Shown here one piece after another: positions 1-64,000 of a stretch of 64,000 bases of DNA. The stretch is from assembly GCA_000004985.1 (NCBI GenBank), contig GG738860.1; one strand, 5' to 3'. This DNA is from Naegleria gruberi. Lineage: Eukaryota. A program made the translations under genes and the position numbers. The stretch's first letter is position 1. The number at the start of each line of letters is the position of its first letter. The notes beneath the pieces were generated by a model that saw only the letters and a program-made list of their open reading frames with translations, was not told the origin of the DNA and ran no database searches.

Positions 1-2121
1 TTGATTTTTCAGTCGTTGTTGAATCAAATCTTCCTTGTAGCTCTTAACTTTCTTCAACTTGTTTTTATCTAATTCACTTCTTTCTTCAAAGAAGGTTTTA
101 AGTACTTCAGTCTTGGCTGGTCCTTTTGCTCTCTGATCGTATAATTTACCAATCTGATCAAAGACAAGCTCAATATCTTCCATTGACTTGTTCTCAATAT
201 CATTTTCAAGAGATTCAACTGCTTGTTTGTGAAGAGAGGAGATTATCTCATGACATTGCTTTCTAGATACTTCACGATTCTTCAAAAAGAAAGAGTGAAT
301 TAAACCTCCAGTGATATTGCCAGACTTATCTGTGGTCATGAATGAATTTGCCAATTTTTCAAACTCCTTCTTGATAACATCTTCATCGGTAAAGACAACA
401 TTTTGGGAAAATCTTTTTCCCAATGTTGCAATAATGTTTCCATGAATTTCCAATAGTTCAGTATGCTCAATAGGCAAAGGGCATTCAACGATCTTTTCAT
501 TCATCATGGTAGTGTACAATTCAGGGAGTAGTTGCTCTTCCTTTCTGAGTGATGTTTCAGAAATGAGAGAAATTGGATCAGAGAATGAAGGAACCATTCC
601 AGGAGTATTCAACTTGAAAATATAATTGAACAATACTACTGGCAAATGATCTATTGTCATTTGAGCCTTTGATCCATGTTTGTTGTGGAAATATTTTGGT
701 GGTGCATTTTGAACAATTTCATAAACGACCTGTTCCACCTTTTGCAAGAACTCTGGGTTCAGATAATGCCAATAATCTGCAATGGAGGTAAGAATTTGGG
801 TACTGACATGTGGAGGTGGAATAGTATCATATCTCCTGTTTTGGAAATACATGACGATATCCCTAACAATATTATCCAATTGGTCATCTCCACGTTTAAG
901 AATTTCTCTTTCCATGTAGCTGTCAAGAGTCTGGCCATATGGAAGTTGTAAAAACACGTCCCTCATTATCCAGTGGAAAAATGGTGAATAGGAGCCTTTC
1001 TCCAAACTAAGGGTTTCAGCAATTTTGGATACAAATGACAAATGGTGCAAGTCAGATCTTTTTGGTGAGCTTTGTGAGTTGTAAACAAAGTAAGATGAAA
1101 TCAAAACTGAAAGAATTAAGAGCAAGTAATCATTATCATTTGAAGCGTCAGTTGAGTTCATGCCTTCACAGTCCAAAACGAGCAACAAAGTCTCTTTTCC
1201 TTCAACAAGAGAGCAAGACATCCAGATTCCTTTGGTTTTAGCAATCACTTCATTACCCAATTCAAATGCAGTAAAAGTTCTGTCATTAATCAATCGACAT
1301 GACAAGAGACTTTTACCTAATCTCATAGGTCCTGATACAGTTACGATACCAATAGGAATTTTGCCAAAATTCTTGACCATTGTTCTTATAGCCTGAACTG
1401 ATTCTCTGACGAGATACAATCTATCAGGAGCTCTACAATTGGAATCAACGAGACCAGTTTGAGGATTGACATATCCTTCACTTCCATTCAATTTCACCAT
1501 TTGACTTGTTTGTGGATCAAAGTAGTGATCTGTAAATTGAACAAGAGGAATACTTTTCATGCCCTCTAGGGGAAAACTTTCGCCTTCATCAAAAAACTCC
1601 TCGTCCTTAACATATTCAGGGATTGATTCAATACTAATTGGTCTAGTATCACCTCTCGTAGTGGCTCTTTTAGTTACTGTTTGAGGAAATGATCTTGGAA
1701 TACTTGGTGAAGGTCGTATATGGGCTCTCCTTTCAAATTGGTCAGAGTGCTGAGAATTGTTACCAACAAAACCTGGAGAAAATTGATACATTGGCTGTGG
1801 ATTATTTTGAAATGGATTCACATTGAAGTATTGGTAAGGAGGAAGATGATTACCAAATGAAACAGGAGTGCTAGCTCCATCAAATGTTGATTCTGGTAAA
1901 TAAGCTTGTCCAGTAACTTCATGTTGTTGAGGATTTCCAAACGCCATGGGATAGAATCCATTGTTTACATTATTGTTCATTTGTGGTTGAGGAATAATAT
2001 AACGTGGAAATGGCATTTGAGAATTGTAATAGGACGGAACACCAACCGAGAAATCACTCATTTGAGAGTTTGGAGTGGTCGTTCTTGGACAATAGTTTGA
2101 ATCTCCCTTATTGCTTTGCAT
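1..2121 (-). CDS. GBP/atlastin-like large GTPase (dynamin superfamily). The C-terminus runs off the window start. The N-terminal ~140 aa are Q/N/P/Y-rich low complexity.
   Basis: Hand translation of the minus strand from ATG at 2119-2121 (MQSNKGDSNY...). It is open to position 1, so it is not in the ORF track. GBP-type P-loop with internal Arg: VSGPMRLGKSLL. Also GIWMSCS and LVLDCEGMNS motifs, as in guanylate-binding proteins and atlastins. Confidence 0.6.
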   Translation of the reverse strand, partial: MQSNKGDSNYCPRTTTPNSQMSDFSVGVPSYYNSQMPFPRYIIPQPQMNNNVNNGFYPMAFGNPQQHEVTGQAYLPESTFDGASTPVSFGNHLPPYQYFNVNPFQNNPQPMYQFSPGFVGNNSQHSDQFERRAHIRPSPSIPRSFPQTVTKRATTRGDTRPISIESIPEYVKDEEFFDEGESFPLEGMKSIPLVQFTDHYFDPQTSQMVKLNGSEGYVNPQTGLVDSNCRAPDRLYLVRESVQAIRTMVKNFGKIPIGIVTVSGPMRLGKSLLSCRLINDRTFTAFELGNEVIAKTKGIWMSCSLVEGKETLLLVLDCEGMNSTDASNDNDYLLLILSVLISSYFVYNSQSSPKRSDLHHLSFVSKIAETLSLEKGSYSPFFHWIMRDVFLQLPYGQTLDSYMEREILKRGDDQLDNIVRDIVMYFQNRRYDTIPPPHVSTQILTSIADYWHYLNPEFLQKVEQVVYEIVQNAPPKYFHNKHGSKAQMTIDHLPVVLFNYIFKLNTPGMVPSFSDPISLISETSLRKEEQLLPELYTTMMNEKIVECPLPIEHTELLEIHGNIIATLGKRFSQNVVFTDEDVIKKEFEKLANSFMTTDKSGNITGGLIHSFFLKNREVSRKQCHEIISSLHKQAVESLENDIENKSMEDIELVFDQIGKLYDQRAKGPAKTEVLKTFFEERSELDKNKLKKVKSYKEDLIQQRLKNQ

Positions 2122-2323
2122 TGTTTTTTTTGTTTTACTTGCAGAAATGATCATATCAGACAAAACGTGTGAGTGTATTATGCTTCATCTCATTACACGT
2201 TTCGATTTCAGGTTTGTAATAATAGAGTAAACGTGATCCATCACGTTTGGTATTAAAGTGGTTTCAATTTTAAAGTAATTAAAGCCAGCTCTAGCTTTAC
2301 TATAATGCAATAATTAAAAAACA
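2122..2323. promoter_or_regulatory. Shared 202-bp intergenic region between two divergently transcribed GBP-like GTPase genes. Putative bidirectional promoter.
   Basis: Head-to-head ATGs at 2121 (minus) and 2324 (plus). The interval is very AT-rich. No specific motif was verified. Confidence 0.3.
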
Positions 2324-4759
2324 ATGCAATCTGCTAAACCTCTCATATTATTCAAAAGCTCTGTTAATGGAGAATTAAATTCATCTGATTGTGGTGAACC
2401 TTTTCTGGTTCAAGAAACAGTCAATGAATTACTACAATTGACCGATTTACTCAACAAACCAGTCAAGGTAATTGGAGTATGTGGTCCAAAGAGGGCTGCT
2501 AAAACTTCTCTTGCCAATTATCTTGCTCAATCTGTATCATTTGAAGTTGGACATTCAATTGAGTCCAAAACAAAGGGTATTTGGTTGTTTGTAGTTGATA
2601 AACAAGATCATTCCTTAATCATTTTGGATTCTGAGGGTTTTGATGAAGCCTCAACTGCCCAAGATCAACTCTTGTTCATTATCCTGTACTTTTTGTGTTC
2701 CCTCCTTGTTTTCAATACCAGTCATGTGCCAACAAGACAAAATGTTCAAGATTTACAATTTCTAGCCGAATTTAAATCCAAGCTACTTGTATCTGAAGCT
2801 TCAACCCATAACAAATCTGTTCATCCAACCTTCTTGAATTCATTTGGTCCAAACTTTTTATGGTTGATTAGGGATAAATTCTTGAATATTCCCAACGAAT
2901 TTCAAGACATGGAAGATTTCATGTTGAGAGTAGTCCTGGCAAAATCAAATGATGGAAAGGATCATTTGAGAGAAAACATTCTCACCATCTTCAATAGAGT
3001 CTTCTTTGATTTTTTACCTGTACCTGGAGAGCCATCATTCCAGTCAAAATTGGAACATGTTACAATGAATGTTATTTTGGCTAATGTTCCATTAAAAAAA
3101 TTGGTCAATCCTGAAGATATTGGCGATAGAGAAAGTGTTACTTTGGAAACATTCCTTAAATTGGTTGAACTTGTTATTCATCAAATGACTCGAACTCTTA
3201 ACAAGATTCCAGTAATTGACAATATTTTTCATACCATCACCTCCAATAAGGAAATTTACAATTTAAAACGTGCCGTTCAAGTATACGTTGATCACATGAG
3301 CAGGGAACTTGATGATATTGACCCAGTTGACTATGACATATTCACTGAAATAGATAAGCAAGCTGTTGCTAAGGCAACCAAAACCTATTTTGAAGGAATT
3401 CCATCTTCAACTGCAGATTCGAATAGATTACTTTCTGATCTCATGCAAAAGAAGAAGAGTTTCATTGACGACCAAAATGAAAAATCCAAAACATATTGTA
3501 CCTCTCTCATCAAACAATTGTACTCGAAAATGGTTGCTCCCCAAGTAAAACAGTTAATGAATGTCAGAGGTGATATTTCCATGTTGCTTGACACTATTGA
3601 TAAATTCAAGAAGGAATACCATTCGAAAGCTAAAGGAAACATGGCAGTCTCTGTTTTGAATGGCTATTATAATCATCATATTACTAAGGATTTGAATAAT
3701 TTGAGTTCAATAAGAGAGTATGAAGAGAATGTGAAGAATATTAAGGAAGAATTTTCTCACAACTTGGTTCAGTTGAAGGAAGCTGAAAAATCTCTTGTCA
3801 CATTTGAGAACAATATTTCTCAAAATACAAACTATCAACAAATGCTAGAAATGCAAACAAAACTGCAATCTGAACTCTTTAAAGAAGTGATGATTGCTCA
3901 GAGGGAATCACAAGCTAATACTCTAGTCTCCATTGATATGCTCTCAAAGAGTATGCATGACTCTCAGAGACAAGCTCTTAGCATGTATTCTGCAATGCAA
4001 CAATCTCAGCAACAAGCACAAACTCAACAATTAGCTCTCGTTCTAGAGCATAATAGAATTGCAAGTGAGCAACTTAATCAAGCAATGGAAAAAACTACTC
4101 AAGCAGTAATTCAGTATAATGCCAATAGAGAAGATGATTCTTTTTTGGGAAAGGTTGGAAAGATTGGTTTAATAGTTGGTTTAGGTGCTTTGGCACCTGC
4201 ATTGGGTGCCATTCCACATGTTGGATCTGTCCTCTCTGCAACAGCTACAGGAATGAGTGCAGTTATGGGAAAGCAATTGCTCGGACAAGAATATGACCCA
4301 AGACTAATTCAAACCAATACTACTCCTACTCCTCCAAAGGTTAGTCATAGTCCATCAGTCAATCGAGACTCCTTATTATCTCAATTCACAACCAATGCTC
4401 TCTCACAACAAGTGCATCCACAAAATCAACAAGTAACCAACAGCCATCAACCAAGAGCTGTTGTTAGCCAGCTGCCAAGAAAGAATCCTATTGTGCAACC
4501 TCAAAAATCTTCAATCACAGAGTCCACAAAATATGAATTGGGTGGAGAGTTTAAACAAGTTGGCCTCAATGGATCTTATTCCAATACTGTTACAAAAGAT
4601 ATGTTTCCTTATGGCTGTCAATGGGGATGTGGACGTGAAAATGTTTGTTCAAAGCCAGGCCATTCATGTGGAAGACCATCATGCAATGAGGAAAGAAATA
4701 AGAAATCCTATTTCAAAGGCACACTTGGTGTAATGTCAACAACAAGAAACAAGTTGTGA
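2324..4759 (+). CDS. GBP/atlastin-like large GTPase with a C-terminal hydrophobic (TM-like) segment and a Cys-rich tail. The P-loop is non-canonical.
   Basis: 811-aa ORF with a real ATG. P-loop VCGPKRAAKTS, with Ala where the Gly of GxxxxGK[ST] is expected. GIWLFVV and ILDSEGFD motifs match GBP G2/G3 spacing. Hydrophobic block LGKVGKIGLIVGLGALAPALGAIPHVGSVLSATATGMSAVMG. C-terminus CQWGCGRENVCSKPGHSCGRPSC. Confidence 0.65.
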   Translation: MQSAKPLILFKSSVNGELNSSDCGEPFLVQETVNELLQLTDLLNKPVKVIGVCGPKRAAKTSLANYLAQSVSFEVGHSIESKTKGIWLFVVDKQDHSLIILDSEGFDEASTAQDQLLFIILYFLCSLLVFNTSHVPTRQNVQDLQFLAEFKSKLLVSEASTHNKSVHPTFLNSFGPNFLWLIRDKFLNIPNEFQDMEDFMLRVVLAKSNDGKDHLRENILTIFNRVFFDFLPVPGEPSFQSKLEHVTMNVILANVPLKKLVNPEDIGDRESVTLETFLKLVELVIHQMTRTLNKIPVIDNIFHTITSNKEIYNLKRAVQVYVDHMSRELDDIDPVDYDIFTEIDKQAVAKATKTYFEGIPSSTADSNRLLSDLMQKKKSFIDDQNEKSKTYCTSLIKQLYSKMVAPQVKQLMNVRGDISMLLDTIDKFKKEYHSKAKGNMAVSVLNGYYNHHITKDLNNLSSIREYEENVKNIKEEFSHNLVQLKEAEKSLVTFENNISQNTNYQQMLEMQTKLQSELFKEVMIAQRESQANTLVSIDMLSKSMHDSQRQALSMYSAMQQSQQQAQTQQLALVLEHNRIASEQLNQAMEKTTQAVIQYNANREDDSFLGKVGKIGLIVGLGALAPALGAIPHVGSVLSATATGMSAVMGKQLLGQEYDPRLIQTNTTPTPPKVSHSPSVNRDSLLSQFTTNALSQQVHPQNQQVTNSHQPRAVVSQLPRKNPIVQPQKSSITESTKYELGGEFKQVGLNGSYSNTVTKDMFPYGCQWGCGRENVCSKPGHSCGRPSCNEERNKKSYFKGTLGVMSTTRNKL

Positions 4760-4828
4760 ACAGATAGTAGCTCTATGGTTGTTAGTAAAATTGGTAATAA
4801 ATAACTTATTTGTTTATTATTCACATTA

Positions 4829-4848
4829 TTAGGGTTAGGGATTTAGGG
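4829..4848. repeat. Short telomere-like motif TTAGGGTTAGGGATTTAGGG in the 3' flank of the GBP-like gene.
   Basis: Direct read: ttagggttagggatttaggg. Only about 3 units, interstitial. Confidence 0.3.
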
Positions 4849-4923
4849 TGTTATTGTCATTAGAAAACACAATGTTGCTCGATAGAGTGTTGTTACAATT
4901 GACTATTTACATGTTATGAAACT

Positions 4924-6006
4924 CTAGATATTGTCACAAGAAAAGTACAAGTTGAATTCCTTCAACTCTTCCACTAACATTTCGTATTGTTCCTTGCAAT
5001 CTGAATGTGAAAGTACAGTCATACCAGTAATATCCTTCAGCTCAATTTCAGGTTCATTGATTGGCGTGTCTGGATTAAATAATTGAAATATTGTCAAATT
5101 TTGTGGTTTTTGTCTAAAGAATGGCATATTAATAAGATCATTAGAGGGGAGAGAGAATCTTCTTGGTCTCTCTTCATAAACTTGATCCACAACACAATCA
5201 TCATCCAAATTCATTTGGTCAGAACAGTTGGGACTTGTTAAGCCACTACCTCCACTGCTATGATTACTATTTGGTGAAGCATTACTGGCAACAGAAGGAG
5301 TATTACTGCTACCACCTATCATGTGTTTTTTCATGTGTGCAAGAGGAGGAGGAGAACTAATTGCTCTATCTCTTGAACCACTGCTACCATTGAACGAAAA
5401 TGGACTCAAATTACTAGTACCAAAGGCATGGGAGGATGGTGATGGAGCTGTTATGGCCAATGAACGTTGTGTGGTAATGACGATTGGTGGAGAGGATTGT
5501 GTCGATGATTCATGGTGGACATTATTCAGACAAGAGGTGGTATTGTTATTATTATGATGATTACTTTGGCAAGTCGACACTGATGAAGATTGGTATTGTT
5601 GTTTTGGATGTATCGTCGACGATGGAGAGTCATGAATCATGGTTGTACTGGTGGAGAGTTGCTGCTGATGACAATCGCCACCATTATTCAAGTCTAATTG
5701 CTGTGAGGGTGAACCAACATACTCATTAGAAAGTTGATGAAACCCCTGATGATGATGTCCAATGTTCAAACTATGACCCGTCGTCGTTAATGATGATGAT
5801 GAACATATCATTGTTGGTGATGAGAAGTATGGTGAGATGCAATTTGTTGTTCTTCTTGTTGTTGTTGGTTCATTTTTAAAAACTTGTGAGGGAGAACTTT
5901 TATGTATTGATGAAAATGTCGAGTGTTCTCGTTTTGTGTTTTTGACTTGTAAAGGGCAGAATCTGTGTTGTCCTCTCTTCTCTGGTGTGTTGATGATGAT
6001 TCTCAA
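4924..6006 (-). CDS. Hypothetical Ser/Thr/Asn/His-rich low-complexity protein. The N-terminus is uncertain because the track start is TTG.
   Basis: 360-aa ORF. No recognisable domain. The first in-frame ATG is at about residue 67 (…PTMICSSSS). Confidence 0.35.
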   Translation of the reverse strand: MRIIINTPEKRGQHRFCPLQVKNTKREHSTFSSIHKSSPSQVFKNEPTTTRRTTNCISPYFSSPTMICSSSSLTTTGHSLNIGHHHQGFHQLSNEYVGSPSQQLDLNNGGDCHQQQLSTSTTMIHDSPSSTIHPKQQYQSSSVSTCQSNHHNNNNTTSCLNNVHHESSTQSSPPIVITTQRSLAITAPSPSSHAFGTSNLSPFSFNGSSGSRDRAISSPPPLAHMKKHMIGGSSNTPSVASNASPNSNHSSGGSGLTSPNCSDQMNLDDDCVVDQVYEERPRRFSLPSNDLINMPFFRQKPQNLTIFQLFNPDTPINEPEIELKDITGMTVLSHSDCKEQYEMLVEELKEFNLYFSCDNI

Positions 6007-6626
6007 GGTAATAATGGAATCTTTTTTCTAATGTGGTGCCAAGATAGCAACAAGTACTTGGTGTGTCAAATAGAGATGAAGATTTAATGCTGACAATTCA
6101 GAGAATAAGCGAGCAGTTGATTTGTTTTTTTTAAATGATATTTATGTCCAATTTGGTTTTCATGGGGGTTGTTGGTGATGTTGTGAGATGTTGGTGGTGG
6201 CATCTTTGCTTCTAGCTATGAAATTTAAAGATGGATGTTGAATCGAGAGAACACTTGAGAAAATGGTATTGATTCGGTTAACGGTCGACATTATCTCTAT
6301 TACAGTGTGGTGTTATGAGTTTTCAACTCTTGGCGCCAATATTTTAAAATGCATGTTCGATTCAGCAATACTTAGTTTCCTGAATTAGAATATCTCTATT
6401 TTTCTTCATCAATTCGCGACACTACAGTGACTAACAATGAAGTTAAATCTCTTCAAACAGTAGTTCTAGACCGCCAAATGATTTCCAAACCTTATTATTA
6501 CTTGTTTAAAAAAGAAGATTTGAATTGCTCAATAAATATTCGAAACTCCAATTCACTGAATGCTTCAATCCAATGAAGCACCTTACCTATTAATCTCTTC
6601 CTTAATAAAGTCCTGATTCTTTGCAC

Positions 6627-8000
6627 ATGAGCTGTTCTGCACCTCTAACCAACAGTCATCAAAAAAAAATGGTCCAACAACCCCATCACACCACCCCTTC
6701 TACCTTACCTCTTCATCCACCATCGCCCGCTCACATTGGTGCTAATATTTTCCACCCGAAAAGTTTGGAGGAGTATCATACTGTGCTCTTCAAATCAATA
6801 TCTAGTGTTGTAATGATAAAATCAGAGTGGTGTCCAGTCTCTAAGAAGCATGAATCACTTTTATTTCAATTATCGAAATCGAGACCTGATTTGAATTTTA
6901 TATTTGCTGATATGGAGAAGATACCACAGATTAAGGGAGAGCTGAATGTAAAAACTCTTCCGACTGTATTTATATTGTTGAATGAAACTGTGCATTCGAG
7001 AATTGATGGTGCAAGTGAGCATGTAGAGGTGCATATCAAGGAAATGGAAAAGGAGAAGCATTTGAGGGAATTGATTTATAACAACTTGAGGACTGTTGTA
7101 TATTTTCATAGTAGATCGGGATGTAGTTCTGTAGAGTCGAAGTATGATGACTATTCTAAAAAGTATGGAAACACCATAAGGTTTGAAAAATTAATTTATG
7201 AAGAGTGTCCTCGATTACATAGAAGTTTTGTGAGGGCAACACAGGTTCCTTGTTTTTGCTTTTTTAAGGGAGGAAAGTTAAAGAAGAGATTGGAAGGTCA
7301 TAATTGTAACAATCAACTCGAGGGAGCTATTCATGATCTTACCTCAGACAATCTTGATTATGATGCTCTTGATTTACTACCATCATTTGACAATTTTATA
7401 ACAATCGTTGACTCTGGAGATAAGCTTCAAAAGGTTCTTGATGAAAATGACATTGTAGTAGGTATGTTTCAAATAATATTAGCGATTTATATTAATTGGA
7501 TTGAATAATTGAACTTAGTTGGAGTTTTCTTACAACAACAGCTGAACGAAAAAACACCAGCATTTGGACAATTTGCGAGCTCAGTATCTCCTCAAGCAAA
7601 ATGTGTTTGTATAAATGTTAATCAATTCCCTTCTTTAAGAACACAGGAGGGAATAGATACAGTCCCAACATTTATGTTCTTCCTTAATGGACACTTATTC
7701 AAGAAAGCCAGAGGAAATAGGTATGAATTGGATAGGGAACTTAAGGAAATGATTGCACAACAATCTAAAGATGAATTCAAGAGAGTTGAAAAATCTCATT
7801 ATTTTCACTTTTCTCGAGATATCACCTCTCCAACTCCACAAACAAAGAAGGTTGTGGCTACAACCTCTTCCTGTCCACTGAAAGTTGGCACAAGATCGGC
7901 CAACTCCACTCCACAACCAGCACATCATTCTAAGGACTCTCAACAACACTCTAAATCTTCCCTAGGCGTCAGAACTTCAACAACAAGTATTAAAAAATAG
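6627..8000 (+). CDS. Thioredoxin-fold protein with three tandem Trx-like domains whose active sites are degenerate. Two exons: 6627..7457 and 7542..8000.
   Basis: Track ORFs 6621..7508 and 7509..8000 are in the same frame and separated by a single TAA. An AT-rich 84-nt intron (5' ss GTAGGT at 7458, 3' ss AG at 7540-7541) joins them in phase 0. Motifs: SEWCPVSKK (WCxxS), FIFADMEKIPQIKGELNVKTLPTVFIL, SGCSS, TVPTFMFFLNGH. Confidence 0.55.
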
Positions 8001-8034
8001 ACTAAAAACTGTAATATTTCAGAATAAAACTTAT

Positions 8035-10242
8035 TTATTTTCCAATAACGGAAAGAACCTTCTTGGTATCTTCTTGGTAGTCCAACACATCCACAAGAAT
8101 GTGCTTCAAGTATCTTACATCTGCATTCCATTGTTGAATTTGGTGTTTCTCTCCATTTTTTGGTGGTGAGACAGCTTCAGAAAGTAATATAAGAGTCTCC
8201 TTACAAATATTTTCAATCCAGAGCGAAACATGATCATCATTCTTTAAAATTTCCAATTGTTCTGGTAACTTGATGAGATATTCACCAACTTGTGAAATGT
8301 ATTTGGAAGGGTGTATGGAATGTTCCAAATCTGGAAGATGGATATCATCTACATATTCCACATTTCCAATAGAGTTTTGAAGTGACAGGTAATAATTTGT
8401 TGAGGTGTACTTTGTCGAAACACTGCTGAGTATAGTGGAAATATATGATACAAGTGTGGTCTTGACTAATTCTTGGGAGGGTTGGAGGATATTCAAATCT
8501 ACTGACTTTGAAGCCATGGAAAATATTGGGAATTGAGTTTCTTGTAAACTATTGTAGAAATGAGACAATTGCTTGAAGGTTTGCTCTGTCTGAATTTTTA
8601 CATAATACTCAGCCATATTCTTTGCAAGAACTTCTTTGAGTACTTCCAAGAGTTTTGTTTTGATTTTTTCTTCCAATTCTTCAAGCTTTTTCTTTACACC
8701 CTGATCCTTATCATTGACCAATTCAAATAATTTGAGAGCATTCTGTATGAGTTCTCTATCCTTCACAGAGAATGAAGCCATTTCTGATAATGTTGGTACC
8801 TTTCTATTCTTGAGACTCTTATTAATTTCATTACTGACAGTCTTTTTGATGGATTGACCAAAATCATCGAAAACTTGGTTGATAACCTTGATAAAGCTTT
8901 GTGATTCAATACCATAGGTAAAGGTTATACATCTCTCGAGGGCATTTTCACATTCTGTGAAAAGGAAATTCAAAGCTTCATCAATACACTCTACAAAATT
9001 ATCACTCATCGACAAGTGAGGTCTAACTTGCTTCAAGAGGTAGTCCTTCTCCTGGGTGGAAAGATATTTGGCTTGAAGAGTTGCATAAGGTTCGAATAAT
9101 AATTTTTGAATGGTTTCTGATTTGGAGAGGTCATCCAATTGTTTGAAAAAGGTCTTTGTTGATCTATATTGATTCATGACCAATTGTTGGAGATCTTCAG
9201 TTTGAAGCAGTGAACAATTCTTATGTTTGAAGCAAAATTCTACCAATTTTACCTTTACATTTGTTCTAATTTCATCAGGTGATGAAAAACTTTGGAATAA
9301 CTTCCTATAAATTAAATCTTCTTGTTTGAGTATGTACAAAATTTGATTGAAGAATTGTTGCTGCTTCTTTTGTTGTTCAATAATTTCCTTATAATTCTTC
9401 TCATAATATAGTTCGAATATAGTATTGACACCATTACTGGAATCAATTCTTTGAACCAGTTCAATTAATTCTCTACAAGCTTCTATATTTTTCTTTTCTG
9501 GGCTTTCCATCATTTCACTAATAAACTTTCCACCAATCAATGTTTTAATTAATTTTTCCTTATATTGCAAAAGTTTAGGTTTTGATTTAGTCTTGACTTT
9601 TTCACTGTAAGGTTCCAAAGTTTTAACACCTTCCTCTACACAACAAATTTGATTTGTCATTTCTCTAAGTGTTTCCATTGAAATTTCCACTTGTGGTTCA
9701 TTAAATCCACCACTATTATTCATATTTGGACTCGTAACAGGTGATTTTGCAAGACTTGGTGATGATTGTACACCTGTTGTTGTTCCGATAAGATTGTTCA
9801 CCTTGTCTCTAAATAATAAATCTAATTGTTGCATTGATTTTGTCAATGATTTTGATTGTTCCAAAGTAACTAGAATAGAACTGATGGCCATTTTGAATTG
9901 TACTAATTGTTTTAAAGTATCAAAATGTTTGTTTCCTTCATAACATTCCGAATTAATTTTCTCAACCTTTTTATATAGGTTTGTGATGGCAATAAATAAA
10001 TTAATTGATTGTTCCTGCATCCTTTCAATTTCAAATAGAGCGTTAGGAATCTTTTGCATTGATATTTTAACTTCTTGTTCCATATGTTGTCCCAAATCAG
10101 AAAACAAAACCTGAACCTTTTGTATAATTTGATAAACACTAACAGTAATATCAGTCTGGGGAGAACTCGTCTCCGATGATATCACTTCATTAATCCAAGT
10201 CTTCGGATCAAAATCGTCGGCTTGAAACTTTGATGGATCCAT
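8035..10242 (-). CDS. COG7: Conserved oligomeric Golgi complex subunit 7 (COG7).
   Basis: The N-terminus MDPSKFQADDFDPKTWINEV matches the COG7 N-terminal signature MDFSKFLADDFDVKEWIN. Length is about 735 aa. The track start at 10353 is a TTG; the real ATG is at 10240-10242. Confidence 0.7.
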   Translation of the reverse strand: MDPSKFQADDFDPKTWINEVISSETSSPQTDITVSVYQIIQKVQVLFSDLGQHMEQEVKISMQKIPNALFEIERMQEQSINLFIAITNLYKKVEKINSECYEGNKHFDTLKQLVQFKMAISSILVTLEQSKSLTKSMQQLDLLFRDKVNNLIGTTTGVQSSPSLAKSPVTSPNMNNSGGFNEPQVEISMETLREMTNQICCVEEGVKTLEPYSEKVKTKSKPKLLQYKEKLIKTLIGGKFISEMMESPEKKNIEACRELIELVQRIDSSNGVNTIFELYYEKNYKEIIEQQKKQQQFFNQILYILKQEDLIYRKLFQSFSSPDEIRTNVKVKLVEFCFKHKNCSLLQTEDLQQLVMNQYRSTKTFFKQLDDLSKSETIQKLLFEPYATLQAKYLSTQEKDYLLKQVRPHLSMSDNFVECIDEALNFLFTECENALERCITFTYGIESQSFIKVINQVFDDFGQSIKKTVSNEINKSLKNRKVPTLSEMASFSVKDRELIQNALKLFELVNDKDQGVKKKLEELEEKIKTKLLEVLKEVLAKNMAEYYVKIQTEQTFKQLSHFYNSLQETQFPIFSMASKSVDLNILQPSQELVKTTLVSYISTILSSVSTKYTSTNYYLSLQNSIGNVEYVDDIHLPDLEHSIHPSKYISQVGEYLIKLPEQLEILKNDDHVSLWIENICKETLILLSEAVSPPKNGEKHQIQQWNADVRYLKHILVDVLDYQEDTKKVLSVIGK

Positions 10243-10427
10243 TTTTAATTTTTTTTGAATGTTAATAAATTTATTATTGTGATCAAACCAATCAAAAGAT
10301 GTGTGAAAGATCACGACTGATTCAGATGTTAGTTGTGTGAAAAAAGTAAGCAAGTTAACTTCTTAAATCAATATTTTCAACAAGAAATGAGTAATTGTGA
10401 GATGAAATCAAGATTTGAGAAAACAAT

Positions 10428-11678
10428 CTATTTCTTCTTTTGCTTGGCAATTCGTTCTTCCATTCTTACAATCATTTCCTTAATACGTTGTCTATAAATT
10501 TCCATCAATTCATGTCTTTGATTGAGTACCATTCCCTTGGTTTCAATTGGCTCACCCATTACTACATAAGCCTGATTTCCTGAATAAATTTTCCAATCAT
10601 CATATGGCCAAATATGATCAATGCCATAATGAATCACTGGAACAATTGATGCTTGAGTTTCAATGGCGAGAACAAAGAGACCCATCTTGTAAGGGAGGAG
10701 TTCTTTGCTGGAGGAGGTTTGTCTATCACCCTCTGGGTAAATGTAGGTCTGGAATAGACCTCTCTTCATTAATCTTCTCATATTATCAATGACTTCCCAA
10801 GATTGTTTTGGTATTTGACGAATAATAACCTCGCTACCAACTCCATAACTAATCCAACCAAAGAATGGGAAAAGGGCCATCTCAACATTCATTATAGTAA
10901 CAGAGTTTTGAGTCTTGTAGGCTAATTCAACTATTCCATCAGCCAAGCTTCTCTGATTTCCAATTGCGAATATGAATGGACCCTTTTCTCTAATTGTTTG
11001 TTCTTCCTTTAATGAGAGAGTTTTTGTAACTTTCACATTTGGATTTTTCTCATTAATCAAATGATAATACTCAAAAGCATTGAGCTTATTCAAATTTCTA
11101 GCAATATCACTCTCGTATAATACAGTTAAACTATTAAAGAATGCCCAGAAGAATAATTTACAAAAGAATACAATAATTGGATGGATCAAATAGAGATGTG
11201 TGAGAATGACATAATCCTTAGCTCTTTGCTCCTTTTCGTGGAGTGTCATTCCCTCCTTGTTTGTAGTTGTACTTTTTTTGAAATACCTAGCTATTAATCT
11301 TTCCTTTAATCGAAGAAGAGGAAAAATTACATTCTTAATTGTTCCTACTGTCATGTTTCTTACAATTCTAGAAAAAATTGTAATAATCAAACATGGTGTG
11401 GCACCAATTACAATAATCATCCACTTGGAGAAGTGAAACATATTCATTAAAGTTTCCTTCCATTCCTTCTTTTTGCTATTTTTCAATACCAATGAATTAG
11501 GTGATGAAGTAGAAGAATTAGAGTTGTCTTTGGCAGAACAAGTTGATAAATTCAAACCTTGTCCTCCTCCACCAATAGAAAGGGATATAGTTCCAATTAA
11601 ATGTTTTCCTATTACATTCAATCTCCTTCGTATGATGGGATTATTAATATTTAAATTATTCCCACTCGTTAAATTCAT
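10428..11678 (-). CDS. Lysophospholipid acyltransferase (AGPAT/LPLAT family)-like membrane protein. Motif I is divergent.
   Basis: 416-aa ORF with a real ATG. IYPEGDRQ corresponds to the FPEGTR motif. FAIGNQRSLADG corresponds to NHxxxxD with His replaced by Gln. N-terminal TM helices. Confidence 0.55.
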   Translation of the reverse strand: MNLTSGNNLNINNPIIRRRLNVIGKHLIGTISLSIGGGGQGLNLSTCSAKDNSNSSTSSPNSLVLKNSKKKEWKETLMNMFHFSKWMIIVIGATPCLIITIFSRIVRNMTVGTIKNVIFPLLRLKERLIARYFKKSTTTNKEGMTLHEKEQRAKDYVILTHLYLIHPIIVFFCKLFFWAFFNSLTVLYESDIARNLNKLNAFEYYHLINEKNPNVKVTKTLSLKEEQTIREKGPFIFAIGNQRSLADGIVELAYKTQNSVTIMNVEMALFPFFGWISYGVGSEVIIRQIPKQSWEVIDNMRRLMKRGLFQTYIYPEGDRQTSSSKELLPYKMGLFVLAIETQASIVPVIHYGIDHIWPYDDWKIYSGNQAYVVMGEPIETKGMVLNQRHELMEIYRQRIKEMIVRMEERIAKQKKK

Positions 11679-12245
11679 ACTAATTATATTGTGTTCATAT
11701 TCTTGCTGATGGGAAGAAGAAGTGTCTCCAGTCAGATTAATCTTATTCGGATATATTTTGCTGCTGTTGATTTATACAAATCCTACTCGATGACTTTCTT
11801 GATTCAAGATAATAATCATCACGGCCATCACGTGGTTGATTATCATGCATTTTTATTATTGGTTTGTAAACATCATCTCCATCCTTGTCTTGCGTAATCT
11901 TTGTTTATTCCGATTGCAATAAAAACATCAGCTGAAAGAACAATGTTATTTTCCTAAAGTCCATCCTTTCTCTCTTCTTCTATAAGAGTCAGTAAATCAA
12001 AAAATTGTTAGAACCATGTAGGACACGACACTCTTTTCAAACAGAATCAGGTGCATTGAAAGCTCTAGTTAGCTACTATCACACCTCTGGCTCTAAGTAC
12101 CTCTCCCGTATGAATGAAAGAAGTAATTAGTGTTGAGGGTTACGTTGCTTTGAAAGCCTATCATCTGCAGGCAATCAATTTAAGCGTTAGAGTGAGGGAA
12201 AAGGCGCCAACTTTTTGGTTTTTTAAAAATAATCATTAAAAAAAT

Positions 12246-14723
12246 ATGAGACGAAGTGCTGGTTGTTCAATGCAAGCAATGTGGAGGAAGGGTTTTCTTC
12301 TTCGGAATGGAGCACTTCTTGGAAAGGGATGTTCAGCACAATTTTTGTGTGGTGCTAATGGTAATAGTAATAATAATAACGGAGGAATGTATTTTGGATC
12401 AATAGTGGTTAGGAGAGCACATTCACCAATATTTAAATTGAATCAATTGAAAGAAAATGGAGAGGTGGATAATAGTGAAAAGATTGAAGAATTAAGTTCG
12501 GAAAAGTTACCTGATTTTGATTCATTGCCAAAACCTGTGCAGGAATATCTGATGAAAATTTCTGAAAATCCAGAACAACAAAGGGTATCTTTTGCCATGA
12601 GAGCAATGCATTCAATTTTGAAACAATATGAAAATAATTTATCAGTACTGACACCCTCATTCTACAATATTATTGCCTTCAATGTAGCAAGGAAACACAA
12701 GCACTTGAAATCAACAATCAAGTTGATTGAGTTGTTTGAAGATTTGGGAGTAATGTCACCATTACTTCACCGTTATGCAATAATATGCATGACTGATAGT
12801 TCGAATATTGGACAAACACCTCTCGGAGAAGTTTGGAAGTTTTTATTCAAGTACGATTTCACTCCTCATCCAGAGTCATTCAGAAAGTTCTTAATAGCCC
12901 TCATTGATCATGGAATGGAGGATAGTTCATTTGACAAAATTATTTTCGAAATGGATCCAGAAGCTTCACAAAAATATGGAAACAAGTTGCCAGTCCATGT
13001 AAAAATTAGATTCGTGCTAATTCACATGGTAAAATATGATATATCACTAACTTGGAAGCACTATAGACCTCTAGTTTTAGCACTTATTCGAGAAAATCAA
13101 AAGGATTTAATCACTACATTTTTTGAAACTCTCTATTCCAATAATAGGGTTTATGAAAATAGTGAATATTCACCATTTGAAGCTATTTCAGCAAGTTCTG
13201 TGCCTGGTTTTTCTCATTTAAATATTGAGAAAGATGGTAAACCTTATCATCAACCACTGTGGCCTTTGAGAAAAACAGGTAAAATTCAACTCATTTCACT
13301 TTTTGTCAAGGAATGCTCGGCAAGTAAGCTTTCAGATGTTGCGCAATATATTTTTAAAAAAACAACCAAGTACGTGAGTGTAGATACCAAGAGTATTAAT
13401 GCCATTTTGAATACAATGATTGAATCAAATGATATTCATGTATTTGACCTCTATAATGAGTTTAAGAGAGCCTATTCTCCTCTTATTAATATTGCAACCA
13501 TTACAATCATGCTCAAAGGATATACAAAGTTTATAGGACTCACCACCGATAGTTCTCTTCAAGTTTTACTTTACAAACAAGGATCAGAATTACAACAACA
13601 AGTACAAGACCTAAAAATTCATACAGACAAGTCCTACTTTAAGAATGTCATGTGGTTTTACCATGCTTGTAATTCATTTATTGATGTTGATATGAATAAC
13701 GTTGAAAATTTGTTACGATTTATGAGAAAATGTGGAATTAGAGCTGATGATGATTTTACAGTGTATATAATGATGGCACTTTCAAATAGCCCCGATGGTA
13801 TCAGCTTTTTCAAAAAGTATGCATCAAAGGCAAATCCTATCGATGTAAATATCTTGAATTGGGCCCTTAAAACGAGTCTCAACACTGAATGTTTTGAAGA
13901 TAGTGTAGACATTCTTTCATATCTTGGATCAGAACGAGATTCATACGTAGTGTGTTATAATGAAGAAACTTTCAAGATTTGCTTTAATATTTGGAAAAAG
14001 CTCATCTTGGTGGGTAAACCAGACGAGTTTCCAATCCACAAAGTTTTACAAGATATGGAAAAATGCTTCGCCAACAACACCCTTGAACCAACAGAGGACC
14101 TTCTCTCTTTTCTTGGGTCTGTTTTACTTAAATTTTACGAGAGTAAGAATATTGTTGGCGAAGATCTTTTGAAGAATACCATGACAGTCATTACAAAGTA
14201 TTATCCAAGTGAACTCATAGTAACCAAACCAAAATTGGTATCTTTAGCATTGAGTTCAGTTATTGGAAAGGGTTCTGTTGATATTAACCTTTTGGAGAAG
14301 ACTGTGACAATGTTGGAGACCTATGACGAAAATTTCTTTGATACCATTCACTATACACAATTATTGAGGATTATCAACAAGAGCAATACACCAAACAGAT
14401 GGAAACTAATGAGAATAATTTTACAAAAAATGACAAACACTAAAAAACACCCAAATCTGGTGACACTTCAAACAATAGTAGAGATAATTCTGAAAGAAAT
14501 GCCACACATGTACACACTACTTTTGCAAATATTGTCAATAATGAAAAATAGATTAATCTTTGACTCTGAGGCCACTGAAGTACATGTGAGAAGTAAGCAA
14601 CAATTGAGCTTGTGGTTGGAAGAAGTTACCGACTTGATATCTAAAGTGCGAGATCAAGAGACAGCTTTAGCTGAAAAGCAGATGGAAGCAAAATCTAATA
14701 GTTCAGAAGATTTACAAACCTAG
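12246..14723 (+). CDS. Hypothetical helical-repeat protein, possibly a mitochondrial PPR-like RNA-binding protein.
   Basis: 825-aa ORF with a real ATG. The N-terminus MRRSAGCSMQAMWRKGFLLRNG…RRAHS looks like a mitochondrial presequence. The rest is alpha-helical repeat-like. No firm motif. Confidence 0.4.
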   Translation: MRRSAGCSMQAMWRKGFLLRNGALLGKGCSAQFLCGANGNSNNNNGGMYFGSIVVRRAHSPIFKLNQLKENGEVDNSEKIEELSSEKLPDFDSLPKPVQEYLMKISENPEQQRVSFAMRAMHSILKQYENNLSVLTPSFYNIIAFNVARKHKHLKSTIKLIELFEDLGVMSPLLHRYAIICMTDSSNIGQTPLGEVWKFLFKYDFTPHPESFRKFLIALIDHGMEDSSFDKIIFEMDPEASQKYGNKLPVHVKIRFVLIHMVKYDISLTWKHYRPLVLALIRENQKDLITTFFETLYSNNRVYENSEYSPFEAISASSVPGFSHLNIEKDGKPYHQPLWPLRKTGKIQLISLFVKECSASKLSDVAQYIFKKTTKYVSVDTKSINAILNTMIESNDIHVFDLYNEFKRAYSPLINIATITIMLKGYTKFIGLTTDSSLQVLLYKQGSELQQQVQDLKIHTDKSYFKNVMWFYHACNSFIDVDMNNVENLLRFMRKCGIRADDDFTVYIMMALSNSPDGISFFKKYASKANPIDVNILNWALKTSLNTECFEDSVDILSYLGSERDSYVVCYNEETFKICFNIWKKLILVGKPDEFPIHKVLQDMEKCFANNTLEPTEDLLSFLGSVLLKFYESKNIVGEDLLKNTMTVITKYYPSELIVTKPKLVSLALSSVIGKGSVDINLLEKTVTMLETYDENFFDTIHYTQLLRIINKSNTPNRWKLMRIILQKMTNTKKHPNLVTLQTIVEIILKEMPHMYTLLLQILSIMKNRLIFDSEATEVHVRSKQQLSLWLEEVTDLISKVRDQETALAEKQMEAKSNSSEDLQT

Positions 14724-14741
14724 TTTTTTATTATTAATAAA

Positions 14742-17700
14742 TTAGTGAATAGTTTCATACAACTCCATTGCAGTATCAAGCAATAAAGTATCAAATAGTT
14801 GGTCAGTAATAAAGTTTTTGATCATTTCTTCTTCGAGGTTTGAGGATTTCCATTTTTCTGCAGGTTTGAGGATACCAGGAATTAAAGGAATTGAATGTTT
14901 TGGAAGGTATTCATTTTCCATGTCAGAGAGTGTATGATCAACAAATTGCTCATTCTTGGATAATTCAAAGGATTTAACAAGGCTATCAAACACAAATTGG
15001 AAAGGAGTCAATTGATGAACATTGGTGTAATTATTCTTTTTCTTTCTAATATTTTCTTCTCTTCCAAAGACGTGACCCTTAAATGCAACTCCAACGTGTT
15101 CAGATTGCATGATGGTGTTGTATTCACTCAGGTAAAAATTGAATGATTCCAAGACGAGTTGATTAAAAGCATCTTGATTAGGATTGGATGACTTTTCAAG
15201 AACTGATACGTCAACAAGATTACAGACAGATCCAACCTTGTCTAGATTCTTATCCTTAGAATTGTTGTGAATAATATTTAGAAGATTTTCTACATGTTCC
15301 CTAGTTTGAATAATTTCTCCTGATCTTGGTTTTTCTTTGAGGGAAGGTAATGGACCTAGTTTAGTATTGAAAACATGGTATTCGTCATGATCGTGAATGT
15401 GCATATCTGATAAAGTTTCTCCAGTAAAGTCTTCATCTTCGTCGTGATGATCAACTTGCTGTGGAGATTGTTGCTCGTGTAAGTGAATATCATCATCACC
15501 AATAGTATTTTCGTCTTCAATAGAATCGCTGGAAAAGTCAAAGTCATCTTGCTCCAATACTTCTTCTTCCACGTGGAACTTTTCAGTTTGAGGTGATGGT
15601 TCTGAGTCAACCTTGTTTTCGTCGAAATCTTCAAAATCAGAACTAATATCATCATCAAAATCTGATTGAGCAAGCATTTGTTGCTGTTTAGCATCTTCTT
15701 CGTCATTGAGCTTCTTTAACCTAAGTTCTTCTTGTCTTTGCTCTTCCTTTCTGAGTTCTTCTTGACGTAACTGTTCCTTTCTCAATTCTTCTTGTCTTTG
15801 TTCTTCTCTTCTGACTTCCTCCAACTCTTGTTGTTTTTGTTGTTCCTTTCTTAATTCCTCTCTTCTGAGCTCTTCTTGACGTAATTGCTCTTTTCTTAAC
15901 TCCTCTTGTCTCAGATCTTCCTTTCTTTGTTCTTCTCTTCTGATTTCGTCTTGACGAGTTAATTCCTTTTGGTTTTGTTCTTGTTGCTTCAACTCGTCTT
16001 TCAATTTGAGGATTCTGAGCTCTTCCTTTCTCAATTCTTCCTTTCTGAGCTCTTCCTTTTCGATTTCAGCTTGTTTACGTTTCTCCTGTCTAATACGTTC
16101 GTCCTCAAGCTCTTTGTTCCTTAATTGCTCCTTTCGTTTGATTTCCTCTTGTTGCTCTTGCAGCATTTCCATCTTTTTTCTAATTTCTTCTTCAGATGCT
16201 TCTTGCTTTTTGAGTGAATTCTTCAACAATTCTTCTTGCTTTTCCTTCTCCCTTCTGAGTCTTTCTTCTTCTTTTCTCAACTCTTCCTTTTTCTTTGAAT
16301 AGGTAAGTCTTTCTTCTTCAAGTCTTGCCTTTTCTTCATCGAGTTGTTGCATTTTGAGTTTTTCTTGCTCTACTCTGTCTTGTTGTCTTCTTTGGAACTC
16401 TTGCTTTTCTTGTTCTAATTGCTCCTGTTCCTCATGAAGTCTTTCGAGCTCTTCCCTAATGCTATCCTCTCTTTCAGAATCTTGTAAGAGTAACTCCCTC
16501 TTGAGCTTTTCTTGCTTCTCTTGTTCCTTCTTGAGAAGAATTTCCTTTTGTTTTACAAGCTCTTGTTCCATCTTTTTGGCAAGCTCTTCTTCCTTTCTTT
16601 TGGCAACTTCCATCTCAATGTGTTTACGAAGATTATCTTCCTGTTCCAATTGATTTCTTCTCATTTCATCCTCATGTTCTTTGGCAAGACGTTGTTGATC
16701 TTCGAGCTGCTGTTTACTTTCATTGAGCTTGTTTTCAAGTTGCTTTCTGAGAGACTTTTCTTTTTCGAGCATTTCTCTCAACCTATTCTCTTCTTGAATC
16801 TTTCTTTCAGTCTCTTCTTCGAGTTCTCTTCTCTTTCTTTCTTCATTGAGCAATTTTTGTCTAAGAACCTCTTCCTGACCCTTGAGTTTAACAAGATTTT
16901 GTTCTTCTTCTAACTTTTTTCTGAGAGCTTCTTCCATCTTTTTAGAAAGCTCCTCTTCCTTTCTTTTGGCAATGAGCTCAATTTGTTTTCTAATTATTTC
17001 TTCCTGCTCGGCCTGTCTTCTCTTTAATTCTTCTTCTTGTTCCTTCAAGAGCCTTTGTTGTTCCTCTTTATGTTTGAGAAGTTGTTGTTCCATCTTTCTG
17101 TCCATCTCTTCCTCTTTTCTTTTAGCGACTTCCATTTCGATCTGGACACGAAGCTTTTGCTCTTGGTCGAGTTGCTTTCTCTTAAGGTCATCTTCTTGCT
17201 CACGAACAATACGTTGTTGCTCTTCAAGTTGCTGCTTACTCTTGCTGAGCTTGTCTTCAAGTTGCTTACGTAAAAGTTTTTCTCTTTCAAGCATATCCTT
17301 AAGCTGAGACTCTTCTTCAAAGAACTTTTCAGTTGTTTGTTCGAGTTCCCTCCTCTTTCTCTCTTCAGATAAGAGCTTGTGTCTCAAAGCTTGCTCTTCA
17401 TTCTTGAGTTTGAGAATATTATTTTCTTCCTCCAACTTTCTCTTCAACTCTTCTTCCATATTTCTGGAGAGTTCATCGTCCTTTCTCTTAGAGACAAGTT
17501 CAAGCTGCTTACGAATAATGTCTTCTTGTTCAATATGTCTTCTTCTCATTTCCTCTTCTTGTTCTCTAGCAAGACGTTGTTGTTCTTCGAGTTGTTGTTT
17601 ACTCCTACTGAGCTTATCTTCAAGTTGCTTACGTAAAAGTTTTTCCTTCTCAAGCATGTCTTTCAATTGCTTATCCTCTTCAGATAGCTTTTCATTGGAA

Positions 17701-19559
17701 TCTTTGAGTTCGCGTCTCTTGGCCTCTTCTTCGATGAACTGAGTGATGATTGACTCTCTTTGGGCAAATTGTTGTTCAAGTCTCAACCTCATCTCTTCAT
17801 CCCTCTTTCTACGTTCATTATCGATTTCTTCTAACTTTTTTCTAATAATTTCCTCTTCTATTTGTCTCTTCATTACATAATCTTGTTCTATCTTCTTCAG
17901 AAGATTTTCCTTAATTTCATTTTCAATTTTTGCCTTGAGATCCTCTTGAGTGATTTCTTCATCAACTCTCTTCAGCTTTTTTCTCTTTACAGAATTCGAT
18001 ACAGGAGAAGTAGAAATTTCCTCAGATGATGTTTCGCTTTCATAAGAGGTTTCTGAAAGCTTTTTATCTTGAATCATGAGTTCATTCTTGACCTCCTTGA
18101 TCTTTTGCTCTATCTTCTTGGAACGAAGCAATTGTTGTATCTTGGCCTCTTGCTTCTTCTTTTTGGAACGAAGAGCTTTGAGTTCCATTTTCATATTCTC
18201 AATGTTTCTTTCTCTCTCTTCGAATTCTGTTGAAACACTCAGTGTTTCTTCAAAAGACATACTCGAAGTAGTATCCATCAAAGATTCTTCTCTAAGAAGT
18301 TGACTATTATGAATATTTTCAGCCTTTTTACCCAGCATTTCAAGAGCTTCTTCTTCTTTTTTAATTTCATTTTCCAACTTCTTTTCGAGCAAGCTAGCTC
18401 TTTTGATGTTTATCGAAAGAATACTCTCTTCTGATTGTTTGATTTTCTCAATTACATTGAGAGAATCAATTAATCGCCTTGAGATGTCTTCCTTAGACTT
18501 TTCATCAGGCTTTTTACCTTGAGGAGAAGTACCAACTTGGGCATCCATCGTTAGTTTTGGTTTTTCAACTTCTTTAAAAATTTCTCTATCAACAAAGTTT
18601 GGATGAGAAACAAAATTAGGTGAAGGCTTAGTGTAAACAATGTTTGTAGGTTGGCGTCTTAGAAGGTCATCAGTACTAGGTAATTCAAGTATCTCTGGAC
18701 TTGATGGTCTCTGTTCAGTCCAAGCTTGTTTTATGGTATTATTGTTCGATGGATGGTTTTGAATATAGGACGAGTTATGATTATCTTGGTGGGATGTCAC
18801 AATTACTTTTGACATTGGTGGAGAGGAATGGATTGGGCTGAATGGTTGTTGAGCGAAAATGGTTGGCTCTGTTTTGTACATTTCCTTTCGTATCTCTGAG
18901 TATACGTGTGGGAACATGACTTCTCGTCTGTCAATCTCGGAAGGGTATAGATTATGATCATAATATAATGGTGCAGAATATGGCCTAGTGTCCGTTTCTG
19001 ACTTGGTCTTTTTAACTTTCTTTTTCTTTGCATCTCCACTTGATTTTTCCCCTTCCTTTTTTTTAGATTTTTCTTCTTTTCGTATTGAGGAAGAAGGTGG
19101 AGTCTTAGATCTATGTTTCTTTAAAAGAGAATCCAAAGTTGTTACTATTTTTTGTTCTTGTTCGGATGTCATCTTTTTCATCTTCTTCTTTGGAGAAATA
19201 GATTTCTTCTTAGGTTTTGGCACTGTCTTGCTTACATATGCTTCTAATTTTTGAAGTGTTTGTTCTCTCTTTGTCCTTTCGGCTTCCTTTGCCTTATTAA
19301 TCTCTGCTTTTTGATTAAATATTTCCTTCTGCTTCTTTTTCATAAACTCTTTTACTTTATCCTCATCATAGGGTTTCTTTCTATCCATATAATAAGGCTT
19401 TAAATCAACCTTAGGTTCTTCCTTAGGTTTTGTTATTGGAGCTTTTTGAAGGACTGGTGGTGTTGTGGAGGAAGACTTTTTTGGTGGAGCTGAAGATGGT
19501 CTTGTTTCATAGGGTGATTTTTTGCTCGGTGTTGATGATTTACTACTCAAAGAAAACAA
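14742..19559 (-). CDS. Giant (at least 1,605 aa) coiled-coil protein, E/K/R/Q-rich, with internal tandem repeats and an acidic DFDDD/SSD segment. Possibly a cytoskeletal or centrosomal scaffold.
   Basis: Continuous minus-strand ORF. The track start is TTG, so the N-terminal exon lies upstream. The minus ORF 19595..19882 ends in tcgTAAGTG and is a candidate 5' exon. The central 390 aa consist of units of about 120 aa (…KLLRKQLEDKLSKSKQQLEEQQR…IEMEVAKRKEEE…). The C-terminal part is a non-repetitive globular domain. Confidence 0.6.
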   Translation of the reverse strand: MFSLSSKSSTPSKKSPYETRPSSAPPKKSSSTTPPVLQKAPITKPKEEPKVDLKPYYMDRKKPYDEDKVKEFMKKKQKEIFNQKAEINKAKEAERTKREQTLQKLEAYVSKTVPKPKKKSISPKKKMKKMTSEQEQKIVTTLDSLLKKHRSKTPPSSSIRKEEKSKKKEGEKSSGDAKKKKVKKTKSETDTRPYSAPLYYDHNLYPSEIDRREVMFPHVYSEIRKEMYKTEPTIFAQQPFSPIHSSPPMSKVIVTSHQDNHNSSYIQNHPSNNNTIKQAWTEQRPSSPEILELPSTDDLLRRQPTNIVYTKPSPNFVSHPNFVDREIFKEVEKPKLTMDAQVGTSPQGKKPDEKSKEDISRRLIDSLNVIEKIKQSEESILSINIKRASLLEKKLENEIKKEEEALEMLGKKAENIHNSQLLREESLMDTTSSMSFEETLSVSTEFEERERNIENMKMELKALRSKKKKQEAKIQQLLRSKKIEQKIKEVKNELMIQDKKLSETSYESETSSEEISTSPVSNSVKRKKLKRVDEEITQEDLKAKIENEIKENLLKKIEQDYVMKRQIEEEIIRKKLEEIDNERRKRDEEMRLRLEQQFAQRESIITQFIEEEAKRRELKDSNEKLSEEDKQLKDMLEKEKLLRKQLEDKLSRSKQQLEEQQRLAREQEEEMRRRHIEQEDIIRKQLELVSKRKDDELSRNMEEELKRKLEEENNILKLKNEEQALRHKLLSEERKRRELEQTTEKFFEEESQLKDMLEREKLLRKQLEDKLSKSKQQLEEQQRIVREQEDDLKRKQLDQEQKLRVQIEMEVAKRKEEEMDRKMEQQLLKHKEEQQRLLKEQEEELKRRQAEQEEIIRKQIELIAKRKEEELSKKMEEALRKKLEEEQNLVKLKGQEEVLRQKLLNEERKRRELEEETERKIQEENRLREMLEKEKSLRKQLENKLNESKQQLEDQQRLAKEHEDEMRRNQLEQEDNLRKHIEMEVAKRKEEELAKKMEQELVKQKEILLKKEQEKQEKLKRELLLQDSEREDSIREELERLHEEQEQLEQEKQEFQRRQQDRVEQEKLKMQQLDEEKARLEEERLTYSKKKEELRKEEERLRREKEKQEELLKNSLKKQEASEEEIRKKMEMLQEQQEEIKRKEQLRNKELEDERIRQEKRKQAEIEKEELRKEELRKEELRILKLKDELKQQEQNQKELTRQDEIRREEQRKEDLRQEELRKEQLRQEELRREELRKEQQKQQELEEVRREEQRQEELRKEQLRQEELRKEEQRQEELRLKKLNDEEDAKQQQMLAQSDFDDDISSDFEDFDENKVDSEPSPQTEKFHVEEEVLEQDDFDFSSDSIEDENTIGDDDIHLHEQQSPQQVDHHDEDEDFTGETLSDMHIHDHDEYHVFNTKLGPLPSLKEKPRSGEIIQTREHVENLLNIIHNNSKDKNLDKVGSVCNLVDVSVLEKSSNPNQDAFNQLVLESFNFYLSEYNTIMQSEHVGVAFKGHVFGREENIRKKKNNYTNVHQLTPFQFVFDSLVKSFELSKNEQFVDHTLSDMENEYLPKHSIPLIPGILKPAEKWKSSNLEEEMIKNFITDQLFDTLLLDTAMELYETIH
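15716..15960. repeat. Short-period (about 30 bp) degenerate tandem repeat that encodes the (EELRKEQLRQ)n part of the coiled-coil protein.
   Basis: Repeated ttcttcttgtctttg / ttcctttct blocks. The protein reads RQEELRKEQLRQEELRREELRKEQ… Boundaries are approximate. Confidence 0.45.
16500..17900. repeat. In-frame tandem repeat inside the coiled-coil gene, about 3.5 units and about 360 bp per unit.
   Basis: Near-identical DNA blocks: agttgcttacgtaaaagtttttc at about 17263 and about 17623, and a diverged copy at about 16743. The protein units are EEMRRRHIEQEDIIRKQLEL…/EEELKRRQAEQEEIIRKQIEL… Boundaries are approximate. Confidence 0.55.
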
Positions 19560-20003
19560 GGTTAGAATTTATCAAGAATTCAAGAATTCAACACTTACGA
19601 TGTGTTTGTTGTTGTGGCTGTATTGGGTTGTTGTTGATCTGTTGCTGTATTGTTGTAGCTGTTTGTAAATAAAACTCGTGATGTTATTGTTGGTATGGCT
19701 GTATTATAACCAGAAAAGAAACTATCTTCCTCATGTATTGGATCCCTAACTACCTCAGGAGATGCCGATTTTTCTTGGACGACATTGTGAGGCGATTGGG
19801 AATGTGTGGACATTTTTTTTTGTATTTGGATGAAATTTAGGCGCCAAATTTTGGTACGAAAATGTAAAGAGTTTGGCGCCAAGGATTTCCTGAATCAATA
19901 ACAATGAAAATGGAAAATTATTTTCATCATTCAAGTGTTCTGAATGAATTTGTTGTTTTTTCCACTTTCACAAGTTTGAAAATGTAATGATTACAACAAT
20001 ATT

Positions 20004-20708
20004 TTACATGCATAATGTAAAATACAATAATACTAGTAAGGTGATCAAAGTTGTAGTACCTCCTGATAGACTTGAATGTAGTGTCATTGAATTGCCTGTA
20101 CACATGACAGAATCTGCCATATCAAAACTCTTCCAAGAACCTTGATAAACTCTATTAATTCCATTACTTGTTGATAGACATCTAAAATCTATCAACTCTC
20201 TCGAGTTACAACTTGCATAATAATTCTCACACGAGGACATGCAGAGATTGTAAATTTGTGTTGACTCGTCCCTACTCACATCACATAGTGGAAAGAAGTG
20301 TTGACAAATGTAACGTCTTGCTGCATTGTAGCACTGACTTTTTTGAAATAATCCCTTGTGATAGACTTCCGAGTTGAATGATAATAATGCCTGTCTATCA
20401 CTCAATTTTAAATAATCAACAATTGTCAAGTTGTAAGAGTCAAAGGTTGATGAAGAATTGGTGAGTGTTAAATTATTAGATATGCAAATTCGTATCGATT
20501 CGTTGAGTGTCATGTACTCGTTGATAGTTTCCAAGCAGAAAGTTTCGTTTGCATTCGTTTGCGAAATAAAATCATAGAGAAGAGGAGAAGATAGAGAGGT
20601 ACATTCACCCGAACAAGATCCATAGAAATTGTTATTGTTTAATGTTTCCGATTCGTTCATAAGTGTGAACACCAAGAGAATGACAAGAAAGAATGAAGGA
20701 TTTTTCAT
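20004..20708 (-). CDS. Secreted or GPI-anchored Cys-rich protein, possibly with a Frizzled-type CRD-like module.
   Basis: Signal peptide MKNPSFFLVILLVFTLMNESE. C-terminal hydrophobic tail GGTTTLITLLVLLYFTLCM. Cys pattern CYNAARRYICQHFFPLCD…LCMSSCENYYASC…FRC. The track start at 20744 is TTG; the real ATG is at 20706-20708. Confidence 0.5.
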   Translation of the reverse strand: MKNPSFFLVILLVFTLMNESETLNNNNFYGSCSGECTSLSSPLLYDFISQTNANETFCLETINEYMTLNESIRICISNNLTLTNSSSTFDSYNLTIVDYLKLSDRQALLSFNSEVYHKGLFQKSQCYNAARRYICQHFFPLCDVSRDESTQIYNLCMSSCENYYASCNSRELIDFRCLSTSNGINRVYQGSWKSFDMADSVMCTGNSMTLHSSLSGGTTTLITLLVLLYFTLCM

Positions 20709-20812
20709 GTTGTTGGAATTTTTTTTGATTTGTGAATTGGCCAATAATTATAATCACCTCAATTTTTGTCTCGAAACGAGGATGTGCTTGCAATTTAAAT
20801 TTTAAAAAAAAA

Positions 20813-21327
20813 ATGATGTCAGCAACAGGAAATCATCATGAACAACAAAATAATGAACAACAGCAGTCGGAAAGAGCCAACCGTAAAAAGATTTTAGATG
20901 CTGTCTTGGAGTATTATTCAGAGGCTTTTTCTATAGAAAAAAGTAACGAGCAAATTAAAAACAAAATGGACCTTTGTTTACCGAAACATGTCTGTAAGCG
21001 TATTTCATTTAAATTATTGAAAACAGGAGCAAATATAAATTCCATTAGTGAGAAAGTTTTGAAAATTCCAAAAAAAGAAAAGAAAATTGAAAATCATGAA
21101 GAAGTGCTTCTTTCCCAAGCAGACTTGGATGATTTTAATAAGGAACCAACACAACATGACACTGAGGAGAAAAAAAAACAAATAATGGAGTATACTGAGC
21201 AGTATGTTCAGAAAAAGTCACAGAGTGTGCTTTCACAGATGGATAGTATTACTTTTCCCAAAAAGATTAGAGCAAGACTTGATCAAATTTCTAATATTAT
21301 TGCTAAAACCTGTATTCATCTAGAAGA
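20813..21327 (+). CDS. 5' part of a gene interrupted by the scaffold gap. Hypothetical basic/acidic protein.
   Basis: ATG at 20813 (MMSATGNHHEQQNNEQ…). The ORF is open until the N run begins at 21328. Confidence 0.4.
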
Positions 21328-22811
21328 NNNNNNNNNNNNNNNNNNNNNNNNNNNNNNNNNNNNNNNNNNNNNNNNNNNNNNNNNNNNNNNNNNNNNNNNN
21401 NNNNNNNNNNNNNNNNNNNNNNNNNNNNNNNNNNNNNNNNNNNNNNNNNNNNNNNNNNNNNNNNNNNNNNNNNNNNNNNNNNNNNNNNNNNNNNNNNNNN
21501 NNNNNNNNNNNNNNNNNNNNNNNNNNNNNNNNNNNNNNNNNNNNNNNNNNNNNNNNNNNNNNNNNNNNNNNNNNNNNNNNNNNNNNNNNNNNNNNNNNNN
21601 NNNNNNNNNNNNNNNNNNNNNNNNNNNNNNNNNNNNNNNNNNNNNNNNNNNNNNNNNNNNNNNNNNNNNNNNNNNNNNNNNNNNNNNNNNNNNNNNNNNN
21701 NNNNNNNNNNNNNNNNNNNNNNNNNNNNNNNNNNNNNNNNNNNNNNNNNNNNNNNNNNNNNNNNNNNNNNNNNNNNNNNNNNNNNNNNNNNNNNNNNNNN
21801 NNNNNNNNNNNNNNNNNNNNNNNNNNNNNNNNNNNNNNNNNNNNNNNNNNNNNNNNNNNNNNNNNNNNNNNNNNNNNNNNNNNNNNNNNNNNNNNNNNNN
21901 NNNNNNNNNNNNNNNNNNNNNNNNNNNNNNNNNNNNNNNNNNNNNNNNNNNNNNNNNNNNNNNNNNNNNNNNNNNNNNNNNNNNNNNNNNNNNNNNNNNN
22001 NNNNNNNNNNNNNNNNNNNNNNNNNNNNNNNNNNNNNNNNNNNNNNNNNNNNNNNNNNNNNNNNNNNNNNNNNNNNNNNNNNNNNNNNNNNNNNNNNNNN
22101 NNNNNNNNNNNNNNNNNNNNNNNNNNNNNNNNNNNNNNNNNNNNNNNNNNNNNNNNNNNNNNNNNNNNNNNNNNNNNNNNNNNNNNNNNNNNNNNNNNNN
22201 NNNNNNNNNNNNNNNNNNNNNNNNNNNNNNNNNNNNNNNNNNNNNNNNNNNNNNNNNNNNNNNNNNNNNNNNNNNNNNNNNNNNNNNNNNNNNNNNNNNN
22301 NNNNNNNNNNNNNNNNNNNNNNNNNNNNNNNNNNNNNNNNNNNNNNNNNNNNNNNNNNNNNNNNNNNNNNNNNNNNNNNNNNNNNNNNNNNNNNNNNNNN
22401 NNNNNNNNNNNNNNNNNNNNNNNNNNNNNNNNNNNNNNNNNNNNNNNNNNNNNNNNNNNNNNNNNNNNNNNNNNNNNNNNNNNNNNNNNNNNNNNNNNNN
22501 NNNNNNNNNNNNNNNNNNNNNNNNNNNNNNNNNNNNNNNNNNNNNNNNNNNNNNNNNNNNNNNNNNNNNNNNNNNNNNNNNNNNNNNNNNNNNNNNNNNN
22601 NNNNNNNNNNNNNNNNNNNNNNNNNNNNNNNNNNNNNNNNNNNNNNNNNNNNNNNNNNNNNNNNNNNNNNNNNNNNNNNNNNNNNNNNNNNNNNNNNNNN
22701 NNNNNNNNNNNNNNNNNNNNNNNNNNNNNNNNNNNNNNNNNNNNNNNNNNNNNNNNNNNNNNNNNNNNNNNNNNNNNNNNNNNNNNNNNNNNNNNNNNNN
22801 NNNNNNNNNNN
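21328..22811. other. Assembly gap (1,484 N).
   Basis: Uninterrupted run of n characters. Confidence 0.99.
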
Positions 22812-23584
22812 ATTTAATTAACAATATGGAAATTAAATATTTAGGATTAAAAAATGAAATTTTTATTTCAATTTTATCACCAACAATTGTGTGGTATGAT
22901 TACTTTGTTTCAAATTATTGTAAAATTTATCCATTAAAAGATTATAAATTAATTTTATTATTAATTATTAAATTATTTATTGATAATTTAAATGGATTAA
23001 AATTATTACATGAATTAAATATTTCACATATTGATTTTAACATTTTAAATTCTAACATAATATTAAATAATTGTTCTGATTTAATTAGTAAATATTTAAA
23101 AGAAAATAATTTACCAACATTTAATATGGTATTAATTGATTTTAATAGTTCAAAATTAGAAAGTCAATTATTATTTACAAATGAATACATTCCAAAAACA
23201 ACACATTATCCTCCTGATTATAAATTATATTATGATAATATAAAACCAAATATATCATTTACAAAAGCACATGATATTTATTCATTATCTATTGTAATGA
23301 TTCAATATATTAACATTTTGATTAATTGTTATGGGAATAATTGCTTTCAAATGAAATCAAATACTATTAGATATATAAATCAATCACATAGAAACAAAGA
23401 CGAACCATTCAATATTGATTTTAATATTTTAAATTTTAATATTTTAAATAGTTTTGAAAAGGAAATTTTTAATGAATTATTTGAAATGATAAGAGAAATG
23501 AATTTAAACCCTTGGAAAATTATTAATGAAAAAGATTATTGTTTACAACAATTAGAAAAATTACAAAATAATGTATTGAATTAG
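22812..23584 (+). CDS. 3' fragment encoding a degenerate protein-kinase-like (pseudokinase-like) C-terminal region. It is about 85% AT.
   Basis: LHELNISHIDFNILNSNIIL corresponds to HRDLKPxN with the catalytic loop degraded. VLIDFNSS corresponds to DFG changed to DFN. HDIYSLSIVMIQYI corresponds to DxWSxG. NPWKII corresponds to HPW. It ends with TAG at 23582-23584. Continuity with the 5' part across the gap cannot be shown. Confidence 0.45.
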
Positions 23585-24023
23585 AATATTTCTGATACAT
23601 CTTCTTCATCACCTATAATTAATAGTGAAATGAAAAATTCACATCAAATGAAACAATGATATTGTCAAATGATTCTTTTTTCCTCAAATTTAATAGTCTC
23701 CCAATATAATCACTTTTGGCAACTTGTATTCCCTAAATATCATTGTCAATTATAATATTTCATTTCACCACAGAAGAGATTTTCTAAAAAATCAATTTTC
23801 TCATCAATTAAATTCCTAATTGTTCAATTTTTACGATATGTTTCCGATAAAATTGAAGAATTTGTTTCCAATAGAATGTATCTATTGCGATACGATTGTA
23901 AGTTGATTTGTTGATCAATAAAATGTTTCGAATATGTTTTAATTAGAGGTAATTAAAGGAAATATTTCGGTTTGTAATCCTGAGGAAAACTAAAAGTTTC
24001 TTATAAATATTGGAAATCAAAAA

Positions 24024-26735
24024 ATGAAAAGAAAACCAATCACGTCATCCTCTGCCAGCAAGAAGGCGAAAACTACCAATACAGAACAGCAACCAATAAT
24101 CATTTCATCACAAGATTCGAATAATGAAGAATCGAACAATGATCAATATTATGATCCGGATACTATCTTTCTATTAGATTCCAATGGTGAGTTTGTGATA
24201 ATCCCCGATGACCAAGAACCAATTTCATCAGAAGAAACAGAAGAAACTAATTTATTAGTTTCATCATCGCAATCACCACCTTTTGATTATTCGATTTATA
24301 CTAGTATCGATCAATTTCTAATAATTCCCACACACAACTTGATAAAGGAAATTCCACACGAAATTATCGCAAATTGGATGTTCTACATGGACAAACAAAC
24401 TCTTTTCAATTTCATTAGAGTTTCTCGAGAAGTTTACAATATATTTGATGAAATTTATGCAGAGAGTGTGGAAAGATTGAGATTGGAAATTTTAAATAAC
24501 AAGAGAAAGAGTAGTGATTTGAATCGATTATTGGATTTGTTTTCGAATGAAAGTCGAGAGAGAAGTGGTGAGAAAGTTATGCTGACCTATGATGACTATT
24601 TCAGAATGAGAAGTTTTACACCGTGGCCTTTGAGTTATTTTCATGATAGGACTCGGTTTGAGAGTGTTGTGAATGAAAATGATCCTCAAATTAAAGTTAT
24701 TAATGAAAAGGCAGATGAACAGATGGCACGTCTATTAGAAATGAATAATGAACAAATGAACAAAGAAACTGCTCAATATGAAAAGGTATTGCCATATGGA
24801 GTTTTTCCAAGAAAAGACATTTACTATTTGACTTTTAATCAATTGGTAAAGAGAAAGTGTGTCAAAAATCTGAAAGAAGACTTGTACATGTATACAGATC
24901 AAGCATATAAAATTGAAAGAGTGATAACAAGTGATTTATATGCAAATGAGGAGAAGAAATATAGTGTGGATTATCATACATATGTGGATAAACACAGTCA
25001 TCCAACAACTGTATATATTGAGAGAATTGTTCGGTTTTTCAAACATCCAAATGAAATGACATTCTCTGACTTTGATAATAGATTCAAGAATAATTTTCTT
25101 AGTGAACTAGCAAGAATATTAGTATATGATTGTGTATTTGAATATAACAAATCAACCAAGACAAGAGAAAGATTTGTTGTATCTGGTGGATCACTGCTTC
25201 ACACTCTTACTGGATGTGGCTGTCAAGATATTGACATTTTTATTATCAATAATCAAGAACCCGATGAAATTGTCAATCAAGCAATCAAACAGGTTTTATT
25301 GAAATTTGAAGAAAAAACCTCAAACTTTACCTATAATATAATGGGTTCAAAAACTACTATTAATATTTGTGAAGAAAGACCTAAAATGAGTATTGCAAAT
25401 GGTTATAGAGTTGAGACCAATCAGAATATTCAGATTGTTCTTTTGAGATATGATTCCATTGAAGAGTTATTACTATTCTTTGATTTGGATTGCTGTAAAT
25501 TGGCATTTGATGGAATTAGAGTTTACACAGTATTGGAATGTTTGAGATCTTTAAAATATAAGATTAACTTTCTTCCAAAACGGACAGGAAATACAGAAAT
25601 CAACAGAGCTAGGGCTTTAAAATACGGTTTTAGAGGTTTTTTTACTTTCACACTCGATACAGATCATCCTCTCTCTCATGCCATGCATTGTGACTTTGTT
25701 GTTGAGAAGCTCAGAAAAAAGATAACAACAGAATACAAAGAGACCCGAATTGATGATATTTACAATGGTAGACGAAATCCTACGACTCAGTTCTTTGTGC
25801 AACCAAAAGATTTTAGCTTTGCAGCACCTATGAAGGAATCGTCAGATCTCGATGAATCAAATTACCTCTATCCATTGATATTGAGAAATGTGGATTATCA
25901 TTTTGTTGATTTGTGTAAATCTATTGGACTCGGTGCTGCATTGTGGAAATTGAAAAAAAACATTTCGAGAGAACGTTCTTGTTACATATTTGATTTCCTT
26001 CTCGATGGAGATACTAAAAGCAAGGCCCTATTCACTTCTGAATTGAAATTAGAAAATTCTGAAAGAAAGGGTGGTTCTGAAATGTTAGAAAAGCTAATTT
26101 CATTAGATGGCTACACATTCTTAGATAGACCTTCTGAACTTTTCAAAAACCTGCAACAAGATTATAATCTCGTCAAAAACAAGTATTCATACTCTCACCT
26201 AGTTCAGAAATATAATATTGTGAATTGTGCCAAATGTTCCAACTATATTTATTCAACACAAATTGCATCTCAATTGAGGTTAAAGAAGAGACAACATGAC
26301 TCGTCCATTGAAATTCCAAAATTTGACACAATTAACGAAAATAATTTCAATCCAGAAATTCATTTCTGTTGTGATTCCTGTTTAAGGAAGGTGAATGGCA
26401 TGATAAAGTTTAGAGCTTTTATCCAATCAACAAGTTATGGAGTTTCTGGAGCTGAAAAAGGAATTGTAACTCTGTTAGTGGAACAAGATCAGAATTCAGG
26501 AATTTCAAAGAGGAAAATCTTTATATATTTGGAAGGGGCTTATGGACTGGAAGAATTGCAAATTGCATTTTATTCCTTACTGAATTATAGGAAATATATT
26601 GAGTACATTTCAGTGGATGATGAAATTCATGTAAAATTGGCAAACACAACAATTGTTTCGTCTGACTATGAAGTTCTCTATCCTCCAAAAACTTACCCTC
26701 CAAAATTTGATTGGATGTTCAATGGATCAATGTGA
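24024..26735 (+). CDS. 903-aa protein with an N-terminal F-box-like motif, a nucleotidyltransferase-fold (GS…DxD…D) core and a C-terminal Cys-cluster.
   Basis: F-box-like: IPHEIIANWMFYMDKQTLFNFIRVSREVYNIF. NTase signature: VVSGGSLLHTLTGCGCQDIDIFII (hG[GS]-x11-DhDh), with a downstream third acidic residue in LLLFFDLDCCKLAF. Cys motif: CAKCSNYIYSTQ…HFCCDSCLRKV. Real ATG. Confidence 0.55.
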   Translation: MKRKPITSSSASKKAKTTNTEQQPIIISSQDSNNEESNNDQYYDPDTIFLLDSNGEFVIIPDDQEPISSEETEETNLLVSSSQSPPFDYSIYTSIDQFLIIPTHNLIKEIPHEIIANWMFYMDKQTLFNFIRVSREVYNIFDEIYAESVERLRLEILNNKRKSSDLNRLLDLFSNESRERSGEKVMLTYDDYFRMRSFTPWPLSYFHDRTRFESVVNENDPQIKVINEKADEQMARLLEMNNEQMNKETAQYEKVLPYGVFPRKDIYYLTFNQLVKRKCVKNLKEDLYMYTDQAYKIERVITSDLYANEEKKYSVDYHTYVDKHSHPTTVYIERIVRFFKHPNEMTFSDFDNRFKNNFLSELARILVYDCVFEYNKSTKTRERFVVSGGSLLHTLTGCGCQDIDIFIINNQEPDEIVNQAIKQVLLKFEEKTSNFTYNIMGSKTTINICEERPKMSIANGYRVETNQNIQIVLLRYDSIEELLLFFDLDCCKLAFDGIRVYTVLECLRSLKYKINFLPKRTGNTEINRARALKYGFRGFFTFTLDTDHPLSHAMHCDFVVEKLRKKITTEYKETRIDDIYNGRRNPTTQFFVQPKDFSFAAPMKESSDLDESNYLYPLILRNVDYHFVDLCKSIGLGAALWKLKKNISRERSCYIFDFLLDGDTKSKALFTSELKLENSERKGGSEMLEKLISLDGYTFLDRPSELFKNLQQDYNLVKNKYSYSHLVQKYNIVNCAKCSNYIYSTQIASQLRLKKRQHDSSIEIPKFDTINENNFNPEIHFCCDSCLRKVNGMIKFRAFIQSTSYGVSGAEKGIVTLLVEQDQNSGISKRKIFIYLEGAYGLEELQIAFYSLLNYRKYIEYISVDDEIHVKLANTTIVSSDYEVLYPPKTYPPKFDWMFNGSM

Positions 26736-26979
26736 GCTAGATACAAAAGTATTATTTTGTTTGGATCATTGTCCTTCAGTTTGTAGTGGAATTTAAATAA
26801 ATTTCTGAATTTCTCATACAATTTTTATTAGATAAAGCCCTAATGTTGGAATACCTGAAATGATGAGAGTGTGGAATTCAAATACCAATAATCCACAACA
26901 CTCTTTGGTTTACATAAAAAGTCAAATGAATTCAGAAAGCAAGAGCTGCTCAAACGCAAAACCACAATCTTGATAAATT

Positions 26980-26984
26980 AAAAA
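26980..26984 (-). terminator. Pol III oligo-T terminator (T5) 3' of tRNA-Arg.
   Basis: aaaaa on the plus strand immediately 3' of the tRNA on the minus strand. Confidence 0.35.
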
Positions 26985-26989
26985 CAATT

Positions 26990-27063
26990 TACCGACAATG
27001 GGGCTCGAACCCACGACCCCAGGATTAGAAGTCCTGTGCTCTATCCAACTGAGCTATGACGGC
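26990..27063 (-). tRNA. tRNA-Arg (anticodon UCU), 74 nt.
   Basis: The reverse complement folds as a cloverleaf: GCCGTCA-TA-GCTC-AGTTGGATA-GAGC-A-CAGGA-CTTCTAA-TCCTG-GGGTC-GTGGG-TTCGAGC-CCCAT-TGTCGGT-A. Internal A box TAGCTCAGTTGG and B box GGTTCGAGCCC. One T·T in the acceptor stem. Identical to the copy at 49598..49671. Confidence 0.85.
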
Positions 27064-27532
27064 TACATGTTGAAAATGAAAAATTTCACACAAAACCGTG
27101 ATCAACCTTACACCTAGCATAAAATTTTCCTTAACGAACCCAATCTCCACTAGTAATTTCAGTTCCCTCCCGTGTACTCTAAAGTTTTATTGTCCAATAA
27201 CCACTTCCGACCACTCCCTACCTTATCAAAACATGCATTCTTATTCAATCATCCCTATCACATACCTTCTCCCAATACTTGTTCTAACCATTAATTCAAA
27301 AAAACATTACCTTGCATTCAACAGAATGTGTGTTTAAGAAAATAATTCTAGTAACACCAAGCCAAACACATGCAAATCTTACCAAAAGCATAAAATTAAG
27401 CGCACATTCATAAATTGAAAAATTATTCCGTTGCCTAAAACCGAGCTCAAGGAAAATACCACACAAACACATGTTTGCCAATTGGTAATTCAATGGTTTA
27501 ACACGAAATAAACAACACAACATTTAAACAAA

Positions 27533-29245
27533 ATGGTACTACATGATGCTTCCCCAACAACAACGAGTAGTGCGGTTGACCAACAAATTAAACAATACAG
27601 GTTTAAAATAGAGGCTGTTTTTGACCACAAGGAGGCGAGAGAAATATTTAGGGAATATATGAAGAAGGATTGTCTCAATGAAGGTGAGTTTACTTTTACC
27701 TTTCGAATAATAATTATTGTGTTATTGTGATGGTTTCGAATTATCACCACCAATCAAAATAATCAATTAATTTCAAACACAACTCTCAATTAAAAATTTG
27801 AATAAGAACCCTTGTTATTTTACGAAAGTGTTGAAAAATACTTGAACACCCGATTAGATAAGAATCGATTAGAATTGGCTGCTGATATCACTGAACATTT
27901 CATCACAGTTAGCCAACATGAATTAAACCTCTCCATGTCTATTCGAAATGATATCCTAACCCGATGGGAACAAATCGAAGAAAGAAACAAGAATGTCATT
28001 GATGATGATTTAATTGCCTGTCCAATTGATTTATTCAGCAGAGCTCAGGATGTAATTTTCATCGAGATGAAACAAGATAATTTTTCAAGATTTGTCGATT
28101 CTGATATTTTCAAAAAGTTTCTAATAAGAGAATTGAAGAAGAATGATCATATTTTGGAATCTTTGGGCACGTGTAAATTCAATTCAAGAACTGGCTCTTT
28201 GGGAAGTTTATCATCTGAGGATTTGATGAATAATTTGACACCAGTTTCATCTTCCATTTCATCTTCACCATTACATGCAATTTCACATTCACAACCAAAT
28301 AATTCTAGTTTTTCTGGGAATGTGAATTTAACTCCAAGAAGTTCTCAAGATAGTGAGAGTGATTCACTCGATGAGAAAATTGCAACTTTCTATGAGAAAC
28401 AAAATGATTCGAATGAAAGTTTACTCTTGCCAATTATTGATGATATGAGTCCATATATAACTCCAAAAGATTATGATTTGGGAATGAAACTTGTAAATTC
28501 ATTGAATGATTCGAATATGTGGAAAACTATTGATGAAAAAGTTGGACTCAAGACACTTGTCAGTAATCCTGTTTTTAGTTTTTCTCCAAGAAAGAGTGAA
28601 AGTGGGAAGATAATTGTCTGCAATTCTGGAATTCTCACTGGTAAACCAAGAGATTGGTTGAATTTGTTATTCTCTGATTCTATCAATAAGATGATTCATG
28701 AAAAGATGAAGAAGAGATTCCAAGTTGACTATATCAAAATTAATCCAAAGAATGGAGCTCACTACCCAAACACAATAGTATACACTGAAGCTCAATTTCC
28801 ATTTCCATTGACTAATAGAGATTTCATCTTTTGTAGAAGTGTAATTCCAGATCTTTACAATGAAACTACTGGAGAATATGACAGATATGTCTTTATTCAA
28901 AAACCAACTCAACATCACGAATATCCAGCCAGAAACTCACCAATCAGAGCACTCCACTACATTTTCTACATTGTTGAAAAGAAGACTCAATCCAGTGTTA
29001 AATATTCAGTATTCGAAACTGGAGATCTCTCCGGCAAAATTCCACCAAAGATTGTTTCAAGCTTTTTCAAGACTATTGCTAATGCCATGCACAAGAAAGT
29101 CATCAAAGCATGTGAAAAGATCTATAACGAAGAAATCGTTTCCAAAGATGCTGATGGCGCCCTATCAACCCTCACTGAAATGCTCAAATATTTGGAACAT
29201 GAAAGAGCTAACAAGTCAAACTCAACAATAGCTGAAAAACATTAA
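27533..29245 (+). CDS. RGS-domain and START (StAR-related lipid-transfer) domain fusion protein. Two exons: 27533..27683, then about 27858 (or 27873)..29245.
   Basis: Exon 1 (track ORF 27533..27730) carries the RGS N-terminus FDHKEAREIFREYMKKDCLNE, followed by GTGAGT at 27684. The intron is AT-rich, about 175-190 nt, phase 1. Exon 2 contains the RGS C-terminus (…SQHELNLSMSIRNDIL…AQDVIFIEMKQDNFSRFVDSDIFKKFL). The START part aligns closely with PCTP: TIVYTEAQFPFPLTNRDFIFCR, SPIRALHY, VFETGDLSGKIPPKIVSSFFKTIANAMHKKVIKAC. The exact acceptor was not resolved. Confidence 0.6.
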
Positions 29246-29394
29246 TACTTGTGTAAAATATATTCATCATCATCATGGATTTCAATATCAGAATTTTTGA
29301 GAGTTTCTGATATTTTTGTAAATTCAATAAATTTTTGAAAACAGATTTGAAAACTTTACAAAATTTCTTAGCTGAAAAATCAATAATTAAAAAA

Positions 29395-30429
29395 ATGCAA
29401 ACAAAATTAAATGAATTACCGTTAGAATTGATAAGAGAAGTTCAATGTTACTCTAGTCGTGTTGAATTGATATTTTTGTGGAGTTTTACTTGTCGGAATT
29501 GGAGGCGAATGGTTTGTGAATTGATTTGGGAAGATTACAATGAAGTGATTAAGAAATTTTCCAATAACAGATACGAAATGAATTTCAATGATGATTATGA
29601 AAACTTTCTCTATTCGAAAGAAGGAAGAAAGTTTACTAAATATTTAATTAGAAAGCATGTTTACGAAATGGCTTGTCTCCTATCCGAAGAAGAAGAAATG
29701 ATTGCACAACATTTTGATTCAGTTTCGGAACGATGGATTGATGAACAATTGAAATATTTGAAAAATGTTTTTAATCAATTCTCAGATTTGAAATTAGAAA
29801 AACAAAGTTCAATTGAACTATCCAGATCAACACTATTCGACAATGCTCTTTCCTTCATAGGCTCCTTCTTCTTGCCAAATAATTCTTCAAATGATGTGAA
29901 GGATTTCGATTTCCTTTCAAAAATCCTATTGGAAGGAGAAAGATCGAGTGGAAAGTCATCGTTCCTCTATTGTGCAATGAATAATGGTGAAATTATTCAA
30001 AATTCAATGCCTCCAATTGCCTGTTTTGCTCGGAAAATATTAACAATTGGTCAAGAAAGAGTTAAGATTGAAGTGTGGGAAAGTGGTGGAGAAAGATATC
30101 GGCCTCTGATTGCTGCCAATTATCGAAGAGTTGAATTTATTTTGATATTTGTGGATCCTTTCAAATGGAATTCGAAACAGTCCACTGAATTATTGAGCAA
30201 AATCAAGGAAGATATTGAGAAATATTCATCGAAAAAGATTGAGGTTATCTTTATTACAACAAGGAAAGACATTGAACAAGAGAAACGAAACCTTTCTAAT
30301 GAAAAAGCAGATGAATATGCTTTTGATAATTATTTTGGAGCTCTACATTTCAATATTACAAATAATCAAGCTGAGGAACCAAAAAGAATCATTTGGTATT
30401 GCACATTACTCAAGTATTTACTTTCGTAA
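29395..30429 (+). CDS. F-box plus divergent Ras/Rab-like GTPase domain protein.
   Basis: The real ATG at 29395 gives MQTKLNELPLELIREVQCYSSRVELIFLWSFTCRNWRRMV, a strong F-box. The C-terminus has P-loop LLEGERSSGKSSFLY, a G3 region VKIEVWESGGERYRPL (DTAGQ changed to ESGGE) and G4 FITTRKD (NKxD changed to TRKD). Confidence 0.55.
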   Translation: MQTKLNELPLELIREVQCYSSRVELIFLWSFTCRNWRRMVCELIWEDYNEVIKKFSNNRYEMNFNDDYENFLYSKEGRKFTKYLIRKHVYEMACLLSEEEEMIAQHFDSVSERWIDEQLKYLKNVFNQFSDLKLEKQSSIELSRSTLFDNALSFIGSFFLPNNSSNDVKDFDFLSKILLEGERSSGKSSFLYCAMNNGEIIQNSMPPIACFARKILTIGQERVKIEVWESGGERYRPLIAANYRRVEFILIFVDPFKWNSKQSTELLSKIKEDIEKYSSKKIEVIFITTRKDIEQEKRNLSNEKADEYAFDNYFGALHFNITNNQAEEPKRIIWYCTLLKYLLS

Positions 30430-30498
30430 CAAATTATTGTAAATTCCCTTAACTTGAATTATTTAAAAGTAATATTAAAATATTAAAAATTTATTGAA

Positions 30499-31202
30499 TT
30501 AGTTGATAGCAACAACTTCAACATCGAAAATCAAAACACTGTTAGCTGGAATTTTACCCATAGCCTATTGAGTAATAAATCATAAAAATTGTAATTATAA
30601 ATCAAATCAGTAAAATTATAAAATCAATAACTAACCCTTGATCCATATCCCATTTCACTAGGAATAACCAACTTTCTCTTTTCACCAACACAAGCTCCTC
30701 TGTATTAATAATGTAATTATACGACATTACATGAATTGTTAATCCACACTTTGTTTAACGTCAACTTACTGAAGACCAGCATCCCATCCTTTAATAACAC
30801 TACCTTGTCCAATCTGATTATTATTAAAATAATTAATGATGTCAAGTGGTATCCAATTCATTCCGATAACACGTGTTAAAATATCAAATCATCAATTATA
30901 TTTTGTTTGATCGGAATGTATTATTAAAATATTGATCAATAAATAGATAATATAACACTCATACATACAGTGAAGGAGAATGGTTGATTTCTGCTATAAC
31001 TAGAATCAAATTCAGTACCATCAGTCAAAGTACCTCTGTAGTGAACATCAATTTTATCACCATCCTTGATCTTTCTATCACAATCATTTGGTCTATACTT
31101 GACACCAACTTGCAATCTCTTCAAATCTTCATACTTGGCAAAGGAGGATGAAACACAGAAGGTAACAACCAACAACAAGGCAACAACAAGAGTAAATCTC
31201 AT
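30499..31202 (-). CDS. FKBP2: FKBP-type peptidyl-prolyl isomerase, ER-type (FKBP2-like) with a signal peptide. Four exons: 31202..30969, 30813..30770, 30699..30636 and 30564..30499.
   Basis: Exon 1: [16 protein letters not shown]…[49 protein letters not shown]|GTATGT. Exon 2: [15 protein letters not shown]. Exon 3: [21 protein letters not shown]. Exon 4: [21 protein letters not shown]. Introns are 155, 70 and 71 nt. The 5' splice sites are GTATGT, GTAAGT and GTTAGT. The total of 408 nt is in frame. Confidence 0.75.
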
Positions 31203-31299
31203 TTTTTTTAATTAATTTAAAAAATATTTAATTCTATAGGTATTAAATTTTAAAAGATATTAAATATTAAAAGATCTAACTGTTGCAGACATCACTAGT

Positions 31300-33143
31300 T
31301 TATTCTACATCATCATCATCATCTAGCATGGTATGAGTAATTTGTTCCTTAATTATGTACCTTTCGATTGATTCCCTTACTTGGGTTTGATAGGTATCGA
31401 GATTATCAAAGTAAATTCTTGGAACTGTACAAATTTCAATATAGTAAATCATTAAATAATTAACTAATACTTACTCAAATCACCAAATCCATTGACTTCA
31501 ACAATAAAGTGCTCTTGGAAATTCTCAGAAAACATCAAATCAACACCCAAACATAATGAGTTTGGAAAGCATTCATTAGCAATGCTCTCGCAAGTAACTT
31601 TCACCTTATCCCACGACCCAGGAGCCTTATATTCAAGTAACCTTAAAAAGTCATCACATTCTCCTCTCTTATTTCCTAAATGTAAATTGGTCATTGGATT
31701 TCTGGAAGTTCTTACAACGAAATTCATAATTTTTCCGCCTACAACTACAATTCTCAGATCGAAATTACCACGACCCATATAATCGGCTTTTTCAACCCAC
31801 TCCTCAACAATAGCTCCCTCAGCCAATACAAAATCTATTACTTGCTTAATATCCTCATTCTTTGTGTATCGTCTTATTCTCAATGAATTGTAAACTTTAA
31901 AGTATTGAGGGAAGTTTCTATCTCTAACTAGTTCAGAAGAGGTGGTTGCCAACTCTTTGAATACTGTCTCGGTAGATCCTATAATCCTCTGCTCAACAAA
32001 ACAATAGGCAATGACACCACTTGCTGAACTTCCATGAGCTAATTTTACAAATACTCTATTCATATTGTTGCTTTTCATGACTTCTACCATTTCGTCATAA
32101 TTTCTTACATTATAAAACCCTCTTGGAACAGGAATTCCATGTTTTACCAACAGAGAGTGACACATTCTCTTATCAAATGTTGATGAAATCTCATCTAGAG
32201 TGCTTGAAAATTGTCTGATACCATGTCCTCGAAGGATATCAAAAAGTTGTTCCAGAGCATTAATAAAGCCAAGATACCATTGTCTCACATATCTTACTTG
32301 CCCCAAATCAAAGGCCAGAATATTATTGATATCATACTCGCTCACTCTAGTTCCAAACTCTTCTTGGTTTATACCTTCACATCCCAATGATAATAAACCT
32401 CTTTCCACAAAGAAATTTTCACCTGGTGAGTCAATTCTCACAACAATATCCCCAGTTTCCAATTCTTCTCCTGTTTGTTTGAAATATTTTCTCTTCATCT
32501 TGTCAATGATTTGTTGCCAATCAATTGGTGCAATTTGATTATTATCAACCACATTAATTTGATGATTATGTGGGTTGACTATTCCAGTTGAGAGTAACAT
32601 TTCCCAAGTAACACATTCTCCTGGTGGCAATCCAAAGGATGACAAGGCAGCTTGGAAAAATCCAACTCTTCTATTTTCTTCATTTCCTATAATTAAAAAT
32701 CTTTGTTTAATACCTTTTACTGGTGCAAACTGAATCATTAAATTGTTAACAATACAAATGTTCCAAAATCGAATTAAACATACCACAAATCCATCAAATT
32801 TATTTCCTATCACTGTCATTCTATGAACATCAAATCCGATCAAGAATTTATATTTAATTAAATCCTTCAATAATTGTCTCCATTCTTTGCAAACCATCGA
32901 TAGGGTATGCACAAGATTTTTACGTTCATTCCTATCCTCTTCCGATTCTATAATGATAGAGAATATGAAACTCTTCACTCGTGAATGAATCAAGTCAAAT
33001 GTATCCCTCGATAATTGCACTGGTAATTGTCTAATTCTTTCAAAGCATTCCTGAGTGAAGGAAATATTTTGTCGATTTTCTATAGAAGTAGTATTGATGG
33101 TGCTGTCTTGTTGTGTGGATTCTTGTTGATGGTTTTGCAACAT
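31300..33143 (-). CDS. ATP-grasp fold enzyme (RimK/glutathione-synthetase-like ligase). Exons: 33143..31475 and a probable short 3' exon 31424..31300.
   Basis: Real ATG at 33141-33143. ATP-grasp-like motifs: NRVFVKLAHGSSASGV, DLRIVVVGGKIMNFVVRTS, NLHLGNKRG. The track ORF ends …GDLSKY* where GTAAGT follows GAT TTG A. A 50-nt intron to cAG at 31425-31426 extends the protein by …IPRIYFDNLDTYQTQVRESIERYIIKEQITHTMLDDDDDVE*. Confidence 0.55.
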
Positions 33144-33575
33144 TTTTTTGTAATGTTTTAAATAGTAGAATAAATTGAAGATATATTTAATCTATAAACT
33201 AGAATAAACCATTACCACCAAAGACATTATGATTAAATACATGATTAATTTGCTTTAATAGAGATGAATTAGATTTTTGAATATTTTCTCCATTTGGAGA
33301 GACGAAACTGAGGCTTCTTGTTCTTGAACCACCGTGATGATTTTTTGATTATTTTACTCTCGGAATTTTTTCAAAGGTATGGAATATGCTTACTTGTTAT
33401 TTTCAATATTGATTGAGACTGAGCCTCCTAAGAACATTAATCACACCTCTCTCAATAGGCTGAGTTTAATGCAAAATACATCTTTGCCCTGATATGAACA
33501 AAAAAGGTGAATTTTAATGTGGTCAACTTTTTTACAATTCGAAAAAAGAGCCAAATTAACGATAAAAAAAATAAG

Positions 33576-34161
33576 ATGAGCACACCTTTGTATAACATTT
33601 ACTATCGTCTCAACCCATTCTCCCACAGAGAATATAATGGAGAACTTACTCAAGAATTACCAGCTCTCCCAGTCAACAGATTGATCCAAAAGTATTCCCA
33701 ATACTCTTTCTTGGGTACTAAGAAGATGTTGCCAGATATTAGATTCCCATCAAACAACTCTGATTTCTACAAGAAGTGTTATTTGAACTTCTCAGTCTGG
33801 AGAAAGTGTTTGGGCGAACACGCTGCTGATGGTGTCGATAAGGAAGATCCAAATGCTGCTGTCTGTAAGAGATACGAACAATTGGCTAGATTCTCTTGCC
33901 CAATGAATGACGTAGGTTTAATAATTTAAATAATATTTAATAATGATGATGAAAATTTAGTACGAAAATATGCTCGCTCAAGTTGAAAAGGACTCTTTTG
34001 TTGCTACAATGGGTTTCGAAGCTAAATATGAAGGATCATCACCAACAGTTTTGAAGGTCGACCATCACAACAAGGTCGTCAAGGTTCTCCACAAATCCAA
34101 GAACAGTCAATACAATGAAGGTGATACTTACTCTAGAATCAGACAATACTACTTCTATTAA
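33576..34161 (+). CDS. COX6B: Cytochrome c oxidase subunit 6B (COX6B/COX12)-like with a C-terminal extension. Exons: 33576..33911 and 33961..34161.
   Basis: Twin CX9C/CX10C motifs: RFPSNNSDFYKKCYLNFSVWRKC…AVCKRYEQLARFSCP, compared with human COX6B1 [21 protein letters not shown]…VCEWYQRVYQSLCP. A 49-nt intron (GTAGGT…AG) joins track ORFs 33507..33929 and 33970..34161 in frame. Confidence 0.65.
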
Positions 34162-34372
34162 ACTAATAGTCATTTCTCTCTCTACTGACTAACGACGAAT
34201 AAAACCAAGAACACTCTGGGTGTTTGAACACAGGGAATATATTTTATATTGAAAATGTATTTCGATTATTATGAAATTCATTACACGGTTACTATTTGAT
34301 GATTTAAGCCAATAATAATTTAATTAATATTAATTACATATAATTTAATAATAATATTAAAAAACAAATAAT

Positions 34373-35641
34373 TTATAAGGATGTTTCTGCAATAATTCTA
34401 TCGAGACTGTGGGCGAAAGAATTCAAGGTAAAGTTATCGATCACTCTCTGTCTTGAACGTGTTCCATAGTTGGCTCTTTCTTGAGCGCTCATGGAAAAGA
34501 ATTGAACAATGTTGAGGCCAAAGTTTTCGATAATTTCATCCTCGTTGAGATTATCCATAACGGCCAATAGACCTGTCGATTCATGAACAATACTTTCCTT
34601 TGGTCCTCCACTTCTCAATGCACAAACACATCTTCCACAATACATGGCCTCAACTGGAACAATACCAAAATGTTCTCCCTGTGGAGTGTAGGCCACTACA
34701 GTGCAATATTTCAACAAGACATATCTCTCAATTTCATTAAATGATGGAACATAAATTGCATTCTCTTGGACATTGTACTTGGCTACCAATTGTTTCAATT
34801 CATCCAAAACTTGAATATTTTCAGGAACTCTTGGATCATAACCTCCAGCAAGAATGAGTAAGGCGTCTGGGAATCTAGGCTTGACATACTTGGCAAATGA
34901 GTGAACCAGCAAGGCAATATTCTTCTTCTTTTCAAATCTATTGATGGATACAACACTGAATTCACTGTCCATTATTCTCTTATAGAATGAACACTTTTCC
35001 AATTCTTCCTCAGATGGTTGAACATCGTAGGATGAAACATTGATTGGTGGATATAAAATTTCAACTTGCTTATTAGAGAGCTTTTTAAATGATTCATAGA
35101 AAATTTGTTTGGTAAATCCAGAATTTACACTAATAGAATGAGCCATTCCAGTTGTAATTTCCTCAAAATAATCGAATGGAATTCTATATAATTTCTTCAA
35201 TAATGACAAGTTACTGTCCCATCTCACCAACAATTTATCAGGAAAATGACAGTAAAATACAATTTTAGCCTTTGGAAATAATAATTTCAAGAGTGGAATA
35301 TGATAACTAATTTGATCAACAATAATCACATCATAATTTTCATGAGAATGATTCAAATACATTCTAATAGTACAATAAAACATTCTTAAAATTGCAAAGA
35401 AAATATGAAATAAACCAAATATTGTTCTCGGAAGAAAATCTCCATATGAAATTACATCCAAAGTTCCATCATTGGTTTCTGAGAAGGAATGTTTAGGATC
35501 GTGATGAGAGGTAAATATCGTAACCTTGTGTCCAATAACCTTTTTTAATCCAACAGCAGCATCCACAATCAATCGTTCAGCTCCTCCGATACCCAAGTCC
35601 GGATGAGTAAAGGCAATATTAAGTGATTTGTTCTTCTTCAT
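34373..35641 (-). CDS. ALG2: Alpha-1,3/1,6-mannosyltransferase ALG2 (GT4 glycosyltransferase).
   Basis: MKKNKSLNIAFTHPDLGIGGAERLIVDAAVGL matches the ALG2 N-terminal signature. GT4 C-terminal fold is present. The real ATG is at 35639-35641; the track start at 35683 is upstream and non-ATG. Confidence 0.75.
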   Translation of the reverse strand: MKKNKSLNIAFTHPDLGIGGAERLIVDAAVGLKKVIGHKVTIFTSHHDPKHSFSETNDGTLDVISYGDFLPRTIFGLFHIFFAILRMFYCTIRMYLNHSHENYDVIIVDQISYHIPLLKLLFPKAKIVFYCHFPDKLLVRWDSNLSLLKKLYRIPFDYFEEITTGMAHSISVNSGFTKQIFYESFKKLSNKQVEILYPPINVSSYDVQPSEEELEKCSFYKRIMDSEFSVVSINRFEKKKNIALLVHSFAKYVKPRFPDALLILAGGYDPRVPENIQVLDELKQLVAKYNVQENAIYVPSFNEIERYVLLKYCTVVAYTPQGEHFGIVPVEAMYCGRCVCALRSGGPKESIVHESTGLLAVMDNLNEDEIIENFGLNIVQFFSMSAQERANYGTRSRQRVIDNFTLNSFAHSLDRIIAETSL

Positions 35642-35656
35642 TTTTTTTAAATTTGA

Positions 35657-38440
35657 GCTCAAACGAAAAGTCAACCCAACCAATCAGACTTCCAAATTCA
35701 CAGAAGAATCAACTCACTCCCAATACATAGACTCATCAAGGAAATCAATGTACTCACATTCGAATATTCAAATAATAATAAGCAACAAACACTAGATGAA
35801 CTGAATAAGAAGAAAGATGAACTGAAATACAAACAGAAGGAATTTTTTAAGAAAGAGAGAGATAGATGGCTACATATGATTAACAATACAAGTATTGGAT
35901 TTCTATATAGATTTGATGCAGATCTGAACACCAAGAATATCAATTGGAAAAATCTACCAGACAGCGTAAACAAAGATAGCACTCTCCAATTCTTCACACA
36001 GAAATTCAAGAAAGAATATGAAGAAATCAAAATCAAACTCCCAACATCAACAGTCAAAGAAGGTCCACAAGAGATCACAATTAACAAAGATGATATTCTA
36101 AGCACACTCAAGAGACTCAAATCTAAATCTACAGGCACAGACTTTATTACAAATGACTTACTCAAGGAAATGACAGAGACACAAGCAACACAATTAGCAA
36201 TAGAATTTAATAAGATGATTAGTGAAACAAAGGATATACCAATAATAATGAAAGAAGGTTGGATCAAATTAATCCCAAAGAAAGACTCTATTGTAACACA
36301 CAAAGACATTCGTCCTATCACAATAATGAGTACACTATACAGACTACTATTTAACATCATAGCAAGGAAAATAGGTAAATGGGCAAAAGATAACATCAAT
36401 ATTAGACAACAAGCATTCACATCTAACAGAGAAGTTAACAACCATATTCTAGTAATCCAAGCATTAAGAGTCAAATACAAGAAAACAAATGCATTTGTAA
36501 TCACCAACTTGGACATAGAAAATGCATATGACGGTGTAGAACATTGTGTCCTTAGATTAGCTATGAAACATTGTAAATTCCCACTAATGTATAACACAAT
36601 CACCCAAATTATAATAGATTACCAAATCGAGAATTGGAAAATACCTGGCACACCATCATTTAAAATTGAAGAAATAGGAACTCTTAATTTTGCTGATGAC
36701 TGCTCATTAGTAACACAACCCAACAAGAAACACAATACCAAACTCAAACAACTGAACAAATGGATAGGGAATCTCAAAATGAAAATCAATGCTTCTAAAT
36801 CAATAACTTCTGTCACACCGGAAAGAATAGCCCTTAAAGACTTCACAGTTAAGCTTGACGATACGTTAATACCAAGACAAACCAATCAAAGAACATTAGG
36901 AAACTACATCACAGAAGACCATCTCTTCACAAAAGAAATTGACAAAAGAGAAGCTAGAGTAACACAAATACTAAAAATACTTCCAATCCATTTGATAGAA
37001 CCAGAAAATCTCAAAAGAATCATAATGGGCAAGACAATTAGTAGTTTTATCCATCTAGCAAGAGGAAATTCAATTTCCAATCCTCGCCTACAAACAATTG
37101 ACTCAACAATTAGGGGTAACCTAAAAAGATCACTGAAGATCGATGCAAAGGTAAAACCATCCACAATGTATGCACAATTCGAAAGAAAAGGACTAGAAAT
37201 TCCAAACCTCGAATACATAGCCAACTCAATCCTTTGCAATAACTTAATCAACAAATTCCACTCAAGTAACCCACTTGTCAGAGAAGCAGTACAGTACGGA
37301 ATTAATAACTGTAACACGAACAAAACAAAACTACACAACATATTTGAAAAATTCCACTACATCCTAAAACAACAACACAAACTTACCACAACAATATGTA
37401 ACACCAATCATCAACTTCTGGAAAAGGAAAAAGATGAACAATACTCCTACTCAGAATTCACAATATGGACTGATGGATCCAAATCAGAAAACAAAGTAGG
37501 ATTCAGTATAATCATTCAGAACAACGAATTTACAAAAGGATACAAATACAAGCTCCACTCATACCACTCAAACAACATGGCTGAATTATCAGCAATTACA
37601 ACAGCACTACACATCATACCACCAAACAGCAATGCAAAGGTACTCACTGACAGTGAAATAGCAGTCAAAATAATTAACAACACAAATTACAAAGGTCAAT
37701 TTAAGCAAATCAAAGATGAAATTACCAACCTCATCAGCACTAAAAAACTTCAAGCATCCATCGAATGGACAAAAGCTCATACAGGAATAACAGATGGAAA
37801 TAACTACGCTGATAAGAAAGCCAAACAAGCCTCAAGAATAGGACATCGAATTGCACCCCAACATCTACTAACTCAAGGGCAATTAATTATCACCAATTCG
37901 AAAAAAGTTTGGAAAAGTAGAATCAAAGGAGTACTTAGTGAAAAGCTCTACAATCAAGGAACATCCGAACTCATCAACAGAACAAATCTCAATTACCTCA
38001 AAGAACATACCACCCCAGCTCACAAATACTCAATCTGGAGGCTCATGATAAATGGACACTTAAGAAGCCTCATAGTAGACAACCCACAATGCCCAACATG
38101 TAACAAAAACCTTGACACAGAACACCTCTTCATAGCATGCCCAGAAATGAATTCAGCTAGAAACTGGATGATTGAAGAAATCAAAAAAAATACCAATCTC
38201 GAACCAGTACTAAGCACAGAGAGGACAGAAATATTAACACCAAACTCATTCCAACTAAATATCTTTGATATTCTGACGGAACCTATTCAAGGTATTATCA
38301 AAGAACAATGGCCCAAGATACAAGGAGGCCTCTCACTTTTTGGAGGAAGAGTACAAAAACAATACAACAAAATCTTAAAAATTCAATAAGACGTTCCAAA
38401 TGGACGAACCCGTCGGGTTCATTCGATTAATAAACGTTTA
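35657..38440 (+). mobile_element. 5'-truncated non-LTR (LINE-like) retrotransposon carrying an RT-RNaseH-CCHC ORF and a 3' hairpin.
   Basis: The reading frame is open from 35657 to the stop at 38387-38389. RT motif FADDCSLV. RNase H motifs TDGSKSENKVGFSII…AELSAITTAL…HTGI. Zinc knuckle CPTCNKNLDTEHLFIACP. The 3' UTR hairpin gaacccgtcgggttc is followed by aataaacg. There is no endonuclease domain and no ORF1. Boundaries are approximate. Confidence 0.7.
35876..38389 (+). CDS. Reverse transcriptase / RNase H / zinc-knuckle polyprotein of the truncated non-LTR element.
   Basis: Track ORF of 837 aa. Motifs as listed for the mobile element. Confidence 0.7.
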   Translation: MINNTSIGFLYRFDADLNTKNINWKNLPDSVNKDSTLQFFTQKFKKEYEEIKIKLPTSTVKEGPQEITINKDDILSTLKRLKSKSTGTDFITNDLLKEMTETQATQLAIEFNKMISETKDIPIIMKEGWIKLIPKKDSIVTHKDIRPITIMSTLYRLLFNIIARKIGKWAKDNINIRQQAFTSNREVNNHILVIQALRVKYKKTNAFVITNLDIENAYDGVEHCVLRLAMKHCKFPLMYNTITQIIIDYQIENWKIPGTPSFKIEEIGTLNFADDCSLVTQPNKKHNTKLKQLNKWIGNLKMKINASKSITSVTPERIALKDFTVKLDDTLIPRQTNQRTLGNYITEDHLFTKEIDKREARVTQILKILPIHLIEPENLKRIIMGKTISSFIHLARGNSISNPRLQTIDSTIRGNLKRSLKIDAKVKPSTMYAQFERKGLEIPNLEYIANSILCNNLINKFHSSNPLVREAVQYGINNCNTNKTKLHNIFEKFHYILKQQHKLTTTICNTNHQLLEKEKDEQYSYSEFTIWTDGSKSENKVGFSIIIQNNEFTKGYKYKLHSYHSNNMAELSAITTALHIIPPNSNAKVLTDSEIAVKIINNTNYKGQFKQIKDEITNLISTKKLQASIEWTKAHTGITDGNNYADKKAKQASRIGHRIAPQHLLTQGQLIITNSKKVWKSRIKGVLSEKLYNQGTSELINRTNLNYLKEHTTPAHKYSIWRLMINGHLRSLIVDNPQCPTCNKNLDTEHLFIACPEMNSARNWMIEEIKKNTNLEPVLSTERTEILTPNSFQLNIFDILTEPIQGIIKEQWPKIQGGLSLFGGRVQKQYNKILKIQ

Positions 38441-38728
38441 AATTTTTTTTAAATTTGTTTTTAGAATTTAAATTGTTGATAAAATTGTGAATTGAATTGT
38501 AAAATTTGAGAGGAAGGAATTTCGTGTTTTTTAAAATACGTGTTTTCAAATGATCGTTTTGAAAATGAGTTTTAAATGATGTGAAGTGAACTTGAGATTT
38601 TTTGTAAATCTTATTAAGGTTGTTGAGAAATTGCCTTATTCGTTATTAATTTAGTTTTGTTATGTTCAATTTTAAAGATAAAAGTAAAAAGTACCAAATA
38701 TTCAAGATTTTTATTTCAAAATTAAAAT

Positions 38729-39193
38729 CTATTTAGATTCGAATTCCTCAGGATAGTTCTCTTTACAAAAACATAAATTAGATGGTTTTGGAGGATTAAT
38801 CGGCGACTTTTCTGTAAATTCATCCAACAATGATTCGATTTCAATTGCTCTAACAACCTCATCCTCCTTAACTTCATAACAATTTTCCTTATTTTGTACA
38901 TGAAGAGTGACAGTTGGCGGCTCTTTAGTTATCCACAGAAAGATTGAATCTCTATTTCTCAAATCCCTCCAAAATCCATCCTCTGTGAAATTCTTATTGT
39001 TGATAATATCTTTCCCTTCATGAACTCCCAAACTTTGCAAGAATTCACTAACTTTCTGTGTTGTTTCAAATGAAAATTTGGCTAATAAGGTATCGCCATC
39101 ATTAGCATGACCTCCGTATGCTCTAACGAATCGAAAATATCTCATTCTATTGGTCCATGATACAAGCTCTTCCTTTGAATGAAAACGATACAT
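38729..39193 (-). CDS. Hypothetical 154-aa protein.
   Basis: ORF with a real ATG (MYRFHSKEELVSW…). Composition is typical of coding sequence for this window. No recognisable motif. Confidence 0.3.
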   Translation of the reverse strand: MYRFHSKEELVSWTNRMRYFRFVRAYGGHANDGDTLLAKFSFETTQKVSEFLQSLGVHEGKDIINNKNFTEDGFWRDLRNRDSIFLWITKEPPTVTLHVQNKENCYEVKEDEVVRAIEIESLLDEFTEKSPINPPKPSNLCFCKENYPEEFESK

Positions 39194-39516
39194 GTATTGT
39201 TCAAATTGATTGACTTGAGAAGATTTTTCTTGATTGGAACGACATGAAGTGGAGAAGAATCGAAGATTTTTTAAGAAGAAATGCTCTTATGAGACAATGC
39301 TCGATAGATAGCAACGTGATGATTGCTTTTTATCATTTTTTTTTGAAATTGCAACAGATTAATTGTTGATAAGGCAACTCTATGGCAACTCAGTTTGATA
39401 TTACTCAACATCATTGAATGGATCACGCAAGAGTATATTGCGTCTATTTACAAAAGCACACATATTGTTGTTTTTGTAAAAAACTGTTCCCAGTTGAATT
39501 ATGTGTAACAGTGTTA

Positions 39517-39589
39517 GGGGATGTAGCTCACATGGTAGAGCGCTTCTTTAGCATGGAAGAGGTACGGGGATCGATACCCCGCATCTCCA
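39517..39589 (+). tRNA. tRNA-Ala (anticodon AGC), 73 nt.
   Basis: GGGGATG-TA-GCTC-ACATGGT-AGAGC-G-CTTCT-TTAGCAT-GGAAG-AGGTA-CGGGG-ATCGATA-CCCCG-CATCTCC-A. G3·U70 in the acceptor stem. Confidence 0.85.
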
Positions 39590-39594
39590 CTATC

Positions 39595-39599
39595 TTTTT
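39595..39599 (+). terminator. Pol III T5 terminator 3' of tRNA-Ala.
   Basis: ttttt lies 6 nt after the tRNA end. Confidence 0.35.
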
Positions 39600-40754
39600 A
39601 TTTAGTAAATGAATTCATTGTGATTGCAGATAGGTGCAATAAGGCTTAAACATATGGTGCCATACTTTTTCCAAGGAGAATACATGAAATGACTTTATGT
39701 AATGGAGTAAAACAAGTTAGAAAAATTAGAATATTGAGCTAATAACTTTGGAAATTAGTTTTCACTTATTTTGAATTGTAATATTATTGTTTTTCATTTT
39801 GTAATTTTGGACGGGAAGCCTGCCAGGAATATGGCGACAATCCCGCTACAGTCTTTGACTGTATGAACAGTGAAGGCAACTAATCTATTGATTGTTGGTT
39901 CAGTAAGTTATTGTTTAGAAAAGCTTGCTACGTGACCCTCTGTTTATCATCTTTGAATTTTATCTATTTAGAAAGAGAAACTTGTGGTTGATCAATAAAC
40001 GATCAAATTTCGAATTTGAGTCTTCAAATAATACTATTATTATTCAAAAGAAGACAAACACTACACTGAAGGAACGGTTGCTTGGCTAGTCATAATCTTC
40101 ATAATGTTATGATCAATTACCACATAAGGAAGGTGTTGTGATTTTTCTATTAATTGAAAAAAGAAGGAACATTCGTTAACAATTTTCTATGGATTTCTTG
40201 ATTAATAAAAAGAAAGTGTTGATAATGTTCTATTAATTGATAAAAAGTTAAGGTACCAATCTGCATGTTCACAAATCCCCCATTCACTAACCATGGCTGG
40301 TAAGGAATGCAGCAATCATCTATGAACGAGGAAACCTACAACGAAGCATGTTTCCAGTTCGATATCATGCTCAAGATATGTGACTACAGAGTCTTCATCT
40401 TGGTTAACCTCAAAGGTCAGATTGACTCAAAAAAGTCGAGTTTATGTATTCCTACAGAAAAGATCCTGTAGAAGTACAGTCAATGGTTTTAGCAATCTTG
40501 CATCCTCAATGATATTATATCGGTTTTGAAAGTGTGGATTGTTGTCAGGAAAAGTTATGGTAAAAAAATTCAATGAGAGATTCAAGAAAATATTTGAATG
40601 GACAGTATTCCAGTGAATTAGCACCTATTATTCTGATAACAAAGGAATCTCAACTTACTTCATTAACAATTCAGACTCGTTATTTCTGAAATAATAATAT
40701 TGAAACAATATGTGTTTTCATGAACAAAAGGAGAAATTTTAATACATTAGTATA

Positions 40755-40827
40755 GCTGGCGTAGCTCAGTCGGTAGAGCGTTGGTCTAATAAGCCATTGG
40801 TCGCCGGTTCGATCCCGTCCGTCAGCA
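40755..40827 (+). tRNA. tRNA-Ile (anticodon AAU), 73 nt, with one mismatch each in the anticodon and T stems.
   Basis: GCTGGCG-TA-GCTC-AGTCGGT-AGAGC-G-TTGGT-CTAATAA-GCCAT-TGGTC-GCCGG-TTCGATC-CCGTC-CGTCAGC-A. The D arm and anticodon loop match eukaryotic tRNA-Ile(AAU). Confidence 0.7.
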
Positions 40828-40865
40828 TCTCTTTTGGCTTTTAAAAAAGGGAAGACATTCCACCC

Positions 40866-40876
40866 CATTCGAAACC
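40866..40876 (+). promoter_or_regulatory. Extra B-box-like element (CATTCGAAACC) about 40 bp downstream of tRNA-Ile.
   Basis: Resembles the Pol III B-box consensus GGTTCGAANCC. Dictyostelid tRNA genes commonly carry a downstream ex-B box. Confidence 0.4.
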
Positions 40877-40887
40877 CAAGTAAGATT

Positions 40888-40906
40888 ATTTTTTTTGGAA
40901 ACATTG
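40888..40906. repeat. Target-site duplication (5' copy), ATTTTTTTTGGAAACATTG.
   Basis: Exact 19-nt match with 45758..45776. Confidence 0.8.
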
Positions 40907-40938
40907 GGGGGGCTTCAAAAAAATATTTTAAATCAGAA

Positions 40939-41032
40939 ATGAATAACAACAAGAGACGAATTAATCGTCAAAAATTCACCAACCAGAATCTAAACAACAG
41001 GAACAACACTGGTAATAACAACAACAATATTA

Positions 41033-41077
<45 letters not shown>

Positions 41078-42252
41078 TAATTGTGAATAAACAATCAAAT
41101 AATAATAATACTACTAATAATAATAATAATAATAATAGTAATAATAGTACATCTAATAATGGTCCAAAATTAAATAGATACCAAACTAAACACAGAGTCA
41201 TCATTTGTAATTACGACCAAAATGAATCAATCAACAAATTGGCAAATTATTTAAAAATAAGTCCTAATAATGTATTCGGAATGAAGGTAGATAATAATTT
41301 GAAATTAGCTATATTATACTTTAGAAACAAACAACTAGCAGAAAATTGTATTAACAAAAATTCTAATCTTGCTATATGCCATCAAACTACTGTAACTGAA
41401 TTTAAATATAATATTAAATTAGAAATTAATGAAGAAAATATTAAAAAAGTTTGGACAGAATTTAATAATTCAGAAAACCATGACAATATGGGAGATGAAG
41501 CAGATAAACCAAATACTAAAATTATATCTATGAATATGGTAACATCTACTAAATATTGGTCAATCCACACCAACACCCTTGTTAGCGAAACATTAATGAA
41601 AAAATTGGAATTAACTAGAGACCTAGATAAATCAGTGTCTTTCGTTATTAATTTAGGAGATAATATTAATATTAGACATGATGAATTGGAAAAAACTATT
41701 GAAGAACAATGGAAAGTTAAACCAAGAGTAACTTGCTCCAATGATAAAAAAATGTTCGCTGTTGTCCCAATTAATCAATTAGCTACAGCCTCAATCACTA
41801 GAGAGATTTATTTTGAAAATCATATCCTCAAAAATCTATCCTATAGCTATTACAAAAAGAAAAGTTTTAAAATTAAATTTAAAAAAATGGAAGAAGAATT
41901 AAAAAATCGTACATTGGAAAATGAAGTTCTTACTGAAAGTTTGGACTATTTGGAAGATAAATTTGAAACTCTCAAAACGAACATCAAAGAGGATTTTACA
42001 TCTAGAATTACTTACCTAGAACAAGAAACAATTACCAAATCTATGCTGAAAGAAGAATTTGAATTAAATAATTCACAAATTTCAGTTCAATTTGATAAAC
42101 ATAAAATTGAGATGAAAGAATCTGTAACTAATCAACTAAAAGAAAATCATGATTCTATCATCAATCATATGAATATAACTATGAAACAAAATTTTGCGGG
42201 TTTATTTGAAGAATTTAGAAACCTAGGGGTACTTCCAACACCCAAACAATGA
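40939..42252 (+). CDS. Retrotransposon ORF1 protein with a poly-Asn N-terminus, an RRM-like core and C-terminal coiled coil.
   Basis: The first ATG is at 40939; the track start at 40834 is a TTG inside flanking DNA. Sequence: MNNNKRRINRQK…(N)n…RVIICNYDQNESINKLANYL…. Confidence 0.65.
41035..41076 (+). repeat. (AAT)14 microsatellite encoding poly-Asn inside ORF1.
   Basis: Direct read of aat repeats. Confidence 0.9.
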
Positions 42253-42773
42253 GTCTAAATAATCATATTCAATTAGCTACATGTAATCTATCGTGTTTTA
42301 ATCTCTCAAAACAAACATGTTTGCTTAACAATATAGATAGACACAATCTGCACGTTATTGCAGTACAAGAGACTCACTGGGACATATCAAATAACGAACA
42401 ACTCAGATTAGCAACAAATTTATTTAACAATTGTTACGTATTTAATAGTTTCAAACAACCAAGTGACCATTTTGGAGGAATATTAACTCTAATTAGAAAA
42501 GACACTCAAATTAACCTCCTTTCATATGAAGAATTAATCAAAGGCCGATTAACAAATGTTAAAGTAGAACTTAACAACAAAACTATTAATTTTGTTAATT
42601 GGTATGGAAGAATTAAAATGGACAATATATATTTTGAAATTTTTAATATACTAACAGAACTAATTCAATATTGTATGGTACACAATGAATATTTATATAT
42701 ATTAGGTGATACAAATATGACAACAATACCAAGCACCAAATTTAGCAGACTTTCTCCAAAAGATAAAAACTAA
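42249..42773 (+). CDS. Retrotransposon ORF2, N-terminal part (apurinic/apyrimidinic-type endonuclease), terminated by a frameshift.
   Basis: MSLNNHIQLATCNLSCFN…HVIAVQETHW… The stop TAA at 42771-42773 lies right after an A5 run (gataaaaact). Confidence 0.65.
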   Translation: MSLNNHIQLATCNLSCFNLSKQTCLLNNIDRHNLHVIAVQETHWDISNNEQLRLATNLFNNCYVFNSFKQPSDHFGGILTLIRKDTQINLLSYEELIKGRLTNVKVELNNKTINFVNWYGRIKMDNIYFEIFNILTELIQYCMVHNEYLYILGDTNMTTIPSTKFSRLSPKDKN

Positions 42774-45706
42774 TACAATGGATAAGCGAATATAGGTTGT
42801 ATGATTTTAATTCAACAAACATTCAACCATCTTTCACACAATTCAATGGATCATCAGTATATGCTAAATCACGACCAGATCATATTATTGCTAATATTAA
42901 CAATCACATATCTAGTAAAGATATTGACACCTTTACTCAACATAACATAGTATGTGCTACTGTTGACCTACAATATGAACCAAAAACTTTCTCTCTACCA
43001 TTTACAAAAAATATATATAATTGGGAAAAAATTAAAGATAATATTGAAAATATTAAATTAAAAATTTTACAATCCAATTACAACACGGTAGAAGATATTC
43101 AAAATCATTTAATTACAATTTTACAAGAATTTACCTATCAAAAAAGAAAATCAAATAATGTAACAAATTGTAAAGAATATCAAGAATTATTCAAATTAAA
43201 AAACGATATTAACAAATATTATTTAAAAAAAAAGAAAAATTTAAATAAGAAAAGTATTGAATTATTTAATAATAATAACAACCCTTCCAGAGATGAAATC
43301 AAAGTTAAATTAGTAGAACTTGATGATAAAATGGATTCAGTTATTAAAGTTAAATTAAAGGAAAGAAAACAAGCATTCATTAATGAAGTTAATGATTTAA
43401 CAACGAAAAAACCATTTAGTTACCCATTTAGAAAAGAATCTAAACACTCATCTATCTTCAATGTAACTAACTCGGTCAATTTTGAAAAAGAAATAATAGA
43501 CCACTTTTCTAAAATGTTCAATACTGAACTCCCCAACTCTGACATTGAATTCACACATATAATTAATGATATCAACAATAATAATCAAATCAACCTATTC
43601 ACATCAGAATCATTATATGAAACAATCTCAAATACGAAAAATTCAATGGCAGGGTGGGATAATATACCCATAAAATTCCTGAAATTGTTAGATGAAGAAT
43701 GTATAGAAAAATTTGTAATTCCATTTAACAATATTCTTGAAGGAAAAACCCAAATACCACAATCATTCAAACAAGGTCTACTTCTTCCCCTTCCAAAAGT
43801 TAATAATCCTTCAAAATTGGGAAACTTTAGACCAATAGTGGTATTACCAACTCTATATAGAATTCTCTCTACTTTCATTAATTCTCAAATAATGAACATA
43901 ATTAACACTAATAATAATTTATTAAATGAATGTCAAAGAGGATTCTTGAAGAATAGTTCAACAACAGATAACCTATCAGTAGTGAAAACAGTATTGAATT
44001 CATACTTGAACAATAACAAATCAATATTCATTTCTACATTGGATATTAAAAATGCTTATGGTTCTGTAATTCACTCTAAACTGATAGATATTTTAGAAGC
44101 AAAAGGATTTGATAGTCATATATGTAACCTTGTGAAAGACATGATCACCAATCATAAAATTAAGATTCTTGCTAATAATTCAGTGTCAGCAGAATTTAAT
44201 TCAACACTTGGTGTTCCTCAAGGTGACCCTTCAAGCCCTATTCTCTTCAACCTATATTTCGATCTAATAACGCAAGTTATTAAAGAATTCAAAGGAATCT
44301 CATTTGGAGATATTAACGTGGTAATCTTATTATATGCTGATGATATAATTATTCTCAGTGAAACAGCATATGAAATGAATGCAATCCTAAAAAGATTAAC
44401 AGAAATAGGAAATCAAATTGGATTACATTTCGCAGAAGAAAAGTGTAAAGTAGTAGGTATCACACCTGCAGGTAACAGGTCAAAAGCAAAAATCTGGATG
44501 AATAATATTAATATTAATAACAAAAAACATGACTTGGAGTACCTTGGAGCCATTCTTAATGGTAGTAATTTCAACTGGAATACACCATCCAGTGTATTAG
44601 ATAAAATTACATTCAGAACTCAATCTTTCAAACCAAAAATGTTAAAACTAAACACTGCAAGAGTGGTGTTTCAATCTAAAGTAATATCAATCCCCAGATA
44701 CTTATGTAGTGTCGGTTGTTTCCCAAAATCTAAATTGGAGAAATTGGATAAATATATTTCAGGACAAATCAAAATGAAAATGGGATGGGATTGTAGACTG
44801 TCTAAAGCAGTAATGTATGGAGAAAAATCTATTGGGGGTCTAGGACTAATATCACCCTCAAATATTTACTATATAGAACAATGTGCTGCTTTATACAGAT
44901 TTGTTAACTCATCATCGTCTATTACTCGTTATGTGATGAGAAAAGCATTACTAGATGTGGAACAAGCATTAGACAGCAACAACTATTTAGAAGAATTTAT
45001 TTTAAATTTAATTAACAACAACTGGAATTGGATCGAACCAAGAAATCTAGATTCTTCAGAATGGATATTAATCAAGCAAAACAAAACTTCACCAGACATC
45101 AGGCAAGAATTACTAGCTCATCTTAGAAGTAAGATGACACCTAGCTTGATGGGCAATTTAGATAAAAATAACGAATGGCACAGATTGACATTAAATTTCT
45201 GGTCTAATCCAACACTTTCACTATACCAACAAAAGATATGCTTTGCAAACTTGCACAAAGCAATTAGAATCAATAATATTGATGACAAAGAACCAATTAT
45301 TTGTGAATCCTGTAATACCAGTGCAACTTGGGATCACATATTTTGGGAATGCTCTCGATGTATACACGAACGTACTGAATGTCAACGGTTATATGATGAA
45401 ATCTCACTCACCTATAACCTTAATAAGATTGAAATCAACACAACATCAAGCTCCCCATCAACTCTTACTTTCTCTCCAAATGGAATCATCTTAAAATCAA
45501 ATTACAAAATATGGAAAAAGAAAAAGATCGTTAAATCAGAAGTTCTAAATCAAATTTATAGAATTTACGTTCAATATGTTGAAAATTGTTACAAAAATTC
45601 TGATTGGAACTCAAAACTAGGTCCAAAAAGGAACTACTCTATCTCAACAAAACAAAAAAACCACCCTACATCATGGCAAATCCACCAACAACTAAGCCAA
45701 CGATAA
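42767..45706 (+). CDS. Retrotransposon ORF2 continuation (APE C-terminus, reverse transcriptase, Cys-rich domain) in the -1 frame.
   Basis: The frame is open from 42767, overlapping the end of the APE ORF. Sequence: …RPDHIIANINN… (APE SDH-like motif), then RT blocks including YADD, then the zinc finger. The track lists it from 42797 (TTG). Confidence 0.65.
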   Translation, partial: KLIQWISEYRLYDFNSTNIQPSFTQFNGSSVYAKSRPDHIIANINNHISSKDIDTFTQHNIVCATVDLQYEPKTFSLPFTKNIYNWEKIKDNIENIKLKILQSNYNTVEDIQNHLITILQEFTYQKRKSNNVTNCKEYQELFKLKNDINKYYLKKKKNLNKKSIELFNNNNNPSRDEIKVKLVELDDKMDSVIKVKLKERKQAFINEVNDLTTKKPFSYPFRKESKHSSIFNVTNSVNFEKEIIDHFSKMFNTELPNSDIEFTHIINDINNNNQINLFTSESLYETISNTKNSMAGWDNIPIKFLKLLDEECIEKFVIPFNNILEGKTQIPQSFKQGLLLPLPKVNNPSKLGNFRPIVVLPTLYRILSTFINSQIMNIINTNNNLLNECQRGFLKNSSTTDNLSVVKTVLNSYLNNNKSIFISTLDIKNAYGSVIHSKLIDILEAKGFDSHICNLVKDMITNHKIKILANNSVSAEFNSTLGVPQGDPSSPILFNLYFDLITQVIKEFKGISFGDINVVILLYADDIIILSETAYEMNAILKRLTEIGNQIGLHFAEEKCKVVGITPAGNRSKAKIWMNNININNKKHDLEYLGAILNGSNFNWNTPSSVLDKITFRTQSFKPKMLKLNTARVVFQSKVISIPRYLCSVGCFPKSKLEKLDKYISGQIKMKMGWDCRLSKAVMYGEKSIGGLGLISPSNIYYIEQCAALYRFVNSSSSITRYVMRKALLDVEQALDSNNYLEEFILNLINNNWNWIEPRNLDSSEWILIKQNKTSPDIRQELLAHLRSKMTPSLMGNLDKNNEWHRLTLNFWSNPTLSLYQQKICFANLHKAIRINNIDDKEPIICESCNTSATWDHIFWECSRCIHERTECQRLYDEISLTYNLNKIEINTTSSSPSTLTFSPNGIILKSNYKIWKKKKIVKSEVLNQIYRIYVQYVENCYKNSDWNSKLGPKRNYSISTKQKNHPTSWQIHQQLSQR

Positions 45707-45757
45707 CTTCATAGTCAGAACCGTACCGGTTCTAACTACCAAATAAACAAACCCTAC

Positions 45758-45776
45758 ATTTTTTTTGGAAACATTG
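45758..45776. repeat. Target-site duplication (3' copy), ATTTTTTTTGGAAACATTG.
   Basis: Exact 19-nt match with 40888..40906. Confidence 0.8.
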
Positions 45777-45852
45777 AAAAAATTTACAATTTAATGAACT
45801 CGAATTTAAGAACATACAACCACTATAACAACAAAAAAACAACTGATTATCA

Positions 45853-46284
45853 ATGGAAGCACCATCATCATCAATATTACCATCAACCATCATTGAATAC
45901 TTGCAAAAAATTGAGAGTGCAAATCCCTTACTAACAGACAAAACATTTGTGTATGATCGGGATTTGGAAAATTCAACCACAGTCAAATATCATAACATTC
46001 CTCACGAATTTAATGCTGACACACTCGTACCAGTAGCCCATGGATCGGAATATCCCAATGAGATGTTTTTTGCTCGTACCTTTGAAAATGATCCCCACAA
46101 GAGCAATAAATACCTTGCAGAATTGGATAGGTTGTGTGATGAGTTATTAGGTAAGAAGTTGAAATGTTCCTATAGTTATGCTGCTGGTGGATTTGAGAGT
46201 TACTTTTGTGAGGTTGGATTTCATTATTATGGCATTGAGGGATTGTTTTTGCTGGTTTTCAAAACGGAATTTCAAAAGGATTAA
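45853..46284 (+). CDS. Hypothetical 143-aa protein.
   Basis: ORF with a real ATG (MEAPSSSILPSTIIEYLQKIESANPLL…). No motif recognised. Confidence 0.35.
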   Translation: MEAPSSSILPSTIIEYLQKIESANPLLTDKTFVYDRDLENSTTVKYHNIPHEFNADTLVPVAHGSEYPNEMFFARTFENDPHKSNKYLAELDRLCDELLGKKLKCSYSYAAGGFESYFCEVGFHYYGIEGLFLLVFKTEFQKD

Positions 46285-46497
46285 TAAGCAAAACAACCAA
46301 AATAAAAACTGAATGTATCTTTTTATCTGAATTTTAGATAATTTGTTGCGAAGCAACATTTAAAAGTCTTATTCGAGGATTAGTTACATTCAATATTTGT
46401 ATGTAAACACAAAGTGAACTTGTTCCTTTTTTTAATCTTTAAATAGCGCACAATTCATTGGGCATTTAAGAATTCAACACTAAAAAAATAACTCAAA

Positions 46498-46830
46498 ATG
46501 AATAACAACAACAGATTAGTAGGAGAACAAGATTTAAACCCACTATCTGGTAGTTTTAGACCCATCAATAGTAATGGCCCTACCCCAATGAATGGTGGAA
46601 TTGGTGGAAATCAAGTTGGTCCAAATAACCCAATCTTTAATCCAAACATTCCATATTCAGCACCACCTATTAGACCTCAAATTCTTCCAGGTTCTAGATT
46701 TGATCCAATCAATCCAACAATTGGACCATTTGGAGGTGGTGGCAATGGAGGAGGAAATACTTCATCCTCATTTGGTAATATTAATCCTAGTCATCACAAA
46801 CCTCCACAATTTGAAGATGAGGATTTTTAA
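46498..46830 (+). CDS. Small Gly/Pro/Asn-rich protein with a PI31-like RFDP motif. The assignment is tentative.
   Basis: ILPGSRFDPINPTIGPFGGGG resembles the proline-rich C-terminal PGARFDPFGP segment of proteasome inhibitor PI31. No FP domain was found. Confidence 0.3.
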   Translation: MNNNNRLVGEQDLNPLSGSFRPINSNGPTPMNGGIGGNQVGPNNPIFNPNIPYSAPPIRPQILPGSRFDPINPTIGPFGGGGNGGGNTSSSFGNINPSHHKPPQFEDEDF

Positions 46831-47136
46831 AGATATTCTCAATGAATAATAATACTAAGTTTTGAATAATAGTATTGAATATAGTACTTCGCGAGTGTAA
46901 ATAAACAAGAATATTTGAAGGTTCATTCCCATCAAGTGTTATTTCCAAGGTGTTATCATTGATAATAATCTTGTTCTTTGAAGGGAAGAAATGGAAAGAA
47001 ATAACCTTAATAATTGCTAAAAGTACCAAACAGATCCAGAAAAAATTGCCTTTGGTGACTGACTGAGAGCACTCTTCCATCGTTAAACTATTCCAACTGG
47101 AGGAGCGTCATACAGTGAGCGATGGTTTATTCAAAT

Positions 47137-47511
47137 TCATTTTTCTTCAACTTCTTCATCATCCTGAACATGTAATGTCTTTGGTCCTTCGAGTCCAATC
47201 GAACAATATGTGGTCACTTTTAACGTACGTTGATCTCCACTGTTCTCGTATTGATTAAGAGTCTCGATAAATCGATTGTAGGCTGCTAAATTCTCCACCT
47301 TGAAGTGAATTTCCTCTCCTTCATCATTCAACACAGCAATCATGTGAGTTTCCCTGTCCAAATTCACAAACACATACTCCTTCTCTGAAACGACAGGAAC
47401 AATTAAATCACTTGATGATGGTACAACAATTTGATGTCTTTCACCAGTGATGATATCATGAGCTGTGATGAACATTTTACTTCCCATCTTGGTTTTTGTT
47501 GGTTTGGACAT
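47137..47511 (-). CDS. Hypothetical small acidic protein (124 aa).
   Basis: ORF with ATG. No motif recognised. Confidence 0.35.
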   Translation of the reverse strand: MSKPTKTKMGSKMFITAHDIITGERHQIVVPSSSDLIVPVVSEKEYVFVNLDRETHMIAVLNDEGEEIHFKVENLAAYNRFIETLNQYENSGDQRTLKVTTYCSIGLEGPKTLHVQDDEEVEEK

Positions 47512-47960
47512 TTTGCTCTGTTAGTGTGATTCCAGGGTGTTGATGTTTTTTAAGGTAGATCCTGCTGTACAGGTTACTTTTCAAATCACTACTCCTGCCT
47601 TGTTCACAAATTGTAATAGGTTCAACAATCCTTACAGACAACATGACACAGTACAATCATGATCACTGTTTATTCAACTTTTGTTGGATAATTGTGATGA
47701 GGTGTGAAATCTTGGTGTTGTCTTCCTTTGGTTAATTCAGACAATAAAAACCTCTTTTGGGAGGGAGACATTCATTTCCACTGTTTACAATATTGAGACT
47801 ATTCTTTAAATGTAAAAATATCAAATGAATAGAGTGGGAGGTGATTGTGGAAGATTTGATTGGATTTCTATATGATGTGCATCATGTCGCCATTCTTCCA
47901 ATAACTTTCTCATCCTTTCGTTTGACCTTCTCAACCTTTCGAATACATCCTTCAAATTAA

Positions 47961-49433
47961 TTAATGTTTGAACCTGAACTGCATTTCTTCCTCACATGTT
48001 GCACTATCAATCTTGAATAGAATTTCCTCCCTCAATAGGTGAATATTTGGCATATTCAACTCATAAACTCCACCAAACGTCAGATAATTATCAACAACTT
48101 GAAATGCCAGTAATTTCCTCTTTTTGAAAGTGCTAGCTAATTTGAATTTGGAAATGTCTTTGTAAACAAGGACACCTTCAGGACAGAATGATCTCCTTGA
48201 ATATTCCAGTAACATTTCACAAGTTTCACTCTTATTTAAAGCCCATTCCAATTCAGAATCGAATACTTCCACCTTTTGATATCTCTTCATAATAGAATAA
48301 ATTACTGGAAGAGTCACTGTAACAATTATTTCCAAACTCAAGTACAGAAACATGATCAACCCAGCAGGTATAATATGATCCACAACTCTATAAAACGATT
48401 GACCTAAGGTAATATATAGTCCTACACAAACTACTTGAAGAATCAGTATCAAAATAGACTCCACCTTAATAAAGTATGTGTCCTTCTCAGTTTTCAATAG
48501 AAGAACCAAACACACAAGTTGAATAATCAAATAGACACAATAGGTGATTCCACCAATGTATGTAATGGATTCTAATGCATAACATCCCTCAAAGGAAAGC
48601 ATTGATTCGTCCTCCATTAGAAATCTCGAATTTGGATGTAAAGAATCTTCAAAAATTGCTAATGAAAACCAGAATATGATATGAAATCCATAAACGGCTA
48701 AAAATATAGAAATTAACCATTTGTGGGATTGTAAAATGTAATTGGAATAAATGAAGAATTTCTCTATTTGTTTTAGGTTTTGATGTGAGGCGATTTTGTT
48801 TCTAATAGTTTTCAGAACGGGAGCTCTATACACCATTACTGGAATCAAAGTATTTGGACTGTTCGGTGAAGAATAAACTGAACTAATCACTGTAACAATA
48901 TCATTTTGCTTTTCATTTTCTCTGAATTTTGATTCTTTCAAAAGGTTGAATCTCCATTGTACATACACTCTTAGACATCTAATAATTGTTGGAATGGAGA
49001 AACATGGTGGCATTAGAAAGAAAACTAAACTAAATAAGATACAAGGGAAGATTTCTCTACCAATAATAAACCTTAAAGAAAAGATGGTAAATACAAAGAA
49101 ACTTGAAACGAGAGTAAAAAACATGCCAGCAATTGTCCTAGCTCTGATATGATCCGAGTTTCTGTTCCATACGAAACCAATTATACTCGAAACTACAAGC
49201 ATCAAATAAACCCCCAAACACAACCCTGACAGAATCGGGACTGACAATACATCAGGACACTGCCCAGGAAAATTCCTCATGTCGTTTACCATTTTCAAGG
49301 AAAAAAACCAGCTTGGACATTGTGTATTATTGAAATGGGGTAAATGTGGTTGTTGTTCCGTTTGCTGAAAAGCAAGAGAATGGAAGAAGAGGGAATATTT
49401 GGGAAATGTTGCAGTGATTGGTGGGTTGTTCAT
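47961..49433 (-). CDS. 7TM receptor with a C-terminal RGS domain (paralog 1). The RGS C-terminus is disrupted by a 5-nt frameshift. Possible pseudogene or sequence error.
   Basis: Seven hydrophobic helices. N-terminal QCPDVLSVPILSGL. C-terminal LLEYSRRSFCPEGVLVYKDISKFK…AFQVVDNYLTFGGVYELNMPNIHLLREEILFKIDSAT is RGS-like. The -1 frame 47821..47960 encodes the missing last RGS helix VQVQTLINLKDVFERLRRSNERMRKLLEEW, which matches paralog 2. Confidence 0.55.
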   Translation of the reverse strand: MNNPPITATFPKYSLFFHSLAFQQTEQQPHLPHFNNTQCPSWFFSLKMVNDMRNFPGQCPDVLSVPILSGLCLGVYLMLVVSSIIGFVWNRNSDHIRARTIAGMFFTLVSSFFVFTIFSLRFIIGREIFPCILFSLVFFLMPPCFSIPTIIRCLRVYVQWRFNLLKESKFRENEKQNDIVTVISSVYSSPNSPNTLIPVMVYRAPVLKTIRNKIASHQNLKQIEKFFIYSNYILQSHKWLISIFLAVYGFHIIFWFSLAIFEDSLHPNSRFLMEDESMLSFEGCYALESITYIGGITYCVYLIIQLVCLVLLLKTEKDTYFIKVESILILILQVVCVGLYITLGQSFYRVVDHIIPAGLIMFLYLSLEIIVTVTLPVIYSIMKRYQKVEVFDSELEWALNKSETCEMLLEYSRRSFCPEGVLVYKDISKFKLASTFKKRKLLAFQVVDNYLTFGGVYELNMPNIHLLREEILFKIDSATCEEEMQFRFKH

Positions 49434-49597
49434 ATCATTGAATTGTATTTTTTTGAGAGAATGATAGGGTTTGAAGTGAAAGATATCTCATGCTCATATT
49501 AAAGGGAATAAACGATATTTCAATCTTTGCCCATTAAGGAGATTATGAATTAAAGTTAAATTGATGATTAAGAAATTAAGATAATGTTAGTCATGAG

Positions 49598-49671
49598 GCC
49601 GTCATAGCTCAGTTGGATAGAGCACAGGACTTCTAATCCTGGGGTCGTGGGTTCGAGCCCCATTGTCGGTA
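49598..49671 (+). tRNA. tRNA-Arg (anticodon UCU), second copy, identical to 26990..27063.
   Basis: Same 74-nt sequence as the minus-strand copy. The flanks differ except for the 3' AAAT(T)GTTTTTA T-run. Confidence 0.85.
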
Positions 49672-49675
49672 AATG

Positions 49676-49680
49676 TTTTT
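49676..49680 (+). terminator. Pol III T5 terminator 3' of tRNA-Arg.
   Basis: ttttt lies 5 nt after the tRNA end. Confidence 0.35.
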
Positions 49681-49716
49681 AGTTTTTTATTTTGAAATAT
49701 TTGTGCTTAACGTTAC

Positions 49717-51378
49717 TTATTTAACTCTTGCTGTTGGAGGTGATCTTGAAGAAACTGGAATATTATCTTTTTCTTTCCACTCTTGCAATACCTTTCTAAT
49801 CTTCTCATTAGCATATCTCAACCTTTCCAAAACATCTTGCAATGTGAGAAGAGCTTGAAATTGGACCTCCTCAAACAAGTCGTCTGTCAATTCATCATTA
49901 CACATTGCACTATTGATTTTCAACAAGATGTCTTCCCTTATAACATTCATATTTGGTAAATTCAGCTCGTAAACTCCACTAGATGTCAAATAACACTTCA
50001 CAATGTCCAAGGCAATGAGTTTTCTCTTTTTAAAGCATCTAGCCTGTTTAAATTTGGTAATATCCTTATAGACAAGAACACCTTCAGGACAGAAAGATCT
50101 TCTCGAATATTCCAACAATATTTCACAAGTTTCATTCTTATTAAGAATAAACTCCAATTCATTACTGAATACTTCAATTGTTCTCAAATCTTTCACAATG
50201 GCATACAGAACTGGTAATGTTATAGTGATGAATATCTCAGCTCCACAGTAATAAATCATAATTAGGCCAGTTGGGAATACACGATCATATACTTTGAAAA
50301 AATCCATTGTACAACAAATATATATAATGGCAGCTGTAATTTGAACAATGATTGTAATAATTGTTTCTCCTTTGATAAAGTATGTATCCTTTTCAGTCCT
50401 TAATAACCAAATAAAAGCCACAACTTCAATAATGAAGTAAAACACAAAAAGAATGATAATTACAATATTGATTGGCGGTTTTGTGTAGCAACCTTTCAGT
50501 GATATCATTGAAGCTTCCTGCATGAAAATCATTGTCTCTGAAAAGAAAGATTCCTCCACGGCTGCCAAACTAAACCAAATCAAAGATTGAATTCCATACA
50601 CGCACACAAATATGAAAGTTTTCCACTTTTTTGAATGGAAAATAAGATTTGCTTTTCTATAAATGTTTTCCTTCTCCTCAATCTTATTGTGAAGATCTAG
50701 ATATTGTTTAAATTCTGTCCATTTGTCCTGATTAGTTTCCAATATTCGATTTGGAAATGTTAACGACCCAGTCAATATTGGACTCGATGGCGTTCGACAC
50801 ACAACACCACTCCCTATCAATTCTCCTTCACCACCTCCATTCATTTCTTTACAATTTTCATCCAATTCATTCTTTCTCATTTCATTTTCCTTAAAATTCT
50901 GAGCTTTAAACCAATTCACTCTCCACTGAGTATAAACTCTCAAACTCCTCAACGTATTTGGCACTGTAAAACTTGCTGGCATCATGAAAAACATGAAACT
51001 GTATAATAAACATGGAAATTGCTCTCTGGAAATCATGTACCTCAATGAATAGACGCTCACTATGAAAATACTTGAGAAAATTGTAAAGTGCATGCCAGCT
51101 GTTGATCGTGCCATGACGTGGGTGGAGTTTCTCTTCCAAATGAATCCAAATATTGAGAGAGAAACCAGGCAAATATAAAATACGAAAGATAGTCCTGAAA
51201 TTATGGGAACGGAAATGGCATCTGGACATTGATCAGGGATGTTTCGATTACGAGGGACGAGAGTAAGGGAAAGTAACCAGGTGGGACATTCTGTGGAATT
51301 GTTATTGGAAGTAAGATTAGTTGATGAATTGCTTTCGTATAATGTTTCGAATAATGTGTTTGATACTTGATAAAACAT
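49717..51378 (-). CDS. 7TM receptor with a complete C-terminal RGS domain (paralog 2).
   Basis: 553 aa with a real ATG. Seven hydrophobic helices. QCPDAISVPIISGL. RGS: ILLEYSRRSFCPEGVLVYKDITKFK…ALDIVKCYLTSSGVYELNLPNMNVIREDILLKINSA…FEEVQFQALLTLQDVLERLRYAN. Confidence 0.6.
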   Translation of the reverse strand: MFYQVSNTLFETLYESNSSTNLTSNNNSTECPTWLLSLTLVPRNRNIPDQCPDAISVPIISGLSFVFYICLVSLSIFGFIWKRNSTHVMARSTAGMHFTIFSSIFIVSVYSLRYMISREQFPCLLYSFMFFMMPASFTVPNTLRSLRVYTQWRVNWFKAQNFKENEMRKNELDENCKEMNGGGEGELIGSGVVCRTPSSPILTGSLTFPNRILETNQDKWTEFKQYLDLHNKIEEKENIYRKANLIFHSKKWKTFIFVCVYGIQSLIWFSLAAVEESFFSETMIFMQEASMISLKGCYTKPPINIVIIILFVFYFIIEVVAFIWLLRTEKDTYFIKGETIITIIVQITAAIIYICCTMDFFKVYDRVFPTGLIMIYYCGAEIFITITLPVLYAIVKDLRTIEVFSNELEFILNKNETCEILLEYSRRSFCPEGVLVYKDITKFKQARCFKKRKLIALDIVKCYLTSSGVYELNLPNMNVIREDILLKINSAMCNDELTDDLFEEVQFQALLTLQDVLERLRYANEKIRKVLQEWKEKDNIPVSSRSPPTARVK

Positions 51379-51876
51379 TGTTCAAGAAGATTGTTGTTTT
51401 TTCTTTTTAAATTACATCATTCAGTATCTCTTAAAATTAAAAAGAATGGTACTTTTAATGACAAGGATTGACTTGAGAAACTATTAAAGACAAGGATAAT
51501 CATCTTGAGAAAAGGGAAAATATTTTACAATAGAGATTTCGATAAAATTGAAAATGTTTAGAATTTGTTTTTCTTCTCATTTTCTTTGTTATTCGAAAGA
51601 TAATTGGTTAAATACGAAACTCAATGAAATAGTCAATCTACAACATGCTTTGAAACACCTCAAAAAATTTTGAAACAAACATGACAACAATTCAAGCTCT
51701 TTATTCGTCAGGAAATGTCAAAAGTCTTTTCGTTATTTTAGTGAAAGGTATTAAAATGCCACATTTCATTTTCATGCTTGTTTCTGTCATGCTATCTGTC
51801 AAATCCTTCCAAATGCAAACAAGTTTCAACCACTGGCTCTTTGAAAATTAATTGATCAAAACGAAATTATAAAAAA

Positions 51877-53456
51877 ATGACAGTTGGCACCTCGGTACTG
51901 TCAACACAAAGCTACTTGACAGAGTGTGATCAATTTTCGATATTCAACTTGCTATCTTCAACAGCAGAAAACAATTCAACAACAAATTCAACTCTAAGAG
52001 ATGAACTGCCATCATTTATTTCAAATGTCAGTTCTCTGTCAAACTCTGCTTTGTTTCTAATGTCATTTTCCATCTTTTTAATAACAGTTGGATATTTATT
52101 CTTTGTGAAAGGAAGAAAAACATTGATTAAGAGAAATCAACAAATTTTAATTGGATTAGTGACAGCTTTTGTCTTTATTCAAATGATTGCTTTGATATTT
52201 CGTGTCATTTACAATGGAATATCATTGAATTATAATTTACATCCGGAAATCCAAGTGGAAATTGATGGATTATTCATTTTTACACAAATATGTGCCATGT
52301 TAGAAACTGCAATTGTTGAAATTCAGTCCATTACAATATTTGTATTGATGGGTTTTATTATGAATGTGTTGTAAGTATATAAATATATATATAATTGGAT
52401 AAATATTTACATTTTTATTAAAAAATTATTGTTTAATATATTTAAATACTTTACAATAATATATTTAATATTTAAAAATATTATAATAGTTTACAAACGG
52501 TTCATCATGCAGGAAGTATGTCGAAAAAACAATTTACCATCATGAAACTCCTCTCCAATCTCCTCACACTTGCCAGTTCTCTCATCACTCTCATTCTTGT
52601 CATTATGATTGCTGTCACAAATTTTCTTGTAAAAATTCATGCAGCTCAATTCAATCAGACAGTTCTCTATGTTTTGACATTGGTTGTGTTTATAATAGAA
52701 GTGACGATTCAGACTATTCTGTATATTTATTTTGGAGTGAGGGTTTTGAGAACAATTAAGAAACGTTCATTGAAATTGAAACAAGAATCGAATAGAAATG
52801 CATTTGTGAATTCTATACAGAAACCATTGACCAAAACGTTTGTCTTGTTGATTTCGATGGGTATTTCGACGGTTTTACAAGTTTTGGCTGCTATTGCTTC
52901 AGTGTTGGCTTCGTCTTTCAGTTCTGACTCAAATGTGGTTTCGTATTTTTTGAATTCATTTGGAATTTTACTATTCGCAGGATGTGTTGTGTTAATGTAC
53001 AATCCACTCCTCTCAGATGAATATAATAACATTGATTTGTATGAAGCTAAAGAAAGAGAGAGACAATTATTATTGAACGAAACTTCATCGATGGGATCTG
53101 AATTGAGTAGTCCAAGACAATCATTCTTTACCAACTCACCACGAAATCATAGGAGAACTAGTCAACAATTTCCATATGAACATTCGAATGCCATTAGTAG
53201 AATTGTGAGTGATAGTTCAATGACAAGCTCAGCAACAATTACTCCAACCACAAGCTCAGTAAATCTTCCACAACAAGAAGAATCGGCAACAACAATGAAT
53301 GATCAATCAGCAATTGAGGAAAATAGAAAATCCATTGTGGTTAGTCTAGTCAATTTGAAAGATTTAGTTACATCGCCACCAGAAGAAGTTCAAACACTAC
53401 CAAGTGTCACTTCACCATCCACAACCATTGAAAGTTGTGAAAATCAACAATTTTAA
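51877..53456 (+). CDS. Seven-transmembrane (GPCR-like) protein with a Ser/Thr-rich C-terminal tail. Exons: 51877..52370 and 52517..53456.
   Basis: Track ORFs 51877..52374 and 52518..53456 are joined by a 146-nt, very AT-rich intron (GTAAGT at 52371, AG at 52515-52516) in phase 2 (…IMNV-F-MSKKQ…). Three TM helices in exon 1 and four in exon 2. Confidence 0.55.
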
Positions 53457-53542
53457 TTTCACGCACATAGTAAGATATAATTAATCCATACTAGTATTCT
53501 AATGAATTTATTTTTCAATTAAAATAAAAGAAAATAAACTGC

Positions 53543-55142
53543 TTAATGATCCCACCACAAAATTCCTCTGTGCTTTTCATTTCTCTTCAAAGCAACACAA
53601 TGTTGCAAATTATGATACAAAGCTCCAAAGAAACTCTTTGAAGTTTCATCCTTATGATAAACTCCGAGTTTAGTTCTAATAGCTCTAGTAGCTTCTTCAG
53701 CATGATAGAATGGAATCTTTGAGAAAATGTGATGACAAACATGAGTGTCAGTAATGTGATGGAGTTTAGAATCCAAGAATGAACCAAATGAACGATCTAC
53801 AGTACAAATAGCACCCTTCAACCAATTCCATTCACCTTCATCCAAATGAGGAATGTCATCATGAACGTGTTGTAAGAAAGTAAGAGTAGTAAGGAAGAAG
53901 AATTGGACTAAAAGTGGTAAAACATAAGTAGTGACCATAACTTGCCATCCAAAAACTTGGAATAATTGATAAACAATGTATAACATGGCAATAACACCAA
54001 AATTGGACAAGTGAATCTTGAAAAATTCACTCTTATTGAAAATTGGTGAAGATGGTAAAAAGTGGGAAGTGAAACTGATTGGGGACTTTTTAGAAACTTG
54101 CTTGTAATCAGAATATTCATTTTCAGCATCATGTTCTCCATTGTCATTAATCATTGCTGGTTCATAACGAATACCCTTAGCATAGTAAGCATAGAAATTT
54201 TCCTTAATTGGTCCAGAAATATTGACCAACAAGTGAAGTGGCCAACCAATAGTAGCCATGACAATCATATCAACAACTGCAGAAAAGGCTGATTCAGATT
54301 TTGGTTTCATTTGAACATTCTTAGTTTCTTCTGGCTTTTCAGCTGGATTATGGGAAGGAACTGGTTGAATGTTTTGTGGAACCCAAGTTTGATCTCTGGT
54401 CATGTGATTAGTATTGGCATGGTGAATGGCGTGTGATTTCTAATAACAGTACATAGTATTCAAAAGAATTAAGTTTTAACACATTCACAGTTTCAAAACA
54501 AACTTACTTGCCAAGCAAAGTATGGAACCAACAAGGCACTTCCAATAAGATAACCAACAATATCACAAACAAGTGGACTATCAGCAAAGGCATAGTGACC
54601 ACATTCGTGCTATTTAAATTCCACACACAAGTTATATTAATAATTTTCACAAATTCGTTCGGTCCGAAGAATTCACACGTACACAATAAAATTCAAAGAA
54701 GGTAAATTGTGTGAAAAGGGTAAAATTAACTTACTTGAAGAACCCACAAACCAGTAAAAGTAACACCTTCAATGAAAACATAACTACAGAATAGAATACT
54801 TTGCAACAAGTAATAAATTGGACTCAAAACCAACAAACTTGGATTAGAAAACCACCAACTTTCCAACAAGTTTGAAAAGTAATAATAGGCAACAGTGTAA
54901 GCAACCAATTGAACCAAGTCAGAAATAACATGAAGCATACTAGTCATGACTGGTCTTTGGAAACAATGTTTTGGAATGGCCTCTTTCAAATCACGAAGTG
55001 TGAACGGAATGGCATCACCATGATAGAGTGATGAGAGAGTTTCATACTTTTCAACACCATTGGTTGATGAGGCAACTTGTTGTGCACTCGATGCAGATGC
55101 AGCTGACATTTTTTTCTTCAAGTAATCTTTGCAGTTTTGCAT
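53543..55142 (-). CDS. Delta-12 (FAD2-type) fatty-acid desaturase. Exons: 55142..54735, 54609..54508 and 54439..53543.
   Basis: Exon 1 ends …VTFTGLWVLQ|GTAAGT. Exon 2: HECGHYAFADSPLVCDIVGYLIGSALLVPYFAWQ|GTAAGT (His box 1). Exon 3: KSHAIHHANTNHMTRD… (His box 2 HAIHH) … HITDTHVCHH (His box 3). Introns are 125 and 68 nt. An alternative start Met is at 55109. Confidence 0.75.
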
Positions 55143-55434
55143 TCCATCCGCAATTATTATTCAATCATCTTCATAGTCACCTCATTCCCCCAAACACAAA
55201 CTCCCCAGAATGATTGAATGCTTCTTCTTTGAGGTTAATACGTGTTGTACAACAACGGACGGTAGAAAATTCAAAGAGTCGGGATTTTCCAACACGGCAC
55301 TCCCATTAGCTCCGAATTTAGTCATTTTATTCTTCCATGTGTACAATTCGCAAATGCATGTGTGTGGACAACGAAAACAAGCTTGTTTCATTACATCTTG
55401 TTTTGGAAAATAAACACACAGACTATGGGAAGAT

Positions 55435-57987
55435 TCATCTTCTGTTCGTTTCAATGTTGTTGTTGGAATTTGAATTGTTCATCATCATCATGGCTTGTTG
55501 CTGTTGTTGAAATCGATTGCTGCTGGCTAAACTTCGAACAGGACTATGAGCATGTCCCAAACTCATTGTTCTCTGGAGTTGTTGGAGTCGTTCAAAATTT
55601 CTCCTCAATTCCATTTCCTTCTTTTGCTCCTCTGTTAATTCAATATGCCATGGTCGAATGATACAAATAATGATTGAAATCATTAGACAAATAACTAACA
55701 AGACAAAAAGTAAGGAACTTCCAAGTGTTGCTGAAATGATAATAATGTCATTCAAGGAAGGAACAATGTAAATTTGATTACAATCCTCTGATTGACATCT
55801 TAAACCTACCGCTCTGACAGTAGCAGTGACATTGAGGGTCAATGAAGAGGAGGAGAATAGTTTAGAGTAGGCGCTTTGAGAAATACCTACTGCAAACTTG
55901 GTATCCTGAATCGTTTCATAATTTGCTTTCTTCATGGTGCTGTCAGCTTCGAGAGAGCAAACTTCCAATTCTGCTGTGGTTGGTTCAACAATGGAGGCAT
56001 GATAGGTCCACAATGGTTGTCCAGTAGTTTGAGAGAAGGTTGGGTTGGTTAACCTGAGAATTAATCTGTACATTGTGTTTGTTTTGATTTCGTTGCAGAT
56101 TTTTCTGTCAGTTTCCAATTCTGACTTTCTCGTAGCAGTCATAAGATCACCTGGGAGATTAGGATAAATTTGAATTCTGACTGGCTTTCCAACACCAAAT
56201 TGAGATACTTGTGCTTGGAGGTAGTATTTTCCATCGGTAGACATGAGCCACAACTCGAAACTATTTCCCATAGATAAATCATCGAGAATGAAATCTGCAA
56301 ATGCCACCACATCACTAATGATATTATCTTCAATGCTTAGTAGGGAACGTCTTTCATTGGATGTTGTAGAGTTGAAGGTTGAAACTGCCTTCAAGCATGT
56401 TCCTTGAGCATTATTCACAATGGAAAGGAGAGGAGCACCTGTTGTGAGTGGAATTTTAGTATCGTAGGGAATCATTTTTGAATAGACATCATTCATCGAT
56501 TGGAATTGATTCAAAAATTTGGATCGAACATTTCTGTTTGACAGTGGTGAAATGAATTTCAAGGCAATTTTCTCCTCCTCAATTGAACAATCCATTCGAT
56601 TGTATCCATAATTGAAAGCAACACATTTATATCCCTCACTGCATGATGAAGAAGGATTAAACCTAGAATGTTGAACCAATGTTGCACAATTAGTGGAATA
56701 TGAAACTCCAATCAAGTGGCCGAACAAATCCTTTCCCTTCATCTTGATATTAATGGAGGAGAGTTCAGGATTGTATTCCTTATTTTCTATCGAGGTGATT
56801 TTTGGAGAAATTCGTCTTATAACATGTCCGTTAAAGGATTTCTTCTTTGAGACTATTGAAAACTGTTCAGATTTTGGAATGATAATCATTTGATCATTTC
56901 CAAAAAGAAATGAATCTTCTAGAGTATCATAATGTTCAACAATTTCAATAGAGCTTGTCTTTCCAATTTCAACCCAAGAATCAGGTAATATTGAATAAAT
57001 CACCATAACTCCTTCTCTCTTGTGTGTTAAGATTACTCTTGTTTCAGAGTTTGGACCATTGAATAAGGTGAATTCATTGCAATCAATAAGAGGATAGAAA
57101 GTTTCCTTTTCAATTTTAAAAGAATCTTGATTAATTGAAATTTCCACAATTTTCAATTTCTCATCCTCTCTAACCATGCATTCCACATTGTTTCTTCTCG
57201 TTTTGAATGTGCAAGATAAATCCTTCATTGATCTCAAATCTTTCATGAGCAAACTTCCATGATTAAGTATTATATTGGAATTCAAAGAAATAGTAGATAA
57301 TATTATCCTCTCTTCCGCATCCAATTCAATAAGGTAGACTCTCTGAGTTGACTTTGAATGGAAAATGTTGATGAATTTACTCTCAAAACTTGAGGGAGTA
57401 ATAATCATATTGAGGATACTTTTCGAATTTGCCTCTAGTGAATATTTGCTGATTAGATACACTCCTTTACTCTCCACTAGTTGATATAGCTCATCATCTT
57501 GACTCAAATAGGATGCAATTACAATAGGGGATTCGACAACTATTTCATCACTTTCCCTACTACTTGTTTTGGTGGCAACACTCGAGGAGTGAATAATAGA
57601 GTTGGAATTATCCTCCACTACATGTAATTTGGTATTATCTAGATATAACATGTAACGATCTGTTAATTTCGAAAGAGTCCTGATGGAGCAATTTTCAAGT
57701 AATGTACAATTAGTGTGCTCGCAATAAGGACCATAATATCCTTCCCTACACTCACATAGGGAACTCTGTTCATTAGTTTGGAGTAATGAAGATGGTTGAA
57801 AACCCCTTCTTCCAAGAAAACATTTATATTGCAGCTGTTGCTGATGTCCCGATGCTGCTACCTTAATATTATTACTTAACAGTTGAACAATTACTACCAC
57901 CAATATACACAACAGTACCAAACATAAAGACACCCTCGGCCTAGAAATACCATTACAACTACTCTTGTTGTGGGAGGTTTTCATCAT
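55435..57987 (-). CDS. Type I membrane glycoprotein with an EGF-like module, a large extracellular region, a single TM and a short cytoplasmic tail.
   Basis: Signal/anchor LCLVLLCILVVVIVQLL. EGF-like CECREGYYGPYCEHTNC. TM IIISATLGSSLLFVLLVICLMISIIICII near the C-terminus. Real ATG (MM). Confidence 0.5.
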   Translation of the reverse strand: MMKTSHNKSSCNGISRPRVSLCLVLLCILVVVIVQLLSNNIKVAASGHQQQLQYKCFLGRRGFQPSSLLQTNEQSSLCECREGYYGPYCEHTNCTLLENCSIRTLSKLTDRYMLYLDNTKLHVVEDNSNSIIHSSSVATKTSSRESDEIVVESPIVIASYLSQDDELYQLVESKGVYLISKYSLEANSKSILNMIITPSSFESKFINIFHSKSTQRVYLIELDAEERIILSTISLNSNIILNHGSLLMKDLRSMKDLSCTFKTRRNNVECMVREDEKLKIVEISINQDSFKIEKETFYPLIDCNEFTLFNGPNSETRVILTHKREGVMVIYSILPDSWVEIGKTSSIEIVEHYDTLEDSFLFGNDQMIIIPKSEQFSIVSKKKSFNGHVIRRISPKITSIENKEYNPELSSINIKMKGKDLFGHLIGVSYSTNCATLVQHSRFNPSSSCSEGYKCVAFNYGYNRMDCSIEEEKIALKFISPLSNRNVRSKFLNQFQSMNDVYSKMIPYDTKIPLTTGAPLLSIVNNAQGTCLKAVSTFNSTTSNERRSLLSIEDNIISDVVAFADFILDDLSMGNSFELWLMSTDGKYYLQAQVSQFGVGKPVRIQIYPNLPGDLMTATRKSELETDRKICNEIKTNTMYRLILRLTNPTFSQTTGQPLWTYHASIVEPTTAELEVCSLEADSTMKKANYETIQDTKFAVGISQSAYSKLFSSSSLTLNVTATVRAVGLRCQSEDCNQIYIVPSLNDIIIISATLGSSLLFVLLVICLMISIIICIIRPWHIELTEEQKKEMELRRNFERLQQLQRTMSLGHAHSPVRSLASSNRFQQQQQAMMMMNNSNSNNNIETNRR

Positions 57988-58037
57988 TTCTTTTGTTTTT
58001 TTGTTGTATTAATACTGTAAAGGTCGTAGCTTGTTTA

Positions 58038-61000
58038 TTATTCGGAAGGAACTGTATTTTTCATAGCAGAATTGTTGTTAGAACCATTGAATGGTGTAGA
58101 ATGAGATTGTTGAGGAGGATTTGAATTAGAAAGACCTCCAAGATTCATATTGGAAATGTTACCATTATTTCCCATAATTGGATTCCATGAGAAAGATCCA
58201 TAACCTTGGAATAAGGACCAAGATGCATTTGAAGCTTGTTGTTGAGGAGCTTGTTGAATGGTGTTAGTCATTGGGAATGAACTGGTACCACCAAATAAAT
58301 TAAAGCCTGGATAGAGGCCATTACCCATTCCTAAATTGTTTGTTGGGTTGTATTGTGGCATCATATTTGGATTGCCATATTGCATGCCCATATCAAAAGG
58401 ATTGTAAATGAGAGAATTTGCTCTTGGAGAATTGCCATTACCGTTAGATGGTGATAAATTATTCTTGGCAATATTTCCAAATGATGACGAATCAAATAGA
58501 GTATTGGATCCGCCAAACAATGAATGTTGATTTTGGAATGGTTGTGGATTTGGTAAGGCGTTTGAACCACTTCCAACACTATTTGGTGATGATGTGCTAG
58601 CTCCACCAGTGGTAGACGGAGTGGTAGAACGCTTAAGTCCTGAAAGCATTAAATATTCATCCTCATTCAAAAGTTCTCCAACAACACTTGAAACAGTGCT
58701 ATTACCACTTGGTGTTTGATTAACAAATGGATGCATTGGTGACTCCAAACTTGTACTAGTATTATTGCTACTAACACTGCTACTACTCTGTTGTCTCGAG
58801 TGCTTGGTAATCTTACTATTAGCTCCGTTGACAGCACTCGGAAGAAGAATAAATCCTCCTTGTTGTTGAGTTTGTACTGGTTGTGGTTGTTGAGTTTGTT
58901 GTTGAGTTTGTGGTAATGGTTGTAAAGTAGGAACTGGAACTGGGAGAGGTGTTCCAGTAGTGTTACCATTTGAAGAAATAATTGTTGTAGAACTTGTTGC
59001 AGTCTTTACGTGTTGACTATGGAATTGATGACTTGCTTGATGCTTCTCATTACTAGTAGGCGTGTTCTTTGAAGGTTGATTATTGTTAGAAATAGAATAA
59101 TAGGATGATAGTTTCTGAGGAGTGTTACCACCAGTAATATTGCTTGTGGTTACCTTTTGAGGAGTGCTACTTGTTGATACTGGAGTTGTTACCTTGGAAG
59201 GAGTACCTGGTGTAGCAGTAGTAGTGTTAGAATTACTAGTGCTAGCTGGTCTAAGGGATTGGGTTGTCATTGTATGAGGACCACCTCTGCCACCCCTAAC
59301 AGATGAGCCACCTCTGCCTCTGTTAGAATAGGTGCTATAGGTTGTTCCTCTTGGTGTTGTTGTGCCAGACACAGATCCGGCAACAGCTTTTGGTTGTTTT
59401 GGCTTTTTAGTAACAACATTCCAATCTTGAACAGCTCCTCTATTCTCAAAATCATCATCGTAATCATAGTCCAATGAATCATAATAATCATCCTCTTCTT
59501 GTTCTTCAGTATTGAGATAATCTTGTTCATAATTTTCATCAGCAGAATCATAATCATTATTTGTACTACCGATACTTTGGTTTGGTGAAGCAACATCTTC
59601 GGAAGGTTTAGCCTTAGGTAATTCAGTAGGCTTTTCTGGAGTCTTGTTTTGATTGGAATTTGATTTCTTAACTGGAGTTGCAAGCTTTTCTTCCTTCTTC
59701 TTATCCTTATTCTTTTTAGATGATTTCTTATTATTCTTAGAATTCTTGGATGTGGTTGCTTTCATTTCTGATTCTCTTTCAAATTCTTCGAGGAGACATT
59801 TTTGCATTTCCGAGGCACATAAATCATTATATGCTACTCTAATATTATGTGAAAACAATCTGGCAAGATAAATTTGGAATAATAACTTGCTTTCTCTCAT
59901 ATTAGATGCTAGAATTTCATTCTTTTCGTCTTGCTCTTTTTGATTATCCCCTTCTTTTTGATGTCCATGTCGTTTATCTCTAGAAATTCTTCTCTTTGAA
60001 TAATATTGGTCATCATGATCGAAAGATCTATTCTTTAAACGCATTTCTGAATGATTAGTAGAACCCTTATCATTAGAAATTTCCTCATCTGTATCTGATT
60101 GTGAATATTCATCTAATGTTTCCTCGTCATCTGTTTCACTCTCGAGATCTTCTTCGTCACCTTCTTCATCGTCCTCCTCTTCTTCCTCTTCCTCTTCGTT
60201 TTCCTCATCAATAGCTTCTTCATCATCCTCCTCCTCCTCTTCATCATCGTCATCTTCTTCATGTTGCAAGTTATTGAGAACAACAGTGGCATTTGTATTC
60301 GATTCACCACCTCTAATAAGATCCTTAACATTTCCTAAATGTACCATAGCAATAGAACCATTTACAACTTTCATATTTTGAGAAGATCCTGATCCTGTTG
60401 ATGTCATATCAATGCTACCACTCACAACAAGAGCTGCTGTTGAAGAGGTTTGAGAAGATGATGAATGAACCACAACGGATGATTTTTGACTGGTATGTGT
60501 TTGAATAGTTGATGATGTTGCTGTTATTGTTACAGAGGGTGGAACTTGTACTTGCAAATGGGAAGTGGAAAGGGATGAATTTTGGGAATTAGTTGGAGTT
60601 GTTATTTTGCTACTCTGCTTTGCATTATCCGTAACCATTTGTACATTTACATTATTCAAAACTGTGCCATTAGAACCAAGTGTTAATGTTGCTGTAGCAC
60701 CACCTTGCTGTTGTTGGAATAAATTCAAAATTTGACTAGTCATTACGTTTGAGTTAGTAGGATTCGTCTGGTTTTGTGTTTGTGGTGATGTAAGGCTATG
60801 ATGATGATTATTGTTATTATGATTATTTGATGAAAAAGCTTTCTTTGCATTCTTCAAGAGTATTTTCTTGATATTAACTTCGCTATTGGCTGTACAATAA
60901 TTTATGAGAGTGTGAATATTCTCTGGCACTGGAAATTCATTCGGTCCTAACTTTAAATCATTTGGAAAAGCTTCTTCACACTTTTGTATTACTTTCAAAA

Positions 61001-61954
61001 AGTGCTCACAATTATCTCTTCTAACATAGTCATCAATTACCGTAATCTTTCCGTTTTTCACAGTCAAATACCTTCCAAAAGGTAATGGTACTTCATTTTG
61101 TGGTGAAGTAGAATCGCTAGTAGCTATAGTTGTTTGACTTGTTTCACTTGTAGTTGTACTACCTGTAGAGTTTGTATTATTGTTATTTGCCTCGTCTTCA
61201 ATCAAGAATTGTGTTTTTTCGGATATTTTGGAAAGCTGTTTACTAACAAGAACATGATCATTTTCACTGAGTGTTGTTGTAGCCTGTTGAGTATTGTTAG
61301 TAGGAACAGGTTGTTGTTGCTCTGCTGTTGTAGTTGTTGTTGTACTATTATTGGTAGTACAATCAGAGGAGATTGCGAGTGGTTGTTGTTGTTGTTGGGT
61401 TGGAGTAGTGTTTTTAACTTAGAGTGTTGAAATGATGCGGTTTTCCTTCTAACTCATTCACATAATCTTCAAAAACTAATTAAAATTGAATAAATATATA
61501 CTTCTTCAATATTATTAAACATACCTGCAATCACTGCATTGAAAATAGCCTTCTTTTTTCTACAGGCAGGGCATAAACACGAGGAAGGTTTACTCAAAAA
61601 AGCTGGTTTATCACCTTCTTTTGTAGTGTAAGGTGATGAACAACGAATTTGGTCAAGAACAAATTTACAATCCATTTGCAATAATTGGAGCTTCTTTTTA
61701 ATTGGAGCTTCCAACCAAAAATCTTGAAGGGTGTGTGGTATCACACCTTGTCTTTTTGACTTTTTAGATAAACCCTTAGGTTTATGATCATCACACAAAA
61801 AACATGAATCCAAATTTACAGGTTGTGTAAAAATATTTCTCACATTTGTAATATTTTGATTCGAAGCAGCAGCAACCACCGAAGATGATGAGGAACCATG
61901 ATGTCCCGAGGTGGTTGAAGTAGACTGCTTTTTACTTTTCTTCTTGTTCGCCAT
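58038..61954 (-). CDS. Large (about 1,270 aa) intrinsically disordered protein with S/T/N/Q-rich, acidic (D/E) and basic KKSSKKNK blocks. A Cys-containing N-terminal exon is present. Exons: 61954..61525 and 61417..58038.
   Basis: Track ORF 61469..61954 ends …AVIA G|GTATGT (phase 1). A 107-nt intron runs to AG at 61418-61419. The downstream frame is open from 61418 and has no ATG before the track's TTG start at 61205. The N-terminal exon carries CFLCDDHKPK…CLCPACRKKK. Confidence 0.5.
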
Positions 61955-62436
61955 TTTTTTTTGAACAATTTAGCGCCATTATCAATTTTAATGTAGTGAA
62001 AAAATATCAGTGTTTTGTCTCAGATTTCCGAAGAGAGAAATTCTTCTGCAGAAGAATATTTGAATATTAAATCAATCACTCTAACTTACAATATTGATTG
62101 GAATGTCCATCACTTATCATTTGAAAATTAATATTCTTCTTAATTATTTGATTGAAAATGAGATGGCCATTCCGAAAATCAATTAATCAAGTTGTTGGTT
62201 GTTGGCCAATAATCATTAATATGTGTGGATGTTTTAAAGTGGCTGGGTGATTGGGCCAGACGATTCGAAACGCTCACTAAAGATGACCAAAACAAGAAGT
62301 GAAAGTTTATTGATGAGAGAACTAAAAAATTGACTGAATTATTACTTTGCCTATTCACAAAGTTGTTGTATTTGCCAACATTAACTTTAGAATAAAGGAA
62401 GAATACGAAGTCAATAGAATAATAATCAATAGTGGA

Positions 62437-64000
62437 ATGACAATTACTAGAAAGATAAAACGAATTGTTCTCCTCAAGAGGGAGGAAACATCAGATTCGA
62501 ATAAGAATAATGGAAGTGATGGAAATAACAACAATACAATGACACAACAAAGAGGAAGAAGCAGCAGTGCAACAAGCACACCTGATTTGGCACCTCTCAT
62601 TATTAGTGCATCATCGAGTACATCATCAATTCAAGATTCATCCTCACCAATGTCTGCTCCAAGCCACCACAGTTTGAATTCGCCTGCAATGGATTATGCT
62701 GTTGTGAAGGCAACTAGAGTTTCATCCATTCCACTAAATAATAGTGTAGATGAACACAACATGTTTAGACCTTTTATTTCAAAGACTCCGAGAGGAGCTC
62801 TTCAGTCAACACCAGGTTCAAGTAGCAGCATTTCATCTTCACCTAATGTTGGAACAATAGTGGATGATTCGTGTATTATTGAAACGAGTCAGCCAAGGGA
62901 ATATGTCCCATCTCGATCGAATACAGTAATTGGAGGAAGGGCTCCAATGGAAAAGGTAGCAAGTGCCATCACACCTGTTGAAAACGACCTCTCAATGAAC
63001 AAACTGGAAAATTTCGAACCAAGATTAAAGAAAACTAAAAGTGCCTCCACTATTACAGTCAAGAAGAAGGTTGTTATTTATACTCAGCCTCAAAAGAGTG
63101 AGATAACTGCCCCTCCAGTTCTGGAAAATGCAGCCAAGTTTTCACTCATTCAAGCTGTTAATAATGAAGAAAGATTGCAAAAATTGAAAGTGGAGGAGGT
63201 TGAAGAATCTCCTCTCGATGAGGAATCAACACGATCTTCCTTCAGTAATGGAAATATGGCTTCACCAGTGAATGTTTATAGCCCTCGAGCCTTTGAGAAT
63301 GGTCTTCATTTGACACCCTCAAATTCAAGACCTTCTTTGGATGAAATTGGTGGAAATCCTTCGAAATTGTATGCATTTCTGGAAGATGGAGACTTGAGGA
63401 GGTCAGCCTCTCCTAGGAGAAGTACAATCGATGAAAATAGAAGATCTACCATCACCAAATCAGACATTGGAGAAGACTTGTTCAATAATGGTATTGAACT
63501 CGCTATTCCACCAGAATTAGAAAATGTTGGAAATTATGGACATGTCTCTTTAGAAAAATTCATGCAGGAAAGGAACAAGAAGTATAGAGGAAGTTTACGT
63601 GGACTACACTCACTAAGTCAAAAACCATCACTCTCTTCTATTGAAGAAGAAGGCCAACACGAACAGAGTTCAATACAGCCAAACGTTCAAATTTCTCATA
63701 ATGTTTATGAAACAGATGGAGAATGCTCAAAATTTACCTCTTACAAATTGTCCAATTGCTGCAATGTACAATCTTCCCTTGACCAATCGACACTACTCGA
63801 ATCGTTTTATCCTCTACCTGAAGGATCTTTATCATTTGAAATTAAATCCCTACCAGGTAATCAAGAAAGACAATTGAAAATTTCATTCAAGGCAAAGAAA
63901 TCTATCAATGTGGATTTACACAAAATCATGATGGAAATTATTACTCACGATACTTCTAATGAAAGGATTCACCAGTTAGAGGACTATGAATGGTCAATGG
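62437..64000 (+). CDS. Hypothetical Ser-rich protein. The 3' end runs off the window.
   Basis: The frame is open from the stop at 62335-62337 to position 64000. The first ATG is at 62437 (MTITRKIKRIVLLKREETSDS…). It is not in the ORF track because it has no stop in the window. Confidence 0.4.
   Translation, partial: MTITRKIKRIVLLKREETSDSNKNNGSDGNNNNTMTQQRGRSSSATSTPDLAPLIISASSSTSSIQDSSSPMSAPSHHSLNSPAMDYAVVKATRVSSIPLNNSVDEHNMFRPFISKTPRGALQSTPGSSSSISSSPNVGTIVDDSCIIETSQPREYVPSRSNTVIGGRAPMEKVASAITPVENDLSMNKLENFEPRLKKTKSASTITVKKKVVIYTQPQKSEITAPPVLENAAKFSLIQAVNNEERLQKLKVEEVEESPLDEESTRSSFSNGNMASPVNVYSPRAFENGLHLTPSNSRPSLDEIGGNPSKLYAFLEDGDLRRSASPRRSTIDENRRSTITKSDIGEDLFNNGIELAIPPELENVGNYGHVSLEKFMQERNKKYRGSLRGLHSLSQKPSLSSIEEEGQHEQSSIQPNVQISHNVYETDGECSKFTSYKLSNCCNVQSSLDQSTLLESFYPLPEGSLSFEIKSLPGNQERQLKISFKAKKSINVDLHKIMMEIITHDTSNERIHQLEDYEWSM

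Follow-up and report, generated by a model that had tools for sequence, protein, structure and literature searches.

A very AT-rich block beside a scaffold gap in Naegleria gruberi as the predicted C-lobe of a divergent kinase-like domain

Introduction

A block of 773 bp situated directly behind a scaffold gap on contig GG738860.1 of the Naegleria gruberi assembly GCA_000004985.1 differs so strongly in composition from its neighbourhood that its origin is in question. An earlier note, made from the letters of the sequence, considered it either a fast-evolving pseudokinase gene or a mis-joined or contaminant contig end. Does the block belong to N. gruberi, does it encode a protein, and how did it come by its composition? 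These questions were addressed for the surrounding stretch of 64,000 nt, which is referred to as the window. According to the best explanation, in which we place considerable confidence, the block is authentic N. gruberi DNA and specifies the C-lobe of a kinase-like domain, which belongs to a family of the Heterolobosea and whose AT-rich module was inherited.

Results and Discussion

Genomic Context of the Block

The window is N. gruberi nuclear DNA. N. gruberi EFC46013.1 matches the ORF at positions 24024-26732 with 100% identity, and EFC46010.1 of the same species is identical to the product of the ORF at 2324-4756. Both proteins are encoded on a scaffold of 536,960 bp, and the scaffold carrying the paralogue described below has the same length. 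With 33.4%, the GC content of the whole window falls within the range of 33-37% reported for Naegleria genomes (PMC12482156). The ORFs around the block represent ordinary eukaryotic genes (GBP, COG7, an Fz-domain protein, RGS/START, Ras, thioredoxin, and a glycosyltransferase), accompanied by two retroelements. In case of the block locus itself no annotated model exists: a word-indexed protein search returned no self-match, and the accession order proceeds from EFC46012 to EFC46013 with no plus-strand gene in between.

Composition and Coding Capacity

The compositional discordance of the block is real and far beyond chance. Its GC content of 16.4% (83.6% AT) lies about 5 standard deviations below the mean of the N-free 773-base windows of the stretch (33.6%, standard deviation 3.4%), among which the lowest value outside any overlap with the block is 22.8%. 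In a maximum likelihood analysis, the best single composition change point was placed at position 23592, i.e., 8 nt past the stop codon. The spacer of 439 bp located 3' of the block has 24.8% GC, and the other spacers of the window range from 13 to 36%, mostly from 25 to 36%. The earlier statement that the block is unlike all other genes of the window, for which 62-66% AT had been given, holds with respect to the discordance of the block; the quoted range does not extend to the retroelement ORFs at 40834-45706, which have 71-74% AT.

Except for the frame listed in Table 1, all frames of the block are interrupted by 15-44 stops. In 5,000 shuffles of the block, read in six frames, the longest open run comprised 123 codons (mean 51). 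Since an open run of 256 codons at 16% GC compares with at most 123 codons in the shuffled sequences, the block is coding. A dN/dS of approximately 0.54 relative to the second copy on contig L001 (see below) is likewise in line with a coding sequence. In the reading frame, GC1, GC2, and GC3 amount to 22%, 18%, and 9.4-9.7%, compared to 30-52%, 24-45%, and 20-35% for the 28 other ORFs of the window. The almost exclusive usage of A and T at third codon positions, which had been noticed before, was thereby confirmed: 232 of 248 synonymous codons end in A or T, whereas the codon usage of the window itself predicts 176.8 (z = 8.0). The block product is enriched in Ile, Asn, Leu, and Tyr. The earlier description as rich in Ile, Asn, Lys, and Leu is correct for three of these residues and has to be amended for Lys, which makes up 7.8% of the product and 8.2% in the window ORFs. 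The string IDFN is present three times in the block, the third time at 23414-23425 inside a local duplicate of 31 nt. Mimivirids are reported to use the preferred codons of Naegleria more strongly than the host does (PMC11702301); this preference has the same direction as the bias of the block.

Relatives of the Block Product

An exhaustive phmmer (HMMER) search covering 1.84 billion representative proteins yielded five matches. P0007, a protein of 562 aa from the Logan assembly of run SRR25266757 (contig L001), is approximately 61% identical over block residues 5-256 (E 1e-74). The further matches are the N. gruberi paralogue P0008 (XP_002678710.1/EFC45966.1), a metagenome fragment of 183 aa (P0009, contig L003), an ordinary dual-kinase protein (P0010, E 4e-4), and a protein of Willaertia magna (P0011, KAL9652046.1, 969 aa). 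In Dictyostelium, Plasmodium, and viruses no relatives of the block were found among the 1.84 billion proteins. D. discoideum, with which the earlier note had proposed a comparison, is thus not represented among the matches, and the nearest relatives are heterolobosean.

The word-indexed protein search resulted in no match for the block alone, and with the family profile P0007 and P0008 only were recovered. Scans of IMG/VR with the block and with the family profile gave no confirmed relative, and the same holds for one metagenome scan. Across the conserved kinase-like motifs, block and Willaertia protein are 28% identical. As judged from their sequences, the relatives make up a small kinase-like family that had not been described before. 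The searches yielded members from Heterolobosea only, namely from Naegleria, Willaertia, and one metagenome relative.

Gene Structure and Family Architecture

The paralogue P0008 matches the window at two places only. Its residues 1-47 correspond to positions 21185-21325, which encode the last 47 residues of the 5' part (95.7% identity), and its residues 578-654 correspond to 23420-23656 (86% identity), with an unbroken stretch of 42 identical residues ahead of the stop. The order of both matches is the same as that of the 5' part and the tail of the block. P0008 was rejected as the gene model of the block locus, because 2 of the 47 N-terminal and several of the C-terminal residues differ and because its accession number, EFC45966, is at least 44 away from EFC46010 and EFC46013 of the window.

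From P0008 and P0007 together, approximately 583 residues (1,749 nt) should lie between the two parts, compared to the gap of 1,484 N. Since the paralogue carries both ends and the expected missing length is close to that of the gap, the regions at 20813-21327 and 22812-23584 likely belong to one gene. Furthermore, the 5' part aligns with the N-terminal region of the Willaertia homologue, which shows the full architecture of N-terminal region, central domain, and kinase-like domain. The link to the 5' part had been called unproven; it is now well supported by P0008, Willaertia, and the agreement of about 1,750 nt with 1,484 N, although this support is still indirect. According to the coordinates, the length of the N-run keeps both ORF halves in frame by chance, and an ORF drawn through it is artificial, as stated earlier. 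The block would then form the C-lobe at the end of an unannotated gene of approximately 1,010 codons, which starts at the ATG of the 5' part and is broken by the scaffold gap (Table 1). The predicted product of approximately 1,010 aa compares with 969 aa in Willaertia.

Table 1. Features of the predicted gene in the window.
Feature	Position	Strand	Remarks
5' part of the predicted gene	20813-21327	+	ATG at 20813, 171 codons into the gap; GC 31.8%, GC3 26.9%
N-run (scaffold gap), 1,484 N	21328-22811	.	by homology covers the conserved central domain and the kinase-like N-lobe
AT-rich block, predicted kinase-like C-lobe	22812-23584	+	256 codons from 22814; TAG at 23582-84; 61% identity to P0007
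Putative catalytic-loop equivalent HIDFNILN (aa 72-79)	23027-23050	+	Asp74 and Asn79 kept; aligned to CDK2 HRDLKPQN
Putative DFG equivalent VLIDFNSSK (aa 106-114)	23129-23155	+	metal-binding Asp109 kept; aligned to CDK2 ADFG
Putative subdomain IX equivalent FTKAHDIYSLSIV (aa 149-161)	23258-23296	+	most conserved motif of the family; aligned to CDK2 AVDIWSLGCIF
Local duplicate of the catalytic-loop coding segment (IDFNILNFN), not a kinase motif	23412-23442	+	90% identity to 23028-23058
TAG stop and in-frame tail of 24 codons NISDTSSSSPIINSEMKNSHQMKQ	23582-23658	+	ends with TGA at 23656-58

A common layout, in which the N-terminal region is followed by a conserved central domain and then by the kinase-like domain, was observed for P0008, the Willaertia protein, and three ORF pieces of the metagenome contig L003. 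The predicted architecture of the family is an N-terminal helical region followed by a central domain of unknown fold and the kinase-like domain. For the 5' part no significant Pfam match was obtained. The central domain of approximately 450 aa is characterized by the motifs EMTHQIP, GDTxIR, LLxMESQ, HKDFEK, CFGILSS, and YSLSLISSH. It has no Pfam match either, and in a profile search of the PDB the sole matches (E >= 0.66) are all located in the kinase-like tail of the profile. In P0007, the kinase-like domain is situated behind a shorter N-terminal region without clear similarity to the other members. A new kinase-like family with a conserved central domain of unknown fold would so far be limited to Heterolobosea.

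Kinase-Like Domain

The kinase subdomains VIb-XI reported in the earlier note are present, with SHIDFNILNSN at 23024-23056, IDFN at 23135-23146, DIYSLS at 23273-23290, and NPWKI at 23507-23521. In a kinase HMM scan, a means of checking named there, Pfam Pkinase (PF00069) matched residues 55-182 of the block product with profile positions 104-207 at E 0.007 and 16.2 bits, which is under the gathering cut-off of 31.7 bits. The relatives score 9.9-17.9 bits and thus fall under the same cut-off. Four family members have such weak Pkinase matches, all of them colinear with the profile. A comparison of the four-sequence family profile (A2) with human CDK2 by hhalign resulted in a probability of 94.5% (E 7.7e-8, 93 columns), in which HIDFNILN is paired with HRDLKPQN, IDFN with ADFG, and AHDIYSLS with AVDIWSLG. 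In a sequence search of the PDB, all of the 197 matches at E <= 1 are protein kinases; phmmer against the PDB with the single block sequence gave no match. On the basis of these profile matches, the block is the C-lobe of a divergent domain resembling eukaryotic protein kinases (ePKs).

The order and spacing of the alphaE helix, H-x-D-x4-N, D-F-x, and D-x-[WY]-S of subdomain IX are those of the ePK superfamily. Unlike ePKs, the family has HID or HCD instead of HRD, Asn or Ser instead of the loop Lys, and DFN instead of DFG, and its kinase-like domain is fused to the conserved central domain. The block has other residues in place of the HRD Arg and of the Lys in the Ser/Thr-kinase loop. The H-x-D-x4-N pattern is kept in P0007, the Willaertia protein, and the L003 ORF. 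Residues invariant in the family alignment comprise V106, L107, D109, F110, N111, and S113 of the DFG region as well as K151, A152, H153, D154, Y156, S157, and V161 of subdomain IX, and all family-invariant residues are intact in the block copy.

Considering the N-lobe, a candidate beta3-like Lys (F-I/T/V-K) and a candidate alphaC-like Glu (E-N-x-x-x-M-N) were recognized by eye in the relatives, in which no GxGxxG glycine-rich loop was recognizable. Residues 628-750 of the Willaertia protein align weakly to positions 21-130 of the Pkinase profile (E 0.002). The AlphaFold2 models of P0007 (mean pLDDT 42) and P0008 (pLDDT 32) are of low confidence. In case of the low-confidence P0007 model, the top 50 matches of a Foldseek search of the PDB are all kinases, none of them significant (E >= 0.047), with target-normalised TM-scores of 0.21-0.41.

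The terms "pseudokinase" and "degraded" had been applied to the block product. A pseudokinase is defined by the loss of the beta3 Lys, the catalytic Asp, or the DFG Asp; no such loss occurs at the residues visible in the block, and the N-lobe Lys falls inside the gap. According to the family alignment and its alignment to CDK2, no family member has lost the catalytic Asp, the catalytic Asn, or the DFG-type Asp, so that the visible part of the sequence gives no grounds for either term. Due to the retention of these three residues, and of an apparent beta3 Lys and alphaC Glu in the relatives, the domain is probably an atypical, active phosphotransferase rather than a dead pseudokinase.

The FIKK kinases of Plasmodium and the fungal FunK1 kinases (PF17667) are multi-copy, fast-evolving kinases, each of one lineage, in which the glycine loop is atypical or absent and the N-terminal region varies. 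In a similar way, the family described here appears lineage-restricted, multi-copy, and fast-evolving, which is meant as an analogy and not as membership. The Willaertia and metagenome members, with HCD(L/V)SxSN, have a catalytic loop similar to that of FunK1, H-R-D-I-S-x-x-N. Neither FIKK nor FunK1 was obtained in the Pfam scans at E <= 10 for the block or at E <= 1 for P0007, P0008, P0009, and P0011, and no FIKK motif occurs in the family.

Recurrence of the AT Dip in a Second Copy

In contig L001, the gene of P0007 is a single uninterrupted ORF of 562 codons. Codons 1-200 have 31% GC (GC3 23%), codons 201-562, which represent exactly the kinase-like module, have 17.6% GC (GC3 6.9%), and the flanks on both sides of the gene have 30-38% GC, around 34%. 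Block and L001 are 77% identical at the nucleotide level and 60-61% identical at the amino acid level. A sharp domain-scale shift in composition, with GC3 decreasing from about 25% to 5-10% at the domain boundary, is therefore present in two copies which differ in about 23% of their nucleotides. As both copies are AT-rich with intact frames, the AT-rich state is older than their split and was kept through approximately 0.5 synonymous substitutions per site. In the Naegleria lineage, the kinase-like module has accordingly inherited its extreme AT richness. In Willaertia, a mild dip was observed, with a GC3 of 21.6% in the kinase-like part compared to 26-28% in the rest of the gene, in a locus of 23% GC. 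The metagenome homologue on L003 has a GC3 of 36% and no AT dip.

State of the Block Copy

The TAG that ends the frame of the block corresponds to a Trp codon (TGG) in the paralogue P0008, and is followed by 24 further open codons up to the TGA which ends the paralogue. There, the tail is coding and reads ...NNVLHWNISDTSSSPTINSEMKNSHQMKQ. It looks as if a recent nonsense change or a sequencing error had removed a non-conserved tail. The local duplicate is absent at the matching position of P0007, and the catalytic-loop DNA of L001 matches the duplicate as well, with 94% identity.

These observations raise the question of whether the block is a decaying pseudogene copy of a real family, in which AT drift, TAG, and duplication reflect relaxed constraint. 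The stop codon in place of Trp with the frame still open downstream, the duplication of 31 nt specific to the window, and the locus without gene model would be in agreement with such a decay, as would the Nei-Gojobori dN/dS of block and L001, which at approximately 0.54 is only moderately below 1. Nevertheless, we regard the decay as unlikely. An open run of 256 codons at 16% GC is far beyond chance, the residues invariant in the family all persist in the block copy, and the lost tail is not conserved in P0007 and the Willaertia protein. Moreover, the intact ORF of 562 codons on L001 is equally rich in AT. Of the alternatives offered by the earlier note, that of a fast-evolving divergent gene was essentially right.

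Causes of the AT Shift

For the inherited kinase-like module, the cause that we prefer would be a locus-specific mutation regime with AT bias, to which a multi-copy module under weak constraint is exposed while selection maintains its frame and motifs. A genome-wide mutation bias alone fits poorly due to the spacers of the window, most of which have 25-36% GC. RIP-type mutation, indicated by TpA/ApT > 0.89 and (CpA+TpG)/(ApC+GpT) < 1.03, was rejected, as the block (0.76 and 1.84) and the L001 module (0.76 and 1.95) fail both index thresholds. In Leptosphaeria maculans, RIP-generated AT isochores carry fast-evolving genes. Like a gene in such AT-rich islands, the block gene takes AT-biased codons and amino acids in a genome of otherwise higher GC. 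Unlike the isochores of L. maculans, the island of the block measures approximately 1 kb, coincides with one protein domain, contains an intact ORF, and is RIP-negative.

CpG is scarcer than in the background, with ratios of observed to expected CpG of 0.19 for the block and 0.00 for the L001 module, compared to 0.39-0.51 in the other measured regions of the window; the underlying counts are small. N. gruberi places 5mC on repeats and silent genes regardless of the dinucleotide context, in 447 heterochromatic regions (PMC12344493). Deamination of 5mC in all contexts would strip C and G in every context. With much reserve, it could be proposed that Naegleria has several copies of a kinase-like module which escapes annotation and which a process specific to the locus keeps at approximately 16% GC (GC3 5-10%) in a genome of 33% GC; candidate processes may be the all-context deamination of 5mC or repeated exchange with an AT-rich virus. 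If true, the block would be the sign of a compositional regime at the scale of one domain, and not just an ordinary divergent gene; this regime may be related to the heterochromatic silencing of a fast-evolving family.

A passage of the module through an AT-rich giant virus or mobile element, followed by re-insertion or gene conversion into Naegleria genes, appears improbable. It would explain that the compositional unit is the homologous module, which P0007 and the window gene carry behind N-terminal regions unrelated to each other, and it would agree with the AT shift of the retroelement ORFs in the window and with the direction of the mimivirid codon bias (PMC11702301) relative to that of the block. 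However, neither two IMG/VR scans nor the exhaustive HMMER search revealed a viral relative, no viral hallmark genes or terminal repeats are located beside the module in the window or in L001, and MCP-type endogenous viral elements were not detected in Naegleria genomes (PMC11702301). Around the module, no terminal or tandem repeats pointing to a mobile element were found. In addition, the Willaertia and metagenome homologues carry the same domain at the same position of the protein, for which vertical descent is sufficient.

Gene Models and Assembly

The protein sequence of the paralogue P0008 jumps from ...KEFKIR to NFEKEIF and has no counterpart of block residues 1-212. Judging from the protein alignment with the open frame of the block, the JGI model of P0008 seems to have an intron in place of the AT-rich kinase core. 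Ab initio gene finders often take very AT-rich stretches for introns. That the AT-rich stretch actually is an intron, as this model implies, is very doubtful: the junction in P0008 does fit an AG acceptor at window positions 23450-51, but three motifs in the open frame, those of the catalytic loop, the DFG-like segment, and subdomain IX, are conserved with Willaertia (28%) and, at the profile level, with CDK2, and the same region lies inside the uninterrupted ORF of 562 codons on L001. Since AT-rich kinase cores appear to be missed or spliced out by gene models, as in XP_002678710.1 and at the block locus without a model, kinome counts for Naegleria may be too low.

That the block originates from a contaminant or a chimeric join with a very AT-rich organism, e.g., Dictyostelium, is scarcely credible, despite its composition and codon usage far from those of every other window ORF, its position next to the scaffold gap, and the listing of the N. 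gruberi proteome among genomes with some contaminant proteins (PMC10831095), as apart from one generic kinase the exhaustive HMMER search gave heterolobosean relatives only, the independent Illumina-era Logan contig with its 77% nucleotide identity shows the same AT dip between flanks of normal GC, the N. gruberi paralogue agrees with the block in each of the final 42 residues ahead of the stop, and the composition boundary is located at the stop codon. The dip within the normal-GC flanks of L001 together with the unbroken run of the DNA into a host gene leads us to reject the mis-joined or contaminant contig end of the earlier note, and the suspected contaminant in the N. gruberi reference is cleared. 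The DNA of the block continues without any break into the downstream gene, whose product is 100% identical to an N. gruberi protein.

Repeats and Gene Models around the AT-Rich Block

Both ORFs drawn through the scaffold gap that directly precedes the AT-rich, kinase-like block (22812-23584, plus strand) are, in their stretch across the gap, artefacts of translated N. Within the block, the 31 nt at 23412-23442, encoding IDFNILNFN, show 90% identity to the catalytic-loop coding segment at 23028-23058. This repeat is absent at the matching position of P0007, the 562-aa homologue, and seems to have arisen in the window copy alone, by duplication or conversion within the locus.

Downstream of the block, the 1,374-aa N. 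gruberi model EFC46013.1 (24024-29245), with Pfam matches to PF26128 and RGS, appears to join two separate long ORFs, 24024-26735 and 27812-29245. Due to the distance of approximately 1.1 kb between these ORFs, the model may represent a mis-fusion.

Coordinates of ORFs and retroelement-like regions in the window
Feature	Position	Strand	Remarks
1,605-codon ORF	14742-19559	-	GC1 51.5%
Gap-crossing ORF, 950 aa	20732-23584	+	from ORF listing
Gap-crossing ORF, 502 aa	21316-22824	-	from ORF listing
Long ORF, F-box-like family	24024-26735		paralogues 43-44% identical
Long ORF	27812-29245		RGS + START
Retroelement-like region 1	35876-38389		single ORF; RVT_1 + RNase H
Retroelement-like region 2	40834-45706		ORF set 40834-42252, 42249-42773, 42797-45706

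Relatives in Public Sequence Data

A full member of the kinase-like family, with a normal GC content of 34-37%, is located at 268-2667 of L003, a contig of the ENA metagenome assembly ERZ27315067. Its coding sequence is distributed among three frames, at 268-858, at 959-2053 and at 2050-2667, by which short introns or frameshifts in the L003 gene are implied; each of these pieces is given as a separate protein by the gene caller. Furthermore, the GBP-like EFC46010.1 (window 2324-4756) and the 279-aa ENA-derived fragment P0013 fall into one 90%-identity cluster, and thus a close relative of N. gruberi is present within some public environmental or assembly data.

Base Composition and Retroelement-Like Regions

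The ORF set of retroelement-like region 2, in which RVT_1 is restricted to the last ORF, has a GC content of 26-29% and is second only to the block among the AT-rich coding DNA of the window. A 143-bp spacer with 13% GC (52375-52517), which separates two plus-strand ORFs, equals the block in AT-richness, yet is non-coding. In case of the Willaertia magna contig L002 (JBEGDK010000068.1), the intergenic stretches 3601-4500 and 10501-11100, which flank the Willaertia homologue, show a GC content of 0-9%; thus extreme AT tracts outside coding DNA occur in the clade.

For the 1,605-codon minus-strand ORF no Pfam match was obtained. Over 16-18 kb, within this ORF, strand skews are very strong, with the AT skew reaching -0.53 and the GC skew -0.31. 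Together with the GC1 of 51.5%, these features suggest a compositionally biased or repetitive product.

Follow-up and report, generated by a model that had tools for sequence, protein, structure and literature searches.

Can a small-GTPase domain that is attached to an F-box still act as a nucleotide switch when most of its conserved motifs have been altered? The question is raised by an open reading frame of Naegleria gruberi, NAEGRDRAFT_65991, which lies on the forward strand at positions 29395-30429 of the stretch of 64,000 nucleotides that was analyzed (the window). Inspection of the sequence alone had led to the prediction of a strong F-box followed by a divergent Rab/Ras-like GTPase domain, and to the suggestion that such an adaptor of an SCF ubiquitin ligase recruits its substrates in a manner that depends on the state of the bound nucleotide. 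We have examined the gene model, the individual domains and the family to which the protein belongs.

The reading frame and its N-terminal half

The coding sequence is complete and comprises a single exon. It runs from an ATG at 29395 to a TAA at 30427-30429, giving a product of 344 amino acids. An in-frame stop codon is found 5′ to this, just before 29335, and the ATG at 29395 is the first to follow it. For the local base composition, 344 stop-free codons would arise by chance with P ~5e-12. The G+C content around the locus is ~32%, and the window is AT-rich eukaryotic DNA. A search of NCBIfam with the 344-aa protein gave no match, as expected for a protein of eukaryotic origin.

The product corresponds to N. 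gruberi XP_002678758.1 (EFC46014.1, NAEGRDRAFT_65991, D2VAV3), and is 100% identical to this 253-aa "predicted protein" of NCBI over the length of the latter. The NCBI/RefSeq model begins at an internal methionine, Met92 (29668), and thus the whole of the N-terminal region is missing from it. We reject that start, since conservation of residues 5-91 extends to the paralogs of three Naegleria species and to sequences of metagenomic origin. Because the homologs align from residue 5-7 of the query, the comparisons indicate that the N-terminus is coding and conserved, and that the RefSeq model is truncated and should begin at 29395. The same correction is to be found in the revised annotation of N. 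gruberi's Ras superfamily by Herman et al. (2021; BMC Biol 19:142, PMC8296547), where the corrected sequence given in Table S8 for XP_002678758.1* is identical to the 344-aa reading frame.

The N-terminal segment that was taken as the F-box (LPLELIREVQCYSSRVELIFLWSFTCRNWRRMV, aa 8-40, 29416-29514) is present exactly as quoted in the original prediction, as are the GTPase motifs GERSSGKSS, WESGGE and TRKD, and the coordinates of the reading frame are exact. To call this F-box strong was nevertheless an overstatement. When the 344-aa protein was compared with Pfam, the F-box family PF00646 gave 11.3 bits (E=0.35, cut-off 20.5) and PF12937 gave 10.7 bits (E=0.47, cut-off 24.3), both below the gathering cut-off. 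The support comes from the paralogs. Pfam F-box or F-box-like is matched at E<=0.01 by 12 of the 15 family members, with best values of 2.5e-7 and 8.1e-9, and a profile of the F-box region of the paralogs, built with the query left out, matched the query with 40.8 bits (E=1e-10 in a proteome-sized search). Searched against the PDB, the N-terminal profile of the family matched 15 chains. All 15 are F-box proteins, aligned in register at their F-box; they include FBXL17 (6e-5), FBH1 (2e-4) and FBXW7 (3e-3), together with FBXO44, FBXO6 and Skp2.

The structure of the protein was predicted using AlphaFold2 (AF2). The model made from the single sequence had a pLDDT of 36 and was discarded; that made with a family alignment of 17 sequences, which is used throughout, has a pLDDT of 74.8 and a pTM of 0.79. 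In this model helices at aa 10-18, 22-27 and 34-55 come directly after an LP motif at aa 8-9. Together with the paralog profile this delimits a degenerate F-box at aa 7-45 (29413-29529). Alignment to the profile places polar residues at two positions of the F-box that are usually hydrophobic, with Ser20 at a position that is mostly leucine elsewhere, and Thr32 at one that is mostly valine, and the weak individual Pfam score can be attributed to these two changes. The conclusion that emerges from the sequence comparisons is that the N-terminus is homologous to F-boxes, albeit degenerate, and that without the paralog family this homology would not have been established. With a sub-threshold score and two polar substitutions, the ability to bind Skp1 could have been lost.

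The F-box is followed by a helical linker specific to the family (aa 46-131, 29530-29787), which finds no match in Pfam. It carries the motifs GRxFxKxLLRxxVxExA and ELxxLKxYFxxFxD, conserved in the family alignments, and the AF2 model has helices at aa 64-72, 75-105 and 113-126. Beyond this lies a spacer of low complexity and low confidence (aa 132-168, 29788-29898), with pLDDT <50 at aa 133-168, and the model thus indicates that the linker and the G domain are separated by disordered chain. The spacer includes an amphipathic helix (LFDNALSFIGSFF, aa 147-159, 29833-29871) that is conserved across the paralogs.

The G domain and its motifs

The remainder of the protein (aa 169-344, 29899-30426) is a Rab-like G domain. 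It had been considered that this part might fail small-GTPase profiles. In fact Pfam Ras (PF00071), for which the cut-off is 21.6, matches aa 176-312 with 50.3 bits (E=2.5e-13), and together with the family homology this supports the predicted order of domains, with an F-box ahead of a divergent Rab-like domain. The matches to Roc and Arf are weaker than that to Ras. The best relatives of known structure by sequence are Rab30, Rab3 and Rab8 (E ~1e-11), and Rabs are the top matches both by sequence and by fold, the predicted structure having the fold of a small GTPase of the Rab type. In Table S8 of Herman et al. (2021; PMC8296547) XP_002678758.1 is likewise classed as "Rab".

How much of the nucleotide-binding site has been retained? 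The G motifs were assigned by alignment to Rab structures, to HRas, to ten ordinary Rabs and to family members. The P-loop (G1; GERSSGKSS, aa 181-189, 29935-29961) is intact, as had been predicted, with GERSSGKS at aa 181-188 fitting the canonical GxxxxGK[ST]; the family has GxxxxGKT. The switch I region (G2) reads PPIACF (30010-30027), where the consensus both of canonical Rabs and of the family, found in most of the paralogs, is TIGVDF. There is a deletion of one residue here (PIAC-F), and Pro207 aligns with the conserved threonine, so that the absence of the switch-I threonine is confirmed.

The G3 motif is WESGGE (aa 228-233, 30076-30093), compared with WDTAGQE in Rabs and WDQCGPERF in the family. 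It was read originally as a replacement of the catalytic glutamine by glutamate. The motif is real and the glutamine is indeed absent, but the alignment (WES-GGE) favors a deletion of the glutamine, accompanied by a change of the aspartate to glutamate, over a substitution of Gln by Glu; one residue is deleted and the glycine is retained. At G4 the sequence TRKD (aa 289-292, 30259-30270) stands in place of the canonical NKxD, again as predicted, and in place of TKxD in the family. Only Asp292 of NKxD is kept, and this residue is invariant in the family. The G5 region is ITNN (30355-30366), for canonical (T)SAK and ITNT in the family. The protein ends with the highly conserved helix WYCTLLKYLLS (30394-30426; AF2 helix at aa 327-343, pLDDT ~90), and there is no CaaX, CC or CXC motif for prenylation at this C-terminus. 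Nor did the Pfam scan reveal a FYVE or other lipid-binding domain, FYVE giving no match even at E<=10. In summary, the G domain lacks the switch-I threonine, the aspartate of DxxG, the catalytic glutamine, the asparagine and lysine of NKxD, and SAK, and it keeps the P-loop and the aspartate of G4.

Could these changes be errors in the sequence? That had been proposed as the explanation if orthologs were to have canonical DTAGQ and NKxD motifs. The homologs are themselves non-canonical. No family member has DTAGQ, the consensus being WDQCGPERF, TKxD and TNT at G3, G4 and G5, and the family as a whole lacks the catalytic glutamine, with proline at that position, and has TKxD and TNT. We reject sequencing error on the grounds that the deviations are in-frame, that non-canonical G3, G4 and G5 motifs are found family-wide, and that an independently curated model is identical. 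The alignments indicate that the odd motifs are genuine evolutionary states.

The domain might nonetheless be a GTPase switch that works by a non-canonical chemistry, the glutamate of WESGG taking the place of the aspartate and a GAP supplying the catalytic residues in trans, with recruitment of substrates to the SCF that depends upon the nucleotide, as the original prediction supposed. G4 motifs of the TKxD type are functional in Rac and Cdc42, and the TBC RabGAPs supply a glutamine finger in trans. The GxxxxGKS of the P-loop and the G4 aspartate could sustain a genuine nucleotide cycle, albeit an unusual one, and those relatives in the family in which TIGVDF and WDxxG are preserved may well act as switches. 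However, NAEGRDRAFT_65991 has lost the switch-I threonine, the sensor of the γ-phosphate and Mg2+, is one residue short in each of G2 and G3, and has arginine for the lysine of NKxD and TNN for SAK; four of the five G motifs are compromised. With both the switch-I threonine and the DxxG aspartate gone, we judge a working switch to be very improbable, and dependence of recruitment on the nucleotide state to be the least likely reading for this paralog, even if it may apply to those that are better preserved.

The switch-I threonine and the aspartate of DxxG couple the γ-phosphate and Mg2+ to the conformation of the switch regions. Because the residues making this connection are gone, NAEGRDRAFT_65991 would be expected to act as a pseudoGTPase, either nucleotide-bound or empty, and neither as a GTP/GDP switch nor as an efficient hydrolase. 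Any binding of nucleotide would probably not be accompanied by switching.

A divergent member of a Naegleria family

The relatives of the protein were revealed by an exhaustive HMMER scan over 1.84 billion representative proteins; a word-indexed homolog search had retrieved only the gene itself, and its N-terminal-profile version four proteins. For eight homologs from the HMMER scan (P0002-P0005, P0017, P0021, P0022 and P0128) the alignment begins at query residue 5-7, and in seven it reaches to about residue 340. The scan also gave relatives that match only part of the query. One further match (P0060), to a bacterial PAS histidine kinase, was spurious. The end-to-end family alignment consists of the eight homologs together with P0008, P0013 and P0018. 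By cluster look-up, the family members come from N. gruberi (at least seven paralogs, including P0160), from N. fowleri and N. lovaniensis, and from metagenomes. On one metagenomic contig the family member has Sec5, Rcd1 and PIG-P as neighboring eukaryotic genes.

This family has been described before. The supplement of Herman et al. (2021; PMC8296547) reports Naegleria-specific F-box/Rab-like expansions, and dozens of Rab-like genes of N. gruberi carry an F-box tag in Table S8. Among these are the closest paralogs of the present gene, XP_002677004.1, XP_002669579.1, XP_002670359.1* and XP_002674580.1*. The entry for XP_002678758.1 in the same table has an empty additional-domain column, no pseudogene flag, and no ortholog outside Heterolobosea. 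NAEGRDRAFT_65991 belongs to this expansion by its listing there, by colinear homology and by its conserved N-terminal extension.

Conservation of the supposed E-for-Q change among orthologs had been put forward as a check. Neither the HMMER scan nor the cluster look-up revealed a 1:1 ortholog in N. fowleri or N. lovaniensis, so the comparison is with the nearest relatives, N. gruberi paralogs that have 38-42% identity over aa 8-344. Beyond the changes that are common to the whole family, NAEGRDRAFT_65991 has additionally lost the switch-I threonine and the DxxG aspartate, both of which are mostly kept by the four closest paralogs. It is the divergent outlier of its sub-clade in every region. 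Its F-box is 44% identical to those of the paralogs, which are 63% identical among themselves; for the G domain the corresponding values are 48% and 62%. By these alignments, few members of the sub-clade have motifs as eroded as its own. Comparable erosion has occurred independently in P0004, P0017, P0022, P0128 and XP_002674580.1.

Such a degree of divergence might be a sign of decay. The gene could be an effectively non-functional paralog, a young pseudogene in which the frame is still open and relaxed selection is allowing both the F-box and the G motifs to erode. This would be consistent with its divergence throughout, with the in-frame deletions of one residue in each of G2 and G3, with an F-box that is sub-threshold in Pfam when those of the closest paralogs pass, and with the failure to find a 1:1 ortholog in the other Naegleria species. 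The repeated decay of motifs in other members could be viewed in the same way, and Herman et al. (2021; PMC8296547) reported birth-and-death evolution with pseudogenes in this F-box/Rab-like family. Yet chance is a poor explanation for 344 open codons in AT-rich DNA, and the erosion has spared a good part of the protein. The hydrophobic core and the last ~60 residues are well conserved relative to the paralogs, strongly so in β5-α5 and the C-terminal helix, where WYCTLLKYLLS is nearly identical, and Asp292, Glu283 and Tyr335 are invariant across the family. The curators have not flagged a pseudogene, and a pattern in which G motifs are lost again and again but the fold is kept resembles a move of the whole family towards a non-catalytic role more than it does decay. 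We consider decay to be unlikely. Taken together, the intact reading frame, the conserved core and C-terminus, and the curators' entry suggest that the gene is likely still functional.

Proposed function and comparison with known systems

What might be the function of such a protein? The reading that we consider most likely, and in which we have moderate confidence, is that of an SCF-type adaptor with a G domain that is a non-switching interaction module, the protein being a divergent member of a Naegleria-specific and rapidly evolving F-box/Rab-like family. Docking to Skp1 would be through the F-box, and would take place within an SCF ubiquitin ligase or some other Skp1 complex. The Rab-like domain would sit where classical F-box proteins have WD40 repeats, leucine-rich repeats or kelch repeats, and since it occupies this position of the classical substrate-binding domain, it is probably a module for the recognition of a substrate or partner.

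The F-box could alternatively serve something other than a substrate receptor, with the Rab-like domain as the output. It might mediate the turnover of the protein itself by auto-ubiquitination, or take part in a non-SCF Skp1 complex in membrane traffic, for which Rcy1-Skp1 of yeast provides a precedent. The G domain is Rab-like in both sequence and fold, and the F-box of TbFRP (Tb927.7.3790), a protein of Euglenozoa with the composition FYVE, F-box and Ras-like GTPase, has been linked by its authors to the fast proteolytic breakdown of TbFRP (PMC3593210). A role in traffic would sit poorly with the lack of any membrane anchor (neither a cysteine for prenylation nor a FYVE or other lipid-binding domain) and with the loss of the switch residues required for effector cycling. 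The G domain moreover comes after the F-box and linker, which is the place of the substrate-binding domain in classical F-box proteins. We regard these alternatives as quite improbable, and return to the SCF-type adaptor.

None of this alters the present understanding, the family and the hypothesis being already in print. The gene family, the corrected model of this gene and the idea of ubiquitination linked to a GTPase were all published in 2021, and "GTPase-dependent ubiquitination" was proposed for the Naegleria F-box GTPases in Additional file 4 of Herman et al. (2021; PMC8296547), so that the recruitment idea of the original prediction was not new. What is added here is small, namely an F-box assigned by homology in a member that was untagged, and an account of the erosion of its G motifs at the level of individual residues, drawn from the alignments. 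If the proteins are SCF adaptors, then Naegleria would supply an extensive natural range of Rab folds, passing by degrees from plausible switches to pseudoGTPases. This would help the study of the re-use of GTPase domains as recognition modules, and of the wiring between ubiquitination and small GTPases outside animals.

The closest comparison is with the F-box-tagged Rab-like subgroups of Naegleria (Herman et al., 2021, Additional files 4 and 10; PMC8296547). The architecture is common to them and NAEGRDRAFT_65991, colinear over aa 8-344, with shared linker motifs and C-terminal helix, and the catalytic glutamine and canonical NKxD and SAK are absent from these paralogs too. Unlike theirs, the F-box of NAEGRDRAFT_65991 is too degenerate to have earned the tag in Table S8. 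A likeness to the pseudoGTPases lies in the retention of a Ras-like fold with apparent loss of the residues for hydrolysis and switching; membership of that class is decided by biochemical measurement of how nucleotide is bound and hydrolyzed, and the protein is likened to it here by its sequence, with a P-loop that is still intact.

In FRP of Euglenozoa, another discoban lineage, an F-box similarly lies upstream of a Rab-like G domain that is divergent and not prenylated. Its G3 motif, FDISGHPRF, also lacks the glutamine, and FRP also lacks NKxD (supplementary alignment, PMC3593210). It differs in having an N-terminal FYVE domain, for which there is no counterpart in NAEGRDRAFT_65991, where the reading frame begins six residues before the F-box. 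The authors of the FRP study found no ortholog in N. gruberi (PMC3593210). We compared the Naegleria family with seven FRP sequences, from F-box to C-terminus, that were machine-read from the supplementary PDF alignment of that paper. The Naegleria family HMM scored 7-22 bits against these sequences, which contain some reading errors, and matched the G domain only; ordinary Rabs scored 94-135 bits. In hhalign the F-box and linker of the Naegleria family and of FRP, read with the same errors, were aligned with a probability of 2%, and a full-length comparison aligned only the G domains. On these values we reject orthology to euglenozoan FRP, and the Naegleria F-box/Rab-like proteins and FRP are best read, from the sequence comparisons, as independent fusions. 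The proteins P0007, P0009, P0010, P0014, P0053 and P0102 were rejected as FRP-like candidates, being tandem multi-Rab proteins or Rab-kinase/TerD fusions.

The nearest functional analogs to have been studied join a small-GTPase domain to a module that docks with a cullin-RING ligase. Rab40 retains the canonical G motifs and is prenylated. Rab40 comprises a Rab and a SOCS box and is an adaptor for Cullin5 (CRL5; PMC8129794), and RhoBTB comprises an atypical Rho and BTB and is an adaptor for Cullin3 (PMC4931677). The likeness is one of functional analogy only, and the docking modules differ both in kind and in place, with F-box/Skp1/Cul1 at the N-terminus here, and SOCS/Cul5 or BTB/Cul3 at the C-terminus in Rab40 and RhoBTB. 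The Pfam scan of NAEGRDRAFT_65991 gave neither a SOCS box nor a BTB domain, and its sequence relationship to Rab40 and RhoBTB is limited to the fold of the Ras superfamily.

We may tentatively go one step further. The Rab fold in Naegleria could have been turned repeatedly into a nucleotide-independent module for substrate recognition by the SCF, with NAEGRDRAFT_65991, P0004, P0017, P0022 and P0128 as constitutive "pseudo-Rab" F-box receptors. This is conceivable, if rather doubtful. Were it true, the rapid birth and death in the family would mirror a role in an arms race or at an interface with the environment, comparable to the expansions of F-box-LRR and FBA proteins in plants and nematodes. 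The family would then be the third independent GTPase-fold adaptor of cullin-RING ligases, beside Rab40 and RhoBTB, with FRP as a possible independent fourth.

Gene models and a metagenomic member of the F-box/Rab-like family

The database model of the gene (window 29395-30429, + strand) is incomplete. The RefSeq/GenBank protein XP_002678758.1 (253 aa) starts at the internal Met92 and so leaves out window 29395-29667 (+), which encodes the F-box together with half of the linker. The model of the Naegleria paralog XP_002675157.1 is also truncated, with the break lying inside its F-box. Corrected models for both proteins are found in Table S8 of Herman et al. (PMC8296547).

The metagenomic homolog P0017 (L001 4266-5405, contig ERZ27315067 k141_1471914) has a G domain that is still more eroded than that of the Naegleria protein, with the motifs GKNS, NIGVKY and FWGPYIPYDW. 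It is encoded on a compact eukaryotic contig where the adjoining genes are Sec5, Rcd1 and PIG-P, and the family is thus also present in uncultured amoebae, which are presumably heterolobosean.

Genes and elements in the window

Upstream of the gene lies an ORF at window 27812-29245 (+), ending 150 bp 5′ of its ATG. This ORF matches an RGS domain (E = 2.9e-11) and a START lipid-binding domain (E = 6.6e-5), and is probably the 3′ exon alone of an RGS/START gene. The downstream neighbor (30936-31202, −) encodes an FKBP-type prolyl isomerase with a signal peptide. Its ORF covers 39 of the profile's 94 positions before it breaks off, and the gene therefore evidently runs on over an intron towards about 30500-30700.

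Next but one to the gene, on the opposite strand, a 559-aa protein is encoded at 31464-33143 (−). Residues 79-99 (...LSMVCKEWRQLL) weakly resemble an F-box (PF00646, E = 0.026), and the C-terminal part carries an ATP-grasp domain (RimK, E = 6.7e-7; ATPgrasp_ST, 9e-5). The protein may be a further unusual Naegleria F-box fusion.

Two retroelement-like ORFs are probably copies of non-LTR retrotransposons. That at 35876-38389 (+) encodes reverse transcriptase (RVT_1, 1.6e-14) and RNase H (RNase_H, 4e-17), while that at 42249-45706 (+) matches RVT_1 (9.7e-37) and is preceded on its 5′ side by a short ORF with an endonuclease-like N-terminus. The adjacent ORFs at 47961-49433 (−, about 490 aa) and 49717-51378 (−, about 553 aa) gave no match in a Pfam scan. 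Their N-terminal halves are alike: both contain QCPD[VA][LI]SVPI[LI]SGL and, after it, hydrophobic stretches. The two ORFs appear to encode uncharacterized membrane proteins arranged as a tandem pair. A guanylate-binding-protein-like large GTPase of 811 aa is encoded at 2324-4759 (+), with GBP N-terminal (1.1e-19) and C-terminal (1.9e-9) domains.

An assembly gap of about 1,480 N spans roughly 21328-22811. The very low G+C content that the composition profile shows for 20-24 kb is an artifact of this gap, as are the long ORFs called at 20732-23584 (+) and 21316-22824 (−).

Comparison with euglenozoan FRP

The euglenozoan FRP proteins combine FYVE, F-box and Ras-like GTPase domains. In the supplementary alignment of PMC3593210, from which the sequences were machine-read with some errors, the catalytic Gln is missing from their G domains (FDISGHPRF, YDLSGADRY), and no NKxD motif is present (VVVCGL). 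Both features are likewise absent from the Naegleria family, and this shared loss suggests a tendency of F-box-linked GTPase domains towards non-canonical motifs in both discoban lineages.

What the first reader, a model, noticed from the sequence alone, without database searches (positions are those of the whole stretch)
40755..45776. Full-length tRNA-targeted non-LTR retrotransposon with a perfect 19-bp target-site duplication, 79 bp downstream of tRNA-Ile and just past an ex-B box
- The element is bracketed by exact direct repeats ATTTTTTTTGGAAACATTG at 40888-40906 and 45758-45776.
- It begins with untemplated-looking GGGGGG and ends without a poly(A) but with a 3' hairpin (gaaccgtaccggttc).
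- It carries ORF1 (poly-Asn, RRM-like, coiled coil), an APE endonuclease, an RT with YADD and a CCHC tail.
- The ORF1 stop and ORF2 start overlap as ATGA, which suggests termination-reinitiation.
- APE and RT are separated by a 1-nt frameshift located at an A5 homopolymer.
- The insertion point sits about 30 bp beyond a B-box-like CATTCGAAACC downstream of the tRNA. This is the geometry described for Dictyostelium TRE3 elements.
- The element therefore looks like a young, nearly intact copy and could define a lineage-specific TRE family.
Basis: partly seen in the sequence, partly recalled or inferred. Interest (0 to 1): 0.7.

Follow-up and report, generated by a model that had tools for sequence, protein, structure and literature searches.

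The report
Naegleria LINE targeting A-run/ATG sites
This is a young, almost intact copy of a LINE-type retrotransposon in the amoeba Naegleria gruberi; its relatives insert at a short A/T-run motif (often a host gene's start codon) rather than at tRNA genes, so the neighbouring tRNA-Ile is most likely incidental.

Summary
A 4,851-bp non-LTR retrotransposon (40907-45757) lies between exact 19-bp duplications, 79 bp downstream of tRNA-Ile. It has ORF1, an ATGA ORF1/ORF2 overlap, an APE-RT(YADD)-CCHC ORF2, no poly(A) and a 3' hairpin.

The tRNA-targeting (TRE3) reading does not hold.
- The host is Naegleria gruberi, not a dictyostelid.
- The only close relatives are in Naegleria and Willaertia.
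- In 15 junction sets from at least five genomes, every copy ends next to A+T5-9 with a 17-21-bp duplication.
- Eleven of 13 known 5' flanks read CAT+T-run. This is the A-rich start-codon context on the other strand, and often a called host start codon.
- Only one other copy lies within 100 bp of a tRNA, on the other side and in the other orientation.
- The "ex-B box" is at chance level.

The frameshift is a 1-nt deletion (A6 to A5) inside the endonuclease-coding region. It is not programmed, because intact relatives read through.

A second, unrelated LINE in the window (35656-38441) uses the same target type, exactly at a host ATG.

Verdict: a new member of a known kind, with a notable target preference. 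Clade placement and other N. gruberi copies could not be checked.

The parts
40755..40827 (+). tRNA-Ile(AAT). A neighbour of the element, not part of it.
   Evidence: ARAGORN; Rfam tRNA model, 59.9 bits.
40866..40876 (+). CATTCGAAACC, the proposed ex-B box. Judged a chance match.
   Evidence: It has 2 mismatches to GGTTCGANNCC. TTCGAANCC occurs 3 times against 1.08 expected, and the other tRNAs in the window lack it.
40888..40906 (+). 5' copy of the 19-bp target-site duplication ATTTTTTTTGGAAACATTG. It begins with the family's target motif, A+T8.
40907..45757 (+). Full-length non-LTR retrotransposon body, 4,851 bp.
   Evidence: Bounded by the TSD. It has the same ends as the full-length relatives, starting GGG..TTC.AAAAAAT and ending ..AATAAA..CCCTAC.
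40907..40938 (+). 32-nt 5' UTR starting GGGGGGCTTCAAAAAAAT.
   Evidence: The closest lineage, L024, starts GGGGGACTTCAAAAAAAT.
40939..42252 (+). ORF1, 437 aa. It has an N-terminal poly-Asn tract, two predicted RRM-like alpha/beta modules and a C-terminal long-helix (coiled-coil) region.
   Evidence: There is no Pfam hit. Homologues are P0230 (66% identity) and P0231. The AlphaFold model has low confidence (pLDDT 55), but its Foldseek top hits are all tandem-RRM proteins such as SFPQ/NONO.
42249..42773 (+). ORF2, first part: the N-terminal two-thirds of the APE endonuclease (QETH and GDTN motifs). It ends at a premature TAA caused by the frameshift. Its ATG overlaps the ORF1 stop as ATGA.
42765..42769 (+). 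A5 run, the site of a 1-nt deletion relative to intact relatives, which have A6.
   Evidence: L024 reads GACAAAAAACTAATACAATGG (KDKKLIQW). The window reads GATAAAAACTAATACAATGG.
42767..45706 (+). ORF2, remainder, in the -1 frame: the end of APE (SRPDH), the RT domain and the CCHC and C-terminal region.
   Evidence: It is 63% identical to P0001, an intact 1,157-aa ORF2.
43802..44554 (+). Reverse-transcriptase domain, with YADD at 44333-44344.
   Evidence: Pfam RVT_1, 127 bits, residues 346-596 of the 979-aa translation.
45302..45352 (+). CX2CX7HX4C zinc knuckle (CESCNTSATWDHIFWEC).
   Evidence: Read from the sequence and the translation.
45712..45738 (+). 3' UTR stem-loop with core AGAACCG-UAC-CGGUUCU.
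   Evidence: Folds at -11.7 kcal/mol, z=-3.55. Equivalent hairpins with different stem sequences and UAC/UGC triloops occur in L001 and in both Willaertia copies.
45742..45747 (+). AATAAA, 10 nt before the element's 3' end. Presumed polyadenylation or 3'-end signal.
   Evidence: AATAAA lies 9-13 nt before the end in all subfamilies. Its function is inferred.
45758..45776 (+). 3' copy of the 19-bp target-site duplication.

Best explanation
This is a recently inserted copy of a LINE (APE-type non-LTR retrotransposon) family restricted, as far as could be seen, to heterolobosean amoebae (Naegleria and Willaertia). The copy is inactivated by a single nucleotide deletion.

Shown:
- The element encodes ORF1 and an APE-RT-CCHC ORF2.
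- It carries a conserved 3' end: a stem-loop, then AATAAA, then a C-rich tail, with no poly(A).
- It is flanked by a 19-bp duplication.
- Every relative examined is joined at its 3' end to A followed by 5-9 T and has a 17-21-bp duplication.

Inferred mechanism:
- The RNA is translated into ORF1p and, probably by termination-reinitiation at AUGA, ORF2p.
- The ORF2p endonuclease nicks the opposite strand at 5'-A(5-9)T^(G/A).
- The RT recognises the 3' UTR stem-loop and primes cDNA synthesis from that nick, without using a poly(A) tail.
- A second nick 17-21 bp away creates the duplication.

A-run+ATG is the usual start-codon context in these genomes (19 of 44 called genes in the loci examined). 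As a result many copies sit head-to-head exactly on a host start codon. In this window the endonuclease used an off-consensus A8T^A site that happens to lie 60 bp past tRNA-Ile, in a small-RNA gene cluster (tRNA-Ala, U3 snoRNA, tRNA-Ile). The tRNA is a neighbour, not the target.
For: - Host: ORF 2324-4756 is exactly N. gruberi XP_002678754.1, and the element's C-terminal 310 aa is N. gruberi XP_002678762.1.
- Domains.
- Family range: the best hits are an unnamed assembly (63% identity), W. magna, N. fowleri, N. lovaniensis and a few metagenomic fragments. Everything else in 1.8 billion representatives is at most about 30% identical.
- Junctions: 15 junction sets all show the element end followed by A+T5-9, and 10 exact TSDs of 17-21 bp.
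- Target base: C precedes the A in 11 of 13 known 5' flanks, against an 18% base rate.
- Start codons: five of the eight N. fowleri and N. lovaniensis copies that have gene calls, plus L024, lie exactly on called start codons.
- 3' UTR: the last 57 nt are 56/57 identical between this copy and a relative whose ORF2 is only 63% identical. Hairpins with different stems occur in Willaertia.
- Frameshift: it equals a change from A6 to A5 when compared with the intact L024 and P0001.
- Second element: an unrelated LINE in the same window has the same target type and the same 3' architecture.
Against: - No other copy from N. gruberi itself could be examined, because its contigs are not in the look-up index. 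A gruberi-specific shift to tRNA targeting is therefore not formally excluded.
- Counting the window copy, proximity to tRNAs is nominally enriched: 2 of 12 within 100 bp (P=0.017) and 5 of 12 within 1 kb (P=0.028).
- The window target (TAT8) lacks the C (G on the nicked strand) seen in most relatives.
- Endonuclease specificity, RNA ends and 3' UTR recognition are inferred from insertion anatomy, not measured.
- The stem-loop is weak or absent in the N. fowleri / N. lovaniensis subfamily and in L005.
Confidence: 0.8

Rival explanations
1. One reading: a tRNA gene-targeted retroelement of the TRE3 type. It would be tethered by Pol III factors (TFIIIC at a B or ex-B box) and would integrate about 40-150 bp downstream of tRNA genes.
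For: - This copy is 79 bp downstream of tRNA-Ile in the same orientation.
- One N. lovaniensis copy (L017) has its insertion site 82 bp downstream of tRNA-Phe.
- Five of 12 loci have a tRNA within about 1 kb.
Against: - The host is Naegleria. TRE-like elements were not found outside dictyostelids (PMC5006619).
- Of the other 11 long-flank insertions, 10 are not within 100 bp of a tRNA, and five have no tRNA found in the 2-10 kb of flank read on either side.
- Among tRNA-proximal copies, distances (79, 82, 212, 300, 574 and about 1,000 bp), sides and orientations all vary.
- The closest-lineage full-length copy (L024) sits on a protein-gene start codon.
- The B-box motif is at chance level.
- There is no oligo(A) tail.
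- Without the ascertained window copy the enrichment disappears: 1 of 11 and 4 of 11.
Confidence: 0.06
2. Active homing to gene starts. The family would be directed to translation or transcription start regions of host genes by a host factor or by chromatin, for example nucleosome-free promoters. It would then be more than a simple endonuclease sequence preference, and the element's 5' end might act with the displaced host gene as a divergent promoter pair.
For: - Insertions lie exactly on called start codons, head-to-head, in L003, L016-L019 and L024. The window's second LINE lies on the ALG2-like gene's ATG.
- The host genes include apparently essential ones such as eIF2A and PNO1.
- Two unrelated LINE families share the behaviour.
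Against: - 37% of all A5TG sites in the same loci are called gene starts. Five of 8 insertions at starts is therefore not significantly more than the motif alone predicts (P=0.08-0.13).
- Purifying selection against insertions within coding sequence would add to the bias.
- The window copy, L002, L004, L022 and L023 are not at called starts.
Confidence: 0.12
3. Non-specific insertion into AT-rich intergenic DNA, with the flanking repeat and the tRNA proximity both coincidental.
For: The genome is AT-rich. AT6+ runs occur about once per 1.1 kb in the window.
Against: - Fifteen of 15 junctions begin with A+T5-9, exactly at the element's end.
- C precedes the A in 11 of 13 flanks against an 18% base rate.
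- There are 10 exact 17-21-bp TSDs.
- The 19-mer pair was never seen in shuffles.
Confidence: 0.02

Closest known systems
Dictyostelium TRE3 elements (tRNA gene-targeted non-LTR retrotransposons; L1 clade according to PMC5911963)
   Same: - Two-ORF APE-RT-zinc-knuckle LINE in a compact protist genome.
- This single copy lies within TRE3's 40-150 bp window downstream of a tRNA, in the same orientation.
- ORF2 is in the -1 frame relative to ORF1.
   Different: - Different eukaryotic supergroup (Heterolobosea rather than Amoebozoa).
- No oligo(A) tail.
- No credible ex-B box.
- Relatives are not tRNA-associated.
- The target is a sequence motif, A(n)T^R.
- ORF2 has its own AUG overlapping the ORF1 stop.
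- The sequence relationship to TRE could not be tested.
L1-clade LINEs (for example human L1)
   Same: - ORF1 plus ORF2 (APE-RT-CCHC).
- ORF1 with RRM-like and coiled-coil parts.
- The endonuclease prefers a homopolymer A/T target.
- TSDs of about 15-20 bp, 5' truncated copies and extra 5' G residues.
   Different: - No poly(A) tail.
- The primer strand ends in an A-run plus T instead of a T-run, so it cannot pair with a poly(A) tail.
- The 3' UTR stem-loop is conserved.
- In ORF1 the coiled coil is C-terminal to the RRM-like modules.
- The RT core scores higher against R2 proteins (135 bits) than against human L1 ORF2p (87 bits).
'Stringent' LINEs that recognise their own 3' UTR structure (R2; L2-clade elements such as eel UnaL2; from general knowledge)
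   Same: - A conserved 3' stem-loop close to the end.
- No dependence on poly(A).
- A precise 3' junction.
- A nearly invariant 57-nt 3' end between elements whose ORF2 is only 63% identical.
   Different: - An APE endonuclease rather than the restriction-like endonuclease of R2.
- No 3' microsatellite tail.
- The target is a short, abundant motif rather than a unique site.
Sequence-specific APE LINEs (R1, TRAS/SART, and Tx1-clade elements that target small-RNA genes; from general knowledge)
   Same: The endonuclease defines a recognisable target sequence and an exact junction.
   Different: Here the target is a short, abundant motif that coincides with the host's start-codon context. It is not a multicopy RNA gene or a telomeric repeat.

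Membership tests
Dictyostelium TRE3 | Host is a dictyostelid; TRE-like elements have been reported only there. | tested here: not met
   The window is Naegleria gruberi (exact protein matches). Spaller et al. 2016 found no TRE-like elements outside dictyostelids.
Dictyostelium TRE3 | [quoted passage not shown] | tested here: not met
   This copy does (79 bp). Of 11 other long-flank insertions only L017 is within 100 bp, and it has the opposite orientation. For five, no tRNA was found in the 2-10 kb of flank read. Other copies from N. gruberi itself were not available.
Dictyostelium TRE3 | Targeting relative to a B box or external B box. | tested here: not met
   CATTCGAAACC has 2 mismatches to the consensus. 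Its 9-mer core is at chance frequency, and the other three tRNAs in the window lack such a motif.
Dictyostelium TRE3 | The 3' end carries an oligo(A) tail. | tested here: not met
   The element ends ...AAACCCTAC directly against the TSD. The same is true of all relatives.
Dictyostelium TRE3 | The RT groups with TRE3/TRE5 within the L1 clade. | not testable with these tools
   No TRE sequences could be obtained; the supplementary alignments are images. Indirect evidence: the RT core profile scores R2 above human L1.
APE-type non-LTR retrotransposon (LINE) | Reverse transcriptase of the non-LTR type with a YADD motif. | tested here: met
   RVT_1 at 127 bits. The best solved relatives are R2 and L1 ORF2 proteins.
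APE-type non-LTR retrotransposon (LINE) | An N-terminal apurinic/apyrimidinic-like endonuclease. | tested here: met
   Exo_endo_phos scores 20.6 bits here, below the cut-off, but 33 bits in the N. fowleri homologue, above the cut-off. The QETH, GDTN and SRPDH motifs are present. There is no sequence match to solved endonucleases.
APE-type non-LTR retrotransposon (LINE) | Footprint of target-primed reverse transcription: variable target-site duplications, a fixed 3' end and 5' truncations. | tested here: met
   Ten exact TSDs of 17-21 bp, invariant 3' ends, and a 5'-truncated copy in L001; the 5' end of L020 was not found, so truncation there is possible but not shown.
L1 clade | Poly(A) tail, with a T-rich primer that pairs with it. 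| tested here: not met
   There is no A-tail, and the primer strand would end in A(n)T.
L1 clade | ORF1p with a coiled coil and an RRM. | tested here: inconclusive
   There is no Pfam or PDB sequence hit. A low-confidence model (pLDDT 55) shows two beta-alpha-beta-beta-alpha-beta modules followed by long C-terminal helices, and its Foldseek hits are tandem-RRM proteins at low TM-score.
L1 clade | RT phylogenetic placement among curated clade references. | not testable with these tools
   No labelled reference set (Repbase or RTclass1) was available. Only HMM scores against solved structures could be compared.

The most novel reading that the evidence does not exclude
Naegleria and Willaertia may harbour an undescribed lineage of LINEs that home, head-to-head, onto the A-rich start-codon context of host genes, nicking within A(n)AT^G. 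At least one unrelated RNase-H-bearing LINE shares the habit. The insertion leaves the host ATG with only about 18 nt of native leader abutting the element's 5' end. This would imply either a divergent promoter in the element's first nucleotides or very short core promoters in these amoebae. It would be a genome-colonisation strategy different from the tRNA, rDNA and telomere safe havens known for other compact genomes.
Probability: 0.3. Interest if true: 0.65.

Novelty: new member of a known kind. Interest (0 to 1): 0.4.

Why it matters
The attractive claim was a TRE3-like tRNA-targeting family outside its known range. That claim does not survive, which prevents a wrong annotation and a wrong inference of convergent Pol III targeting.

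What remains is still useful. Naegleria genomes are reported to carry only about 0.1-0.3% transposable elements, and their LINEs are essentially undescribed in the searchable literature. This family has three notable properties:
- It shows recent activity: four N. lovaniensis loci encode the identical protein.
- It has a precise and simple target motif.
- It has a compact 3' recognition module.

Its frequent landing on host start codons raises testable questions about how promoters work in these amoebae and how such insertions are tolerated.

Tried and rejected
- **Other copies in the window.** A self-comparison found none, only an unrelated LINE.
- **Exact look-up of N. gruberi gene models.** P0027 and P0033 were queried to reach other N. 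gruberi loci, but neither is on record in the contig index. The key test, other copies in the same genome, could therefore not be run.
- **Metagenome scan with the conserved 3' UTR 22-mer.** It gave 0 hits.
- **Metagenome scan with RT peptide patterns.** The full family alignment was too gappy to use. The RT-core alignment returned only LINEs 21-30% identical, which were not used.
- **A tRNA-like stretch just 3' of the L005 copy.** It contains a GGTTCAAATCC box, but neither ARAGORN nor Rfam supports it even at E<=1.
- **Obtaining TRE3/TRE5 RT sequences.** The supplement of Spaller et al. holds its alignments as images, not text.
- **Endonuclease domain against solved structures.** There was no meaningful sequence hit.
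- **ORF1 against Pfam and PDB by sequence.** Nothing was found.
- **Programmed -1 frameshifting at U AAA AAC.** Rejected, because the intact relatives carry A6 and read straight through.
- **Start-codon homing as more than a motif preference.** It was not significant against the motif null.


Full report
**1. The observation**

ARAGORN and Rfam both place tRNA-Ile(AAT) at 40755-40827 on the + strand. The 19-mer ATTTTTTTTGGAAACATTG occurs exactly twice in the 64-kb window, at 40888-40906 and 45758-45776, even when 2 mismatches are allowed. None of 100 dinucleotide-preserving shuffles gave two hits.

Between the two copies lie 4,851 bp (40907-45757). They start GGGGGGCTTCAAAAAAAT and end ...AATAAACAAACCCTAC, with no A-tail. 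The features are:
- ORF1 runs 40939-42252 (437 aa).
- ORF2 starts at 42249, so its ATG overlaps the ORF1 TGA as ATGA.
- ORF2's first frame stops at 42771-42773. The -1 frame is open from 42767 to 45706. The switch must therefore fall in the A5 run 42765-42769.
- Pfam gives RVT_1 at 127 bits and a sub-threshold Exo_endo_phos match at 20.6 bits.
- YADD and a CX2CX7HX4C knuckle are present.
- The 3' UTR folds into a stem-loop at 45712-45738 (-11.7 kcal/mol, z=-3.55).

The description is accurate, with three corrections.
- The frameshift lies inside the endonuclease domain, between GDTN and SRPDH, not between APE and RT.
- The 'ex-B box' is a 2-mismatch match. Its 9-mer core occurs 3 times against 1.08 expected (14 of 100 shuffles reach 3). 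The other three tRNAs in the window have no such motif downstream.
- The leading G-run is shared with relatives.

**2. Whose genome**

An 811-aa ORF at 2324-4756 is exactly Naegleria gruberi XP_002678754.1. The last 310 residues of the element's ORF2 are exactly N. gruberi XP_002678762.1, which sits in a 90%-identity cluster of one member. The window is therefore from a heterolobosean, far from Dictyostelium.

**3. Relatives**

The repaired ORF2 was searched against 5.8 billion proteins. Its 979-aa C-terminal frame was scored against 1.84 billion cluster representatives. Close relatives appeared only in:
- an unnamed NCBI assembly, GCA_050043615.1 (63% identity, intact 1,157-aa ORF2);
- Willaertia magna, N. 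fowleri and N. lovaniensis;
- one more divergent N. gruberi protein;
- a handful of environmental fragments.

Everything else is generic LINE RT at about 30% identity or less.

Against solved structures, the RT core profile scores R2 proteins at 135 bits and human L1 ORF2p at 87 bits. I could not obtain TRE sequences or a labelled clade reference set. Clade placement is therefore open.

**4. What the family targets**

I fetched the DNA around relatives and read the junctions (table). Fifteen junction sets from at least five genomes give a uniform picture.
- Full-length copies are 4.65-4.85 kb long.
- They start with G2-6 followed by (N)TTC/CTC-(G/T/A)-A6-7-T.
- They end with AATAAA, then 9-13 nt of C-rich sequence, with no poly(A).
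- The 3' end is joined directly to A+T5-9.
- Ten copies have exact 17-21-bp TSDs that begin with that A.

In 11 of 13 known 5' flanks the base before the A is C. The base rate for C before AT5 in the same loci is 18%. On the opposite strand the target therefore reads 5'-A(5-9)T^G, that is, an A-run followed by ATG.

That is the normal start-codon context in these genomes: 19 of 44 called genes in the loci have A5ATG. Accordingly, the CAT is exactly the called start codon of a divergently oriented host gene at several loci:
- N. fowleri L003 (synaptobrevin);
- four N. lovaniensis loci that encode the identical element protein (WD40, OST3-like, PNO1 and eIF2A genes);
- the closest-lineage copy, L024.

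However, 37% of all A5TG sites in those loci are called starts. Five of 8 insertions at starts is not significantly above what the motif alone predicts (P=0.08-0.13). A sequence preference of the endonuclease, plus selection against insertions in coding sequence, is enough to explain the pattern.

**5. tRNA association**

Among 12 insertions with at least 2 kb of flank, the distance to the nearest tRNA is:

| Locus | Distance to nearest tRNA |
|---|---|
| Window | 79 bp |
| L017 | 82 bp (element's 3' end proximal, opposite orientation) |
| L023 | 212 bp (element upstream of the tRNA) |
| L006 | 574 bp |
| L002 | about 1 kb |
| L019 | 4.4 kb |
| Remaining six | none found in the 2-10 kb read |

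The short contig L005 has a tRNA 300 bp away.

I reconstructed the empty sites and took all AT5 motif sites as the null. Under it, 1.7% of sites lie within 100 bp of a tRNA and 15.5% within about 1 kb. With the window copy included, the observed 2 of 12 and 5 of 12 are nominally enriched (P=0.017 and P=0.028). But the window copy was selected because of its tRNA. Without it, 1 of 11 and 4 of 11 are unremarkable.

There is no common distance, side or orientation. The closest-lineage full-length copy has a protein gene's ATG where this copy has the tRNA. TRE3's other hallmarks, as listed in PMC5911963, are absent: there is no oligo(A) tail and no B-box dependence.

The window's target (gatt|ATTTTTTTT) is an off-consensus A8T^A site. 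It lies in a small-RNA gene cluster comprising tRNA-Ala, U3 snoRNA (40255-40483, minus strand) and tRNA-Ile.

**6. The frameshift**

The intact closest-lineage ORF2 (L024) reads GAC AAA AAA CTA ATA CAA TGG (KDKKLIQW). The window reads GAT AAA AAC TAA TAC AAT GG. Adding one A restores ...SPKDKKLIQWISEYRLYDF..., which is colinear with L024 and with P0001.

It is therefore a 1-nt deletion (A6 to A5) or a base-calling error, not programmed recoding. Together with the perfect TSD, this marks a young copy that is just inactivated, or possibly intact.

**7. Other parts**

- *ORF overlap.* The ATGA overlap recurs in L024 and L005. W. magna instead has a 26-nt spacer. Coupled termination-reinitiation is plausible but not universal.
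- *3' UTR.* The last 57 nt are 56/57 identical between this copy and L001, although the two ORF2s are only 63% identical. Both Willaertia copies have 3' hairpins in the same place, with different stem sequences and UAC/UGC triloops. The N. fowleri / N. lovaniensis subfamily and L005 do not fold convincingly.
- *ORF1.* It has no Pfam or PDB sequence match. A low-confidence AlphaFold model (pLDDT 55) shows two beta-alpha-beta-beta-alpha-beta modules followed by about 125 residues of long helix. Its Foldseek hits are all tandem-RRM proteins, notably the RRM-RRM-coiled-coil DBHS family, but at low TM-scores. 'RRM-like plus coiled coil' is therefore weakly supported.

**8. Mechanism**

Shown: the anatomy, the junction motif, the TSD lengths and the conserved 3' module.

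Inferred:
- The endonuclease nicks 5'-A(5-9)T^(G/A).
- The RT binds the 3' stem-loop and the C-rich tail, and starts cDNA synthesis at the exact RNA end without pairing to a poly(A) tail. The primer ends in A(n)T and cannot pair with A.
- A second nick 17-21 bp away makes the TSD.
- AATAAA 9-13 nt from the end probably sets the RNA 3' end. The T-run that every new copy acquires downstream could serve as a U-rich downstream element. This last point is speculation.

**9. A second element**

At 35656-38441 lies a 5'-truncated LINE of another family (RVT_1 plus RNase_H; 26% identical to the main element's RT).
- It is flanked by an exact 16-bp TSD, ATTTTTTTTAAATTTG.
- It ends with a hairpin followed by AATAAACGTTTA.
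- Its TSD starts at the AT of the CAT that is the start codon of the minus-strand ALG2-like gene.

Two unrelated Naegleria LINE families thus share both the target type and the 3' architecture.

**10. Verdict**

The element is real and well described, but it is not a TRE and not demonstrably tRNA-targeted. It is a new member of the APE-LINE kind, from a heterolobosean-restricted family with an A-run/ATG target preference.

Three things remain unverified: other copies in N. gruberi itself, clade placement, and whether Repbase or Dfam already lists the family. The searchable literature does not describe it. It reports only that Naegleria genomes carry about 0.1-0.3% transposable elements.

Noticed in passing
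window 35640-38457: A second, unrelated LINE (RVT_1 plus RNase_H) lies at 35656-38441 and is 5'-truncated. It has an exact 16-bp TSD, ATTTTTTTTAAATTTG. It ends with a hairpin followed by AATAAACGTTTA and has no poly(A). It is inserted exactly at the start codon (CAT, 35639-35641) of the minus-strand ALG2-like glycosyltransferase gene.
   Followed up: partly
window 40255-40483 (-): A U3 snoRNA gene (Rfam RF00012, 79 bits) sits between tRNA-Ala (39517-39590) and tRNA-Ile. The element therefore lies at the edge of a small-RNA gene cluster.
   Followed up: no
L016, L017, L018, L019 (N. lovaniensis), each about 5734-10522: Four loci encode the identical 1,448-aa gene-model protein (ORF1 and ORF2 fused by annotation). 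Each copy is 4,750 bp long with a perfect 18-19-bp TSD, and each sits head-to-head on a called host start codon (WD40, OST3-like, PNO1 and eIF2A genes). This points to very recent activity. How these host genes are still expressed is unexplained.
   Followed up: partly
L023 1-5627 (-), N. fowleri: The 5' flank of one N. fowleri copy is another long LINE gene model (Exo_endo_phos_2, RVT_1, RNase_H; 1,872 aa). It may be of the same kind as the window's second LINE.
   Followed up: no
L003 5460-6503 and 8797-9840 (the same locus as L021 2664-3707 and 6001-7044): There are two called genes of 347 aa with no Pfam hit, 3.3 kb apart. The second is the element's ORF1. The first may be a solo ORF1-like copy.
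   Followed up: no
L002 14516-14560 (W. magna): A degenerate partial duplicate of the 3' part of tRNA-Leu lies about 75 bp from the intact tRNA-Leu gene (14635-14714).
   Followed up: no
L001 about 137-155 versus 4239-4260: The two flanks of this 5'-truncated copy do not form a clean TSD (CATTTTTTTGATCATT versus ATTTTTTATTGTTG). This could reflect a short-read assembly that joins different copies, or a target deletion at insertion.
   Followed up: no
window 21000-23000: A stretch with extremely low G+C (3-10%) interrupts otherwise 32-37% G+C sequence.
   Followed up: no
window 45029-45039 (-): A perfect-but-one B-box-like GGTTCGATCCA lies on the minus strand inside ORF2 (coding W-I-E-P). L001 conserves it at the nucleotide level. 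It is probably just coding conservation.
   Followed up: no
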